Assembly (NCBI GenBank): GCA_950097015.1
Contig: CATNEN010000025.1
Span: 6,572,001-6,636,000 of the forward strand
Origin: Macrostomum hystrix
Lineage: Eukaryota; Animalia; Platyhelminthes
Direction of reading: 5' to 3'
Length of the DNA: 64,000 nt
The notes beneath the pieces are model-generated. The model saw nothing but the letters and a program-made list of their open reading frames with translations, made no database searches and was not told the origin of the DNA. Shown one piece after another: positions 1 through 64,000 of the stretch; the first letter of the stretch is position 1, and the number at the start of each line of letters is the position of its first letter. A program made the translations under genes and the position numbers.

Positions 1-204
1 GATTTAGGTGAGTGACAGCTGGACGTGACTTTAGTACTGCACTCCCCACAGAAAGGCGCGTTAATGCGTCTGATCGGGATATTGTGATAATGGCAAAAAT
101 TGCTTTAGTTTTCATAGTCTTCTAAACATTGGCCCAGTGTTTACTCATCTAGTTCAAAGTATAGGACGATATCAGCCCATTCCACTGATAAACAGCAGAC
201 ATCA

Positions 205-3200
205 AACACACACACACTCACTCACACACTCACACACTCACACTCACACTCACACACTCACACAATCACACACTCACTCACACACTCATACTCACACACT
301 CACACTCACACACTCACACAACCACACACTCACTCACACACTCACACACTCACACACTCACACACTCACACAATCACACACTCACTCACACACTCACACA
401 CTCACACACTCACACACTCACTCACACACACACTCACTCACACACAATCACACACACACACACTCACTTACATACTCACACACACTCACACAATCACACA
501 CTCACACACACACACTCACTCACACACTCACACACACACTTACTCACACACACTAACTCACTCACTCACACACTCACACACTCACTCACACACTCACACA
601 CTCACACACTCACACACTCACACACTCACACACTCACTCACACACTCACACACTCACACACTCACACACTCACACACTCACTCACTCACTCACACACTCA
701 CTCACTCACTCACACACTCACACACACTCACACACTTACTCACTCACTCACACACTCACACACACTCACACACTTACTCACTCACTCACTCACTCACACA
801 CTCACTCACACATTCACTCACACACTCACTCACACACTCACTCACTCACTCACACACTCACTCACTCACTCACACACTCACACACACTCACACACTCACT
901 CACTCACTCACTCACTCACACACTCACACACTCACTCACACACTCACACACTCACACACTCACACACTCACACACTCACACACTCACTCACACACTCACA
1001 CACTCACACACTCACACACTCACACACTCACACACTCACACACTCACTCACACACTCACACACTCACACACTCACACACTCACACACTCACTCACTCACT
1101 CACACACTCACTCACTCACTCACACACTCACACACACTCACACACTCACTCACTCACTCACTCACTCACACACTCACTCACACACTCACTCACTCACTCA
1201 CACACTCACTCACTCACTCACACACTCACACACACTCACACACTCACTCACTCACTCACTCACTCACACACTCACTCACACACTCACACACTCACACACT
1301 CACTCACACACTCACTCACTCACTCACTCACTCACACACTCACACACTCACACACACTCACTCACTCACTCACACACTCACACACTCACTCACACACTCA
1401 CACACTCACACACTCACACACTCACACACTCACACACTCACTCACACACTCACACACTCACACACTCACACACTCACTCACTCACTCACACACTCACTCA
1501 CTCACTCACACACTCACACACACTCACACACTCACTCACTCACTCACTCACTCACACACTCACTCACACACTCACACACTCACACACTCACACACTCACA
1601 CACTCACACACTCACTCACACACTCACACACTCACACACTCACACACTCACTCACTCACTCACACACTCACTCACTCACTCACACACTCACACACACTCA
1701 CACACTCACTCACTCACTCACTCACTCACACACTCACTCACACACTCACACACTCACACACTCACTCACACACTCACACACTCACTCACTCACTCACTCA
1801 CTCACTCACTCACACACTCACTCACACACTCACACACTCACTCACACACTCACTCACTCACTCACACACTCACACACACTCACACACTCACTCACTCACT
1901 CACTCACTCACACACTCACTCACACACTCACACACTCACACACTCACTCACACACTCACACACTCACTCACTCACTCACTCACTCACTCACTCACTCACT
2001 CACTCACACACTCACTCACTCACTCACACACTCACACTCACTCACACACTCACTCACTCACTCACTCACACACTCACTCACACATTCACTCACACACTCA
2101 CTCACACACTCACTCACTCACTCACACACTCACTCACTCACTCACACACTCACACACACTCACACACTCACTCACTCACTCACTCACTCACACACACTCA
2201 CACACTCACTCACTCACTCACTCACTCACACACTCACTCACACACTCACACACTCACACACTCACTCACACACTCACACACTCACTCACTCACTCACTCA
2301 CTCACACACTCACTCACTCACTCACACACTCACACACACTCACACACTCACTCACTCACTCACTCACTCACACACTCACTCACACACTCACACACTCACA
2401 CACTCACTCACACACTCACACACTCACTCACTCACTCACTCACTCACTCACTCACACACTCACTCACACACTCACTCACTCACTCACTCACTCACACACT
2501 CACACACTCACACACACTCACTCACTCACTCACACACTCACACACTCACTCACACACTCACACACTCACACACTCACACACTCACACACTCACACACTCA
2601 CTCACACACTCACACACTCACACACTCACACACTCACTCACTCACTCACACACTCACTCACTCACTCACACACTCACACACACTCACACACTCACTCACT
2701 CACTCACTCACTCACACACTCACTCACACACTCACACACTCACACACTCACACACTCACACACTCACACACTCACTCACACACTCACACACTCACACACT
2801 CACACACTCACTCACTCACTCACACACTCACTCACTCACTCACACACTCACACACACTCACACACTCACTCACTCACTCACTCACTCACACACTCACTCA
2901 CACACTCACACACTCACACACTCACTCACACACTCACACACTCACTCACTCACTCACTCACTCACTCACTCACACACTCACTCACACACTCACACACTCA
3001 CTCACTCACTCACTCACTCACTCACTCACACACTCACTCACACACTCACTCACTCACTCACTCACTCACACACTCACACACTCACACACACTCACTCACT
3101 CACTCACACACTCACACACTCACTCACACACTCACACACTCACACACTCACACACTCACACACTCACACACTCACTCACACACTCACACACTCACACACT

Positions 3201-4992
3201 CACACACTCACTCACTCACTCACACACTCACTCACTCACTCACACACTCACACACACTCACACACTCACTCACTCACTCACTCACTCACACACTCACTCA
3301 CACACTCACACACTCACACACTCACACACTCACACACTCACTCACACACTCACACACTCACACACTCACACACTCACTCACTCACTCACACACTCACTCA
3401 CTCACTCACACACTCACACACTCACTCACACACTCACACACTCACTCACTCACTCACACACTCACACACTCACACACTCACACACTCACTCACACACTCA
3501 CACACTCACACACTCACACACTCACTCACTCACTCACACACTCACACACTCACTCACTCACACACTCACTCACTCACTCACACACTCACACACACTCACA
3601 CACTCACTCACTCACTCACTCACTCACACACTCACTCACACACTCACACACTCACACACTCACTCACACACTCACACACTCACTCACTCACACACTCACA
3701 CACTCACTCACTCACTCACTCACTCACACACTCACTCACACACTCACACACTCACACACTCACTCACACACTCACTCACTCACTCACTCACTCACACACT
3801 CACACACTCACACACACTCACTCACTCACTCACACACTCACTCACTCACTCACACACTCACACACACTCACACACTTACTCACTCACTCACACACTCACA
3901 CACACTCACACACTTACTCACTCACTCACTCACTCACACACTCACTCACACATTCACTCACACACTCACTCACTCACTCACACACTCACTCACTCACTCA
4001 CACACTCACACACACTCACACACTCACTCACTCACTCACTCACTCACACACTCACTCACACACTCACACACTCACACACTCACTCACTCACACACTCACA
4101 CACACTCACACACTCACTCACTCACTCACTCACTCACACACTCACTCACACACTCACACACTCACACACTCACTCACACACTCACACACTCACTCACTCA
4201 CTCACTCACACACTCACTCACACACTCACTCACACACTCACACACTCACTCACACACTCACACACTCACTCACACACTCACACACTCACTCACACACTCA
4301 CACACTCACTCACACACTCACACACTCACACACTCACACACTCACACACTCACTCACACACTCACACACTCACACACTCACACACTCACTCACACACTCA
4401 CACACTCACTCACTCACTCACACACTCACACACACTCACACACTCACTCACTCACTCACTCACTCACACACTCACTCACACACTCACACACTCACACACT
4501 CACACACTCACACACTCACACACTCACTCACACACTCACACACTCACACACTCACACACTCACTCACTCACTCACACACTCACACACTCACTCACACACT
4601 CACACACTCACTCACACACTCACTCACTCACTCACACACTCACACACTCACACACTCACACACTCACTCACACACTCACACACTCACACACTCACACACT
4701 CACTCACTCACTCACACACTCACACACTCACTCACTCACACACTCACTCACTCACTCACACACTCACACACACTCACACACTCACTCACTCACTCACTCA
4801 CTCACACTCACACACTCACTCACACACTCACACACTCACACACTCACTCACACACTCACACACTCACTCACTCACTCACTCACACACTCACTCACACACT
4901 CACTCACACACTCACTCACACACTCACACACTCACACACTCACTCACACACTCACTCACACACTCACACACTCACTCACACACTCACACACA
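205..4992. repeat. 4.8-kb (CA)/(CTCA) mosaic microsatellite
   Basis: Mosaic of CACACT and CACT units with almost no G on the + strand. A block with rare 'cttact'/'cattca' variants near 730-820 recurs near 3870-3960. Confidence 0.97.
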
Positions 4993-5595
4993 TTAGATTG
5001 AAGGTAGACACCTGTGTGATGGACATAAGATTGGAATTCCCGAAAGTGTTAAACTGCCTAGCGGAGTGTGGGTTCAGTACGAGCTGCTATTGACGTAGAC
5101 GCTAATTTTATTTAGTTGAATTATATTCTGCTTCTACTTGATCAGCTCGTTTCCCACCCCTCACAGCATATAAGCCTGACGCACCTAAATATGAAAGGTC
5201 TCAAAGAAAAATCAGGAAGGGAAGAGAGGTAAAAAAAGCAACTTAGCTGACTGATTGCCTGGCATTGAAGGCCTGGATGAAGTCGGGCAGAAAGCAGGCA
5301 GGAAGCAGGCAGCAATGGCCCAGGTTGAAGGGGGTAGGGTTACAACCCAAACCAGCGATGCATAAATTCTTCCTTAGTTGGCTAATTTTTCTTTTAATAT
5401 ATTTTCTTTTTCTATGGCAGAAAATTTAAGCAACGAATTTTTCGCGTTAGAACCACTGCCAGTGGATTGGCTATCCGGTATTTTTTGGTTTGCGAATTAC
5501 ATTTTACTGAAAGAGACACAATATGAGTTGATTTAACAATAAAACTGTGATTGATAGTTCTAAAATTCCAATCAATCATCAATCATCCTCTAGGA

Positions 5596-5740
5596 GCCAG
5601 CTGTACCCAGCTGTAGAATAGGTATCAGCAACAGCTGGAGATCGAAAGTTGTGTCCCCCCAGTCCATGGACTGAAAAGCTGTACACAACTTTTGGTACAG
5701 TTACGGCTCTGCTACTGGCTGTACATCGGGCCCAACTGTG
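5596..5740 (+). mobile_element. SINE family 1, 3' fragment
   Basis: Similar to the 3' half of the copies at 5775 and 21973 (cccagctgt...ccccccagtccatggactgaaaagctgtacac). Confidence 0.6.
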
Positions 5741-5774
5741 TTAGGTGTGTAAAAGACTTCAGATAGTTCAGTAA

Positions 5775-6030
5775 GAGGGTTGTAGCCTAGTGGTTAGAGC
5801 GTCCGACTAACGAATTGAAGGTCGAGGGTTCGATTCCCGACTCGATTGGAACCATTTTTGTCCTTTAGTAAGACACTTAATTCTTCCTTTTTTTAGTTCA
5901 CCTAGCTAATAAATGGGTACCAGCATCAGCTGGGGTGATTGAGGGTGGGTGTGGCGTCTCCCCTGTCCATGGACTGAGCAGCCGTACACAGTATTCAGAT
6001 GCGCTGCGCAATAGGTCGGCTGCACATCAA
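5775..6030 (+). mobile_element. tRNA-derived SINE family 1 with CORE-like central domain
   Basis: A box TAGCCTAGTGG and B box GGTTCGATTCC, followed by 'agacacttaa...cagttcacc.agct..aaatgggtacc' and the palindrome CAGTCCATGGACTG (one mismatch in this copy). Homologous copies lie at 21973 and 44991. Confidence 0.8.
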
Positions 6031-6349
6031 ATTGTTATAAATTGTATCGATACGAGCGAATATCCAATGCATCTATTGTCTATCTAAAACCTTAAAAACC
6101 CAGTTGGGTGTGAATTGCTCAAAAGGCTACTCAAATCTACCTACTTATAGCAAGACCGCTTCATCAATCTAAGAAAATGACCCCAGGCCGCGGATTCGAG
6201 CCTCGAATTTCATTAGAAAATACCCCGCTTATTGGTCAAAGCGACACGCGATAGTTGCATTAATCCCAACTTCTTTTTTCCCAACGACGCATCCGCCTAC
6301 GCAATTCATCTCGCCCACGCGCAGGCTCCTAGTTGAGTACCGGACTCAC

Positions 6350-6443
6350 CCGTCTCGGCCGCGGTCAGAAGCGGCGTTCGCCCGTTGTTGTCTCTCAGCT
6401 CGACTGTCGCTGCTGCCACCGCGGAATCGGACGAGATCAGCGC
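6350..6443 (-). CDS. Ankyrin gene exon 5
   Basis: ttcaacAG|ALISSDSAVAAATVELRDNNGRTPLLTAAET(G)|GTGAGT; 94 nt, phase 0-1, continues the ankyrin repeat from exon 4. Confidence 0.8.
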
Positions 6444-6794
6444 CTGTTGAAATTCAAATTCAAGGCCGAGGCTGGGTGTCAAGATGACTGTTTGTACTTT
6501 TATTCTATTTTTTGTTTAGGGAAGGTTTCAAATACCCACTGCCTACTTCACGATGGCTCCCAAACCGAATGACCGATTTTTGTGAAAATCTGAATCGAAA
6601 TTTTCCACCCTTTGCGATGAACAAAATTTCAAAGCTGTCCGACGTCAGGATTGTCTAGATATTCAGCGATTCCTGTCGGAGATGCTGGGGACAAGGACAT
6701 CTAACATCTATGACGAATCCATATTGATTAAAAAGTGAAAATTTTAACAATTTATCAATCCAAAATAGTCAATAATAATAACTCTCAAGAGTGA

Positions 6795-9190
6795 TAACTT
6801 GAGAGTGAGAGTGACAGTTTGTGAGTGAGAGTGATAGTTTGAGAGTGAGAGTGACAGTTTGAGAGTGAGAGTGACAGTTTGTGAGTGAGAGTGACAGTTT
6901 GTGAGTGAGAGTGACAGTTTGTGAGTGAGAGTGACAGTTTGAGAGTGAGGGTGACAGTTTGAGAGTGAGAGTGACAGTTTGAGAGTGAGAGTGACAGTTT
7001 GTGAGTGAGAGTGACAGTTTGTGAGTGAGAGTGACAGTTTGTGAGTGAGAGTGACAGTTTGTGAGTGAGAGTGACAGTTTGTGAGTGAGAGTGACAGCTT
7101 GTAGGTGAGAGTGACAGTTCGAGAGTGAGAGTGACAGTTTGTGAGTGAGAGTGACATTTTGTGAGTGAGAGTGACAGTTTGTGAGTGAGAGTGAGAGTTT
7201 GTGGGTGAGAGTGACTGTTTGTCGGTGAGAGTGACATTTTGAGAGTGAGAGTGACAGTTTGTGAGTGAGAGTGACAGTTTGAGAGTGAGAGTGACAGTTT
7301 GTGAGTGAGAGTGACATTTTGTGAGTGAGAGTGACAGTTTGTGAGTGAGAGTGACAGTTTGAGAGTGAGAGTGACAGTTTGAGAGTGAGAGTGACAGTTT
7401 GAGAGTGAGAGTGACAGTTTGTGAGTGAGAGTGAGAGTTTGTGGGTGAGAGTGACTGTTTGTCGGTGAGAGTGACATTTTGAGAGTGAGAGTGACAGTTT
7501 GTGAGTGAGAGTGACAGTTTGAGAGTGAGAGTGACATTTTGTGAGTGAGAGTGACAGTTTGTGAGTGAGAGTGAGAGTTTGTGGGTGAGAGTGACTGTTT
7601 GTCGGTGAGAGTGACAGTTTGAGAGTGAGAGTGGCATTTTGTGAGTGAGAGCGACATTTTGAGAGTGAGAGTGACAGTTTGAGAGTGAGAGTGACAGTTT
7701 GTGAGTGAGAGTGACAGTTAGAAAGTGAGAGTGACAGTTTGAGAGTGAGAGTGACATTTTGAGAGTGAGAGTGAAAGTTTGAGAGTGAGAGTGACAGTTT
7801 GTGAGTGAGAGTGACAGTTAGAAAGTGAGAGTGACAGTTAGAAAGTGAGAGTGACAGTTTGTGAGTGAGAGTGACAGTTAGAAAGTGAGAGTGACAGTTT
7901 GAGAGTGAGAGTGACAGTTTGTGGGTGAGAGTGACTGTTTGTCGGTGAGAGTGACATTTTGTGAGTGAGAGTGACAGTTAGAAAGTGAGAGTGACAGTTT
8001 GAGAGTGAGAGTGACAGTTTTTGAGTGAGAGTGACATTTTGAGAGTGAGAGTGACAGTTTGAGAGTGAGAGTGACAGTTTGTGAGTGAGAGTGACAGTTA
8101 GAAAGTGAGAGTGACAGTTTGAGAGTGAGAGTGACAGTTAGAAAGTGAGAGTGACAGTTTGAGAGTGAGGGTGACAGTTTGTGAGTGAGAGCGACATTTT
8201 GAGAGTGAGAGTGACAGTTTGAGAGTGAGAGTGACAGTTTGTGAGTGAGAGTGACAGTTAGAAATTGAGAGTGACAGTTTGAGAGTGAGAGTGACATTTT
8301 GAGAGTGAGAGTGAAAGTTTGAGAGTGAGAGTGACAGTTTGTGAGTGAGAGTGACAGTTAGAAAGTGAGAGTGACAGTTTGAGAGTGAGAGTGACAGTTT
8401 GTGGGTGAGAGTGACTGTTTGTCGGTGAGAGTGACATTTTGTGAGTGAGAGTGACAGTTAGAAAGTGAGAGTGACAGTTTGAGAGTGAGAGTGACAGTTT
8501 TTGAGTGAGAGTGACATTTTGAGAGTGAGAGTGACAGTTTGAGAGTGAGAGTGACAGTTTGTGAGTGAGAGTGACAGTTAGAAAGTGAGAGTGACAGTTT
8601 GAGAGTGAGAGTGACAGTTAGAAAGTGAGAGTGACAGTTTGAGAGTGAGGGTGACAGTTTGTGAGTGAGAGCGACATTTTGAGAGTGAGAGTGACAGTTT
8701 GAGAGTGAGAGTGACAGTTTGTGAGTGAGAGTGACAGTTAGAAAGTGAGAGTGACAGTTTGAGAGTGAGAGTGACAGTTAGAAAGTGAGAGTGACAGTTT
8801 GTGAGTGAGAGCGACATTTTGAGAGTGAGAGTGACAGTTTGAGAGTGAGAGTGACAGTTTGTGAGTGAGAGCGACATTTTGAGAGTGAGAGTGACAGTTT
8901 GAGAGTGAGAGTGACAGTTTGTGAGTGAGAGTGACAGTTTGAGAGTGAGAGTGACAGTTTGTGAGTGAGAGTGACAGTTAGAAAGTGAGAGTGACATTTT
9001 GTGAGTGAGAGCGACATTTTGAGAGTGAGAGTGACATTTTGAGAGTGAGAGTGACAGTTTGTGAGTGAGAGTGGCAGTTTGTGAGTGAGAGTGACAGTTT
9101 GTGAGTGAGAGTGGCAGTTTGTGAGTGAGAGTGACAGTTTGAGAGTGAGAGTGACTGTTTGTCGGTGAGAGTGACAGTGAGAGTGACAGG
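6795..9190. repeat. 20-bp tandem minisatellite (GAGAGTGAGAGTGACAGTTT)
   Basis: About 120 tandem copies with recurring variants, inside ankyrin intron 4. Confidence 0.97.
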
Positions 9191-9654
9191 GGCAAATTGA
9201 CAGTCAGAATTCGTGAAATAGTGAAGCCAGAGCAGTCACAGAATGGTTAATGATTACAAAGTAGCCAAAAAACTGAAAGCTAGAAATTTTCTCTAGTTTT
9301 TATAGCACAGAAGTCATGCAACAGCAGAGATGAAACCTTTGGAAAAGAATACTAATTTTCTGTTGCTTCCAATGAGAAGGGATTAGAAATTAATCCAGGA
9401 AATTTGCTGCTTGCAGTTTCGATTCGCTTCTCAAAAAATTATTCGACCAATCAGCATTGAGCTGGGCGCCAACCCCCTCCCAATCTGCTATCAGCTCACA
9501 TTTTTAGTCGGGACTGGGACTTCACCTGTTAGTAAGGACCTGTCAATTTGCGACATGGGGAGATAAGACTGAGGTGACACGATACCACACTGCCCGCTCA
9601 GTAACTGCTTGTGAGTTTTTTCTGTTGCTAACACATTCTCAGTAAATAAATTAC

Positions 9655-10115
9655 CTGTTCTGCATCATTCTCATAGCTGTTCTGCATCATTCTCATAGCT
9701 GTTCTGCATCATTCTCATAGCTGTTCTGCATCATTCTCATAGCTGTTCTGCATCATTCTCATAGCTGTTATGAATCATTCTCATAGCTGTTATGAATCGT
9801 TCTCATAGCTGTTATGAATCATTCTCATAGCTGTTATGAATCATTCTCATAGCTGTTATGAATCATTCTCATAGCTGTTCTGCATCATTCTCATAGCTGT
9901 TCTGCATCATTCTCATAGCTGTTATGAATCATTCTCATAGCTGTTATGAATCATTCTCATAGCTGTTCTGCATCATTCTCATAGCTGTTATGAATCATTC
10001 TCATAGCTGTTATGAATCATTCTCATAGCTGTTATGAATCATTCTCATAGCTGTTATGAATCATTCTCATAGCTATTATGAATCATTCTCATAGCTGTTA
10101 TGAATCATTCTCATA
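9655..10115. repeat. 22-bp tandem repeat (CTGTTCTGCATCATTCTCATAG / CTGTTATGAATCATTCTCATAG)
   Basis: About 21 copies of two variants. Confidence 0.95.
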
Positions 10116-10934
10116 CGGCTCGTATTTGTTCAGTATCTTCCTCATGCCTGTCTCCCACTTCCATAGCTAATCCAACCATGAGCCCAAAGCTCAGATTAGT
10201 TAGCCTGTTTTAACTCTTTCCAGCTAAGAAGAAGAATGTTTTCCAGAGTGCCGGATTCACACCTGGCAGCTTTTTACACAGGACCATGCTTAACATTAGC
10301 ACTGCTTATATGGGACTGAGCTATATCTGTCCTCATAGTCCTAAGTAAGCTGCATTAGACGTGCGCATTTGTAAAAAAAACTTAAGTGCGAAAGCAGCTA
10401 TTGCACTATTACACACAGTAAATAAACACTTCAGGTCCACTTAGTCAAGATTCTACTTAAAAAAATCCTGACTGCGTAAAAAGTGGGCATTAATTGCATC
10501 GATTTACTTTTGATTATACGGCCATAGACAAAACGGGCCAATTGAAAATAGATCTGAACAAGGAAGATCTCCACAATCAATAACGTCTATGGCTAATTTC
10601 GCCAACTTCAACTTTCTTTAACCTGAAATGAAGCAATCTGGACTATAAAAGCAATTCAAAGCAGACAATCTTACCACTCGGCGGGTCCCTAGATATCGCA
10701 GGCCCAATTATACTGGCTGATCAGACTTGACCTTTAGCCCGTCTGTGTGCTCCGACTGGCTGTGTCTCAAGCCCGCTGTTATTAGCTTTAGTGTTGGGGC
10801 TGTCTTTAACTACGGTTACTTAAAATACACAAACTAACCTTATCTGTTTCCCGTCCCTGGTTAGGCTGAAGGCATTATCAACAGTGGAATTACTGGATTG
10901 CGAGGGCCTTCGAGTACTATCCTAGCAGCTGAGA

Positions 10935-12068
10935 ATGCCCGGTCATCAGCAGTTCAGCACGCCGGAGAGTCAGCTCCTGCCAGATCAGCAGCTGCTGGAG
11001 TTGATCAGGTTGGACCCCGCCGATCCCAACTGCTCGGAGCCGCAGCGGGCGCTGCTCTGGCAGGGCGCTACCAGCGAGGAGACGGTGATGGACGCGCTCT
11101 ACCTTTGCAAGTCGGCACTGGCCTTTCTAGCCCTGACCGGCAGTTGCGTGTCCGTCGGAATTTTTCGAATTCAACGCCAGCGCAGCGCCCTCATCCAGAT
11201 GCTGTTGCACCTGTCAGTCTGCGAGCTGCTGCTCAACTTGAGCGCATTTGTCTTCGAACTGTTCTACCTTCTGGTTATGCCGACAACCGGCCACCTCATG
11301 CCCGCCGGCCCGAACTGGCTAGCTTACTTTGTGCTGTACGGAGTGTGGCCGGCGTACAAGACTAGCATGGTTGTACGCAACTGGCTTATTGTACACATCG
11401 CCTGGCGACGCTATCGCGCCATCGGCGATGCTCTAGGAAGTCGTCGACGCGGCGATAGTCGGCGACTGATCAATTTGACATCCGCGGCTCTCTGGCTAGC
11501 GGCATGTCTGGTGACATTGCCCAGGGCCCTGGAGGTGACGTACACCCGGTGCCAGAGCTCCGGGCAGATCGTGGGGCTTCAGGCGGCGCCGTTCGCAAGT
11601 CACTCGGCCTACCGAGCCTACCCCAGCTGCTACTTCGCACTGCAGTCGCTGGCTCCGGTCTGCTGCCTGCTACTGACGAGCTGCCTGACCCTCTGCCGGC
11701 TGCGCAAATCCAACCGGGAGTTTCTGCACGACCTGCCAGCGCCAATCATGGCTGTACAGCGGCGGCGGGCCCAGAATGATTCGGTGAATCGCACGGTGTT
11801 GGTGCTCTGCTCGGTGTTTGTTGTGTGCGAGTTGCCAATGCTGGTGGCCGGAGTGCTGAAGGACTTCGATTGTCGCGACGCTTGCCAGGTCTTTCTCGGC
11901 GTGGCCAACATTCTGACCAGCGCCGACTCCGTAGCCAATTTTCTAGTCTATTTCCTATCCATCAGGCAGTTTAAACAGCGACTGTGCTGCAGCCGTGACA
12001 GCAAAAGCGATGTTAGAAAAGCGAAAGTACTCAGCGACAGTCTCCGGCGCATCAAAGGACAGCATTGA
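10935..12068 (+). CDS. Rhodopsin-class GPCR, FMRFamide/peptide-receptor-like orphan
   Basis: Single coding exon, 377 aa, seven hydrophobic segments. TM3 ends WRRYRAI (DRY position), TM4 W...LPR, TM5 P, TM6 FVVCELP, TM7 ANFLVY, basic helix 8. A splice acceptor near 10863 suggests a 5' UTR intron. Confidence 0.88.
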   Translation: MPGHQQFSTPESQLLPDQQLLELIRLDPADPNCSEPQRALLWQGATSEETVMDALYLCKSALAFLALTGSCVSVGIFRIQRQRSALIQMLLHLSVCELLLNLSAFVFELFYLLVMPTTGHLMPAGPNWLAYFVLYGVWPAYKTSMVVRNWLIVHIAWRRYRAIGDALGSRRRGDSRRLINLTSAALWLAACLVTLPRALEVTYTRCQSSGQIVGLQAAPFASHSAYRAYPSCYFALQSLAPVCCLLLTSCLTLCRLRKSNREFLHDLPAPIMAVQRRRAQNDSVNRTVLVLCSVFVVCELPMLVAGVLKDFDCRDACQVFLGVANILTSADSVANFLVYFLSIRQFKQRLCCSRDSKSDVRKAKVLSDSLRRIKGQH

Positions 12069-12179
12069 CGATGTCAACTGCGGCACTGACGGAATGACCT
12101 GCTCTCTTTTCCACCGGCACCTGAACCCTAAAGATGCAAGCAAAAATGTTCTTAATTTCCTAAGGTTCTAACGTTATTA

Positions 12180-13448
12180 ACTGAGTTGTCTGAGCTAGCT
12201 ACCTCACTGATCAACCAGTTAATTAGCTGAGTTGTCTGAGCTAGCTACCTCACTGATCAACCAGTTAATTAGCTGAGTTGTCTGAGCTAGCTACCTCAAT
12301 GATCAGCCAGTTAATTAGCTGAGTTGTCTGAGCTAGCTACCTCACTGATCAGCCAGTTAATTAGCTGAGTTGTCTGAGCTAGCTACCTCACTGATCAGCC
12401 AGTTAATAAGTCGAGTTGTCTGAGCTAGCTACTTCACTGATCAGCCAGTTAATTAGCTGAGTTGTCTGAGCTAGCTACCTCACTGATCAGCCAGTTAATT
12501 AGCTGAGTTGTCTGAGCTAGCTACCTCACTGATCAGCCAGTTAATAAGTCGAGTTGTCTGAGCTAGCTACCTCACTGATCAACCAGTTAATTAGCTGAGT
12601 TGTCTGAGCTAGCTACTTCACTGATCAACCAGTTAATTAGCTGAGTTGTCTGAGCTAGCTACCTCACTGATCAGCCAGTTAATTAGCTGAGTTATCTGAG
12701 CTAGCTACCTCACTGATCAGCCAGTTAATTAGCTGAGTTGTCTGAGCTAGCTACCTCACTGATCAGCCAGTTAATTAGCTGAGTTGTCTGAGCTAGCTAC
12801 CTCACTGATCAGCCAGTTAATAAGTCGAGTTGTCTGAGCTAGCTACTTCACTGATCAGCCAGTTAATAAGTCGAGTTGTCTGAGCTAGCTACCTCACTGA
12901 TCAGCCAGTTAATTAGTCGAGTTATCTGAGCTAGCTACCTCACTGATCAGCCAGTTAATTAGCTGAGTTGTCTGAGCTAGCTATCTCACTGATCAGCCAG
13001 TTAATTAGCTGAGTTGTCTGAGCTAGCTACCTCACTGATCAGCCAGTTAATTAGCTGAGTTATCTGAGCTAGCTACCTCACTGATCAACCAGTTAATTAG
13101 CTGAGTTGTCTGAGCTAGCTACCTCACTGATCAACCAGCTAATTGACTGAGTTATCTGAGCTAGCTACCTCACTGATCAACCAGTTAATTAGCTGAGTTA
13201 TCTGAGCTAGCTACCTCACTGATCAACCAGTTAATTAGCTGAGTTGTCTGAGCTAGCTACCTCACTGATCAACCAGCTAATTGACTGAGTTATCTGAGCT
13301 AGCTACCTCACTGATCAACCAGTTAATTAGCTGAGTTATCTGAGCTAGCTACCTCACTGATCAGCCAGTTAATTAGCTGAGTTGTCTGAGCTAGCTACCT
13401 CACTGATCAACCAGCTAATTGACTGAGTTATCTGAGCTAGCTACCTCA
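12180..13448. repeat. 46-bp tandem minisatellite (CTGAGTTGTCTGAGCTAGCTACCTCACTGATCAGCCAGTTAATTAG)
   Basis: About 27 copies, starting about 110 bp after the GPCR stop. Confidence 0.96.
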
Positions 13449-14421
13449 TTTTACATAACTGTGAATGTAAATTTAATTTTACAAGTAGCTAAAAATTGTC
13501 GTTTTTGTTTGGTACTTGGAAATTCTGCACAGGCGCTAAAGTACTAATATCGAAAAATTAAATCTATTTTATAAGCTTGTATAATAAATCATTCCATTTC
13601 TTGGCTTACTGATAAATATTGTTTCTATTGATCATACTTTGTCTCTAAAATATCAGTTAGTTTTTCAGAACAAACTAAATATTCTATTCAAATTGCTTAA
13701 TTCTTTGTTCAATGAAGTTTTTTTTTCAAAATCGGTTGTCTTTGTTCTTCTTTCTTATTTTAGGAGTCTCTTGTCAATATAACAGTGAGCAGTGAACAGT
13801 GAGAACAACGCAGGCACACAAAACTAAAGAACACGGGCCAACTCTTTGTTGCGCATCTTCTGAAACAAAAATCAAGTCGCCAGCTCATCAGACCATCGAG
13901 ATATTCAGTAATTTCTGGCTAGTGTATTAGTGTAGATTATTCCCATAAGCGCTAGTGTATTTCCCACACCCCTATACACGAATTAGCACTGCGCCTCAGT
14001 GCGGCCTTACCAGGCCTTCAAAATTGATCAGCATGTCACCCGAATGTGCCTGCATCATCTCCGTCTTCGGTAGTCACCTACCTTTACCTGCTGGACCTTC
14101 AAGGGCTAAAACAGGTGGAACTAGGCCACTATGGACAACCTGACGCGAATTTTTCCAATTTCACTGATCAAGCCTAAATATTAGGCGCAGCTCAACCACA
14201 GGACACCATCGCCTAGTGTGTTAACCAATCAGTCATCACCCAACGCTGTTAGCATTCAGGCGCTGCCAAAAAAATCTGACTGTGGAAATCCCACTTGGTA
14301 TAAAAACGGGTGGCAAAATGGCTTGCTAGTCCTACTGTTAATATGGCCTCGCCGTGGAATCGAGCTCCACCCAATGGTTGCGGTCATGCCCACGAATTAA
14401 AGAATAAAGCGATTGCCTCAC

Positions 14422-14628
14422 CTGCAGACACATCAGCGGCTCTTGCCTCCTCACCGCCCAATGCACCACCGTCCTGCCCTGACTGTCCCGCGCCCACGGC
14501 TCGTCAGGCCGCAGTCGCCGACGCAGCAAGTTAAAGTGGTCGACGCTGTCTAGCCGGCAGGCCCACATACTGGCGCTGGCCGCGTCAGAGTCGCGAATGT
14601 CAGCATTGGCGCCTCGGTCAAGCAGCAG
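14422..14628 (-). CDS. Ankyrin gene exon 4
   Basis: LLLDRGANADIRDSDAASASMWACRLDSVDHFNLLRRRLRPDEPWARDSQGRTVVHWAVRRQEPLMCLQ; 207 nt, phase 0-0. Confidence 0.9.
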
Positions 14629-15204
14629 CTGGCGGGGCGGCGGCGTTGTGTGGGTTGGGAACTACTTTTTGGCTAAAAAAGTGCTCAAAAAGTTGTAAAA
14701 TAGTGCTCAAACGATCCTTAAACAATGTGCTCAAATTTTATTCAAATAACTCGGTCCTGAAACAGTTCTCGATTATTTTTTTGATTAGAATGGGTAGCAA
14801 TATAAGTTAGAATGGGTTAAGCTTCATTTAAATTAGGAAGCGGTATGTGAAGTCCTCCTTTAATCATTTTGCTTCGCAAAACAATGAACCGGATTATTAA
14901 TGAGTGTTCATGAATGCTGAATAAAGCAGAACTTTATGACGAACTCTCACTCAGTGTACAAAAATATTTAGTTCTCATTAAGACTTGTAGGCTCCCGACA
15001 CAACATTGAGGCGAGTCTAACGAGAACTGATGACGGAGAAGGCTCCTGCTAGCTTTAGTCTGAGAGAGAAGTTACGGATCATTATTTGGTGAAAATGTCT
15101 CTCACTCATTTCTGCTCCTATCTAGGGTTCTGCTTTAATTATTGTTTAGTTCTGGAAATCAAGAGAATTATATAGACTAATTAGTAAGTTGGAAACTAAA
15201 AAAA

Positions 15205-16303
15205 TGGAAACCTTGGGAAGCGGGAAACCTTGGGAAGTGGAAAACCTTGGGAAGTGGGAAACCTTGGGAAGCGGGAAACCTTGGGAAGTGGGAAACCTTG
15301 GGAAGTGGAAAACCTTGGGAAGTGGGAAACCTTGAGAAGTGGGAAACCTTGGGAAGTGGGAAACCTTGAGAAGTGGGAAACCTTGGGAAGTGGAAAACCT
15401 TGGGAAGTGGGAAACCTTGGGAAGTAGGAAACCTTGGGAAGTGGGAAACCTTGGGAAGTGGGAAACCTTGAGAAGTGGGAAACCTTGGGAAGTGGAAAAC
15501 CTTGGGAAGTGGGAAACCTTGGGAAGCGGGAAACCTTGGGAAGTGGGAAACCTTGGGAAGTGGGAAACCTTGGGAAGTGGGAAACCTTGGGAAGTGGGAA
15601 ACCTTGGGAAGTGGGAAACCTTGGGAAGTGGGAAACCTTGAGAAGTGGGAAACCTTGGGAAGTGGGAAACCTTGGGAAGCGGGAAACCTTGGGAAGTGGG
15701 AAACCTTGGGAAGTGGGAAACCTTGGGAAGCGGAAAACCTTGGGAAGCGGGAAACCTTGAGAAGTGGGAAACCTTGGGAAGTGGAAAACCTTGGGAAGTG
15801 GGAAACCTTGGGAAGTGGGAAACCTTGGGAAGTGGGAAACCTTGGGAAGTGGAAAACCTTGGGAAGTGGGAAACCTTGAGAAGTGGGAAACCTTGGGAAG
15901 TGGAAAACCTTGGGAAGTGGGAAACCTTGGGAAGTGGGAAACCTTGGGAAGTGGGAAACCTTGGGAAGTGGAAAACCTTGGGAAGTGGGAAACCTTGGGA
16001 AGCGGGAAACCTTGGGAAGTGGGAAACCTTGGGAAGTGGGAAACCTTGGGAAGTGGGAAACCTTGGGAAGTGGGAAACCTTGGGAAGTGGGAAACCTTGA
16101 GAAGTGGGAAACCTTGGGAAGTGGAAAACCTTGGGAAGTGGGAAACCTTGAGAAGTGGGAAACCTTGGGAAGTGGAAAACCTTGGGAAGTGGGAAACCTT
16201 GGGAAGCGGGAAAACTTGGGAAGCGGGAAACCTTGGGAAGCGGGAAACCTTGGGAAGCGGGAAACCTTGGGAAGTGGGAAACCTTGAGAAGTGGGAAACC
16301 TTG
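15205..16303. repeat. 17-bp tandem minisatellite (GGAAACCTTGGGAAGTG)
   Basis: About 65 copies in ankyrin intron 3; accounts for the spurious ORFs in this interval. Confidence 0.97.
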
Positions 16304-16353
16304 GATGGGTTGGAAAACACGGGTATGGGTCAGTAATAGCCGCAGGCACTGAC

Positions 16354-16508
16354 CTTCAGGCACTCAGTGGTGCTGGCAGTGACAGCCCAGTGAATCGGCG
16401 CCCGGCCCAGCACGTCCTGCACATCAGGGTTGGCGCCCAGTTGAAGCAGAAGCTCCGCCAGCTGCCAGTTGCCAGATCGCACGGCCACGTGCAACGCTGT
16501 GAATTCGT
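16354..16508 (-). CDS. Ankyrin gene exon 3
   Basis: (D)EFTALHVAVRSGNWQLAELLLQLGANPDVQDVLGRAPIHWAVTASTTECLK; acceptor ttgtAG|, donor |GTCAGT. Not in the ORF track. Confidence 0.9.
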
Positions 16509-17394
16509 CTACAAATGCAAAAATGCTTTAACAAATGAATGGATCTAAGAACTATATTTTTGTGTTAGATGCACATGTAACCAGTTAAAAAAATCTAATT
16601 TGTTAAAAGGTCAGACAAAGATGAAATTTTGCGCTCTAGTGAAATCGTGAACAAGATTAAGATTTTTTTAAATTGATTTTTCCTCCTACATTAAGAAGTT
16701 TCTTCACTAGTTTTGGACATTTACGCTTTTAGACAATTTTCGAACATTAAGAATGGATTCGACTTACAATACTCAGAGTAGTGTAGGAAAAATATAGTAT
16801 AAAATTGATCTTAGATTTCGAATTGTCGTTAACTACAAAAATGTTGTAACAATTTGTTCAGGGACGTCGTAGCCCTGTCGTGAAATCCTTGAACTCTTAA
16901 CACAGAGAGATCGAAAGTTCGACCTCTTAAACGCCAGTCATTTAAACGATCAAAATGTGTTACTCTTGTAGCGACTTTTGGTTACGCGACTTGTTTGTAC
17001 TTGCTCTGATTGTGTCTCTCTTTTCTTTATCGCTGCACCCCCCTCCTTCCCCCTGCCCCTGCTACTCTCCACGATTGTACCCCAACCCCCCTTTCGTCGC
17101 TTTCCTTTGTCTGCCTATGTACATCTGAGGCGGGGTTTAACCCTATCCTTACTATCGATCGCTTCTCTCTAGCCACTAGTGTTAAGTTCAAATATAATGT
17201 CTGGCCCTCTGGGCCTTTGTGAGTCATCCCCCATTGCGCTCTCTGTCTCGTTTGAGGTTTGGCCGTATGAACGGGCTCTTGCTGCGAAGATTCAATTAAT
17301 TGCATGACTTCAACTCGCTTCGCTTCTTAATTCACTCGAAGTAAAGACAACTCTATAAACAACAGTGTATAATATAAAAAATAATTATTGCAGT

Positions 17395-17735
17395 AGGGCA
17401 GCGGGCAGTGGCACATCATTTGGTGACACTAGACCCGCAACCTGCGAGGAGGCAATTCTGCCCAATTCGCTGACTCCTGAGCACACACGCACACAGATAC
17501 TGTACGCAGGCACACGCTCACACAGGTGTGTACATCTGCCCTGACTTTCTCATCGTCAGGCAGTGTACACTCTCACTGTGCCTCGGAGGTTGGCCCTCAA
17601 GGGCGTAAATTGCACGACAAGTCCCCAAGCCTTCTCTCCGCGGCTGCGATCTAAATGAATCTGGCCTCGCCGCGGAATCGAGCTCAGGGCCCTTCTTGCG
17701 AGAGGCAAACGTGTTAACAACTCTGCCACTCACCC
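17395..17735 (-). mobile_element. tRNA-derived SINE family 2, full-length copy
   Basis: Minus-strand head GGGGTGAGTGGCAGAGTTG...GAGCTCGATTCC (A/B boxes) and an AT-rich tail. Highly similar to 43707-44047. Confidence 0.8.
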
Positions 17736-17748
17736 CCTTCTAACTCAC

Positions 17749-17877
17749 CGTGTGACGCAGCATTCGGGTTGACTCCCACCGACAGAAGCCACTCCGCAAT
17801 GGCCTGTTGACCGTAGTGGGCGGCATACATCAAAGGCGTGCGACCCAGGCAGTCAGACGTCTCAACACAACCAAAAT
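17749..17877 (-). CDS. Ankyrin gene exon 2
   Basis: FGCVETSDCLGRTPLMYAAHYGQQAIAEWLLSVGVNPNAASH; donor g|GTGAGT. The acceptor position is less certain. Confidence 0.8.
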
Positions 17878-17985
17878 CTGCCATCAGGTCAATGCAAAGA
17901 AAAATAAAATTGGTAGAACAGGAAAAGTCTACCATAGGTTTATAATCAGCTAGAAAATGTCTGTCTTTGCTGTTTTTGGCCTCAC

Positions 17986-18322
17986 CTAAAGAGTGCAGAT
18001 CCTTTAAGACAGTAAGGTCGCCCAGCTTGCACGCCGCCAGGACTGGAGCCAGCGGTTGCGATGGTTGAACAGATTCTGATGTTGGCAATCTGACAGTGTC
18101 CAATTCCGCCCAGTGCCAGCGCAGCTTGTCTAGAGATTCTACGTATGGCGTCATTGGCGACAGGCCACGAAGCGACGCGCTGCTAAGGGAACCGGCATCG
18201 CTGCGCTCCCGACAGCCGGAGTCGCGATGCCGACGCTGAGTCCATCGAAAATACTTTTGCATGTGCAGCAGGGCCAGATTGAGGGCGTCGCGCAGTTCTG
18301 CGCACTCCGGCGTTTCGTCCAT
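17986..18322 (-). CDS. Ankyrin gene exon 1
   Basis: MDETPECAELRDALNL...PVLAACKLGDLTVLKDLHSL; donor tag|GTGAGG. Confidence 0.75.
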
Positions 18323-20547
18323 TTTTAGAAGGAATTGGTGAATATAGGCTGCCGCTTTTTGAAAGTCTATAGTGAAATTGTAAATGGAAATAATATTGAG
18401 CTTTTAGGTAACTTGGGAGAATAACTTTAGGAATAGCTTTATTTCCAGAAGTATGGCACTGCCTTAAGTATATGTACTATATTTAATTAGATAACTACTT
18501 TAGTTTAACATTTATTTTTCCTGCCTAAACTAGCTAAAAATCGAAGTTAAAAAGAATATACATATATTTCATAATAAAATGATCTTTCAGATATTTAAAA
18601 TACAAATTCACAGTTTGAATGAAATCTACATTCATTAAGAATTTGGAATTCATTAGGAATTCATTCACACTCATTAGGAGTTTAACTAGTTTCAAGATTA
18701 TTATACTAGAATTTTATTTTTGTTTCTCTTTTTGTGATAGAAAATTTCAATGGAAACTTTTTTATATATACTAACAACACACAAATATTGCATTTGCATT
18801 AACATGTTTGCGATTACCTTTTCTTTTGACCGTCATTTTATACGGCGGCAAAAAATTGAAATAGTGAAAACTTGTTTTTCTTGAACTTCTCTCTATTTAA
18901 GTTACCAGATAAAAGCCAGGTTGCTAATATGGACTGGTAAACCTTAAGGTAAAGCAAGTCAACAGTTTCATTCAAGTTCAGTAAAGACTTGTAAAAAATG
19001 AAGTCAAAAAATACAGAGACGCAGTTTTAGTAAAGTTTAACAAAGGTCGCTTAGTTCAACCAGGAAATGTTTAAAATTCGACTTTAATACTATAGACCTG
19101 TCTAAATTGTTGACTATTATTAGAAAAATAGACCAATAAAAGGCACATTGACTTGTCAAAAAGATTCCGAATAAAATTAATGTAACGTGACTGTAATTTG
19201 TAAAACTAGGTAAAAGTGTGTCGTTTAAGCGGTCTGCGGTCTAAGCCGTTTAAGCCTATGTAGGCTACTGAAAAAACTCAAGCTTTTATCAACTTTACGT
19301 TACATTTTAATGTTACTAGGTCAAATCTTATGTGTATGTATATCATCCGACCTGAAAATTTTGGTAACATGCTTATATTAATATTATAATGTAACCATAG
19401 CGCCTATTGATGCTATTGCTAATAGATTCATTCATAAAATACTTAAAGCACTTGAGGTGGCTTAAGAGGACACTGAGTGAACTCTTTGATTCAGTAATTT
19501 ATATGGCACTGTGTGCATGGAAATATGGAAGCTGCAGCCTGTATTGAACCCCCCATTGGCATTAGACTAATTGCCATCATCTGGATCCTGCAGGGTCGTG
19601 TGCACACCAGAAAAAAACTGGAAGGCTAGAGTGCATATGCAAAAATGTTTATTTTACATGCCTAAAATTAAAAAAAATATTATGTGTATAGCATGTCAGA
19701 CATTTTTTTGAATTACATAAAGTCTACATGTCTATAATCTGTAGTTTGTTAACCAATAAAAAATTGACAAATAGGGCAATGAAATGAAGTCAATTTTCTC
19801 TTGTCACAAGCCCTGCTTAGGCCTACCTATTACTTTTTGTGCTACACATGACTCATTCCCTTCTTAAAGTGTTCTGCCAAAAATTCAGTATAAGGCAAGG
19901 CAAGTGCATGCCAAATCTTGTAGGCAATACTATTGGCAATACATACCCAATTTTGTGCAAATAGTACATGATACAGATTAAAACAGTAATAATTTTGTTT
20001 AAAATATCTGCATTGCAATCTGCCAATTAGCACAGTATATCTCCCAATCTTTGAAGCATTTCAATGAGTTCTAGTCCCAGTGGGACTATAAGAAGGCAAG
20101 CAACCACATAGAAATTTTTTGCAATAGTGCTATTTTTGCTATGAGGCCTAGGAAAATTGGGTTGTAGATCATTTAGAAAATAAATGCTACCTATATTTTG
20201 AAATACAAAGGTCAGTTATATAAACTTGCTTTAGAATATATGGTGTATGATAGTATGGTTATGTTTGTTTTGTCTAACTCATTATTAGTAATAACTAGGC
20301 AAATTTGCACACCTAAGCTGAGGCTTATAAAAATAAGTTTTGCAAGCTTGCTATTTATATAGATTGTTTTGCAATTTTACTGATATACATCAACTACATT
20401 ACTAAGATAACATTGCATACAACAAAATCATTTTGAACATTGTGAAGCAAAAAATAAACAATAGCCCTAAGGATTTAAATTTCTCTAAACAAAAATAATG
20501 CTCAGATGATAGCTTTGTTAAAAATAGTTGCTACTTAGGTTATACTA

Positions 20548-21907
20548 CAGGTGTGTCATAAGTAATGTCACTGTGGTTGTTGTGCGGGAACCCAAAGCAA
20601 TAATCATCCAAATATATTATATTCTGAAAGTACATTTATTGAGAAGTTGCCACCACACCTGAGCAGCAATTTTAATGTCTATGGCCAAAACTGTCGCAAG
20701 AATTTGTTAATCAGATTTAGCAAGCGCAACGCGATGAAATCTTCTTTTTGCAACGAGCAAAACTCAACATGAATCACGACAAGATGCACATCCAGTTCTA
20801 CGCTTTCATTCGCTTCAAGCTTGGAAAATCTGCACTTGAAGTAGAGGAGGATCTCCGGAACACACTGCCAGACAACTGCCCAACTCGCAGGACAATTTAT
20901 AGGTGGTTTCAGAACTTTACTGATCCTGGGTTCGAATTGGGAGATGCCGCCAGATCTGGACGACCATGTTCAACCAGGACAATAGAGAACATCGAAGTCA
21001 TCAGCGACCTGGTCAAGGAAGACCCGCGGCAGTCTGTCAGGGAGCTAGCGGACTGCTTGGAGATTGATTTCAAGACAGTCCATCGCATCTTGACAGAGGA
21101 TCTCCATCTCCGAAACGTCTGCTCGGTCTGGGTGCCCCATGACCTCACTGCGGACCAACGTCAGGCCCGTGTGAACTGCGCCAATCAGATCCGCAAGGTG
21201 TTCAGCAGCCGGGGCTTGGATGACATCCTAAATTGCCTGGTTGTTGAGGATGAGACCTGGCTCCACCTGGATGGCAAAAGCAGCAAGGCAGACAATCGCT
21301 GCTGGCTGGGAGCTGGGGACTCCAGGCTGACTGTGACCAGGAGGTCCATCTCAGACAAGAAGACCATGCTGCTGGTGGCATTCACGCCAAACAAACGAGT
21401 CTCCATCTGTACAACTCCGCCAAACACCAAGGTCGATGGCCAGTACTTCATCGACTTTGTCCGATCCCACACTGGGAACCTCTGGCGCACGCTCCGGTCA
21501 AACCCGATTCACCTGAACGAAGTTCTGTGGCAGATGGACAACGCACGGCCCCACACCTGTCAGGCTGTTTCGGATTTTCTGGCTGGACGGCGAGTAAATC
21601 TGCTCTGGCAGAGTCCCTACAGCCCAGACTTCAACTTGTGCGACAGGTTTCTCTTTAAATGGCTGAAGGCAGACTTTTCCCAGAGAAGTTTCGCAAACCA
21701 TGATGAGGTCAAAGAAGCCGCGTTGCACTGGTTCCGACAGCTGGAGGAAAAACACCTGCAGGCTGAGGTAGAGAAGCTGTACGAGCACTGCCAGAGGGTG
21801 ATTGATATTGGGGGACACTATGTTGTTGATTGATACAGTTTCGTTCATCTGCGATTGTTAGTTGGTCTGTTTTACCCTCAGTGACATTACTTATGACACA
21901 CCCGAAG
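20548..21907 (+). mobile_element. Mariner (Tc1/mariner, DD34D) transposon
   Basis: Perfect 24-bp inverted repeat GGTGTGTCATAAGTAATGTCACTG at both ends, TA on both flanks, and one internal transposase ORF. Confidence 0.92.
20769..21833 (+). CDS. Mariner transposase, intact (354 aa from ATG 20769)
   Basis: HTH N-terminus, WVPHDL motif, catalytic VVEDETW / MDNARPH / YSPDFNLCD with 34 residues between D2 and D3. Confidence 0.93.
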   Translation: MNHDKMHIQFYAFIRFKLGKSALEVEEDLRNTLPDNCPTRRTIYRWFQNFTDPGFELGDAARSGRPCSTRTIENIEVISDLVKEDPRQSVRELADCLEIDFKTVHRILTEDLHLRNVCSVWVPHDLTADQRQARVNCANQIRKVFSSRGLDDILNCLVVEDETWLHLDGKSSKADNRCWLGAGDSRLTVTRRSISDKKTMLLVAFTPNKRVSICTTPPNTKVDGQYFIDFVRSHTGNLWRTLRSNPIHLNEVLWQMDNARPHTCQAVSDFLAGRRVNLLWQSPYSPDFNLCDRFLFKWLKADFSQRSFANHDEVKEAALHWFRQLEEKHLQAEVEKLYEHCQRVIDIGGHYVVD

Positions 21908-21972
21908 TAGTATATATTATTTCATTAAATTTTATACAAAATGTTTACTAAAGTCTTGTTTATATACTTGTA

Positions 21973-22255
21973 GGAGGTTATAGCCTTGTGGTTAAGGCAT
22001 TCGACTCACAACTTGAAGGTTGGAAGTTTGATTCCTAACTCCACTGGAACAAATTGTGTCATTTAGCGAGACACTTAACTCTACATTGCTTCAGTTCACC
22101 CAGCTCTTAAATGGGTACCAGCATTAGCTGGGATAATTGAAGGTGGGTGTGGCGTCCCCCCAGTCCATGGACTGAACAGCTGTATGCAGCCTTCAGATGC
22201 GCCGCACAATAGCTGCAGCTGTGCTGTCGGCTGCACATCTGGCCCAATTGGGGCA
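21973..22255 (+). mobile_element. tRNA-derived SINE family 1, full-length copy
   Basis: TAGCCTTGTGG / AGTTTGATTCC boxes, CORE-like block 'gagacacttaactct...cagttcacccagctcttaaatgggtacc', and CAGTCCATGGACTG. Confidence 0.8.
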
Positions 22256-22362
22256 TTTGTAATCACTTATTAGTTATGAAATTTTTTTATCTACTGTTTA
22301 TAATAGAGCAACTATAAATGAACTATTTTTAAACTAAAGCTAGTAAAGTTGAGGTTAAGTTA

Positions 22363-23058
22363 ATGTTCATCCAGCTCTGCCCTGAATCAATTCAGAATCG
22401 TCGCCAGTCCGTGATCTGTCGCCTGCATTCTGTGGTGGCATCTGCGCCAGCTAACAATGCCAACCGCAGGCTGTTGATGTCTGACACTGACGGCGCTCTG
22501 CTCTCCTGCTACATTCGCGACCGGACTCTGCTTAGCCAGCTGACATCAGCAACGGCGGCCGGCAATTGGTGGCGGTGTACTTTAACAGAATTCGCTCCTC
22601 GCCTCTATGGCATTGAACAGGCTGAGTCGCTCGCCATGCCGCCGCCGACGCCGTCAACACCCAGTAGATCAGATTCCAGCTTCCCCGCATCATCAGCTTG
22701 CTCTGACTTGTTCTCAACACCATCTGGCAGCACTGGCTGCTCCAGTCTGCGCCTGCGCACTCCAGTCTGCGAAGATGAATTCGCCGCTCTGCCATCTGGC
22801 GCCTTCGACACCCTGTCCGAGTCGCGCTTCCTGGCGCCAGCTGTTGAATCTCCCTTGATGCCGGGCTCTGCGGCCAGTCCAGTCAGACCTGGCTGGCCGT
22901 GCTCAACTCCGCGCAACCTGTTCGCCGCTGCTGGCCAAGATGACGAAGCGGAGAATAGCCAGGAGCTTGATAGAGACAAGTCGCTGGAGGCCACCGTTCT
23001 GAATTCTAGCAGCGACCTTCAACGACGTCGTTTTGTAACAGTGCCGGCGACGCCTTGA
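22363..23058 (+). CDS. Hypothetical protein, probably a terminal exon; ordered N-terminal part plus S/P-rich disordered tail
   Basis: 231-codon GC-rich ORF in AT-rich surroundings with a possible acceptor ttcatccAG| near its start. No family recognised. Confidence 0.55.
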   Translation: MFIQLCPESIQNRRQSVICRLHSVVASAPANNANRRLLMSDTDGALLSCYIRDRTLLSQLTSATAAGNWWRCTLTEFAPRLYGIEQAESLAMPPPTPSTPSRSDSSFPASSACSDLFSTPSGSTGCSSLRLRTPVCEDEFAALPSGAFDTLSESRFLAPAVESPLMPGSAASPVRPGWPCSTPRNLFAAAGQDDEAENSQELDRDKSLEATVLNSSSDLQRRRFVTVPATP

Positions 23059-23094
23059 ATAACTGACGCAATCGAAACATTTGTTATGCTCAAA

Positions 23095-23945
23095 CTGTGC
23101 CCAGAGAATAGTCAGAGACTGTGATTAGAGAGTCGATTGAGGCTGTTCTCAGTGAGTAGTCTGAGACTGTTCTCAGAGAGTCGATTGAGGCTGTTCTCAG
23201 AGAGTCGATTGAGGCTGTTCTCAGTGAGTAGTCTGAGGCTGTTCTCAGAGAGTCGATTGAGGCTGTTCTCAGAGTGTCGATTGAGGCTGTTCTCAGAGTG
23301 TAGTTTGAGGCTGTTCTCAGAGTGTAGTCTGAGGCTGTTCTCAGAGAGTCGATTGAGGCTGTTCTCAGAGAGTCGATTGAGGCTGTTCTCAGAGAGTTGA
23401 TTGAGGCTGTTCTCAGTGAGTAGTCTGAGACTGTTCTCAGAGAGTCGATTGAGACTGTTCTCAGAGAGTAGTTTGAGACTGTGATTAGAGAGTCGATTGA
23501 GACTGTTCTCAAAGAGCAGTTTGAGGCTGTTCTCAGAGTGTAGTTTGAGGCTGTTTCAGAGTGTAGTTTGAGGCTGTTCTCAAAGAGCAGTTTGAGGCTG
23601 TTCTCAGAGTGTAGTTTGAGGCTGTTCTCAGAGTGTAGTTCGAGGCTGTTCTCAGAGTGTAGTTCGAGGCTGTTCTCAGAGTGTAGTTTGAGGCTGTTCT
23701 CAGAGTGTAGTTCGAGGCTGTTCTCAGAGTGTAGTTTGAGGCTGTTCTCAGAGTGTAGTTCGAGGCTGTTCTCAGAGTGTAGTTTGAGGCTGTTCTCAGA
23801 GTGTAGTTCGAGGCTGTTCTCAGAGTGTAGTTCGAGGCTGTTCTCAGAGTGTAGTTTGAGGCTGTTCTCAGAGTGTAGTTCGAGGCTGTTCTCAGAGTGT
23901 AGTTTGAGGCTGTTCTCAGAGTGTAGTTTGAGGCTGTTCTCAGTT
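23095..23945. repeat. 24-bp tandem minisatellite (GAGTGTAGTTTGAGGCTGTTCTCA)
   Basis: About 35 copies; variants change gradually from left to right. Confidence 0.95.
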
Positions 23946-24404
23946 TTAAGTCTGAAACTGTGCTTAAATGTTGGTTTTAAAATTTCGAGAATGGGAAACC
24001 ATTTTAGTACTTATATAAATTTAGTTTAGTCGATTATCCATTGAAGTTTTTCAGTGGTAATATATTTTATAAATGCATGATTAGAAAGTCAATTCGATAC
24101 TCTATCTAGTCCTCAGTTACTAAAAAACATTTTTTACATTTGAATGTACTCGTATTTTGCAAAATTTAATGAAACCTTCATTAATTCCTAAATGAAAATA
24201 TAAAGAATATACACACATTTACTTATTTTTGCCGTAAATCTTGCATTAAGTTTAATTGTCGGTTGTGCATTTGCTTACGTCACGTGTATTATTATATAAA
24301 AAATGTAAATAAATCACTTAAACTTGCCTGAATGCATTGTCCATAGGCAGTTTGCTTAAGTTTTATATACGAACTACAACGTAAACCGATTACTTTTCCT
24401 GTTA

Positions 24405-25410
24405 CTGAATACCATGGAAATCTCAGGCACAGATTAGAGAGAATACCATGGAAATCTCAGGCACTGATTAGAGAGAATACCATGGAAATCTCAGGCACTG
24501 ATTAGAGAGAATACCATGGAAATCTCAGGCACTGATTAGAGAGAATTGCATGGAAATCTCAGGCACTGATTAGAGATAATTCCATGGAATTCGCAGGCAC
24601 AGATTAGAGAGAATACCATGGAAATCTCAGGCACTGATTAGAGAGAATACCATGGAAATCTCAGGCACTGATTAGAGAGAATACCATGGAAATCTCAGGC
24701 ACTGATTAGAGAGAATACCATGGAAATCTCAGGCACTGATTAGAGAGAATTCCATGGAAATGTCAGGCACTGATTAGAGAGAATTCCATGGAAATCTCAG
24801 GCACAGATTAGAGAGAATACCATGGAAATCTCAGGCACTGATTAGAGAGAATTCCATGGAAATCTCAGGCACTGATTAGAGAGAATACCATGGAAATCTC
24901 AGGCACTGATTAGAGAGAATACCATGGAAATCTCAGGCACAGATTAGAGAGAATACCATGGAAATCTCAGGCACAGATTAGAGAGAATACCATGGAAATC
25001 TCAGGCACTGATTAGAGAGAATACCATGGAAATCTCAGTCACTGATTAGAGAGAATTCCATGGAAATCTCAAGCACTGATTAGAGAGAATTCCATGGAAA
25101 TGTCAGGCACTGATTAGAGAGAATACCATGGAAATCTCAGGCACTGATTAGAGAGAATTCCATGGAAATCTCAGGCACTGATTAGAGAGAATACCATGGA
25201 AATCTCAGGCACTGATTAGAGAGAATACCATGGAAATCTCAGGCACTGATTACAGAGAATACCATGGAAATCTCAGGCACAGATTAGAGAGAATTCCATG
25301 GAAATCTCAGGCACTGATTAGAGAGAATACCATGGAAATCCCAGGCACTGATTAGAGAGAATACCATGGAAATCTCAGGCACTGATTAGAGTGAATTCCA
25401 TGGAAATGTC
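24405..25410. repeat. 34-bp tandem minisatellite (GAATACCATGGAAATCTCAGGCACTGATTAGAGA)
   Basis: About 29 head-to-tail copies with no spacers. Confidence 0.96.
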
Positions 25411-25945
25411 AAGGATCAAGGATATACCTGTTTCTCATTTTTTGCAAAGCCGACGAGAACTCGTTAGAAAAATTGGGTTTCTAACGCTTAAAAAAGCCAG
25501 CTAATACGTGCCATGTTTCATTTTCAGTCGAGTATATGCAATATGCTGTGTGGAATATGAAGTGTACCAGCTGCATTGCTTATGAAAAATGAGGTATAGC
25601 CTGGCACTGTCTTGTTGTCGCATAGCAATCCCTTTCTAGCCAGCTTCGCTCTGTTCTAAGTCTCAGGTCTTATTAATTAATCATTTCGAGAGTCAGCTCA
25701 ATGCATATACTATTTTATGCTGCCATGCACGCTTGTGCCCTTGCTGTGTCTCATCGTAAATGCAATTTTAATAACAGTTGAAATTTAGGCGCACATAATG
25801 CTATTAAGTTTCTAGCTCATCTCCCCACAGAGCAACGTGAAATAAAGGCAGAAACTTGATTCTAAATATACGAGTACATCGAATCTGGTTGCTCGAATTT
25901 CATTCGTCTAAATTCCTGGTCGCTCCATATTATGTTGTTAAACAT

Positions 25946-26400
25946 CAGGTCGCTCAAAGTACCGCAGGTTGAACTCCAGGTCGCTCAAAGTACCGCAGGT
26001 TGAACTCCAGGTCGCTCAAAGTACCGCAGGTTGAACTCCACGTCGCTCAAAGTACCGCAGGTTGAACTCCAGGTCGCTCAAAGTACCGCAGGTTGAACTC
26101 CAGGTCGATCGAAGTACCGCAGGTTGAACTCCAGGTCGATCGAAGTACCGCAGGTTGAACTCCAGGTCGCTCAAAGTACCGCAGGTTGAACTCCAGGTCG
26201 CTCAAAGTACCGCAGGTTGAACTCCAGGTCGCTCAAAGTACCGCAGGTTGAACTCCAGGTCGCTCGAAGTACCGCAGGTTGAACTCCAGGTCGATCGAAG
26301 TACCGCAGGTTGAACTCCAGGTCGATCGAAGTACCGCAGGTTGAACTCCAGGTCGATCAAAGTAACGAAGGTTGAACTCTGTTCGAACAAAGTACCGCTG
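25946..26400. repeat. 31-bp tandem minisatellite (CAGGTCGCTCAAAGTACCGCAGGTTGAACTC)
   Basis: About 14 copies, degenerating to the right. Confidence 0.95.
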
Positions 26401-27007
26401 GTTGAATTTCAGGTCGATGAAAATATCGTTTGTTGAATTCTGGGTCGGTCGAGATTTAAACAGTTAAACTCCAGGTCACTTGAAATCCCAATGGTTCGAT
26501 CTTCGGAAACTTCAAGATATCCAGGAGGCTCGATACTCAGTCAGTTTAGTTATTTGAGTACCCCTGATCTTACATAATTAAGTTTAATAAATTATTGCGC
26601 TGGTAAGTACCTGAGCGGTAGTCCGACTCGCAACGAATTCGTGTCCTTGAAGAGGCCACATATTTACATATGTCTATCCAGAGAAATCATTTTGACTTGT
26701 TTTGCGATGAAATGACAGTGTGGGACCATTAATGAACGCAAAGTGATTGAATTTATCATCTCACAATGAGAAGGTGGCGTTGTGAAGGTGGAGGTCTTAA
26801 TAGTACTTGTTTTAGAAATTGTGCAACGAAAAATTTAGCCTGTGAATTAAAGTTATACAAAAGTGAATTTAGAGTTTTATACGAGCGTGGTTTTAGAGTG
26901 AATTCGAAAAATTAGAGTTTCGTGTGAATTAGTGACTGAAGTGAGCACTCTCAGACACTTGTGTTACACTTTTCATCCATGGTCTTGAATACCAGCTTTA
27001 TGTGTAT

Positions 27008-28913
27008 TGTGGCGGCCGCTTTCTCCAGCGCTCTGCGTGGTGCTAGGGCAGCCACCCCAACTTTGACTCGCACTTGCGCTGGGCCGGGGCAGTATGCATA
27101 GGGCATGGCTTTGGCAGACGCCGCCATGCTCGCCCATCCACAGCCCGGCGCTCCAACGGCGCTGACGGTCGACGCCTCGGACACCGCCATAGGGGCGGCC
27201 ATGGCCAAGCTGTCGGACCCGTGGTCGGCACGTCAGCAGCGGCACCTCGCATACGTGTCGGAGTTCACCACCGACATCCGGCACGTAGCGGGCAAAGACA
27301 ATCCGGTGGCCGACGCTCTGTCCCGCTGCACCGTTGCCTCCGTTCAGCCGCTGCTTCCTGGTATAGACTATGAGGCCCTAGCGCGTGCGCAGACTTTAGA
27401 TGACCCTGCGCTTGCGGACACCGGTCTCAGGCTAGAACGAGTGGCACTGGGCCCCGGCCTGGAGGTCCTCTGCGACACCGTGACCGGCCGGCCACGACCG
27501 CTGGTGCCCGCCGACTTCCGCCGTGCCGTTTTCGACGCCATCCACAGCCTGGCGCACCCGTCGGTCCGCAGCACACGGCGCCTTGTGTCCGAGAAGTTCG
27601 TGTGGCCCGGACTCAAGAGGGACGTCGGCCAGTGGGCACGCAGCTGCATCGCCTGCCAGACGGCCAAAGTCCAGCGGCATGTAATCCCCCCACTGTCTAG
27701 CATCCCGGTGCCCAACAGCCGTTTTGCCCATGTCCACGTTGATCTGGTCGGTCCGTTGCCGCCGTCTCGCGGTTACACCTATTTGCTGACAGCAGTCGAC
27801 CGTTTCTCCCGCTGGCCGGAGGCATTTCCAATGGTCGACACATCTGCCGCCTCCTGCGCATCTGTCTTCATCGCCGGCTGGATCGCCCGTTTCGGTGTCC
27901 CCAGCGACATCACGTCCGACCGCGGCTCCCAGTTCACCTCAGAGCTGTGGAACAACGTTTCCAAGCTGCTTGGCATGCAGCTCCATCACACAACGGCTTT
28001 TCATCCGCAGTCAAATGGGCTGGTGGAGCGTTTTCATCGCCAGCTCAAGGCATCTCTGATGGCGCGCCTGACTGGACCGGCTTGGGGCGACGAGCTTCCC
28101 TGGGCACTACTGGGCATCAGGACGGCCCCCAAGGAGGACATTGGCGCCTCCTCTGCAGAGCTGGTTTACGGCGCGCCGCTGACCGTGCCGGGCGAGTGCC
28201 TACAGACCACGCCCGCGACAGGCTCCTACGACCAGTCCCTAGCCCGGCTTCGTGGTGCTGTGCAATCATTCCGACCGCCTCCGACCTCTCGACACGGCCG
28301 CGTTGCAGCCTCCGTGCCCGACGCACTGGACACTTGCACGCACGTTTTCATCCGCCGTGACGGCCACCGCCCGTCGCTGCAAAGACCGTATTTCGGCCCA
28401 TTCAAGGTGCTCGAGCGCAACACCAAAACCTTTCTGCTCGATTTGGGCACGCGGCACGATCACGTGGCGGTGGATCGGCTGAAGCCTGCGGTGCTGGACC
28501 CCTGCGAAGCAGTACCGGCCCCACCGCTGCGACCCAGAGGCCGCCCTCGCCGAGGCCGCCACCGCCACCGCCGCGGACGTATCAACCGGCAGGTCACCAG
28601 CCAAACACCGCGGCTCCTCCCGATCCGATTCAGCGTCGTCAGCTACCACCGCGCCAATGCCGGCCGACCCGATTTCGCTAATAGGCCAGCGCTAGGGGGG
28701 AGCTATGTGGCGGCCGCTCTCTCCAGCGCTCTGCGTGGTGCTAGGGCAGCCACCCCAACTTTGACTCGCACTTGCGCTGGGCCGGGGCAGTATGCATAGG
28801 GCTTAAGCTCATGTACACGCGCCGGCCTATAAATCACTATCTTTTGGAACGCGCTGCACGTTACCTGTTCTTCGCCAAATAAAATTTAACTTTACGTGGC
28901 TGCAATCGCCACA
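27008..28913 (+). mobile_element. Ty3/Gypsy LTR retrotransposon, internally deleted
   Basis: 4-bp TSD GTAT (27004-27007 and 28914-28917). The 3' LTR 28706-28913 has TGTGGCG...CGCCACA ends, TATAAAT and AATAAA, preceded by the polypurine tract AGGGGGGAG. The 5' LTR is truncated at about 27103 and differs by one mismatch. Confidence 0.92.
27105..28799 (+). CDS. Gypsy pol remnant: partial RNase H plus complete integrase
   Basis: LTVDASDTAIGA and HVAGKDNPVADALSR (RNase H ends), HHCC zinc finger (H..AHP...C..C), HVDLVGP / TSDRGSQF / NGLVER with D35E spacing. gag, PR and RT are absent. Confidence 0.88.
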   Translation: MALADAAMLAHPQPGAPTALTVDASDTAIGAAMAKLSDPWSARQQRHLAYVSEFTTDIRHVAGKDNPVADALSRCTVASVQPLLPGIDYEALARAQTLDDPALADTGLRLERVALGPGLEVLCDTVTGRPRPLVPADFRRAVFDAIHSLAHPSVRSTRRLVSEKFVWPGLKRDVGQWARSCIACQTAKVQRHVIPPLSSIPVPNSRFAHVHVDLVGPLPPSRGYTYLLTAVDRFSRWPEAFPMVDTSAASCASVFIAGWIARFGVPSDITSDRGSQFTSELWNNVSKLLGMQLHHTTAFHPQSNGLVERFHRQLKASLMARLTGPAWGDELPWALLGIRTAPKEDIGASSAELVYGAPLTVPGECLQTTPATGSYDQSLARLRGAVQSFRPPPTSRHGRVAASVPDALDTCTHVFIRRDGHRPSLQRPYFGPFKVLERNTKTFLLDLGTRHDHVAVDRLKPAVLDPCEAVPAPPLRPRGRPRRGRHRHRRGRINRQVTSQTPRLLPIRFSVVSYHRANAGRPDFANRPALGGSYVAAALSSALRGARAATPTLTRTCAGPGQYA

Positions 28914-29546
28914 GTATGCAGTTTCAATTCCCGCAGTTGAATAGCCTACACGCTGGCTTGTGGGTCGATTGTCTTTATCTGTTGGGTAGGCTCGTAATTT
29001 GCCCACAGTCTCTAAAAACATTTTTCCGAAATCAGCCTATTTCGTTTTATCCCTGGGTTTCCGAGTCCGGAGTCCATCCACCAAACAATTCGGAAATTAA
29101 ACCTTTTATTCAATAGTTCAAATGGATGCGGGTAAATGACGAAAATCCATAGAATTGAGTTCGTTCGCGGTAGCGGCGGGTCAGCTAAAATAGTATATTT
29201 CTTTTTCCGTCCCGCGGATTCGCTTCTAAGATAATTATTTTTTCTAGGAAACTGCAAGAGGCTTCTCCAGCTGCTCCTCATTCGTGCTAATACCTATTTG
29301 CGAGGGCTGCGTGATGCTAGTCCCTCGGGAGCTGCGCCTCGACCTCTGTGCCGATAGCATCCGCCTCTGTGCTTCCTGAATGTGCTCATATTTATCAATT
29401 TTCTCGTATCAATAGCCTATGAGTAGCTCTTAATTTGTAGGGGTCATTCCAGCGGGCTCAACTCCCTCTGTTCCGCTCTTTACTTTATGATAATGTGCCA
29501 GGTGTAAACTAAAAAAATAATAAATCCATGAGCGGCAATTTCTAGC

Positions 29547-31440
29547 ATTGTAGTACGATAAAAGCGGTCTTTCGCGTCCCTGGGATTTCCCTAGGGTAAT
29601 CCAAAAAATTGGTTAAACTCAAATTGTCTATGGTCGTTAAGCTATAATATTGAAAACAGAATTGTATTTAGAAGAAGTATAAACAACTAAACAAATTACA
29701 TTATTTCTAACAAGTAAAACAGGTTATTTTCCGTAAATGTCATGCAAAATATCAATATGTCACTTATGATAAATGTTGAATGTGCAGCCGGTGAACGTAC
29801 CACTGAAGCCGCCACTAGAACTAGAACTGCAAGTTGACAGATTGGTGGTTGAAGCTGAACTTACTTTATGTTCACATCCAGCCCGACTTAATGCATCCGA
29901 AACGCATGCCAGTTGGGACTCCTTCTTCTTAGAGTATCTTATGTACCGCTGGGTTGACACAACCGAACGATGTCCCGTCACATGGCCGATGTCTTCCAGC
30001 GAAAAACCGGCGTTGTGCAGCTCCGTCACGACCGTTGCTCTGATGCAATGAGGCGCATACTTTCTAGACAGTCCAGCCTTCTCAGATATTGTCTGCATCA
30101 TTGATCCCAGCGTATTGTGTCCAACCGGCTGCTTGGCAAAATACCACGAGTCTGCGTTAGGCTTAGCCCTCGGCCGAATGAAGACGATGCTGTTCACGAC
30201 ACCTTCTCTGTTCTTAGCATTCGCGATCCTTTCCATGTAGTCATTGAAGCAGCCCACAGGGCAGTCAGGTAAGCCGGTAGAAACCATCAGCACCTGTTTA
30301 GTATTTTTTGCAGCATTTTCCAAGTGTCCTCCATCAGTCTTTGTAGCCATCGGCCGCAACTTGATAGCCTCTCGCCCAGATGCAGTGATGATCTCTTCGA
30401 ACGACTCAACTGTTAGGCGTCGAAACCACTCTCTCGCACGCAGCCCAAAATGAGTCATCATATTGTAATAGAACTCATGCTGTAACTTTGCTGGTGTGCT
30501 CCGATCGAAATACTTTCGAAGCTTAGCTAGATCATCGTCTTCTATGGAGCTGAATCTCTTTACTTCTCCGCCGTTCTCCAGAAACAGTTTAGCAGCAACT
30601 TTTAACATATTGTTCGCTTTTTTGAACAGCTGGTCAGATATGATATCCACTCCACGCGTCCGAAGCAGCCAGCGATACAAACCGGCCCGGAAACAGCGCA
30701 AAGTAGCAGGTGCATAGTACCCACCGTCAGAGCGCTTGATAGTTCCATACGCAATTCGGATACAGGCCGCCAATCGCTCCTCTGCGCAGGTCTTAATGTC
30801 GACTTCAAGTTGAAGGGACTCCATGGTCGAATAAAATTTTTCTAGAGCCCATTTTTCTTGCTGACTCGCACTTGGTGGTTCAGTTTTTTTCTCAACCAAA
30901 TCAAGATCTTGCATTATAGCCTCGATATCTTCGTTTCGAGGCTCTTTTGCATCTAGCAGTTCGGCAAGCGTATTATCATCAATTCTCGCAGCGAATGCAG
31001 CCGCGATCTCTTCTATTCTATCTGCGTCCATTTCTAGAGCAAATAGAGCGTTGTCAGCTTCCATGCGTGCGGCTATCTCGTCCTTCGTCAGTCCAACTAC
31101 GTCTCCGTATTCAATATGTAGCAGACCGCTAGGGTAGGATCTATCTCCTTCCATCAGGTTAAGTGATTTCGATCCAGAAGATCCAGAGTTTAACTCGCTA
31201 TATTCGGCCATAGACATCAGAAATATAGACATCGGTCTTTAATGGGTGTTTCCCCAGTCAGGCGGTCTTTCGCGTCCTCGGACTGATCCATTTTTAGAGA
31301 AATCTTTAAAATAGATGGGGAAACTATTATCGTACTACAATAACCCTATAGCACGGTTTCCTCGGTTTTTAATGTCTATGGCCTCGAGGCGCTTCGCGCC
31401 CTCGGCCATGACATTAAAGACCTCGGAAACCATGCTATAG
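29547..31440 (-). mobile_element. Crypton-like tyrosine recombinase DNA element (boundaries tentative)
   Basis: One YR ORF bracketed by a perfect 15-bp inverted repeat (29547-29561 and 31327-31341), a 16-bp direct repeat (about 29564 and 31262) and a 95-nt hairpin (31346-31440). Confidence 0.7.
29760..31232 (-). CDS. Tyrosine recombinase of Crypton/DUF3504 type, intact, 490 aa
   Basis: Catalytic set visible: FGLRARE (R), ATKT (K), PHCIRAT (HxxR), TGHRS (H), TQRY (Y). KWALEKF resembles the N-terminal motif of this family. Intronless, with no RT or gag nearby. Confidence 0.88.
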   Translation of the reverse strand: MSIFLMSMAEYSELNSGSSGSKSLNLMEGDRSYPSGLLHIEYGDVVGLTKDEIAARMEADNALFALEMDADRIEEIAAAFAARIDDNTLAELLDAKEPRNEDIEAIMQDLDLVEKKTEPPSASQQEKWALEKFYSTMESLQLEVDIKTCAEERLAACIRIAYGTIKRSDGGYYAPATLRCFRAGLYRWLLRTRGVDIISDQLFKKANNMLKVAAKLFLENGGEVKRFSSIEDDDLAKLRKYFDRSTPAKLQHEFYYNMMTHFGLRAREWFRRLTVESFEEIITASGREAIKLRPMATKTDGGHLENAAKNTKQVLMVSTGLPDCPVGCFNDYMERIANAKNREGVVNSIVFIRPRAKPNADSWYFAKQPVGHNTLGSMMQTISEKAGLSRKYAPHCIRATVVTELHNAGFSLEDIGHVTGHRSVVSTQRYIRYSKKKESQLACVSDALSRAGCEHKVSSASTTNLSTCSSSSSGGFSGTFTGCTFNIYHK

Positions 31441-31787
31441 TATTACATTGAAGTCAGCTTTCCTGCTTGTCGGCAAAACTATTTAGCGTTTTAGCTTATA
31501 CGAGCTATTTGGTCGCAGGTATCATGTACAGTATTGGCTATCGACGAGGTGCATTAACGCTATTGATGTTTGAGAAACCTTATTGCTATTAACAATAAGT
31601 AAGGAAAAATGGCTCGTAGCTTTCGTAAGTACTCACCTTTTTTCTAAGAGACTAGTTTTTGTCCGAAATTTGTCTTAACTAAATCAAGTAAATGAACAGA
31701 GATACAAGCTGCTGTTTAAAATGATTTCGGGTTCGATGTTTCAGGTTGTATTTGAATTGCCATGCATCTTCGTGATAGTTCAGAATT

Positions 31788-32895
31788 TTAATAGTCATAT
31801 ACGGACTCCCTTTCGAAGTTCCACATTCCGGGCCAGTAGTAGCTACGTTTTCCCGACGACTCCTTGTCGAAGTTCCACATTCCGGGCCAGTAGTAGCTTC
31901 GCTTTCCCGACGACTCCTTGTCGAAGTTCCACATTCCGGGCCAGTAGTAGCTTCGCTTTCCCGACGACTCCTTGTCGAAGTTCCACATTCCGGGCCAGTA
32001 GTAGCTTCGCTTTCCCGACGACTCCTTGTCGAAGTTCCACATTCCGGGCCAGTAGTAGCTACGTTTTCCCGACGACTCCTTGTCGAAGTTCCACATTCCG
32101 GGCCAGTAGTAGCTACGTTTTCCCGACGACTCCTTGTCGAAGTTCCACATTCCAGGCCAGTAGTAGCTACGTTTTCCCGACGACTCCTTGTCGAAGTTCC
32201 ACATTCCGGGCCAGTAGTAGCTTCGCTTTCCTCTCGACTCCTTCGCAAAGTTCCACATTCCAGGCCAGTAGTAGCTTTGCTTTCCTCTCGACTCCTTGTC
32301 GAAGTTCCACATTCCAGGCCAGTAGTAGCTTCGCTTTCCCGACGACTCCTTGTCGAAGTTCCACATTCCAGGCCAGTAGTAGCTTCGCTTTCCTCTCGAC
32401 TCCTTCGCAAAGTTCCACATTCCGGGCCAGTAGTAGCCTCGCTTTCCTGACGACTCCTTGTCGAAGTTCCACATTCCAGGCCAGTAGTAGCTACGTTTTC
32501 CCGACGACTCCTTGTCAAAGTTCCACATTCCGGGCCAGTAATAGCTTCGCTTTCCTCTCGACTCCTTCGCAAAGTTCCACATTCCGGGCCAGTAGTAGCC
32601 GCGTTTTCCCGCCGAGTCCTTGTCGAAGTTCCACATTCCGGGCGAGTAATAGCCCCTCTTTTCGGGGTCCTCCATTGCCAGCTCTCCTACGTCTGTGTCG
32701 GTGTCGACATCATCAGTGGCAGTCGTTTCTGCTTGTTTGCATTTTCCTTGGGTGCAAACTAACAGTCCTACCAACAATAGCAGTAGAACAAAGCGACAGG
32801 ACCCGCTGTGTGCATTTAAAGGATGAGTTCTCATGTAGGCATCATCGTGCCGTATTGAAGGTATGTAAAACGCCATTGTCTTACCTGCGTTCCAT
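31788..32895 (-). CDS. Secreted multi-copy peptide precursor (neuropeptide/pheromone-like prohormone): 16 x 18-aa units, SYYWPGMWNFDKESS-GKR
   Basis: Exon 1 32895-32885 (ATG GAA CGC AG|GTAAG), 79-nt intron, exon 2 32805-31788. The spliced product of 342 aa starts MERSGSCRFVLLLLLVGLLVCTQG (signal peptide), then an acidic spacer, KR, and 54-bp units ending in G-K-R. Confidence 0.9.
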
Positions 32896-32982
32896 TCAAG
32901 CGAGTCGATTAATTTAAGGACTGAACTCGGTACGCGTGGGCTAGCAGCTGGGGCGCATCGGCTAAGATTCGAGAACTAGCTT

Positions 32983-33058
32983 CTTTTAATATAGACTTGC
33001 TGTCAGGGTGATAAGCTATAGATAGAGATGGTTCCTGCTCGATTTCCCATTGGCCAAT
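32983..33058 (-). promoter_or_regulatory. Putative core promoter of the peptide precursor gene
   Basis: TATATTAAAA on the minus strand about 90 bp upstream of the ATG, and an ATTGGCCAAT double CCAAT palindrome at 33049-33058. Confidence 0.35.
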
Positions 33059-34124
33059 CTACGAAAGATCCTCGTCTTCGATTGCTTCGATTGATTTTAA
33101 TCTTCGATTGAGAATTTTTGCAGGATGTATCGTGACGCCTGATCAATTATTAAGAGTGTCCACAAGGTTTCTAAAAATATGCTCGTACTATTCATTTTTG
33201 GCGTCAGGTTTACACCTAAAATGGTTGAATCTCATGTTGCGGGACGAAAAGTATCTACTCGAAGTGCCATATTTTATTTCTTATCGTTTAGCTTCAAATA
33301 GAAATGAAGTTTTTTATCTTAGGTAACTTCAACCGACTTCAATCAGTGTTCTGAAGGGAACGTCCGTGTCACGTGTCCAGGTATTTTAGTCTTCACAGGA
33401 CACACGTGTAAATTATAAAAAGCCCCGACAATTTGATTCACGAACTTGGCTGCTCTTCTGGTTGCTTTGCATGAATTGCTATTCTCATGGTGATAGTATA
33501 TTATTCAACGCTAGAAACCATTTCATGATTTTTTAGACATTTTTGCGTGTCGACACCGAGAGTATTGAGGTCGCCTAGTACAGTGTCAATAAGGACAGAA
33601 AGGCGACTTTAGAATTTTCGATTTGTACATCAATGAAAGGGAGATTTGAGCCGTAGACATAGATCTCGGTGACAGGAGGGATCTTGGCGTATTTCGAAAA
33701 TCGGCTTTAAACTATTTGCCCTTATTGGCGATATATACTAGGCCCAATCTTAATACTCTTTAATCGACGCATTAAATGAATTAATTCACTTGTAGTTAAT
33801 TTGTTCATGAACAAAACTTGCAATTTCTCGGAAAGCACCCTTCACCCGATAATGACCGCAGTCATCGCTTTGTCTATGGCCGTAACCAAAAATAAATCGA
33901 CGGACGCAAATGAAGTCTGTCTCTTAGATGTGTCTATGGCAAAAGCAAACATTTAAGTATATACTTTACAATATACTTTATATATGTATATACTTTATGT
34001 ATATACTTTAAAAGTATATACTTATACGATCACTTTGTCTATAGTAAAAAATCACTCTACCATTAAGCCATCCACGCTCTCATACAGCAATTTACCAGTC
34101 TTTGAGTATTGATTGCCTACCAAG

Positions 34125-34373
34125 TAGGGTGTTTGGGGTTCGGGGTTCGGGGTCGGGTCGGGTTTTGGTACCGGGTTCGGGTTTCAGTCGGGTTTTGGTA
34201 CCGGGTTCGGGGTTTTCGTTTTTTTACGAGTTGAACGAAATTAAGCGTAAACTGAGTATTTCCAGGTCTAGTGTGTTCGGGTCGGGTTCGGGTTCGGGTA
34301 GGGTTCGGGGTTAGAGCTTCGGGTTCGGGTTCTACACCGAACCCGAAAAAAAGTGGAAACCCGAACACCCCTA
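34125..34373. mobile_element. hAT-type MITE
   Basis: 8-bp TSD CTACCAAG (34117-34124 and 34374-34381), imperfect TIRs TAGGG(G)TGTTYGGG, interior of CGGGTT/CCGAAC repeats. Confidence 0.85.
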
Positions 34374-35413
34374 CTACCAAGTGACTCTTCGTTTAATCTA
34401 CAGATTTTGGACAAAGAAAAAGCTCGTGACTACTACAAATTATCATTGGACTTCAAGTTTGTTGCAAGCTATTCCTTGATGTCTATGCAGGTAATATGTG
34501 ACCATTTTATACAGATATAGACTGTCTTTATATATGAACGGTTACAACATAAGTTGATAATCCTAAGCTTATATTCATTCCAATGTTCTATTATTTTTTC
34601 TATAATCTATAACCTCAAGGCGCAATGACAAATGTCAATAAATCAATGTCAATATTTCCCAATGCTATCTAGTTCGACGTTTGTAGCATTGGAGATTGCA
34701 GTTTTATTATCTTCTACTGCCCTCTCTGCTAGCAGGATATTGCGTCAACCCTTCGATGAAGAAAAATCTCAGTAACTGTTTGCAGTCCACTCAATGGAAT
34801 GTACACACAAAGTCGCAAAATATAGCTAATATATTACTAGTCTATAATGGGATGCTTTTTGATAGATACGTGTGCCCCTCGACGAGTATATGAAAAATTG
34901 GAAGCCGGGAATATTAGAGTCTGCAGGGATGAAAGAAGCGGGGGATGCAGGGTGGACATAAGACAAACATTTATGCTCAGAGTCTGCGATGCAAGTTTAT
35001 CATTATGCCATCCGTGAGCTTTGGCCCTAATCTAGTTCGCGGCCTCAATATTTGTATCCGCGTTCAAACTATCCGCCACTAGGTTGAGAAGTGAAAATGG
35101 AGACTTCGCCATGACTGACAGACAAGAAACTGCGAACATTATAATCTTGACTACCGGTGAAGCAAGTGTGCCCAATCTTGCCTTATTATGGGCAAAATTT
35201 TCATAAAATTCTACGCAATTAATGTATTAGTTTTTTTCTATCTTACCATACAGTCTATGCCAAAAAAGAATATTACACAGAATGCTCAATCGAGCTCTCT
35301 GCATGAATATTGCTGTGCCAAAAAGATGCGCAATTAAGCCTACTCTTTGATTGAAGAAAAGTTGGTATTGCTTTTGTCGCGCTATGATGAACAGTGGGCC
35401 CCGCGTGCAAAAC

Positions 35414-36733
35414 GGAATGGCCCATGGAATTCTATGGCCAAGCGTTTGAATTCACACGAGAAAGTAAGCCATAGACAACTCAATTTGTCATGCTACATGT
35501 AGCTCGTATATAGAACGATGAGCCAGAATAGAAGGAACGATTTTAGTTTTTCACAGAGACAACAAGACGCTTTCATTTTCTTTCGCTTGATCAGTTTAGC
35601 AATAATGGCGCACAAAATTTCTGTACGTGATCGACAGCGCATCGTCGCCGCCTTGCACCGTGGACTGTCGATGAAGGATGTGTCAGTCTTGTTAGGAGTA
35701 TCCAAAACTTCTGTTCACCGGATTCGATCAACATTCGAACAATCTGGCAGGTTGGAAGCTTTGCCTCGTGGCGGACGCAAGGAAGCAAGCTGCAAAATGG
35801 ACGCAGAGATGCGAGATTTTTTACAACATAAGGTGCAGCAAAATCCCTTTCTAATGCTAAAGTCAATGACTGAGAAGCTGAATGGACGCTTTCCTGAGAA
35901 GCCGCAGTTGAGCCTTAAAACAATTGATCGAACAATGGATGGTTTGCTCTTTACGGTTAAACTTGCTACGCTAACTTCATGCTCCACTTGGCTCCAGGAG
36001 TTCACACTGTCTACTTAGATGAGACCGGTTTTAACTTGTGAACCCGGAGGTCGCAGGCAGGTCGGCTCGTGGACACCCAGTGCACGGTGACAAACCAGAG
36101 GTGTCCTAATTAACGTTCCGGTTTGCATGGCAATTTCGTCGTAGTTCGGGTTGGTGCATTCTGTCATCCAGAGAGATGGCCAAACGCAGCAAAGGTTTCA
36201 GGAATTTTTAGACCACCTAGCAGACCGCGGCCATCAACTGGACCCTATACCGGAAACTGGATAATTATTATGGATGGCCCAAGTTTTCACCGTAATGTGC
36301 AGGAGATCCGAAAGCATCGGGACAGAATTACGACACGAATCCTACCCCCGTATTCACCATTTCTAAACCCGACCGTATTTGCTAACTCTGCGTTGAAGCT
36401 GTTGGTCAAGCAATCACAGCTGACAAGTGCGCTGGCTGGGAGCTGCACTGCAATAGATTGTTTGGATTGTGTTTGCAGCGACATCTGTTTTTTAGGGGTT
36501 GAAATTTGTTATTTTGATGCTTCAATTTCTGACTTTGAATACGATTCATTTGAATGCAACTCTGAGAAATGTTCTACTTCTGCTTGCTTTTATTCTTTCT
36601 GCAAAGAAAAACAAAAAAATCGTTCCTTCTATTCTGGCTTATCGTTCCATATGGCATGACAAATTGAGTTGTCTATGGCTTACTTTCTCGTGTGAATTCA
36701 AACGCTTGGCCACAGAATTCCATGGGCCATTCC
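35414..36733 (+). mobile_element. Decayed Tc1/IS630-type DNA transposon with long TIRs
   Basis: 80-bp inverted repeat with one mismatch (35414-35493 and 36654-36733), extending imperfectly inward, around a broken transposase. Confidence 0.8.
35606..36420 (+). pseudogene. Frameshifted Tc1/IS630-like transposase
   Basis: HTH (RQRIVAALHRGLSMKDVSVLLGVSKTSVHRI), LDETGFNL followed by a stop, IIMDGPSFH and LPPYSPFLNP in different frames; the final catalytic E is not present. Confidence 0.8.
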
Positions 36734-36750
36734 CAAAAGCAATAGCATAA

Positions 36751-37402
36751 TATACCTTTTTGCAATCTAGTTGGCCAAAACTGCGATCAATTTGGCCCAC
36801 ATGAAAAGCGAAGAGACGAAAATCTCTTTCCCAAGTTTTGCTTAGCTTAGATAAGGTTTTTCCATAGACAAAGTTGTCTAGCTGCGACCAAGTTGGCCTA
36901 AACTGCGATCAATTTGGCCCAGGTCTCTATGTCAGTGCCAAAGGAAGTGCATTCAGTGGTGCAACCACAACCAGACGTACTTTCAACGATGCTTACAGCG
37001 GGATGACATCCTTGCTTGACGGACTAATGACATGTATGCTGCAGACGAGTTCTTCAGTGCTGCCAGTGACACCCGCTTACAGCCGCCTTTGATGTTTGTT
37101 TTTGCGCTTGCTAACATTTATATTGGTTAAAGTCTGCTCATCAGCATGAATTGGGTTCAATATGTACATTCGGTAGGCATGTTTATCGTTTCTTGCACTG
37201 TTTACTTAATGAATATCCTTGAGCACAATGCAACTGATTGCTATAAGTTTACTGCTGGCCAATTTGATCGCAGTTTGTGCCAATTTGATTGCAGTTTGCG
37301 GCAGATTCTATGGTGAAATCTGGGCCACTCTGTGTTTTTTTGTCTATCTTTGGCTGGCCAAATTGATCGCAGTTTTGGCCAACTAGATCGCAAAAAGGTA
37401 TA
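36751..37402. mobile_element. Non-autonomous TIR element (MITE), TA-ended
   Basis: About 45-bp TIRs TATACCTTTTTGCRATCTAGTTGGCCAAAACTGCGATCAATTTGGCC, plus internal copies of the CTGCGATCAATTTGGCC motif. Confidence 0.75.
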
Positions 37403-37974
37403 CCATGAAATTCTTGGATCTGTGCCACAGACGATTTTTCACAATATAATTTTCCCTTTCAGCTGCCCATACAAAAGCTGCTCAGCCAGCTCATGAAGGA
37501 AAGAATAGAATCGAGTGCTATTCTGAACCAGCCATGTTTGTTGTTCTCAATTTGTGATCCAAATATTAAGGTAGGTCCATATTAGTCGCTAGCAACTCTA
37601 GCTTTAGCTAGCTAGATATTACTCAGCTCTAGCAGCTGAGTATAATTAAGTATAAATATAAGTATAAATATTTATACTTATATTTACACAGTATATATTT
37701 ACACGTTTGAATATCATAAGCCAATTTTTAAAAGCACTGTTTTTCAGTAGGACTACACCAGCAATGCAAGTTAAATACACTTTTATTGCTCGTGTTTCCA
37801 TTGACTTTAGGTTGTCAATAATTCGTACTACTTACAATCTTCATCCCAAGAGTAGGCTTGTGGCATTTTAATTCGCCCGGATAGTAGCGCAGTAGTCGTA
37901 ATTGCACCTTAAGTAAGTTAATGCTGTTGAAATGAGATCTTAAAAACTCTTGCTCAAATACTTAATAATGTCGA

Positions 37975-39385
37975 GTTCAAACAAACATCTTGCTGGCTAG
38001 CATCCTTCTGACAAACACCCTGGTGACTAGAATCATTCTGACAAACATCCTTCTGGCTAGCATCCTTCTGACAAACACCCTGGTGACTAGAATCATTCTG
38101 ACAAACATCCTTCTGGCTAGCATCCTTCTGACAAACACCCTGGTGACTAGAATCATTCTGACAAACATCCTTCTGGCTAGCATCCTTCTGACAAACACCC
38201 TGGTGACTAGAATCATTCTGACAAACATCCTTCTGGCTAGCATCCTTCTGACAAACACCCTCGTGACTAGAATCCTTCTGACAAACATCCTACTTGTTAG
38301 CATCCTTCTGACAAACATCCTTCTTGTTAGCATCCTTCTGGCAAGCATACTACAATTGCTAGCATCCTTCTGACAAACATACTACAATTGCTAGCATCCT
38401 TCTGACAAACATACTACAATTGCTAGCATCCTTCTGACAAACATCCTACTTGTTTGCATCCTTCTGACAAACATCCTACTTGTTTGCATCCTTCTGACAA
38501 ACATCCTACTTGCTAGCATCCTTCTGACAAACATCCTACTTGCTAGCATCCTTCTGACAAACATCCTACAATTGCTAGCATCCTTCTGACAAACATCCTA
38601 CAATTGCTAGCATCCTTCTGACAAACATCCTACTTGTTAGCATCCTTCTGACAAACACCCTGGTGACTAGAATCATTCTGATAAACATCCTACTTGTTAT
38701 CATCCTTCTGACAAACATCCTACTTGCTAGCATCCTTCTGACAAACATCCTACAATTGCTAGCATCCTTCTGACAAACATCCTACTTGTTAGCATCCTTC
38801 TGACAAACACCCTGGTGACTAGAATCATTCTGACAAACATCCTACTTGTTATCATCCTTCTGACAAACATCCTACTTGCTAGCATCCTTCTGACAAACAT
38901 CCTACAATTGCTAGCATCCTTCTGACAAACATCCTACTTGTTAGCATCCTTCTGACAAACACCCTGGTGACTAGAATCATTCTGACAAACATCCTACTTG
39001 TTAGCATCCTTCTGACAAACATCCTACTTGTTAGCATCCTTCTGACAAACATCCTACTTGTTAGCATCCTTCTGACAAACATCCTACTTGTTTGCATCCT
39101 TCTGACAAACATCCTACTTGTTAGCATCCTTCTGACAAACACCCTGGTGACTAGAATCATTCTGACAAACATCCTACTTGTTAGCATCCTTCTGACAAAC
39201 ACCCTGGTGACTAGAATCATTCTGACAAACATCCTTCTGGCTAGCATCCTTCTGACAAACACCCTGGTGACTAGAATCATTCTGAAAAACATCCTTCTGG
39301 CTAGCATCCTTCTGACAAACACCCTGGTGACTAGAATCATTCTGACAAACATCCTACTTGTTAGCATCCTTCTGACAAACATCCT
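37975..39385. repeat. 30-bp minisatellite with 60-bp higher-order unit (TAGCATCCTTCTGACAAACATCCTACTTGT)
   Basis: About 47 units; a perfect 60-bp period is visible at 37981-38260. Confidence 0.95.
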
Positions 39386-39967
39386 TCGTCCTGAAACAGT
39401 ATAAGCATCTAATTTTTTCCAAAGAAACACCAAAGTTCAGTTTCAAAAGTAAATTTTGTATTTTTTAGAAAAATAGTGTTTTACAATGAGAGGAGTTGAT
39501 AGAGCAAGGAAAAATATATAAATTACCGAATTGGTGTTTCTAAACGCTTCTTGTATTTTTGTTAAAGTAATTATCAAGGAAAATATTTCGTTTTGCCACC
39601 ACAAAAATAGGACCAAAAACATAGTCATAGACTGTCGCACATAAAGGTTTCATCTAGCAAAAGAAAAGCGAAACTACCCTATAGCTTATTCCGAATACAT
39701 GCGATGAATTAATTTGCAGATTCATTAGCATAAAAGACTACGATAAAATGAGCGAATTTCACCAGATGTGTGCAGCCATTTTCTGCATCTGAAACAAGCT
39801 TTGATATTCCTTAGTACGATTGTTGACACTTGTTTGCTGCTTACAGATAGAGTCTGGTCTGAAAAAACGTCTGAATTTGTACCCTTGGTCTGGCTAATCC
39901 ACACTAATCCAAAGTTATAATGGACCCAACGAGCTCCACGAGCTCAGCGCTTCGCGCCCATCCAACT

Positions 39968-40579
39968 TCAGAACCAGGAGTCCTGCACTTTAGCCTTGAA
40001 CTCCTGCGGCGCATCCAGTTTGAGATTGGCCCGCCCAACATCCTCGGTAGCTGCCGGCGTCTCGTCTTCGTCGTCGCCGAACGCGTCTGGATCCGCATTG
40101 GCACCGCCGGCGTCGTCGCGTGCGGCGTATTTGCGTCGGTGCTCCTCCTCGAGTCGGCGACGCTCGACACGGTCGCGACAGCAGATGAGGCTCTCCTCCA
40201 GTTTGTGCTGTTTTGGTCGCCAGGCGTCCTCGATGCGGCCGATGCAGGGCCAGGTGTCGCGATCGCACCAGGTGCAGATGTAGACCACGAGGCCGATAGC
40301 CACCGCGACGCCGATGATGCCAAAAGCGATCTTCAGCATGCGGCCGGTCTCGGTAGGCTTGCAGCAGCCCAGCTCACCGCCCACCGTGCAGCATTCTGTG
40401 CGGCCCTCCTTGGCGGCATCGGAGGTTATGCAGTCCTGATAGTTGTCCTTAGAGTATGGCAGCTTGTTGTCCTTTAAGCATTTCGAATTGAAGCCGGCCG
40501 GCAGATCCTCAGCGGCAAAAGCCAACTGCAGCAGGGCAAGCAGCAGCAGCAGCAGCAGCAGCTCTGGTAGCTGACGCAT
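39968..40579 (-). CDS. Single-pass type I membrane protein with six-cysteine ectodomain (Shisa-like/WBP1-VOPP1-type pattern)
   Basis: 203 aa, single exon. Signal peptide MRQLPELLLLLLLLALLQLAFA, ectodomain C-C-CC-CC, TM IAFGIIGVAVAIGLVVYI, juxtamembrane Cys (CTWC, PC, ICC), charged tail. Confidence 0.82.
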   Translation of the reverse strand: MRQLPELLLLLLLLALLQLAFAAEDLPAGFNSKCLKDNKLPYSKDNYQDCITSDAAKEGRTECCTVGGELGCCKPTETGRMLKIAFGIIGVAVAIGLVVYICTWCDRDTWPCIGRIEDAWRPKQHKLEESLICCRDRVERRRLEEEHRRKYAARDDAGGANADPDAFGDDEDETPAATEDVGRANLKLDAPQEFKAKVQDSWF

Positions 40580-41329
40580 TGTGCAGTGTAGTCAGATCTG
40601 TCTACTGTCAGATAACTAAACAGAACTTAGTCAATCTCGCTTCAATTTTATCTCCCCTACCAGCATCTCGTTGCTACCTGGCGATGCTGCATTTGTATGC
40701 AGCACTTCGCATTGTTTTCTGGACCCTCATCTCTTTCTCTCCTCCTTCTGAACACCGATAGCGCCCAGGCTCAACAATTGCTGTCGCTTCTCTCGCTGAC
40801 TGCAGCCAGACTCCAGAATCTCTTCCTCTCTGTCCATGGAGCCGATCGATGGCATGGGAGAGAGATGAAGCTGCACTGCAGCCTCCGGGTCCCGTCAGAT
40901 CCCCAAACTGTTTGCTCATTCTTCCCCAGTCTCAAAGAGAATGAGAGCAGCTGAGAAGACGGACGTCGGAGCAGGTAGAAGAGGAGGGCGTTTTGTTGCT
41001 GTTCATTGCTATTGGCAACTAAAAGCCAGGACGCGATGAAGAGAGAAAAAGAGAGCTGAAATGGAAGGACTGATTGGCTTCGCAGCATCTCATGCGTAAC
41101 ATCCATTGCCACCTTATGGCACTCACTCAAACACGCTCATACACACACACTTACTCAGTTTGCTCAACACAAAGCTGTATATTCTTAACTTTTTTTAAAG
41201 AGGGATTATCTTTAGGCTAGGGGTAAATGCGATATGTTTACTCTGTTGCTGCACACAGCTACACTGAGAAGTCATTATTTTTAACGTCATACCTACATCA
41301 CATATATTATTTTTATCTCACCTGCCCTC

Positions 41330-41630
41330 TCTCTCCCTCAGCTCTCGCTACATTCTCTCTACCTCATCTGCCTTCTCTCTACCTCACCTGCTTTCTCTCT
41401 ACCTCACCTGCCTTCTCTCTACCTCACCTTCCTTCTCTCTACCTCACCTGCCTTCTCTCTACCTCACCTGCCTTCTCTCTACCTCACCTGCCTTCTCTCT
41501 ACCTCACCTGCCTTCTCTCTACCTCACCTGCCTTCTCTCTACCTCACCTGCCTTCTCTCTACCTCACCTGCCTTCTCTCTACCTCACCTGCCTTCTCTCT
41601 ACCTCACCTGCCTTCTCTCTACCTTAATTA
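41330..41630. repeat. 20-bp pyrimidine-rich repeat (ACCTCACCTGCCTTCTCTCT)
   Basis: About 15 copies. Confidence 0.93.
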
Positions 41631-42809
41631 GCATCTCTACCTCACCTTTATTCGGTCTTAGAAAAAAGTAATTTCTTTACCTATAGTATCTATTCATTTT
41701 TTCCAAGTCTTTGATTAGGTATATCTTTAAAGTCGAAAAAACTAGCAAGAACTCAATAAAATCATTGATAATTTCTTCGCGCAGATCTGTGATAAGACAA
41801 GCATAAAAAAAATAATAGGCAATTTAATAGACTCATCTGTAATTAATTTAGTACTGTTTTCAACAGAAGGCAATCAATTAATTTTTCATAGACCGCGATT
41901 GTGTTAATGCAGAATAATGCACATATATAGTTAATAGATATAGCGTTTTTCATATAAGACCATTGTATATGGATGCGGGTGACCCTTTAACCAAAATACC
42001 GATAGCAATATGACGCGTTTAACAATGACCACTTTTTTAATAAATAAAATCTGAAAAAATACATATATCCACATGGCTACGACAGCCAATTCACAGTGTT
42101 TTGTGACATTGTTTTGACAGCTCGAAATGTTTTTCCAAAGGTCACACCTTTAGCCTGAGGCGAGTACTAGTAACAACAACAACAAACAATCACACCAAAA
42201 GGACTCATGAAGCAGTGGCGCATAGCAGACTATCGATAACTAATTATGTGCAACACCAAGATTTGTTACGAAAATGTGGTAAGAATCGGATTAAAGTTAA
42301 CTTGCGCTCGGCAAAATGACGGACTACAAAAAATAAACAAATTGAGATTTAAATTCTCCAACAAAACTAATTAAGAAACTCCATTGTTGTTAGTAGTATG
42401 ATTAGGTTTTTTAATTTACCTATACTCCGTGAATGCAACTAGAGCTATCAGTTTAAATGAGACATTTGTGTTGGGGTTCAAATATATATTTCAGTTTCGT
42501 AACCCATTTCCTACTTAGTTCTAAGAAATAGTTCTTCACTAATTCCATATTTTTCTTTGAATTCTGGAATACTCAGGGAGAGATAAAAATAGACAATTAT
42601 ACTCGTAGAACATAATAGCTGGATTTTAGTGTCAGAATGACTCTGTGCTCGATATTAGTTAACGAAAAATAACAACCATGTATATATATATGGATATATC
42701 TAACTGCATTCATTAAGTTAATAATAATTTAGAGTAACGCACTGACAAATATATATTCGACAGCTGACAGCTGGAAGGCTGTGGAATTTGATGCCGATCG
42801 ACTGCCACC

Positions 42810-42842
42810 TCAGACACCGACCATCCTTCTGGCTGTGAGGCC
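42810..42842 (-). CDS. Ferlin terminal coding exon
   Basis: ttttttttcAG|GLTARRMVGV*; phase 0 matches the preceding exon. Confidence 0.8.
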   Translation of the reverse strand, partial: GLTARRMVGV

Positions 42843-42962
42843 CTGAAAAAAAGAAACAAAAGAAAGATAATGTCAGAAAAAGTCAGCTAGTCATCTGGAT
42901 TCGTAAAAATCGGCATTTTCTGCGAAATATTAGGCATATGAGTATCTGTTAATTAGCCCTTA

Positions 42963-43110
42963 GCGCCAATTGGACAGCAAGCTTGTAGCCAATGGGAATG
43001 AGTCTAGCGCCGATTGGACAATAAGCTCATAGCCAATGGGAATGCGTCTAGCGCCGATTGAAGAACAAGTTTATAGCCAATGGGAATGAGTCCTGCGCCG
43101 ATTGGACGAA
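42963..43110. repeat. 44-bp tandem repeat containing ATTGG and CCAAT
   Basis: Units start at 42963, 43007, 43051 and 43095. Confidence 0.8.
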
Positions 43111-43706
43111 TTGCTATGACACCTTTATGTTCATTTCTATTTGGTCATAGGGGTGAGCCTGGAGCACTTCATTGGCCATTTACTTAACAGCCAATAGGTG
43201 CCTTGGTAAATACTCGTACAAACGTTACAACTGGTAGACACCATCTTCTATTTTATTATGAAAGAATAAATGTTTAAATGCGCTTGTAATTTGGTTATTG
43301 GTCACAACAATTATGGAATAACAACGAAGTTATTAATTACTAGTTACTAATTAAGTTAGTTAGAAGAAGAAGAAGAAGAAGTTAGCTAGAAGTTACTAAT
43401 TAAAAAATATTCGTATATTTTAACAATATAATATCCTGCTTTAGTATTTACTTCTAGTGTTACAAGTGCACAATTAAGACTGTGATTTCGAGTATTACCA
43501 TGCCTGTTTAAACACCAACTACTTTTCTAGCAATAAGGCCCTGAAAATAGTGAGAAGGAGAGACGAATTAGAAAAAAATTCCCAAGCAGCAGGAAATTTG
43601 GTGGTTCGCTTGACTTAATGGCTTTTGAGTCAAGATAGAATGAGGGGTAGGGGGAGATTATGCAAGGAAAGGATGAGATGATAATATAATAATAATAATT
43701 GCAGGA

Positions 43707-44047
43707 GGGCTGCGGGCAATGGCACATCATTTTGGTGATACTAGACCCGCAGCCAGCGAGGAGGCAATTCTGCCCATTTCGCTGACTCCTGAGCACACAC
43801 GCACACATACTGTACGCAGGCATACGCTCACACAGGGGGTGTGTACATCTGCCCTGACTTTCTCATCGTCAGGCAGTGTACATTTAACTGTGCCTTGGAG
43901 GTTGGCCCTCAAGGGGGTATATTGCACGACAAGCCCCCAAGCCTTCTCTCCGCGGCTGCGCCCCAAATAAATGTGGCGTCGCCGTGGAATCGAACTTAAG
44001 GACCGTGGTGCGAGAGGTAAATGCGTTAACCGCTCTGCCACCGACCC
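43707..44047 (-). mobile_element. tRNA-derived SINE family 2, full-length copy
   Basis: Homologous to 17395-17735; head GGTGGCAGAGCGGTT...AAGTTCGATTCC, (ATT)n tail at 43680-43700. Confidence 0.8.
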
Positions 44048-44220
44048 CCCAAGGATGAGATGATGAGAGGTAGGTAGACATTATGACATTATGAGTGTCT
44101 CTTTTCTCTCATTATGATGAGAGATGAGAGATAAAGAGATGATGAGATTCTTCTGTCTCGAATTCGCATATTTCTACTGTAAGTAGATAGTTTCGCAATT
44201 AGAATTCAATCGAAGCTCAC

Positions 44221-44368
44221 CGGAATGGCATAGATGAAGAGCACAAGCAGCAGGCCGAAGACAACGGTCAGCAGGCCGCCGATGATGTACCACTTGAAGT
44301 TCTTCCACACAATGTACTTGAAAGTCTTCCACGGCGATGTAAACCACAGGAAGGACGTTTCTGGACGA
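44221..44368 (-). CDS. Ferlin exon: C-terminal transmembrane helix
   Basis: (N)[49 protein letters not shown]. Confidence 0.92.
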
Positions 44369-44451
44369 CTGAAGTAGGTAGAATGAAAACGGAACGCTTT
44401 GCAATGGACAATGTACTATTCAAAAGTTTTCACGACCAAAAAGCAGCTCAC

Positions 44452-44561
44452 TTGGGCGGGTCCAGGTGCGGGTTCTCGTTCGGCTCGTCCTGACCGAGTC
44501 CGGCTGGCCTGAGGGCGGCCTCCTCGGCTGTCAGGAGTTCGAGCTCCATCTCCACTTTGCC
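44452..44561 (-). CDS. Ferlin exon: pre-TM region
   Basis: GKVEMELELLTAEEAALRPAGLGQDEPNENPHLDPP. Confidence 0.92.
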
Positions 44562-44990
44562 CTGTGGGATCCGATGTACAAATGTATGTACATGTGTACA
44601 AATTAATTAGAAACTATTGAATCATATAGGTTAGGTGTCGACGTAAAATAAAAAGTGTTATTTATACTGCTTATAGTGCCAATCGATGAGTAGTATGTAT
44701 AGCTGGTGCTGTTGATCAAATCAGAAATTCGTCTTTATTATAGTGTTCAAACGAATGTCTTAAAATCTACGAATCGTTAGAAAACGAACACGAGAGTTAA
44801 AATAAGATTGAATTTGAGAGTTGTCAAAAAACAGAAAAACATTTTTACTGCTGCGCGATGTCTGCGACCCTGAAAATTGGCGAGCATCGTGAAAAGTTGT
44901 TTCCAGCTAGTTACTCAAACATACTTTGATGGTCAAAGTGCCATAATTACTCCTCCCTCTACTCAGGGTAAGGGGTGCCTGCTCAGGGAA

Positions 44991-45085
44991 GGAGGTTGTA
45001 GCCTTGTGGTTAGAGGTCAGGGGTTCGATTCCAGACTCCACTGGAACAATTTGTGTCCTCTAGCAAGACACTTAATTCTGCATAA
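44991..45085 (+). mobile_element. SINE family 1, truncated copy
   Basis: GGAGGTTGTAGCCTTGTGG...GGTTCGATTCC...AGACACTTAA, with the anticodon-arm region deleted. Confidence 0.7.
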
Positions 45086-45350
45086 TCGTGTTAAAAGGGC
45101 TAATCGACAAGAATCGCTGAATATCTCGACGATGCTGACTCGGGCGGCTTTGAAAGTTAGTTCATTGTAAAGGATGGAAAAAATTGATTCAGATGGTGGA
45201 CTTTTACGAAAATCGGTCATTCAGTGTAGGAGTCATACCGCCGTAGTCTTTCTACTGTTAACAAATTTAAAATCGACCAGCATCCACCAATACTTTTGTA
45301 AAATCTTGCAACATTTCAAACAACGTCTACCAATTTCATCATCTGCTCAC

Positions 45351-45773
45351 CGTGAGTCGCTCGTCCTCCGGCTTCTCGTCGTTCACGCAGGGCCAGTAGC
45401 CGTAGGCGCGCTTGCACTCGAACAGGTTGATCATCTTCACATCCTTGTTGTAGGCCGGCAGCTGGTCGACGCTGCACTGCCCGGATTTCTTCTTTGGCGC
45501 CGGCATGCTGGACAAGTTGAGCTCCAGGGTCCCCAGGAAGTCGTCCGCCGAGAACTTGTCATTGTCCCAGATCTGGATGACCAGGTTGGGCGGCAGGAAC
45601 TGCTCGGTGGCGTCTAGAGAAAAGATGTGCTCCTTCTTCTTCACCACCATCACATTCTCGGTGGGCAGGTACTGCATGGGAAACTTGAAGCGCCAGTTAA
45701 AGTTGCCCTCGCCGTCGAGGCTGCGGTAGTGCACGTCGGTTTCCTGCTTCTCGTCAATGCCAGCCAGCCAGCC
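45351..45773 (-). CDS. Ferlin exon: last C2 domain
   Basis: GWLAGIDEKQETDVHYRSLDGEGNFNWRFKFP...IQIWDNDKFSADDFLG. Confidence 0.93.
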
Positions 45774-45954
45774 CTAAGGTGAGGCGGAGCGGACACCGGG
45801 AATCGATCGGAGTAGGGTTCTGTGGTGTACTTATCTGCGAGTACATTGTTAAGTCTGGCAAAAAAGACTCTTGACATCGAATAGGTCTTAAAATGTCGTC
45901 TAGAAAACGAAGTTTGGAGTGGAGCGATACAAGAGAGATGAGAAACAGCAGAGA

Positions 45955-46170
45955 CAGAGAAACAGAGACAGGGGAGAGATAAGACGGAGAGATGAGACAG
46001 GGGAGATGAGATCGGGAGGGATGAGACAGGGAGAGATGAGACACGGGAGAGATGAGACATGGGAGAGATGAGACATGGGAGAGATGAGACATGGGAGAGA
46101 TGAGACATGGGAGAGATGAGACACGGGCGAGATGAGACGCGGGAGAGAGGAGACACGGGAGAGATGAGAC
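45955..46170. repeat. 16-bp purine-rich repeat (GAGACATGGGAGAGAT)
   Basis: Tandem copies in a ferlin intron. Confidence 0.9.
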
Positions 46171-46302
46171 AGGCGAGGGGTTGTTCCTGAAGGACCAGGC
46201 GTGGATTCAGGAGCATTGTGGACCGTAGCTGTGTGGGCCGGACCCAAGTCAGGCCAAGTCATTGATTTCCAACTCCGCTAGAGGTCGCAATAAAAATCCT
46301 AC

Positions 46303-46942
46303 CTTAACGTAGATGTCGGACATGGCCTCTCCAGTGATGGAGATCTCTTCCAGGATGACGTCCTTCGTGTTCCAGATGATGATACGCAGCTCGTAGTCCT
46401 TCGGCTTGCGCGGCTCAATGTTGATGGGAATCGGCGGGATACCGAACTGCGCCGGGAAGATGTCCACCCAGCACTGCAGCTTGCCCTGCTCGATGCCCGG
46501 CTGCAGCGGCGAGTACAGCGGCCTGGTCTCCACGTGTTCCTTCACCAATGGCAGGCAGTTCAGCACGTGCAGGGCTAGTCTTTCGTCATCCGGCCCGTAG
46601 TGCGGATTCGACTTGCGGTTCGGCTCGAAGCTGTCCAGGTAGAAGGTCTTGGCGCCCAGATGCAGACAATCGGTGCCTTCGTAGCGCGGCTCCGGCAGGA
46701 AGTTCTTGCCGCAGAAGTCGGCCAGGATGTCCTTGGGCTTGCGCGCGTCCCTCCACTGGTTGGGGCCCTCGACGTAGTAGGACTGCGGCAGGCCGACGCA
46801 CGCGTTGAACTTGCTGAGGTAGCGGTTCTCCAGATCGATAACTGTCTCGCCGATGACGTCATCGGAGCTGAGGAAGTCGTAGTCTTTGATTCGGATGTAC
46901 AGGTCCTTGTCGATTGGAATAATGCACTTCAGTTCGAAGACT
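46303..46942 (-). CDS. Ferlin exon: C2 domains
   Basis: VFELKCIIPIDKDLYIRIKDYDFLSSDDVIGETVIDLENRY...QGKLQCWVDIFP...YELRIIIWNTKDV...MSDIYVK. Confidence 0.93.
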
Positions 46943-47050
46943 CTGGCAATTTAAGAAGTTGTTTGATGAAAATGAAATGTCAAGGTTTCGTTGCAACAGA
47001 TTTTCGTCAACACACTCAGGCCCTATTTCGTTTGCCCTTATGGGACTCAC

Positions 47051-47541
47051 TGTCCGAATACGGGAGACAGGCAGTTGGGAATGTATTTGTCCTTGTTGTC
47101 CACGCGCTTCTTGCCCAACTCGATCTCAATGTAGGGATCAGCCAGGCCGCTGGGATCGTTCGGCTGCAAATCGATGGCTTTGATAGTGTAGACTCGAACA
47201 ATGCAATCCATGGGATTCGAGTCCGGGATGCCTTTTTCAAGCTGCTTCAACGGCAGCGGCAGGCCCAGGTCCTCCGGCAGGGGATAGATGCGGAATGTGC
47301 CTTTGAACTCGCCGACAACGTTGCCCTCATCGTCGTCCAGACTCTTGCCGCGCTGGAAGCCGTAGGTGCTGCAGAAGTCGCTGAAGCCATCGAAATTCTC
47401 GGAGTTCTCCAGCGCGCCGGTGTACAGCTTGAGGGTGTCGTAGCCAAGGTCAACATACTTGCGGCACTTCTTGACCTCGCCAGTGCTGGCGTAATACTTT
47501 GACCACCAGTCGATGTCCTCGTCCAGCTGGGAAATGTCGAT
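47051..47541 (-). CDS. Ferlin exon: DIDWWSK motif and C2 domain
   Basis: LDEDIDWWSKYYAS...VVGEFKGTFRIYPLP...CIVRVYTIKAIDLQPNDPSGLADPYI. Confidence 0.93.
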
Positions 47542-47739
47542 CTAGGAGGTTCGGGAACGTCGGTGGATGGTTTGCTTGCGAGTGGTAGGAGGTTGGTACC
47601 AAGGACCTCTAGTATTAGAATGACACGAGGCAAGCGAATCGTTGAAAAGCGAAAATCTGAAAACGTGGCTCTTTTTTTTAAATAATTTTTCTCGACAAAT
47701 TTCCCTATATTGTGACCGATATATAGAAATGACACCCAA

Positions 47740-47800
47740 ATGGCATTCGAATGCTGCGTGCAGCTGTTCAGTCCATGGACTGGGTAGCTGCTAAAGCCCC
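47740..47800 (-). mobile_element. SINE family 1, 3' fragment
   Basis: gcagctgttcagtccatggactgg is the reverse complement of the 3' part of the 21973 copy. Confidence 0.5.
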
Positions 47801-48576
47801 CACTAAGTACAATGGCCACAAACTCATTCAAATCTACAGCCAAACTGTCTATCAATAAATTAAGCTTCAACGATTCGCGAATTTAACGTCATTTTATTAC
47901 GGTCACTTTGTTGGTACCTGAGAATAAATATAAATGGCTTAACTAAAAATCCTAGGGAAATATTAACAAAACATTATCAACATCCCGAATAACCATGATA
48001 GAATGCTGACATGAAATCTATACTTTTGTGCGTTAGAAATGAAAACAATTCACCAAAATGAATAGGTCGAGATGCTTCTTAAAAAATACTCTAGGCCATT
48101 GTAACTTTATTAAAAAACGATACATGATGTTTAGTTTCTAGACGAACATTTTCAGAGTTATCCGCTTGACTTAAGTTTCCCTAACGAGTTACCAATAAAA
48201 CAAATTTTAAGCGTTTCGTAAGAACATTGTGCCTTACTCATGTCATCGCTAACTGAATTCCGGTTAAACTGCTATATCTGATAAGTTTCTCTAATAAAAC
48301 AAACCACAATTGTCTTCAACAACTCGACAATCTCCTGTCACAATAAATGAAAATCTCAATGAGAGTCATTATTCATGCCGAACAATGAGAACATAAACTT
48401 GACCATTGTGACAAGCGACGACTAGAGTTTAAGGATCAATTAGGGAGTTTTAGAACCAAATAACTACATTTGGTAAAGGGAGGCCGCATTTCAGCGCAGA
48501 AATAAATGAACTAAAAACTTAAAATCAGTGCGAGATTCGATTTTAAAGAATGGTTTGAATATCTAGGAGGTGGTCA

Positions 48577-48960
48577 GATTTTGGGGCGCGGTGTGAAGAT
48601 GTGGGGAGGTGGGTGTCGGATTTTGGGGCGCGGTGTGAAGATGTGGGGAGGTGGGTGTCGGATTTTCAGGCGCGGTGTGAAGATGTGGGGAGGTGGGTGT
48701 CGGATTTTGGGGCGCGGTGTGAAGATGTGGGGAGGTGGGTGTCAGATTTTGGGGCGCGGTGTGAAGATGTGGGGAGGTGGGTGTCGGATTTTGGGGCGCG
48801 GTGTGAAGATGTGGGGAGGTGGGTGTCGGATTTTGGGGCGCGGTGTGAAGATGTGGGGAGGTGGGTGTCGGATTTTGGGGCGCGGTGTGAAGATGTGGGG
48901 AGGTGGGTGTCGGATTTTGGGGTTCGATGTGAAGATGTGGGGAGGTGGGTGTCAGATCTT
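48577..48960. repeat. 42-bp G-rich minisatellite
   Basis: GATTTTGGGGCGCGGTGTGAAGATGTGGGGAGGTGGGTGTCG, about 9 copies. Confidence 0.93.
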
Positions 48961-49854
48961 GGTGCCTGGTGTTAAGTTTCAATGTTGGTTTAAGTTGTTT
49001 ATTATACATGAATACGAGGTGGTTCGTGTGAGATTTTTTTATATTAAGAGAAGACGCGGACATCATAAAATGGGACAAAAAGTGCATAAATAGGGATTAA
49101 GGTTTTAAAGCAAAATTAAATTACATAACCACCAACCCATCTTGCCACCTGGTTCTTCTGTGGTAACGCTGACACAACATTGACCACCGTATTTATAATT
49201 ACACAAGCGGAGACTACATATAGCTGGGTGTGTAAGCTTCTAGTGGGCGGATCAAAGGAAAAATGTGGTTTCTAAGCTCTAATTTTTTTATTTGGGACTC
49301 GCGAACTTCGCCTATCTAAACACCACTGACCGTTTTACCCTCGTCGGATTTGAAAAAGTTAAAGTTCAACTTTTTCGCCTTCAGCTCCTGGACGATGCAA
49401 GTCGAGGCGCGAATGAGAACGGCGGGGTGGACAGTGACTGAGCTTGGCTGTCTTGATGACTGATGAGGCTCTGGATCCTGTGCGGCTCGGCTGCTGCTGC
49501 TGTTACTGCTGACTATTGTGGTTATTTTATCCTCCTAATAGCTATTTTTCGTTATAATTCAATTACGCCTATTTCGACCTAAACTTGACATTTAAAAAAT
49601 CCCACCTACCTCCTTTGTTCTGATTGGCTGTGGCATGTTCATCTATGGGTAGACTTTTACAACCCCGCCTTTAGCTGAAAAATCGCATCCAGCCCTTCCC
49701 TCCCTTATCTAAGTGGCAGTAAAAATAATCATTTCTAGCAGCCAATAAGAAAGTTTTAGACACTTCCAAGCAGAGCAGGACGCCGCACAGGACAACTTGG
49801 CCAATGGCAATGGCAGATCAGCAAATCTGGTAATCTCTGAAGCAACTTATTTAC

Positions 49855-50001
49855 TTTGTTCTTCTTCTTTCGCCGCTTCAGGAAGCCGGGAATTCGACTG
49901 CGTTTCTTCTTTGGCGGCGGGTCGATGAGGCCCTGGGTGTCGCTGGCGTGCCGGCTGGGCGGCTGCTGCCTCTGCAGCGAGGCCGCATCTGATTGGTCGG
50001 C
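49855..50001 (-). CDS. Ferlin linker exon with basic cluster (tentative)
   Basis: cgcAG|ADQSDAASLQRQQPPSRHASDTQGLIDPPPKKKRSRIPGFLKRRKKKNK|GTAAAT; 147 nt, phase 0-0, GC-rich. Confidence 0.5.
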
Positions 50002-50124
50002 CTGCGTGGCCACGTACGAAGATCGGTTGCTCATTGGCTCTCGTTTTTTAAAGCAAATTCTAAACTTTTGCTGTGCAATGGACCTTAAACTGTATTTTGG
50101 TGACAGTCTATCCAAGCCAACATT

Positions 50125-50300
50125 CACACAGGTGTATACACCTGCCCTGACTTTCTCATCGTCACTTTATTGTTTGTTCGTGCCATAAATTGAACTAAAT
50201 TAAACAAGCCAAAGCCTTCTCTACGTGGCTGCGCCCCAAATCAATGTGGCCTTGCCGCGGATTCGAGCTCAGGACCTTAGTGAGAGTCTGACACTTTAAA
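50125..50300 (-). mobile_element. SINE family 2, partial copy
   Basis: caggtgtatacacctgccctgactttctcatcgtc...ccttctctacgtggctgcgcccc...cggattcgagctcagg matches family 2. Confidence 0.65.
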
Positions 50301-51409
50301 ACTTCGCCCTTCAAACCGCCTAGCTGTGAGCTAATATTGTAAAATAAGTTTTCGACTAACCGACCAGCTGAAATATTAGTTAAAACAAAAATTAATAAAG
50401 AAAGACTGACAGAAACGTTCTAGACTTCTAGAAGAAGACAGGAGTCAGTGCATTAAAATGTCAACAGCATGCAGCAAAAGTAGAAACTAATTCAAGACTC
50501 AATGCTCGTGCCAGTGAGAGATTTGGCCTTCTAACATCATTGCCCAAGAAGCATGCAGAAATTCAAAGCAGCCTCCACTGTATCTTAAAGTAACTTAATA
50601 TAATCCGCAAAATTTGAAACCTTATACTCGTCCGGATTAAGCTTGTCCTTAATCTTCGACAAATTGCTCTTAATGCCTTGAAGAAAGTCCTTCGAATATT
50701 GAAGACGAAACAGCAGCGCGAAATGTAATTCAACTAAACTTTAGTTTAAAAAAACTAAAACTAAAAACTAAAACAACAAAATGCTCTACTGCAAGTAGTG
50801 ATTAAGGCTTACAACATAAATTACTACTGATCTTACCTGTCTCGTTGTAGAGCTAGTGCAGAATCATGTACTCGTACCTAATCCATATTTTAAATAGCTT
50901 TTCGATGGACTAAAGAATGTTTTTAAACAAAATATTGACTGGTAATCAATGTAAGCTATCAGCTTTACCTTCCCTTGCGATCCAGTCATTGTCAGTACCG
51001 TATTAACCAAAACACACAAAAGGTGCTTCAAGTATAGTAATGCTGCATTTATGTACTCAGAATAGTTTAAAGTGCCAGAAACTACGCTCGTAAAACGTTT
51101 GAATCGGTGCAATAGCTTAGTTGGGACTTCTAGAAACAAAGACTGGTCATTCATTTCAAAGGAAAATCTGCGGCGGAGTCAAGACTATATTTAATTGATT
51201 TTTATTTTTAATTTTGCAATTTCGACGATTTGAAGACTAAGATCCGATTGTTTGCGATTATTCATTAAGTAATAGTTAAGAATTGGCATCTAGAAAACAA
51301 TAAACACATGGACTGCCTGATGTCACCATAACTTGTTTAAAACATCAAATCGACACAGAAATTATTTTGCATGAATGAAACAAGTACATTTAAAGCCAGT
51401 TCTGTGAGG

Positions 51410-51740
51410 AGTGAGGTAGGTGAGGAGTGAGATGGGTGTGGAGTGAGGTGGGTGCGTAATGAGGTGGCTGCATGAGTGAGGTGGGTGCGGAGTGAGGTGG
51501 GTACGTAATGAGGTGGATGTGGAGTGAGAACGGTGAGGATTGAGGTGGCTGCAGGAGTGAGGTGGGTGCGGAGTGAGAAGGGTGAGGATTGAGGTGGCTG
51601 CAGGAGTGAGGTGGGTGCAGAGTGAGGTGGGTGCAGAGTGAGGTGGGTGCAGAGTGAGGTGGGTGCGGAGGGAGGCGGGTGCAGGATGAGAAAGGTGAGG
51701 AGTGAGGAGGCTGAGGAAGTGAGTAGGGTGAAGAGTGAGG
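51410..51740. repeat. Degenerate ~15-bp purine-rich repeat (GAGTGAGGTGGGTGC)
   Basis: Tandem imperfect copies. Confidence 0.85.
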
Positions 51741-52430
51741 AAATCGACGATTGACGATGACGAGGAGGGTGTAGTGGGCTGCTGAATCCATGCTTATCAA
51801 TGCACAGATCAAGAAGTTTAGGAAGAATTTGATAATTTGAGTACAGAAATATCGCTTACCATACCAAAAGCCGAGATAGACTGTTTGCGAAAGGTTTAAG
51901 TTTTAAATTTTCATTTCACCAAACATTGACTAAGCTACTTTATTGAGACAGTCCATGTCTTAGTCATTTTTTAAGTACATCGACTCTGCGGATTTACACT
52001 TTGAAATGAGAAATCATACAAGAGATGTACATTACATAGTTCCACAGTTTTTTTACAGATAGAATGTACGTCCGACACCTCTAAACTAACGCATAGCACG
52101 ACACACATAGTAGGCTCCAAGTTCGCTTATAGGGCTTAGTATCTTGTTAATTAATGAGAACCTACTGGATGATCTCCAGAGGCTGCCACAGTTGCAGCTC
52201 CATCACCAACGGAAATTTGCCGCTGCTGTTCCTGCACATTTTTTTATCATAAATAAATTTTTGGAACTTTTCAGAATCAGTCTACTATTAGTAGGCAAGC
52301 AGTGAGTACGCGATGCCTTTAATTTAATTATGCTTGCGTCACTCCGAAACCTGCTAGTCAAAAGAAAAACAGCACAACAGTCTGAACACAAATCTGTCTC
52401 GATTGGCATCATATCCTGGCCTCTGCTTAC

Positions 52431-52540
52431 CCTAGCCTTCGTGGTGACTTCGGCTTCCAACTTTGGCGCGAGATTCACGGGTCGCTCATTGGAGTGAGCA
52501 TTCAGCAGAGCTGCAGTGTTTGATGCGGGGCGGCATGGAG
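52431..52540 (-). CDS. Ferlin linker exon (tentative)
   Basis: cattAG|(A)PCRPASNTAALLNAHSNERPVNLAPKLEAEVTTKAR|GTAAGC; phase 1-0 matches the upstream exon. Confidence 0.5.
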
Positions 52541-52589
52541 CTAATGAAATTGGTTGATGAATCGCTTGCCGCGGAGGAGGAGTGGGAGA

Positions 52590-53115
52590 GAAGCGGAAGA
52601 GGAACGGAAGAGGAATAGAAGAGGACCGGAAGAGGACAGGAAGAGGAACGGAAGAGGAATAGAAAATAAACGGGGAGGACTGGAAAAGGACCGGAAGAGG
52701 TTCGGAAGAAGACCGGTAGAGGACTGGAAAAGGACTGGAAGAGGACCCGTAGAGGACTGGAAGAGGACTGGAAGAGGACCGGAAGAGGACAGGAAGAGGA
52801 ACGGAAGAGGAATAGAAAATAAACGGGGAGGACTGGAAAAGGACCGGAAGAGGTTCGGAAGAAGACCGGTAGAGGACTGGAAAAGGACTGGAAGAGGACC
52901 CGTAGAGGACTGGAAGAGGACTGGAAGAGGACCGGAAGAGGACAGGAAGAGGAACGGAAGAGGAATAGAAAATAAACGGGGAGGACTGGAAAAGGACCGG
53001 AAGAGGTTCGGAAGAAGACCGGTGGAGGACTGGAAGAGGACCGATAAAGGACTGGAAGAGGACTGGAAGAGGACTGGAAGAGGATTGGAAGAAGACTAGA
53101 AGAGGACTGGAAGAG
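52590..53115. repeat. Purine-rich GAAGAGGAC repeat with 153-bp higher-order unit
   Basis: The 51-codon period is visible in the spurious + strand ORF 52554-53099. Confidence 0.88.
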
Positions 53116-53145
53116 CAGAAGAATGGCATTCTCTCAGTCTCTCAC

Positions 53146-53755
53146 CCGGAAAGTTGGTGATGGCATCGTACTCTTCGCTAATTGGCTCGGTGCGGTACTC
53201 GTCCAGGCACTTGATCACGTGCACACCCACCATTGGCTTTCGGCCGAACTGGCGATGATCGCGCACCCGGATGTTCATGGGCGGCAGGTAGAGCGTCTCC
53301 TTTGGTAGCATGACGTCCATGAACAGCAGCGGCTGCATGAAGTTCGGATTTCGCTTCGTGTTCTTGATGACGTCTGAGGCGACCACGTGACCGCCGATCT
53401 CGAATTCGACACTCGGCGAGGTGACAGACATGAGCTGGAAGCTCTGCATGTTGCGCACGCCCCAGCAGAGAATCTCGATGCCAGTCCTCTGCAACACCGG
53501 CTTGATGCCGTCTGGCACAATGAAGAGGTCGGCGCCGCGCTTTGACGGCGTCGGCGGCATGGGCTCGGCGATCAGGAACAGCTCGAACGCGGCCAGCAGT
53601 TCGCCGCCCTCCTTGCCGCCCTTGAAGACTGGATGCCACTGCAGCACTGGGCGGCGGGGATCCGTGGGATCCAGCTTCACCATTGGCTGCACCAGCGCCC
53701 GGCCAAGGAATTCGTCCTCTCCGAGCTGGTCGGCGTCGAATATCTCGACGACCAC
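53146..53755 (-). CDS. Ferlin exon: C2 C-half plus next C2-like domain
   Basis: VVVEIFDADQLGEDEFLGR...GELLAAFELF...IEILCWGVRNM...PPMNIRVRDHRQFGRKPMVG. Confidence 0.93.
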
Positions 53756-53878
53756 CTGGCGGAGGGGCGGGTCAGATAAGTCAGAACTCTGAGTTAGAAT
53801 CATACGAGTTAGTTGGGAACATAGTGGTGTTAAGAATTTTGTGTAAGACAAATCAGTAAAAATTTGCGAATTTCTAAC

Positions 53879-54105
53879 CGGCGGCGGATTGGCCTCGATG
53901 CTGTACGGGTCGCTGAACATTTCCGCGTTGTCGAAGATCAGGGTCTGGTCCCAGGTCGGGCACAGAGTCTGGTCGATGGTCTCGGTGACACCGGATCTGG
54001 TGTGAAAGCACACCCTCGCGTAGGGGTCGGACAGTCCTGACTGGTCGCCGGCGAGCAGGTCGCGAGCTTGGAAGATGTAGGACCTCAGCTGCCACTTGCG
54101 GCCGT
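53879..54105 (-). CDS. Ferlin exon: C2 domain N-half
   Basis: GRKWQLRSYIFQARDLLAGDQSGLSDPYARVCFH...TLCPTWDQTLIF. Confidence 0.92.
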
Positions 54106-54173
54106 CTGCGGAGGAAGAAGGACCGGCTTATCCAATTGTCTACCACCTGTTTACCCCATTTTCAGTCACTCAC

Positions 54174-54216
54174 TATCGTAAAGCAGGACCATTCGTGGAG
54201 CGGCCATCAGTGCTTT
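54174..54216 (-). CDS. Ferlin small exon (43 nt)
   Basis: ttttcAG|KALMAAPRMVLLYD|GTGAGT; supplies the phase 0-to-1 change needed before the next C2 exon. Confidence 0.75.
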
Positions 54217-54844
54217 CTGAAAAGTGAAATGTCAGAAAATACGAATGCAAAGTTTTTTCAAGACACTACACAGGGGGTTACTCGTATTCGTATTACAGAA
54301 TCAACAATTGACGTTATCATAATCAGAAGCATAGTTTTTATTGAGAGTACGTTAGAGACAAAGTTTTTTGCTAATCTATTAACACAGGAAATAAAAAAAT
54401 GTATTAGCAAACGCATATCAGCTACTGTAAGTAGAGAGTTAGCATTAAAAAAGCTGTGATATTATATATGTTTGGAGTACATTTCAATATAGTTTCTAGA
54501 CTAGTGGCAGTGATTATAAAGAAGTTAAAATTTTGTTTCAAATCATATTCTCTTTCTTCTTACCTTTGCAGCTTTCTGGAATTTTTAGTTTAAAGATTTT
54601 GTGCTGATGAATGACTGGAATATGTTTTTTTCACCTTTTAGCTAATAGAAAATCAACCTCCCAGATGAGAAAGTAAAAATTTAAATTTTGGAAATAGCCT
54701 AACGAACCAACACCGCAGTAGGAGTGCAGTGTGCGATTGTAGATGATAGATGCGTATATTTCTATGCGTACATAGCCAGCCACCCACTCCAGGCTGAAAC
54801 CTCTACCCCAAACTCGATGCTGATTGGCTGGCGCATTCGCTCAC

Positions 54845-55024
54845 ATTATCGCCAGCAGATTCAGTCATGTTGAAGAAGCACGGCGCGCCTGGCTTAGTAG
54901 GAACCATCTTCCTGTGCCAGCGGCGCCTGCGAACCATGTCCACTGGGCGCTTGTTGGTGTGGAATTTCTGGCCGAATCCAATTGCATACTCCCAGCACTG
55001 CTCCGGGTCCGTGATCTCAACCGG
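54845..55024 (-). CDS. Ferlin exon: outer DysF C-terminal part
   Basis: PVEITDPEQCWEYAIGFGQKFHTNKRPVDMVRRRRWHRKMV; 180 nt. Confidence 0.9.
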
Positions 55025-55089
55025 CTGCAAGTGTAACACGAATCGCGGCTTGTGTGATCTTGTTGTCTCAAGGGCTCAGTCTTAATTGC

Positions 55090-55440
55090 TTTTTACGTGT
55101 ACAATCTGCTTCTTGTACGTGTACAATCTGCTTCTTGTACGTGTACAATCTGCTTCTTGTACGTGTACAATCTACTTCTTGTACGTGTACAATCTGCTTC
55201 TTGTACGTGTACAATCTGCTTCTTGTACGTGTACAATCTACTTCTTGTACGTGTACAATCTGCTTCTTGTACGTGTACAATCTGCTTCTTGTACGTGTAC
55301 AATCTACTTCTTGTATGTGTACAATCTACTTCTTGTACGTGTACAAACTACTTCTTGTACGTGTACAATCTACTTCTTGTACGTGTACAATCTACTTCTT
55401 GTACGTGTACAATCTACTTCTTGTACGTAGACAATCTGCT
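55090..55440. repeat. 22-bp minisatellite (TGTACGTGTACAATCTGCTTCT)
   Basis: About 16 copies in a ferlin intron. Confidence 0.94.
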
Positions 55441-55989
55441 TCTGCTTCACTCTTACTGTTTATATTTCCCGCTTCAAAATTAAGCGATTCCGCTATTTTC
55501 CCGACCTTGCTTTTAATCCAATTGGCTTATTTTTATTTTTTCCCGCAATTTTTTTCCCGCAAATGTTTAACCTGACCCTTCTGACTGTACCACTGAACCC
55601 ACTCTCTGATAATTTAAAGTAACTTGAAGTGAATATTGACTGATTAAACCTCAAGGCATAAATAAAAAAAGTTGTTGCAAACATGCAAATGAATCAATTT
55701 GTGCACTTCTACTAACTATTGTGAGCTTCATTCAAAGTGCATATAGCGAATGTTTTTTTAATTCGCAGAATGCAAGCTTATTGTCCGTTATATTCTTACT
55801 CTCCTTCGAAACTGTGGAATTATTTTTAATTGAAAATAGAGGTTAAAGTTGTTAAACTATTATATTTAAAAATTTTTGGCCCGCTCAGAATTGGATAAAT
55901 AAGTCCTATGAATATAGTAAAGTTCATTCAGTGAGGTCGAGAACCTGAATTTAAAGAGGGGTTTTCGCGATTGGTCCTCTAAATACAAT

Positions 55990-56450
55990 CAGTGCAGTCA
56001 AGACTTCAAATTCGGGGGTTAGGCAAGATCGCGGTCTTAGTCCATTTAGTACAGTCGAGAGCCCCAATTAGGCGTGGGTTTGTTTTACAAAAGGGTTTCT
56101 CAAAATCCATCAGTGCAGTCGAGAGCCCCAATTATGAGTGAGGTTGGTTTACGAGAGGGTTTCTCTAAATATATCAGAGCAGTCGAGAGCCCCAATTAAG
56201 CGTGGGGGTTGTTTTACGAGAGGGTTTCTCTAAATCTATCAGTGCAGTCAAGAGCCCCAATTAAGCGTGGGGGTTGTTTTACGAGAGGGTTTCTCTAAAT
56301 ATATCAGTGCAGTCAAGAGCCCCAATTAAGCGTGGGGTTGTTATACGAGAGGGTTTCTCTAAATATATCAGTGCAGTCAAGAGCCCCAATTAAGCGTGGG
56401 GTTGTTTTACGAGAGGGTTTCTCTAAATATATAAGTGCAGTCGAGAGCCC
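55990..56450. repeat. ~65-bp minisatellite (ATCAGTGCAGTCAAGAGCCCCAATTAAGCGTGGGG...)
   Basis: About 7 copies, degenerating to the left. Confidence 0.88.
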
Positions 56451-56562
56451 TAATTAGAAGGGAGTTATTGTTCATTGTTTTTTTAGTCATTTCTGCAAGT
56501 CGTATCGCAATGTACGCGTATAAAAAGATTTGAATGCGCATAATTTAGAATCAACAGCTCAC

Positions 56563-57210
56563 CTGACTATCCTCAACGGCAGCGGACTGGGCTAGCACTC
56601 GCGCCCTGATGTAGCGTCGGCGGCGGCACATGTGGAACATCTTCTCAACTGGCACGTAGCCGCCCATCGAGGCCTCAACCGTGTACTCCCAGCCCTCCTC
56701 GTCGCACGGCCGATTAAAGTCCACCTTCCATTCATCCTTCCAGCGCCAGCCCTCGGGCAGTTTGACGCTCTGCATGTCGCTGCACGGGTCGCCCTTGACG
56801 TCGGTGTACTTCACCTTGGCGTCCTGCCAGGCTCCGCCAGGCAGTCGGGTTTCGTTCACGTAGACGTCCTCGGTGAATTCGGAATGTCCGGCGTCCTTGT
56901 CGTAAAACAGGCTGAGCTCGGGACTCACGTACCAGTCCTTGTCCCACTTCCAACCCGGCGGCGGGTTCAGCTTCTCCTTGAGGATCTCAACTCGGCCTGA
57001 GGCGTCGGACCAGGCGGGCCGGCCGGGGCCGCTCTTCATCCACTTGATGATGAACCACTCGTTCTCGTAGGTCTCGGCTAGGACTGACAGGTTGCCCTCG
57101 CGCTGCATTTTGTGCCACTCATTTTCGTCCTTCTCGTGGCCCAGCCAGACAATCAGGCGGACCAGGGCAGGAATTTGCAGCTTCGGGTCGTCCGTCTTCA
57201 CTGTGGGCGA
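56563..57210 (-). CDS. Ferlin exon: FerB end and nested DysF domain
   Basis: AETYENE...PPPGWKWDKDW...LPEGWRWKDEWKVDFNRPCDEEGWEY...CRRRRYIR; 648 nt, phase 0-0. Confidence 0.93.
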
Positions 57211-57354
57211 CTGCGGACCAAGAAGAGCAGAGTTCACGGATGATCATCATGATTGTTTTTGACTCCTCACGATAGTGTACAACACATCTGTGTGACATAT
57301 TAACGACTACTGTAGACCAATGCGGATTCGTGTGGATCAGCTTAATTAGCGTCT

Positions 57355-60300
57355 TTGACACCTAGACTGTGTAGATTAATTAGCGGCTATGGCACCTAGA
57401 CTGTGTAGATTAATTAGCGGCTATGACACCTAGACTGTGTAGACTAATTAGCGGCTATGACACCTAGACTGTGTAGACTAATTAGCGTCTTTGACACCTA
57501 GACTGTGTAGACTAATTAGCGTCTTTGACACCTAGACTGTGTAGACTAATTAGCGTCTTTGACACCTAGACTGTGTAGATTAATTAGCGTCTTTGACACC
57601 TAGACTGTGTAGATTAATTAGCGTCTTTGACACCTAGACTGTGTAGACTAATTAGCGTCTTTGACACCTAGACTGTGTAGATTAATTAGCGTCTTTGACA
57701 CCTAGACTGTGTAGATTAATTAGCGGCTATGACACCTAGACTGTGTAGATTAATTAGCGGCTATGACACCTAGACTGTGTAGACTAATTAGCGTCTTTGA
57801 CACCTAGACTGTGTAGATTAATTAGCGTCTTTGACACCTAGACTGTGTAGACTAATTAGCGTCTTTGACACCTAGACTGTGTAGATTAATTAGCGTCTTT
57901 GACACCTAGACTGTGTAGATTAATTAGCGTCTTTGACACCTAGACTGTGTAGATTAATTAGCGGCTATGACACCTAGACTGTGTAGATTAATTAGCGGCT
58001 ATGACACCTAGACTGTGTAGACTAATTAGCGTCTTTGACACCTAGACTGTGTAGATTAATTAGCGTCTTTGACACCTAGACTGTGTAGACTAATTAGCGT
58101 CTTTGACACCTAGACTGTGTAGATTAATTAGCGTCTTTGACACATAGACTGTGTAGATTAATTAGCGGCTATGACACCTAGACTGTGTAGATTAATTAGC
58201 GTCTTTGACACCTAGACTGTGTAGACTAATTAGCGTCTTTGACACCTAGACTGTGTAGATTAATTAGCGTCTTTGACACATAGACTGTGTAGATTAATTA
58301 GCGGCTATGACACCTAGACTGTGTAGGTTAATTAGCGGCTATGACACCTAGACTGTGTAGACTAATTAGCGTCTTTGACACCTAGACTGTGTAGACTAAT
58401 TAGCGTCTTTGACACCTAGACTGTGTAGGTTAATTAGCGGCTATGACACCTAGACTGTGTAGACTAATTAGCGTCTTTGACACCTAGACTGTGTAGATTA
58501 ATTAGCGGCTATGACACCTAGACTGTGTAGATTAATTAGCGGCTATGACACCTAGACTGTGTAGACTAATTAGCGTCTTTGACACCTACACTGTGTAGAT
58601 TAATTAGCGTCTTTGACACCTAGACTGTGTAGATTAATTAGCGTCTTTGACACCTAGACTGTGTAGATTAATTAGCGTCTTTGACACCTAGACTGTGTAG
58701 ATTAATTAGCGTCTTTGACACCTAGACTGTGTAGATTAATTAGCGGCTATGACACCTAGACTGTGTAGATTAATTAGCGGCTATGACACCTAGACTGTGT
58801 AGATTAATTAGCGGCTATGACACCTAGACTGTGTAGATTAATTAGCGGCTATGACACCTACACTGTGTAGATTAATTAGCGGCTATGACACCTACACTGT
58901 GTAGATTAATTAGCGTCTTTGACACCTAGACTGTGTAGATTAATTAGCGGCTATGACACCTAGACTGTGTAGATTAATTAGCGTCTTTGACACCTAGACT
59001 GTGTAGATTAATTAGCGGCTATGACACCTAGACTGTGTAGATTAATTAGGGTCTTTGACACCTAGACTGTGTAGACTAATTAGCGGCTATGACACCTAGA
59101 CTGTGTAGATTAATTAGCGGCTATGACACCTAGACTGTGTAGATTAATTAGCGGCTATGACACCTAGACTGTGTAGATTAATTAGGGTCTTTGACACCTA
59201 GACTGTGTAGATTAATTAGCGTCTTTGACACCTAGACTGTGTAGACTAATTAGCGTCTTTGACACCTAGACTGTGTAGATTAATTAGCGTCTTTGACACC
59301 TAGACTGTGTAGATTAATTAGCGTCTTTGACACCTAGACTGTGTAGATTAATTAGCGTCTTTGACACCTAGACTGTGTAGATTAATTAGCGTCTTTGACA
59401 CCTAGACTGTGTAGATTAATTAGCGTCTTTGACACCTAGACTGTGTAGACTAATTAGCGGCTATGACACCTAGACTGTGTAGACTAATTAGCGGCTATGA
59501 CACCTAGACTGTGTAGATTAATTAGCGGCTATGACACCTAGACTGTGTAGATTAATTAGCGTCTTTGACACCTAGACTGTGTAGATTAATTAGCGTCTTT
59601 GACACCTAGACTGTGTAGATTAATTAGCGTCTTTGACACCTAGACTGTGTAGATTAATTAGCGTCTTTGACACCTAGACTGTGTAGATTAATTAGCGGCT
59701 ATGACACCTAGACTGTGTAGATTAATTAGCGTCTTTGACACCTAGACTGTGTAGATTAATTAGCGTCTTTGACACCTAGACTGTGTAGATTAATTAGCGT
59801 CTTTGACACCTAGACTGTGTAGATTAATTAGCGGCTATGACACCTAGACTGTGTAGATTAATTAGCGGCTATGACACCTAGACTGTGTAGATTAATTAGC
59901 GGCTATGACACCTAGACTGTGTAGATTAATTAGCGGCTATGACACCTAGACTGTGTAGATTAATTAGCGTCTTTGACACCTAGACTGTGTAGATTAATTA
60001 GCGGCTATGACACCTAGACTGTGTAGATTAATTAGCGTCTTTGACACCTAGACTGTGTAGACTAATTAGCGGCTATGACACCTAGACTGTGTAGATTAAT
60101 TAGCGGCTATGACACCTAGACTGTGTAGATTAATTAGGGTCTTTGACACCTAGACTGTGTAGATTAATTAGCGGCTATGACACCTAGACTGTGTAGGTTA
60201 ATTAGCGGCTATGACACCTAGACTGTGTAGATTAATTAGCGGCTATGACACCTAGACTGTGTAGACTAATTAGCGGCTATGACACCTAGACTGTGTAGAT

Positions 60301-63300
60301 TAATTAGCGGCTATGACACCTAGACTGTGTAGATTAATTAGGGTCTTTGACACCTAGACTGTGTAGATTAATTAGCGGCTATGACACCTAGACTGTGTAG
60401 GTTAATTAGCGGCTATGACACCTAGACTGTGTAGATTAATTAGCGGCTATGACACCTAGACTGTGTAGATTAATTAGCGGCTATGACACCTAGACTGTGT
60501 AGATTAATTAGCGTCTTTGACACCTAGACTGTGTAGGTTAATTAGCGTCTTTGACACCTAGACTGTGTAGATTAATTAGCGTCTTTGACACCTAGACTGT
60601 GTAGATTAATTAGCGTCTTTGACACCTAGACTGTGTAGATTAATTAGCGTCTTTGACACCTAGACTGTGTAGACTAATTAGCGGCTATGACACCTAGACT
60701 GTGTAGATTAATTAGCGTCTTTGACACCTAGACTGTGTAGACTAATTAGGGTCTTTGACACCTAGACTGTGTAGACTAATTAGCGTCTTTGACACCTAGA
60801 CTGTGTAGACTAATTAGCGTCTTTGACACCTAGACTGTGTAGATTAATTAGCGGCTATGACACCTAGACTGTGTAGGTTAATTAGCGTCTTTGACACCTA
60901 GACTGTGTAGACTAATTAGCGTCTTTGACACCTAGACTGTGTAGATTAATTAGCGGCTATGACACCTAGACTGTGTAGATTAATTAGCGGCTATGACACC
61001 TAGACTGTGTAGATTAATTAGCGGCTTTGACACCTAGACTGTGTAGACTAATTAGCGTCTTTGACACCTAGACTGTGTAGATTAATTAGCGTCTTTGACA
61101 CCTAGACTGTGTAGATTAATTAGCGGCTATGACACCTAGACTGTGTAGATTAATTAGCGTCTTTGACACCTAGACTGTGTAGATTAATTAGCGGCTATGA
61201 CACCTAGACTGTGTAGACTAATTAGCGGCTATGACACCTAGACTGTGTAGATTAATTAGCGGCTATGACACCTAGACTGTGTAGGTTAATTAGCGTCTTT
61301 GACACCTAGACTGTGTAGGTTAATTAGCGTCTTTGACACCTAGACTGTGTAGATTAATTAGCGGCTATGACACCTAGACTGTGTAGATTAATTAGCGGCT
61401 ATGACACCTAGACTGTGTAGGTTAATTAGCGTCTTTGACACCTAGACTGTGTAGATTAATTAGCGTCTTTGACACCTAGACTGTGTAGGTTAATTAGCGT
61501 CTTTGACACCTAGACTGTGTAGATTAATTAGCGTCTTTGACACCTAGACTGTGTAGATTAATTAGCGTCTTTGACACCTAGACTGTGTAGATTAATTAGC
61601 GTCTTTGACACCTAGACTGTGTAGATTAATTAGCGGCTATGACACCTAGACTGTGTAGACTAATTAGCGTCTTTGACACCTAGACTGTGTAGATTAATTA
61701 GCGGCTATGACACCTAGACTGTGTAGATTAATTAGCGTCTTTGACACCTAGACTGTGTAGATTAATTAGCGTCTTTGACACCTAGACTGTGTAGATTAAT
61801 TAGCGGCTATGACACCTAGACTGTGTAGACTAATTAGCGTCTTTGACACCTAGACTGTGTAGATTAATTAGCGGCTATGACACCTAGACTGTGTAGATTA
61901 ATTAGCGGCTATGACACCTAGACTGTGTAGATTAATTAGGGTCTTTGACACCTAGACTGTGTAGATTAATTAGCGGCTATGACACCTAGACTGTGTAGAT
62001 TAATTAGCGTCTTTGACACCTAGACTGTGTAGATTAATTAGCGGCTATGACACCTAGACTGTGTAGACTAATTAGCGTCTTTGACACCTACACTGTGTAG
62101 ACTAATTAGCGTCTATGACACCTAGACTGTGTAGATTAATTAGCGGCTATGACACCTAGACTGTGTAGACTAATTAGCGTCTTTGACACCTAGACTGTGT
62201 AGATTAATTAGCGTCTTTGACACCTAGACTGTGTAGATTAATTAGCGGCTATGACACCTAGACTGTGTAGGTTAATTAGCGTCTTTGACACCTAGACTGT
62301 GTAGATTAATTAGCGGCTATGACACCTAGACTGTGTAGACTAATTAGCGTCTTTGACACCTAGACTGTGTAGACTAATTAGCGTCTTTGACACCTAGACT
62401 GTGTAGACTAATTAGCGTCTTTGACACCTAGACTGTGTAGACTAATTAGCGTCTTTGACACCTAGACTGTGTAGATTAATTAGCGTCTTTGACACCTAGA
62501 CTGTGTAGATTAATTAGCGGCTATGACACCTAGACTGTGTAGGTTAATTAGCGTCTTTGACACCTAGACTGTGTAGACTTAATTAGCGTCTTTGACACCT
62601 AGACTGTGTAGATTAATTAGCGGCTATGACACCTAGACTGTGTAGATTAATTAGCGGCTATGACACCTAGACTGTGTAGATTAATTAGCGGCTTTGACAC
62701 CTAGACTGTGTAGACTAATTAGCGGCTATGACACCTAGACTGTGTAGATTAATTAGCGGCTATGACACCTAGACTGTGTAGGATTAATTAGCGGCTATGA
62801 CACCTAGACTGTGTAGATTAATTAGCGGCTTTGACACCTAGACTGTGTAGACTAATTAGCGGCTATGACACCTAGACTGTGTAGATTAATTAGCGGCTAT
62901 GACACCTAGACTGTGTAGGTTAATTAGCGGCTATGACACCTAGACTGTGTAGATTAATTAGCGGCTATGACACCTAGACTGTGTAGGTTAATTAGCGGCT
63001 ATGACACCTAGACTGTGTAGATTAATTAGCGTCTTTGACACCTAGACTGTGTAGATTAATTAGCGGCTATGACACCTAGACTGTGTAGACTTAATTAGCG
63101 TCTTTGACACCTAGACTGTGTAGATTAATTAGCGTCTTTGACACCTAGACTGTGTAGATTAATTAGCGTCTTTGACACCTAGACTGTGTAGATTAATTAG
63201 CGTCTTTGACACCTAGACTGTGTAGATTAATTAGCGTCTTTGACACCTAGACTGTGTAGACTAATTAGCGGCTATGACACCTAGACTGTGTAGATTAATT

Positions 63301-64000
63301 AGCGGCTATGACACCTAGACTGTGTAGATTAATTAGCGGCTATGACACCTACACTGTGTAGATTAATTAGCGGCTATGACACCTACACTGTGTAGATTAA
63401 TTAGCGTCTTTGACACCTAGACTGTGTAGATTAATTAGCGGCTATGACACCTAGACTGTGTAGATTAATTAGCGTCTTTGACACCTAGACTGTGTAGATT
63501 AATTAGCGGCTATGACACCTAGACTGTGTAGATTAATTAGGGTCTTTGACACCTAGACTGTGTAGACTAATTAGCGGCTATGACACCTACACTGTGTAGA
63601 TTAATTAGCGGCTATGACACCTAGACTGTGTAGATTAATTAGCGGCTATGACACCTAGACTGTGTAGATTAATTAGGGTCTTTGACACCTAGACTGTGTA
63701 GATTAATTAGCGGCTATGACACCTAGACTGTGTAGATTAATTAGCGTCTTTGACACCTAGACTGTGTAGACTAATTAGCGTCTTTGACACCTAGACTGTG
63801 TAGACTAATTAGCGGCTATGACACCTAGACTGTGTAGACTAATTAGCGTCTTTGACACCTAGACTGTGTAGACTAATTAGCGGCTATGACACCTAGACTG
63901 TGTAGATTAATTAGCGGCTATGACACCTAGACTGTGTAGATTAATTAGCGTCTTTGACACCTAGACTGTGTAGATTAATTAGCGTCTTTGACACCTAGAC
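57355..64000. repeat. 34-bp satellite (GACACCTAGACTGTGTAGATTAATTAGCG[GCTAT/TCTTT]), >6.6 kb, runs off the window
   Basis: About 195 head-to-tail units; starts about 145 bp upstream of a ferlin acceptor, so it is presumably intronic. Confidence 0.98.

Follow-up and report, generated by a model that had tools for sequence, protein, structure and literature searches.

The minus strand of the window (the whole 64,000-nt stretch of Macrostomum hystrix DNA analyzed here) carries between positions 31788 and 32876 a single unbroken open reading frame of 362 codons (362 amino acids and a stop), which very probably encodes a processed precursor of secreted peptides. Comparison with database sequences places the gene in a small uncharacterized family, of which it is the most expanded representative; the family has so far been found only in Macrostomum-type sequences, and its units share a W-P-G-M-W core placed directly after a dibasic site.

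Organization and coding status of the locus

The elements of the locus are listed below in the direction of transcription; the upstream, splicing and polyadenylation candidates were identified by inspection.

33049-33058, minus strand: palindromic ATTGGCCAAT, a CCAAT-box-like upstream candidate
32984-32993, minus strand: candidate TATA-like box TATATTAAAA, approximately 90-110 nt upstream of the candidate starts
32885-32895, minus strand: hypothetical mini-exon 1, ATGGAACGCAG, with the consensus donor AG/GTAAGA at its end
32830-32884, minus strand: hypothetical 55-nt intron GTAAGA...ATGAG
32745-32876, minus strand: start codon (ATG at 32876; alternative in-frame Met at 32834) and predicted signal peptide
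32655-32744, minus strand: acidic propeptide/spacer of 30 amino acids, net charge -6, terminating in E-K-R
31791-32654, minus strand: 16 units of 54 nt, [S/G]YYWPGMWNF plus a 5-aa tail plus G-K-R, the last one ending ...ERESVYDY
32277-32279, minus strand: CAA (Gln) in place of Arg in the K-R of unit 7, with predicted fusion of units 7 and 8 into a 33-mer
31787-31792, minus strand: ATTAAA, a candidate variant poly(A) signal that includes the stop codon TAA (31788-31790)

The leader upstream of the array comprises 74 amino acids with the hydrophobic core FVLLLLLVGLLV, the best 9-mer of which (VLLLLLVGL) reached a mean Kyte-Doolittle value of 3.42 in a rule-based check. According to the von Heijne rule signal cleavage is predicted at C-T-Q-G/K, with T and G at -3 and -1 before Lys45, and by such rules the gene has the N-terminal signal peptide expected of prohormones in general. 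The translation of the ORF thus agrees with the earlier note on this DNA, which had described a signal peptide, an acidic spacer, KR and 16 units of 18 amino acids.

The extent of the gene to 32895 given in that note holds solely if an upstream ATG and a hypothetical intron are invoked, the ORF itself running from the ATG at 32876. Three candidate starts have been considered: ATG 32876, the in-frame ATG 32834, and ATG 32895 via the hypothetical 55-nt intron. Kozak context is most favourable at the first one, with A at -3 and G at +4, at the price of a long n-region; all three lead to the same signal-peptide core and the same predicted mature products. Removal of 32884-32830 would fuse the mini-exon in frame (M-E-R-R-T-H-P-L...), and with the hypothetical intron retained the upstream ATG yields merely a 4-codon uORF. 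Splicing is unnecessary for the ORF start, as ATG 32876 lies in the continuous frame. The mini-exon start is thinkable by analogy with the M. lignano paralogue P0004 (described below), the gene of which has at locus L001 an 18-nt first exon followed by a 562-nt intron, and the 55-nt intron model is weakened by the average length of Macrostomum introns, 0.5-1.4 kb. A start codon supplied by a spliced leader was rejected: the sole nearby acceptor, AG/AACTC at 32829, puts the leader ATG out of frame. Upstream of the starts, the TATA-like layout resembles that of the P0004 gene and ATTGG also occurs upstream of the TATA box at L001; alignment of the promoter region with the P0004 loci revealed no real conservation.

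Ten of the 16 units read SYYWPGMWNFDKESS followed by GKR, as had been counted in the earlier note, and two read GYYWPGMWNFAKESR followed by GKR. One unit each corresponds to SYYWPGMWNFAKESR with GKR, SYYWPGMWNFDKESR with GKQ and GYYSPGMWNFDKDSA with GKR, and the final unit, SYYWPGMWNFERESVYDY, runs into the stop codon. Read unit by unit, the array contains the 14 G-K-R units, the single G-K-Q unit and the terminal ERESVYDY that had been reported previously. Tandem Repeats Finder (TRF) described it with a period of 54, 15.7 copies and 91% matches. A degenerate DNA pattern back-translated from WPGMWNF matched 16 times (0.04 matches expected by chance), always within the locus and nowhere else in the window. 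As to the processing signals, E-K-R precedes unit 1, 14 of the 15 internal units end in K-R (the remaining one in K-Q), and Gly16, the potential amide donor, is present in all 15. The matrix of pairwise distances revealed blocks of identical units (2=5, 9=11=15 and 12=13=14), a pattern that indicates recent unequal crossing-over within the array.

The gene is located amid transposons and satellites, and a non-functional locus, either a minisatellite with open frames arising by chance or a decaying pseudogene, had to be considered. More than 20 tandem arrays lie in the same window, transposons flank the locus, the 54-nt period leaves three frames open across the array, and an exact look-up of the precursor protein with either Met start found no record in any assembly. 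Seven other ORFs of the window, looked up in the same way, were likewise not on record, and the window is therefore not part of the M. lignano proteome as annotated and deposited. Simple and tandem repeats also make up 15% of the M. lignano genome (PMC5730564). Against this, just one of the frames, that of 362 codons, reaches upstream through an acidic spacer and a signal peptide to an ATG, and the 864-nt array is free of stops and frameshifts. Codon differences between units are strongly biased: 120 are synonymous and 14 nonsynonymous in the core YYWPGMWNF (residues 2-10), 107 and 14 in GKR, where the K-R codons of the array vary synonymously, and 9 and 104 in the five tail residues. The synonymous excess shows that selection acts on the protein and that its targets are the core and the processing signal; both are under purifying selection. 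Protein homologues exist, and they use different codons, those for the core Pro and Gly differing among L001, the contig L004 (see below) and the window gene. On this combined evidence (the upstream-extending frame, the synonymous bias, the homologues and their differing codons) the locus is a real gene and not one among the many minisatellites of the window; the non-functional reading is largely refuted and keeps hardly any probability.

A small family of W-P-G-M-W precursors

When 1.84 billion representatives were searched exhaustively with phmmer, 26 matches were obtained, each of which was read. Three proved to be true relatives (P0001, P0004 and P0014); P0002, P0003, P0005, P0009, P0013, P0019, P0021, P0026 and others were on reading repeat noise. 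The top match, P0001 (UniProt A0A1I8HFB1, M. lignano; E 1.4e-21, 73% identity), is an uncharacterized protein bearing the automatic name 'Salivary secreted protein'. P0004 represents M. lignano PAA81773.1/PAA82422.1/PAA89280.1 (UniProt A0A267G6W2), likewise uncharacterized, for which the genome has three loci. Behind its signal peptide come three cores whose tails are long and of unequal size, one of them ending in E-G-K-R; Tyr runs and a C-terminal Cys-loop segment Y-W-L-G-K-A-C-G-E-T-G-D...A-C-S are also present. The third relative, P0014, is part of an ORF, complete with 166 aa, on contig L004 (Logan SRR30276804); this ORF is orthologous to P0004, has four cores and shares the Cys-loop. L004 runs without a break across the position at which the M. 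lignano P0004 gene has its intron, which suggests that it may derive from mRNA and that some member of the family may be transcribed. The peptide had been regarded as an orphan; A0A1I8HFB1, PAA81773 with its two further copies and one contig were already public. What stands of the statement that it belonged to no recognizable family is the absence of a described one: with thresholds set permissively, profile searches against Pfam, NCBIfam and PDB yielded nothing meaningful, and a full-text literature search with the motif, fragments, accessions and the SRA run retrieved no relevant publication.

A profile of all four sequences scored the members with E values of 3e-58 to 3e-40 and recovered no further ones. 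A word-seeded protein search with the full precursor gave no match, probably owing to the length and candidate limits of that search itself. When metagenome DNA was scanned for two WPGMW cores at the repeat spacing, seven loci were found and none was a genuine member, all being low-complexity or GC-rich chance matches lacking the dibasic-plus-Y-Y context. WPG, GMW and YYW were absent from the planarian prohormone catalogue and its eight supplements, and the protein, profile and metagenome searches detected no relatives beyond Macrostomum-type sequences. To estimate how far the DNA is from M. lignano, a GPCR ORF of the window (10935-12065) was searched, and no match at E<=1e-10 resulted.

All members carry a signal peptide, and in every unit of the four proteins a core of the form [G/S/A]-[Y/S/T]-[Y/F]-W-P-G-M-W-x-[F/Y/H] directly follows KR or RR; the window gene, a predicted secreted precursor with its cores so placed, belongs to this Macrostomum W-P-G-M-W family. 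In the alignment A1 the P, G, M and W columns of three core copies are invariant, as are the R or K-R columns directly preceding the cores, and a further W is constant in two of the three, unit 1 of the window gene having Ser. Unit size varies from 16 amino acids in P0001 to 20-34 in P0004 and L004, and the spacers range from 4 to approximately 22 residues. The combination of a fixed dibasic-core junction with variable spacers is what would be expected if dibasic cleavage defines the functional N-terminus. A basic residue stands one or two positions past the core aromatic in nearly every unit of the four proteins (NF-DK, NF-AK, NF-ER, NF-R, QF-DR, NF-DR, HF-NR, HF-SR, QY-RR, RH-R); in the exceptional unit RY-QQRR it comes three to four positions past the core. 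Beyond this residue neither sequence nor length nor the Gly before the dibasic site is conserved across the family. The family signature is hence the N-terminal core x-Y-Y-W-P-G-M-W-x-[FY] plus the nearby basic residue.

P0001 resembles the window gene in its equal-length tandem units, with the identical core GYYWPGMWNF between K-R sites, and in the signal peptide and short spacer ending in D-K-R ahead of the array. It differs in that its units of 16 amino acids (GYYWPGMWNFRNAD, bounded by K-R) have the tail R-N-A-D without Gly, so the P0001 peptides would be non-amidated; moreover, its signal peptide and upstream region are unrelated to those of the window gene, and the entry is incomplete. 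P0004 and L004 share with the window gene the signal peptide, the core in the form [A/G]-[S/Y/T]-[Y/F]-W-P-G-M-W-x-[F/Y/H] after RR or KR, and the nearby basic residue, and in the P0004 unit GYYWPGMWNFDR...EGKR the core DNA is 92-95% identical to that of the window units. Unlike the window gene, they have three or four copies only, with long unequal tails and mostly without Gly before the dibasic site, and they carry the Cys-loop segment. The latter is absent from the ORF of the window gene and no Cys-loop exon was found by tblastn over the whole window, which assigns this gene, by its predicted protein, to a P0001-like 'pure array' subtype.

The emphasis that had been put on a Ser-amide end is not borne out by the relatives, in which tail length, Gly-KR and Ser-amide are not kept; the predicted Ser-amide end is a feature of the window gene only. 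Amidation is nevertheless probably used there, since Gly-Lys-Arg is maintained within the gene with synonymous variation. The prohormone architecture proposed in the same note gains from both the position of the cores after dibasic sites in four proteins and the purifying selection on core and GKR.

Predicted processing and nature of the product

The course of processing given here is one that we infer from established prohormone biochemistry. The signal peptide would direct the precursor into the ER; in secretory granules a convertase of the PC2/PC1 type would cut after 15 K-R sites, a carboxypeptidase would strip K-R, and PAM would convert the exposed Gly to a C-terminal amide. The predicted output is 14 amidated peptides plus the acidic propeptide: ten copies of SYYWPGMWNFDKESS-NH2, two of GYYWPGMWNFAKESR-NH2, one of GYYSPGMWNFDKDSA-NH2 and a fused 33-mer amide resulting from the single K-Q site, accompanied by one non-amidated C-terminal 18-mer. 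Calculated [M+H]+ values are 1895.806 for SYYWPGMWNFDKESS-NH2, 4180.901 for the 33-mer and 2392.002 for the C-terminal free acid, next to 1890.874 and 1736.737. An earlier estimate of up to 15 amidated peptides is compatible with this number, 14 being expected if G-K-Q stays uncut. A receptor would most likely recognize the core x-Y-Y-W-P-G-M-W-N-F, which has a Pro-Gly turn at its centre, together with the basic residue one or two positions on; the tail and amide would be lineage- or paralogue-specific. Being about neutral to acidic, without net positive charge, the main peptide is hard to see as a classical cationic antimicrobial.

The conserved basic residue also bears on the length of the product. 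An active peptide of approximately 10-12 amino acids without an amide (e.g. SYYWPGMWNFD) could be released by a monobasic cut at this Lys/Arg, with E-S-S-amide reduced to a spacer, and its [M+H]+ is calculated as 1465.588 or 1350.561; the presence of the basic residue one or two positions after the core in nearly all units of four proteins, and the variation in length and sequence of everything past it, would fit. Monobasic convertase cleavage usually needs a basic residue at P4, P6 or P8 (Devi, NeuroPred rules), and the sites in question have none upstream. The conservation of Gly16 and K-R in 14 of 15 units with synonymous K/R variation is hard to reconcile with a throw-away spacer, and the basic residue may simply form part of the pharmacophore. 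We regard this shorter product as improbable.

The composition of the repeat region (12% Tyr, 11% Trp, 12% Gly, 10% Lys) is that which an uncleaved structural protein, e.g. of eggshell, cement or adhesive, cross-linked through Tyr and Lys, might have. Flatworm eggshell proteins are rich in Tyr, Gly and Lys, and P0004 contributes its Tyr runs to such a reading, which is nonetheless very improbable: the dibasic pair abuts the core in every member while the spacers range from 4 to about 22 residues, the signal peptide and acidic propeptide ending in KR are prohormone-like, and no Pfam similarity to known adhesive or eggshell proteins was found.

The processed peptides could be produced by neurons or by glands. 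At a confidence somewhat better than even, we see in them neuronal or endocrine signalling peptides, i.e. a lineage-specific neuropeptide. For the PC2 homologue of M. lignano the in situ pattern suggests nervous-system-specific expression, and its knock-down is lethal (PMC4490696). In the exocrine alternative the same precursor would be cut by furin or a PC in a gland (prostate/seminal, pharyngeal, epidermal or adhesive-associated) and released in bulk, to act outside the body or in the mate as a pheromone, a seminal-fluid peptide or a deterrent and not as a neuronal transmitter. Sixteen copies suit bulk output, a lineage-restricted distribution is frequent in reproductive and gland genes, and tail and amide change rapidly from one member of the family to another. 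In addition, in the units that have it, Arg at position 15 creates an R-G-K-R furin consensus usable in a constitutive pathway, and P0001 bears its automatic salivary label. The sequence itself contains nothing that separates gland from neuron; purifying selection on Gly-Lys-Arg together with equal-length units is most typical of neuropeptide precursors, and flatworm-specific neuropeptide families are common. An exocrine product is less likely, though it is the main rival.

Several observations run counter to the neuropeptide reading. Most neuropeptide families keep a C-terminal amide motif, and here the relatives retain neither amide nor tail. The Macrostomum-restricted distribution is common among reproductive and gland secretory genes too, and the name 'Salivary secreted protein' of P0001, being automatic, counts weakly in the same direction. 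The Tyr-rich stretches of the P0004-type paralogues, which recall cross-linked structural proteins, and the position of the gene amid transposons and satellites count against it as well.

Comparison with known peptide systems and significance

In architecture the gene follows the multi-copy amidated precursors, such as molluscan FMRFamide, cnidarian GLWamide and flatworm npp, with the same signal peptide, acidic spacer and Gly-Lys-Arg-bounded copies and the same homogenization of units by unequal crossing-over. The peptide is unrelated, and in the window family it is the N-terminal core that is conserved, in place of an amide motif at the C-terminus. As the earlier note had held, RFamide, Wamide/MIP, orcokinin/pedal peptide and NPY patterns do not fit, none of the motif tests giving a match. 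Wamide/MIP was rejected because the window peptides end in Ser-, Arg- or Ala-amide instead of Trp-amide and have W-x3-W, not W-x6-W, as Trp spacing; RFamide/FMRFamide-like and NPY/NPF because RF or RY stands before Gly in none of the units, which are 15-mers, NPF being a single peptide of about 36-40 amino acids. Orcokinins and pedal peptides are non-amidated, of approximately 13-17 amino acids, with an N-terminal x-F-D-x-I and a hydrophobic C-terminal end; the window peptides share just N-F-D in mid-peptide and nothing further, and Pfam and the exhaustive search were silent.

The peptides of the AKH/RPCH type (pQLNFSPGW-amide and spiralian relatives) show a certain resemblance, with an aromatic residue at position 4, Trp8 and Pro-Gly between them, and a Cys-containing C-terminal part of the precursor in the P0004-type paralogues. 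An AKH/RPCH/GnRH-type assignment was rejected, since the window peptides start with Ser or Gly instead of Gln/pyroGlu, occur in 16 copies after a 30-aa spacer, not singly next to the signal peptide, and continue past Trp8 with N-F-D-K-E-S-S in place of Gly and a basic residue; with seven residues beyond Trp8 and no support from sequence searches the likeness is taken as coincidence. As an analogy of mechanism, yeast alpha-factor is likewise a Trp-rich peptide of approximately 13 amino acids with Pro-Gly, freed from tandem copies at K-R and secreted in bulk as a pheromone; it differs in being fungal and non-amidated, in its Glu-Ala spacers trimmed by dipeptidyl aminopeptidase, and in lacking homology.

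An origin from the 'YWPGM' of a retrotransposon integrase was also rejected as a mere pentapeptide coincidence. P0001 gave a sub-threshold match of 10 residues to the Pfam Ty3/gypsy integrase H2C2 zinc-finger (14 bits, cut-off 25.5), short of the H2C2 zinc-binding residues around WPG and the ensuing rve core that mark such an integrase. The integrase of the window itself reads F-V-W-P-G-L, and blastp yields just 6-8-aa matches with E >2.

No general principle is altered by these results, as flatworms are already well known to possess multi-copy KR/GKR precursors and neuropeptide families restricted to particular taxa: the peptide family is genuinely new and the type of gene is ordinary. The family offers a small natural experiment in the gain of amidation and of copy number. 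Tentatively, and with a confidence just short of even, we propose an undescribed Macrostomum-restricted W-P-G-M-W signalling system with an N-terminal pharmacophore, in which one paralogue has recently been amplified 16-fold and has gained amidation. Macrostomum serves as a genetic model, amenable to transgenesis and RNAi, for regeneration, stem cells and sexual conflict, and little of its peptide signalling has been catalogued; a highly amplified peptide that is peculiar to the lineage and has a defined conserved core constitutes a directly testable ligand and an easy target for in situ hybridization and RNAi. If the proposed system is real, it would possess a receptor of its own, still an orphan, and a physiological role peculiar to the lineage, perhaps in behaviour such as mating, feeding or adhesion.

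Mobile elements and a receptor-like frame around the peptide gene

The surroundings of the peptide gene, which encodes a probable secreted precursor of 16 units on the minus strand, are transposon-rich, and three coding frames or fragments of mobile elements have been located on one side of it by their domains:

20748-21833, plus strand: Tc1/mariner-type DDE_3 transposase ORF
27105-28799, plus strand: pol fragment of an LTR retrotransposon with RNase H, Integrase_H2C2 and rve domains
29760-31232, minus strand: Crypton-like tyrosine recombinase ORF of 490 aa (Pfam domains Phage_integrase and DUF3504)

The last of these lies about 550 bp downstream of the precursor stop codon, and the pol fragment carries its usual F-V-W-P-G-L motif. 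About 20 kb away from the peptide gene another coding frame has been found:

10935-12068, plus strand: ORF of 377 aa carrying a 7TM domain of the rhodopsin family (Pfam 7tm_1, E 2.6e-14)

The search of a collection of 5.8 billion proteins returned zero relatives of this ORF at E<=1e-10. The ORF could encode an orphan GPCR specific to the lineage. Its closeness to the peptide gene is no evidence for pairing.

Tandem repeats and the C2-domain frame

202-4992: C/A-rich simple repeat of about 4.8 kb, CACACACT with CACT variants
52203-53129, minus strand: ORF based on the 11/22-nt repeat GGAAGAGGAC
53096-54013, minus strand: C2-domain ORF (Pfam C2, E 6e-12)
57342-64000: 34-nt satellite, at least 196 copies, 95% identity

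The GC skew of the simple repeat is near -1.0, its plus strand being essentially without G. The satellite extends past the window end. The repeat-based ORF adjoins the C2-domain ORF. More than 20 other minisatellites, with periods of 11-153, are spread across the window. This abundance agrees with the high tandem-repeat content reported for Macrostomum lignano (PMC5730564).

The Cys-loop segment of the few-core paralogues

Two features were recognized in the loci of the P0004 type, the uncharacterised few-core paralogues, represented by the M. lignano genomic locus L001 and the four-core Logan contig L004:

L004:100-160, 5' untranslated part: direct repeat of a ~21-nt motif, CGAACTCCCTGGCAACCGCAG, about 2.5 copies
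L001:3930-4040 and L004:560-647: Cys-loop segment Y-W-L-G-K-A-C-G-E-T-G-D-x-x-A-C-S-[IV]-L-N-G

The direct repeat reaches into the start codon. The conserved Cys-loop segment forms the C-terminal end of these paralogues; its Y-W-x-G start resembles a degenerate core, and it may constitute a separate, disulfide-bonded product of the P0004-type precursors.
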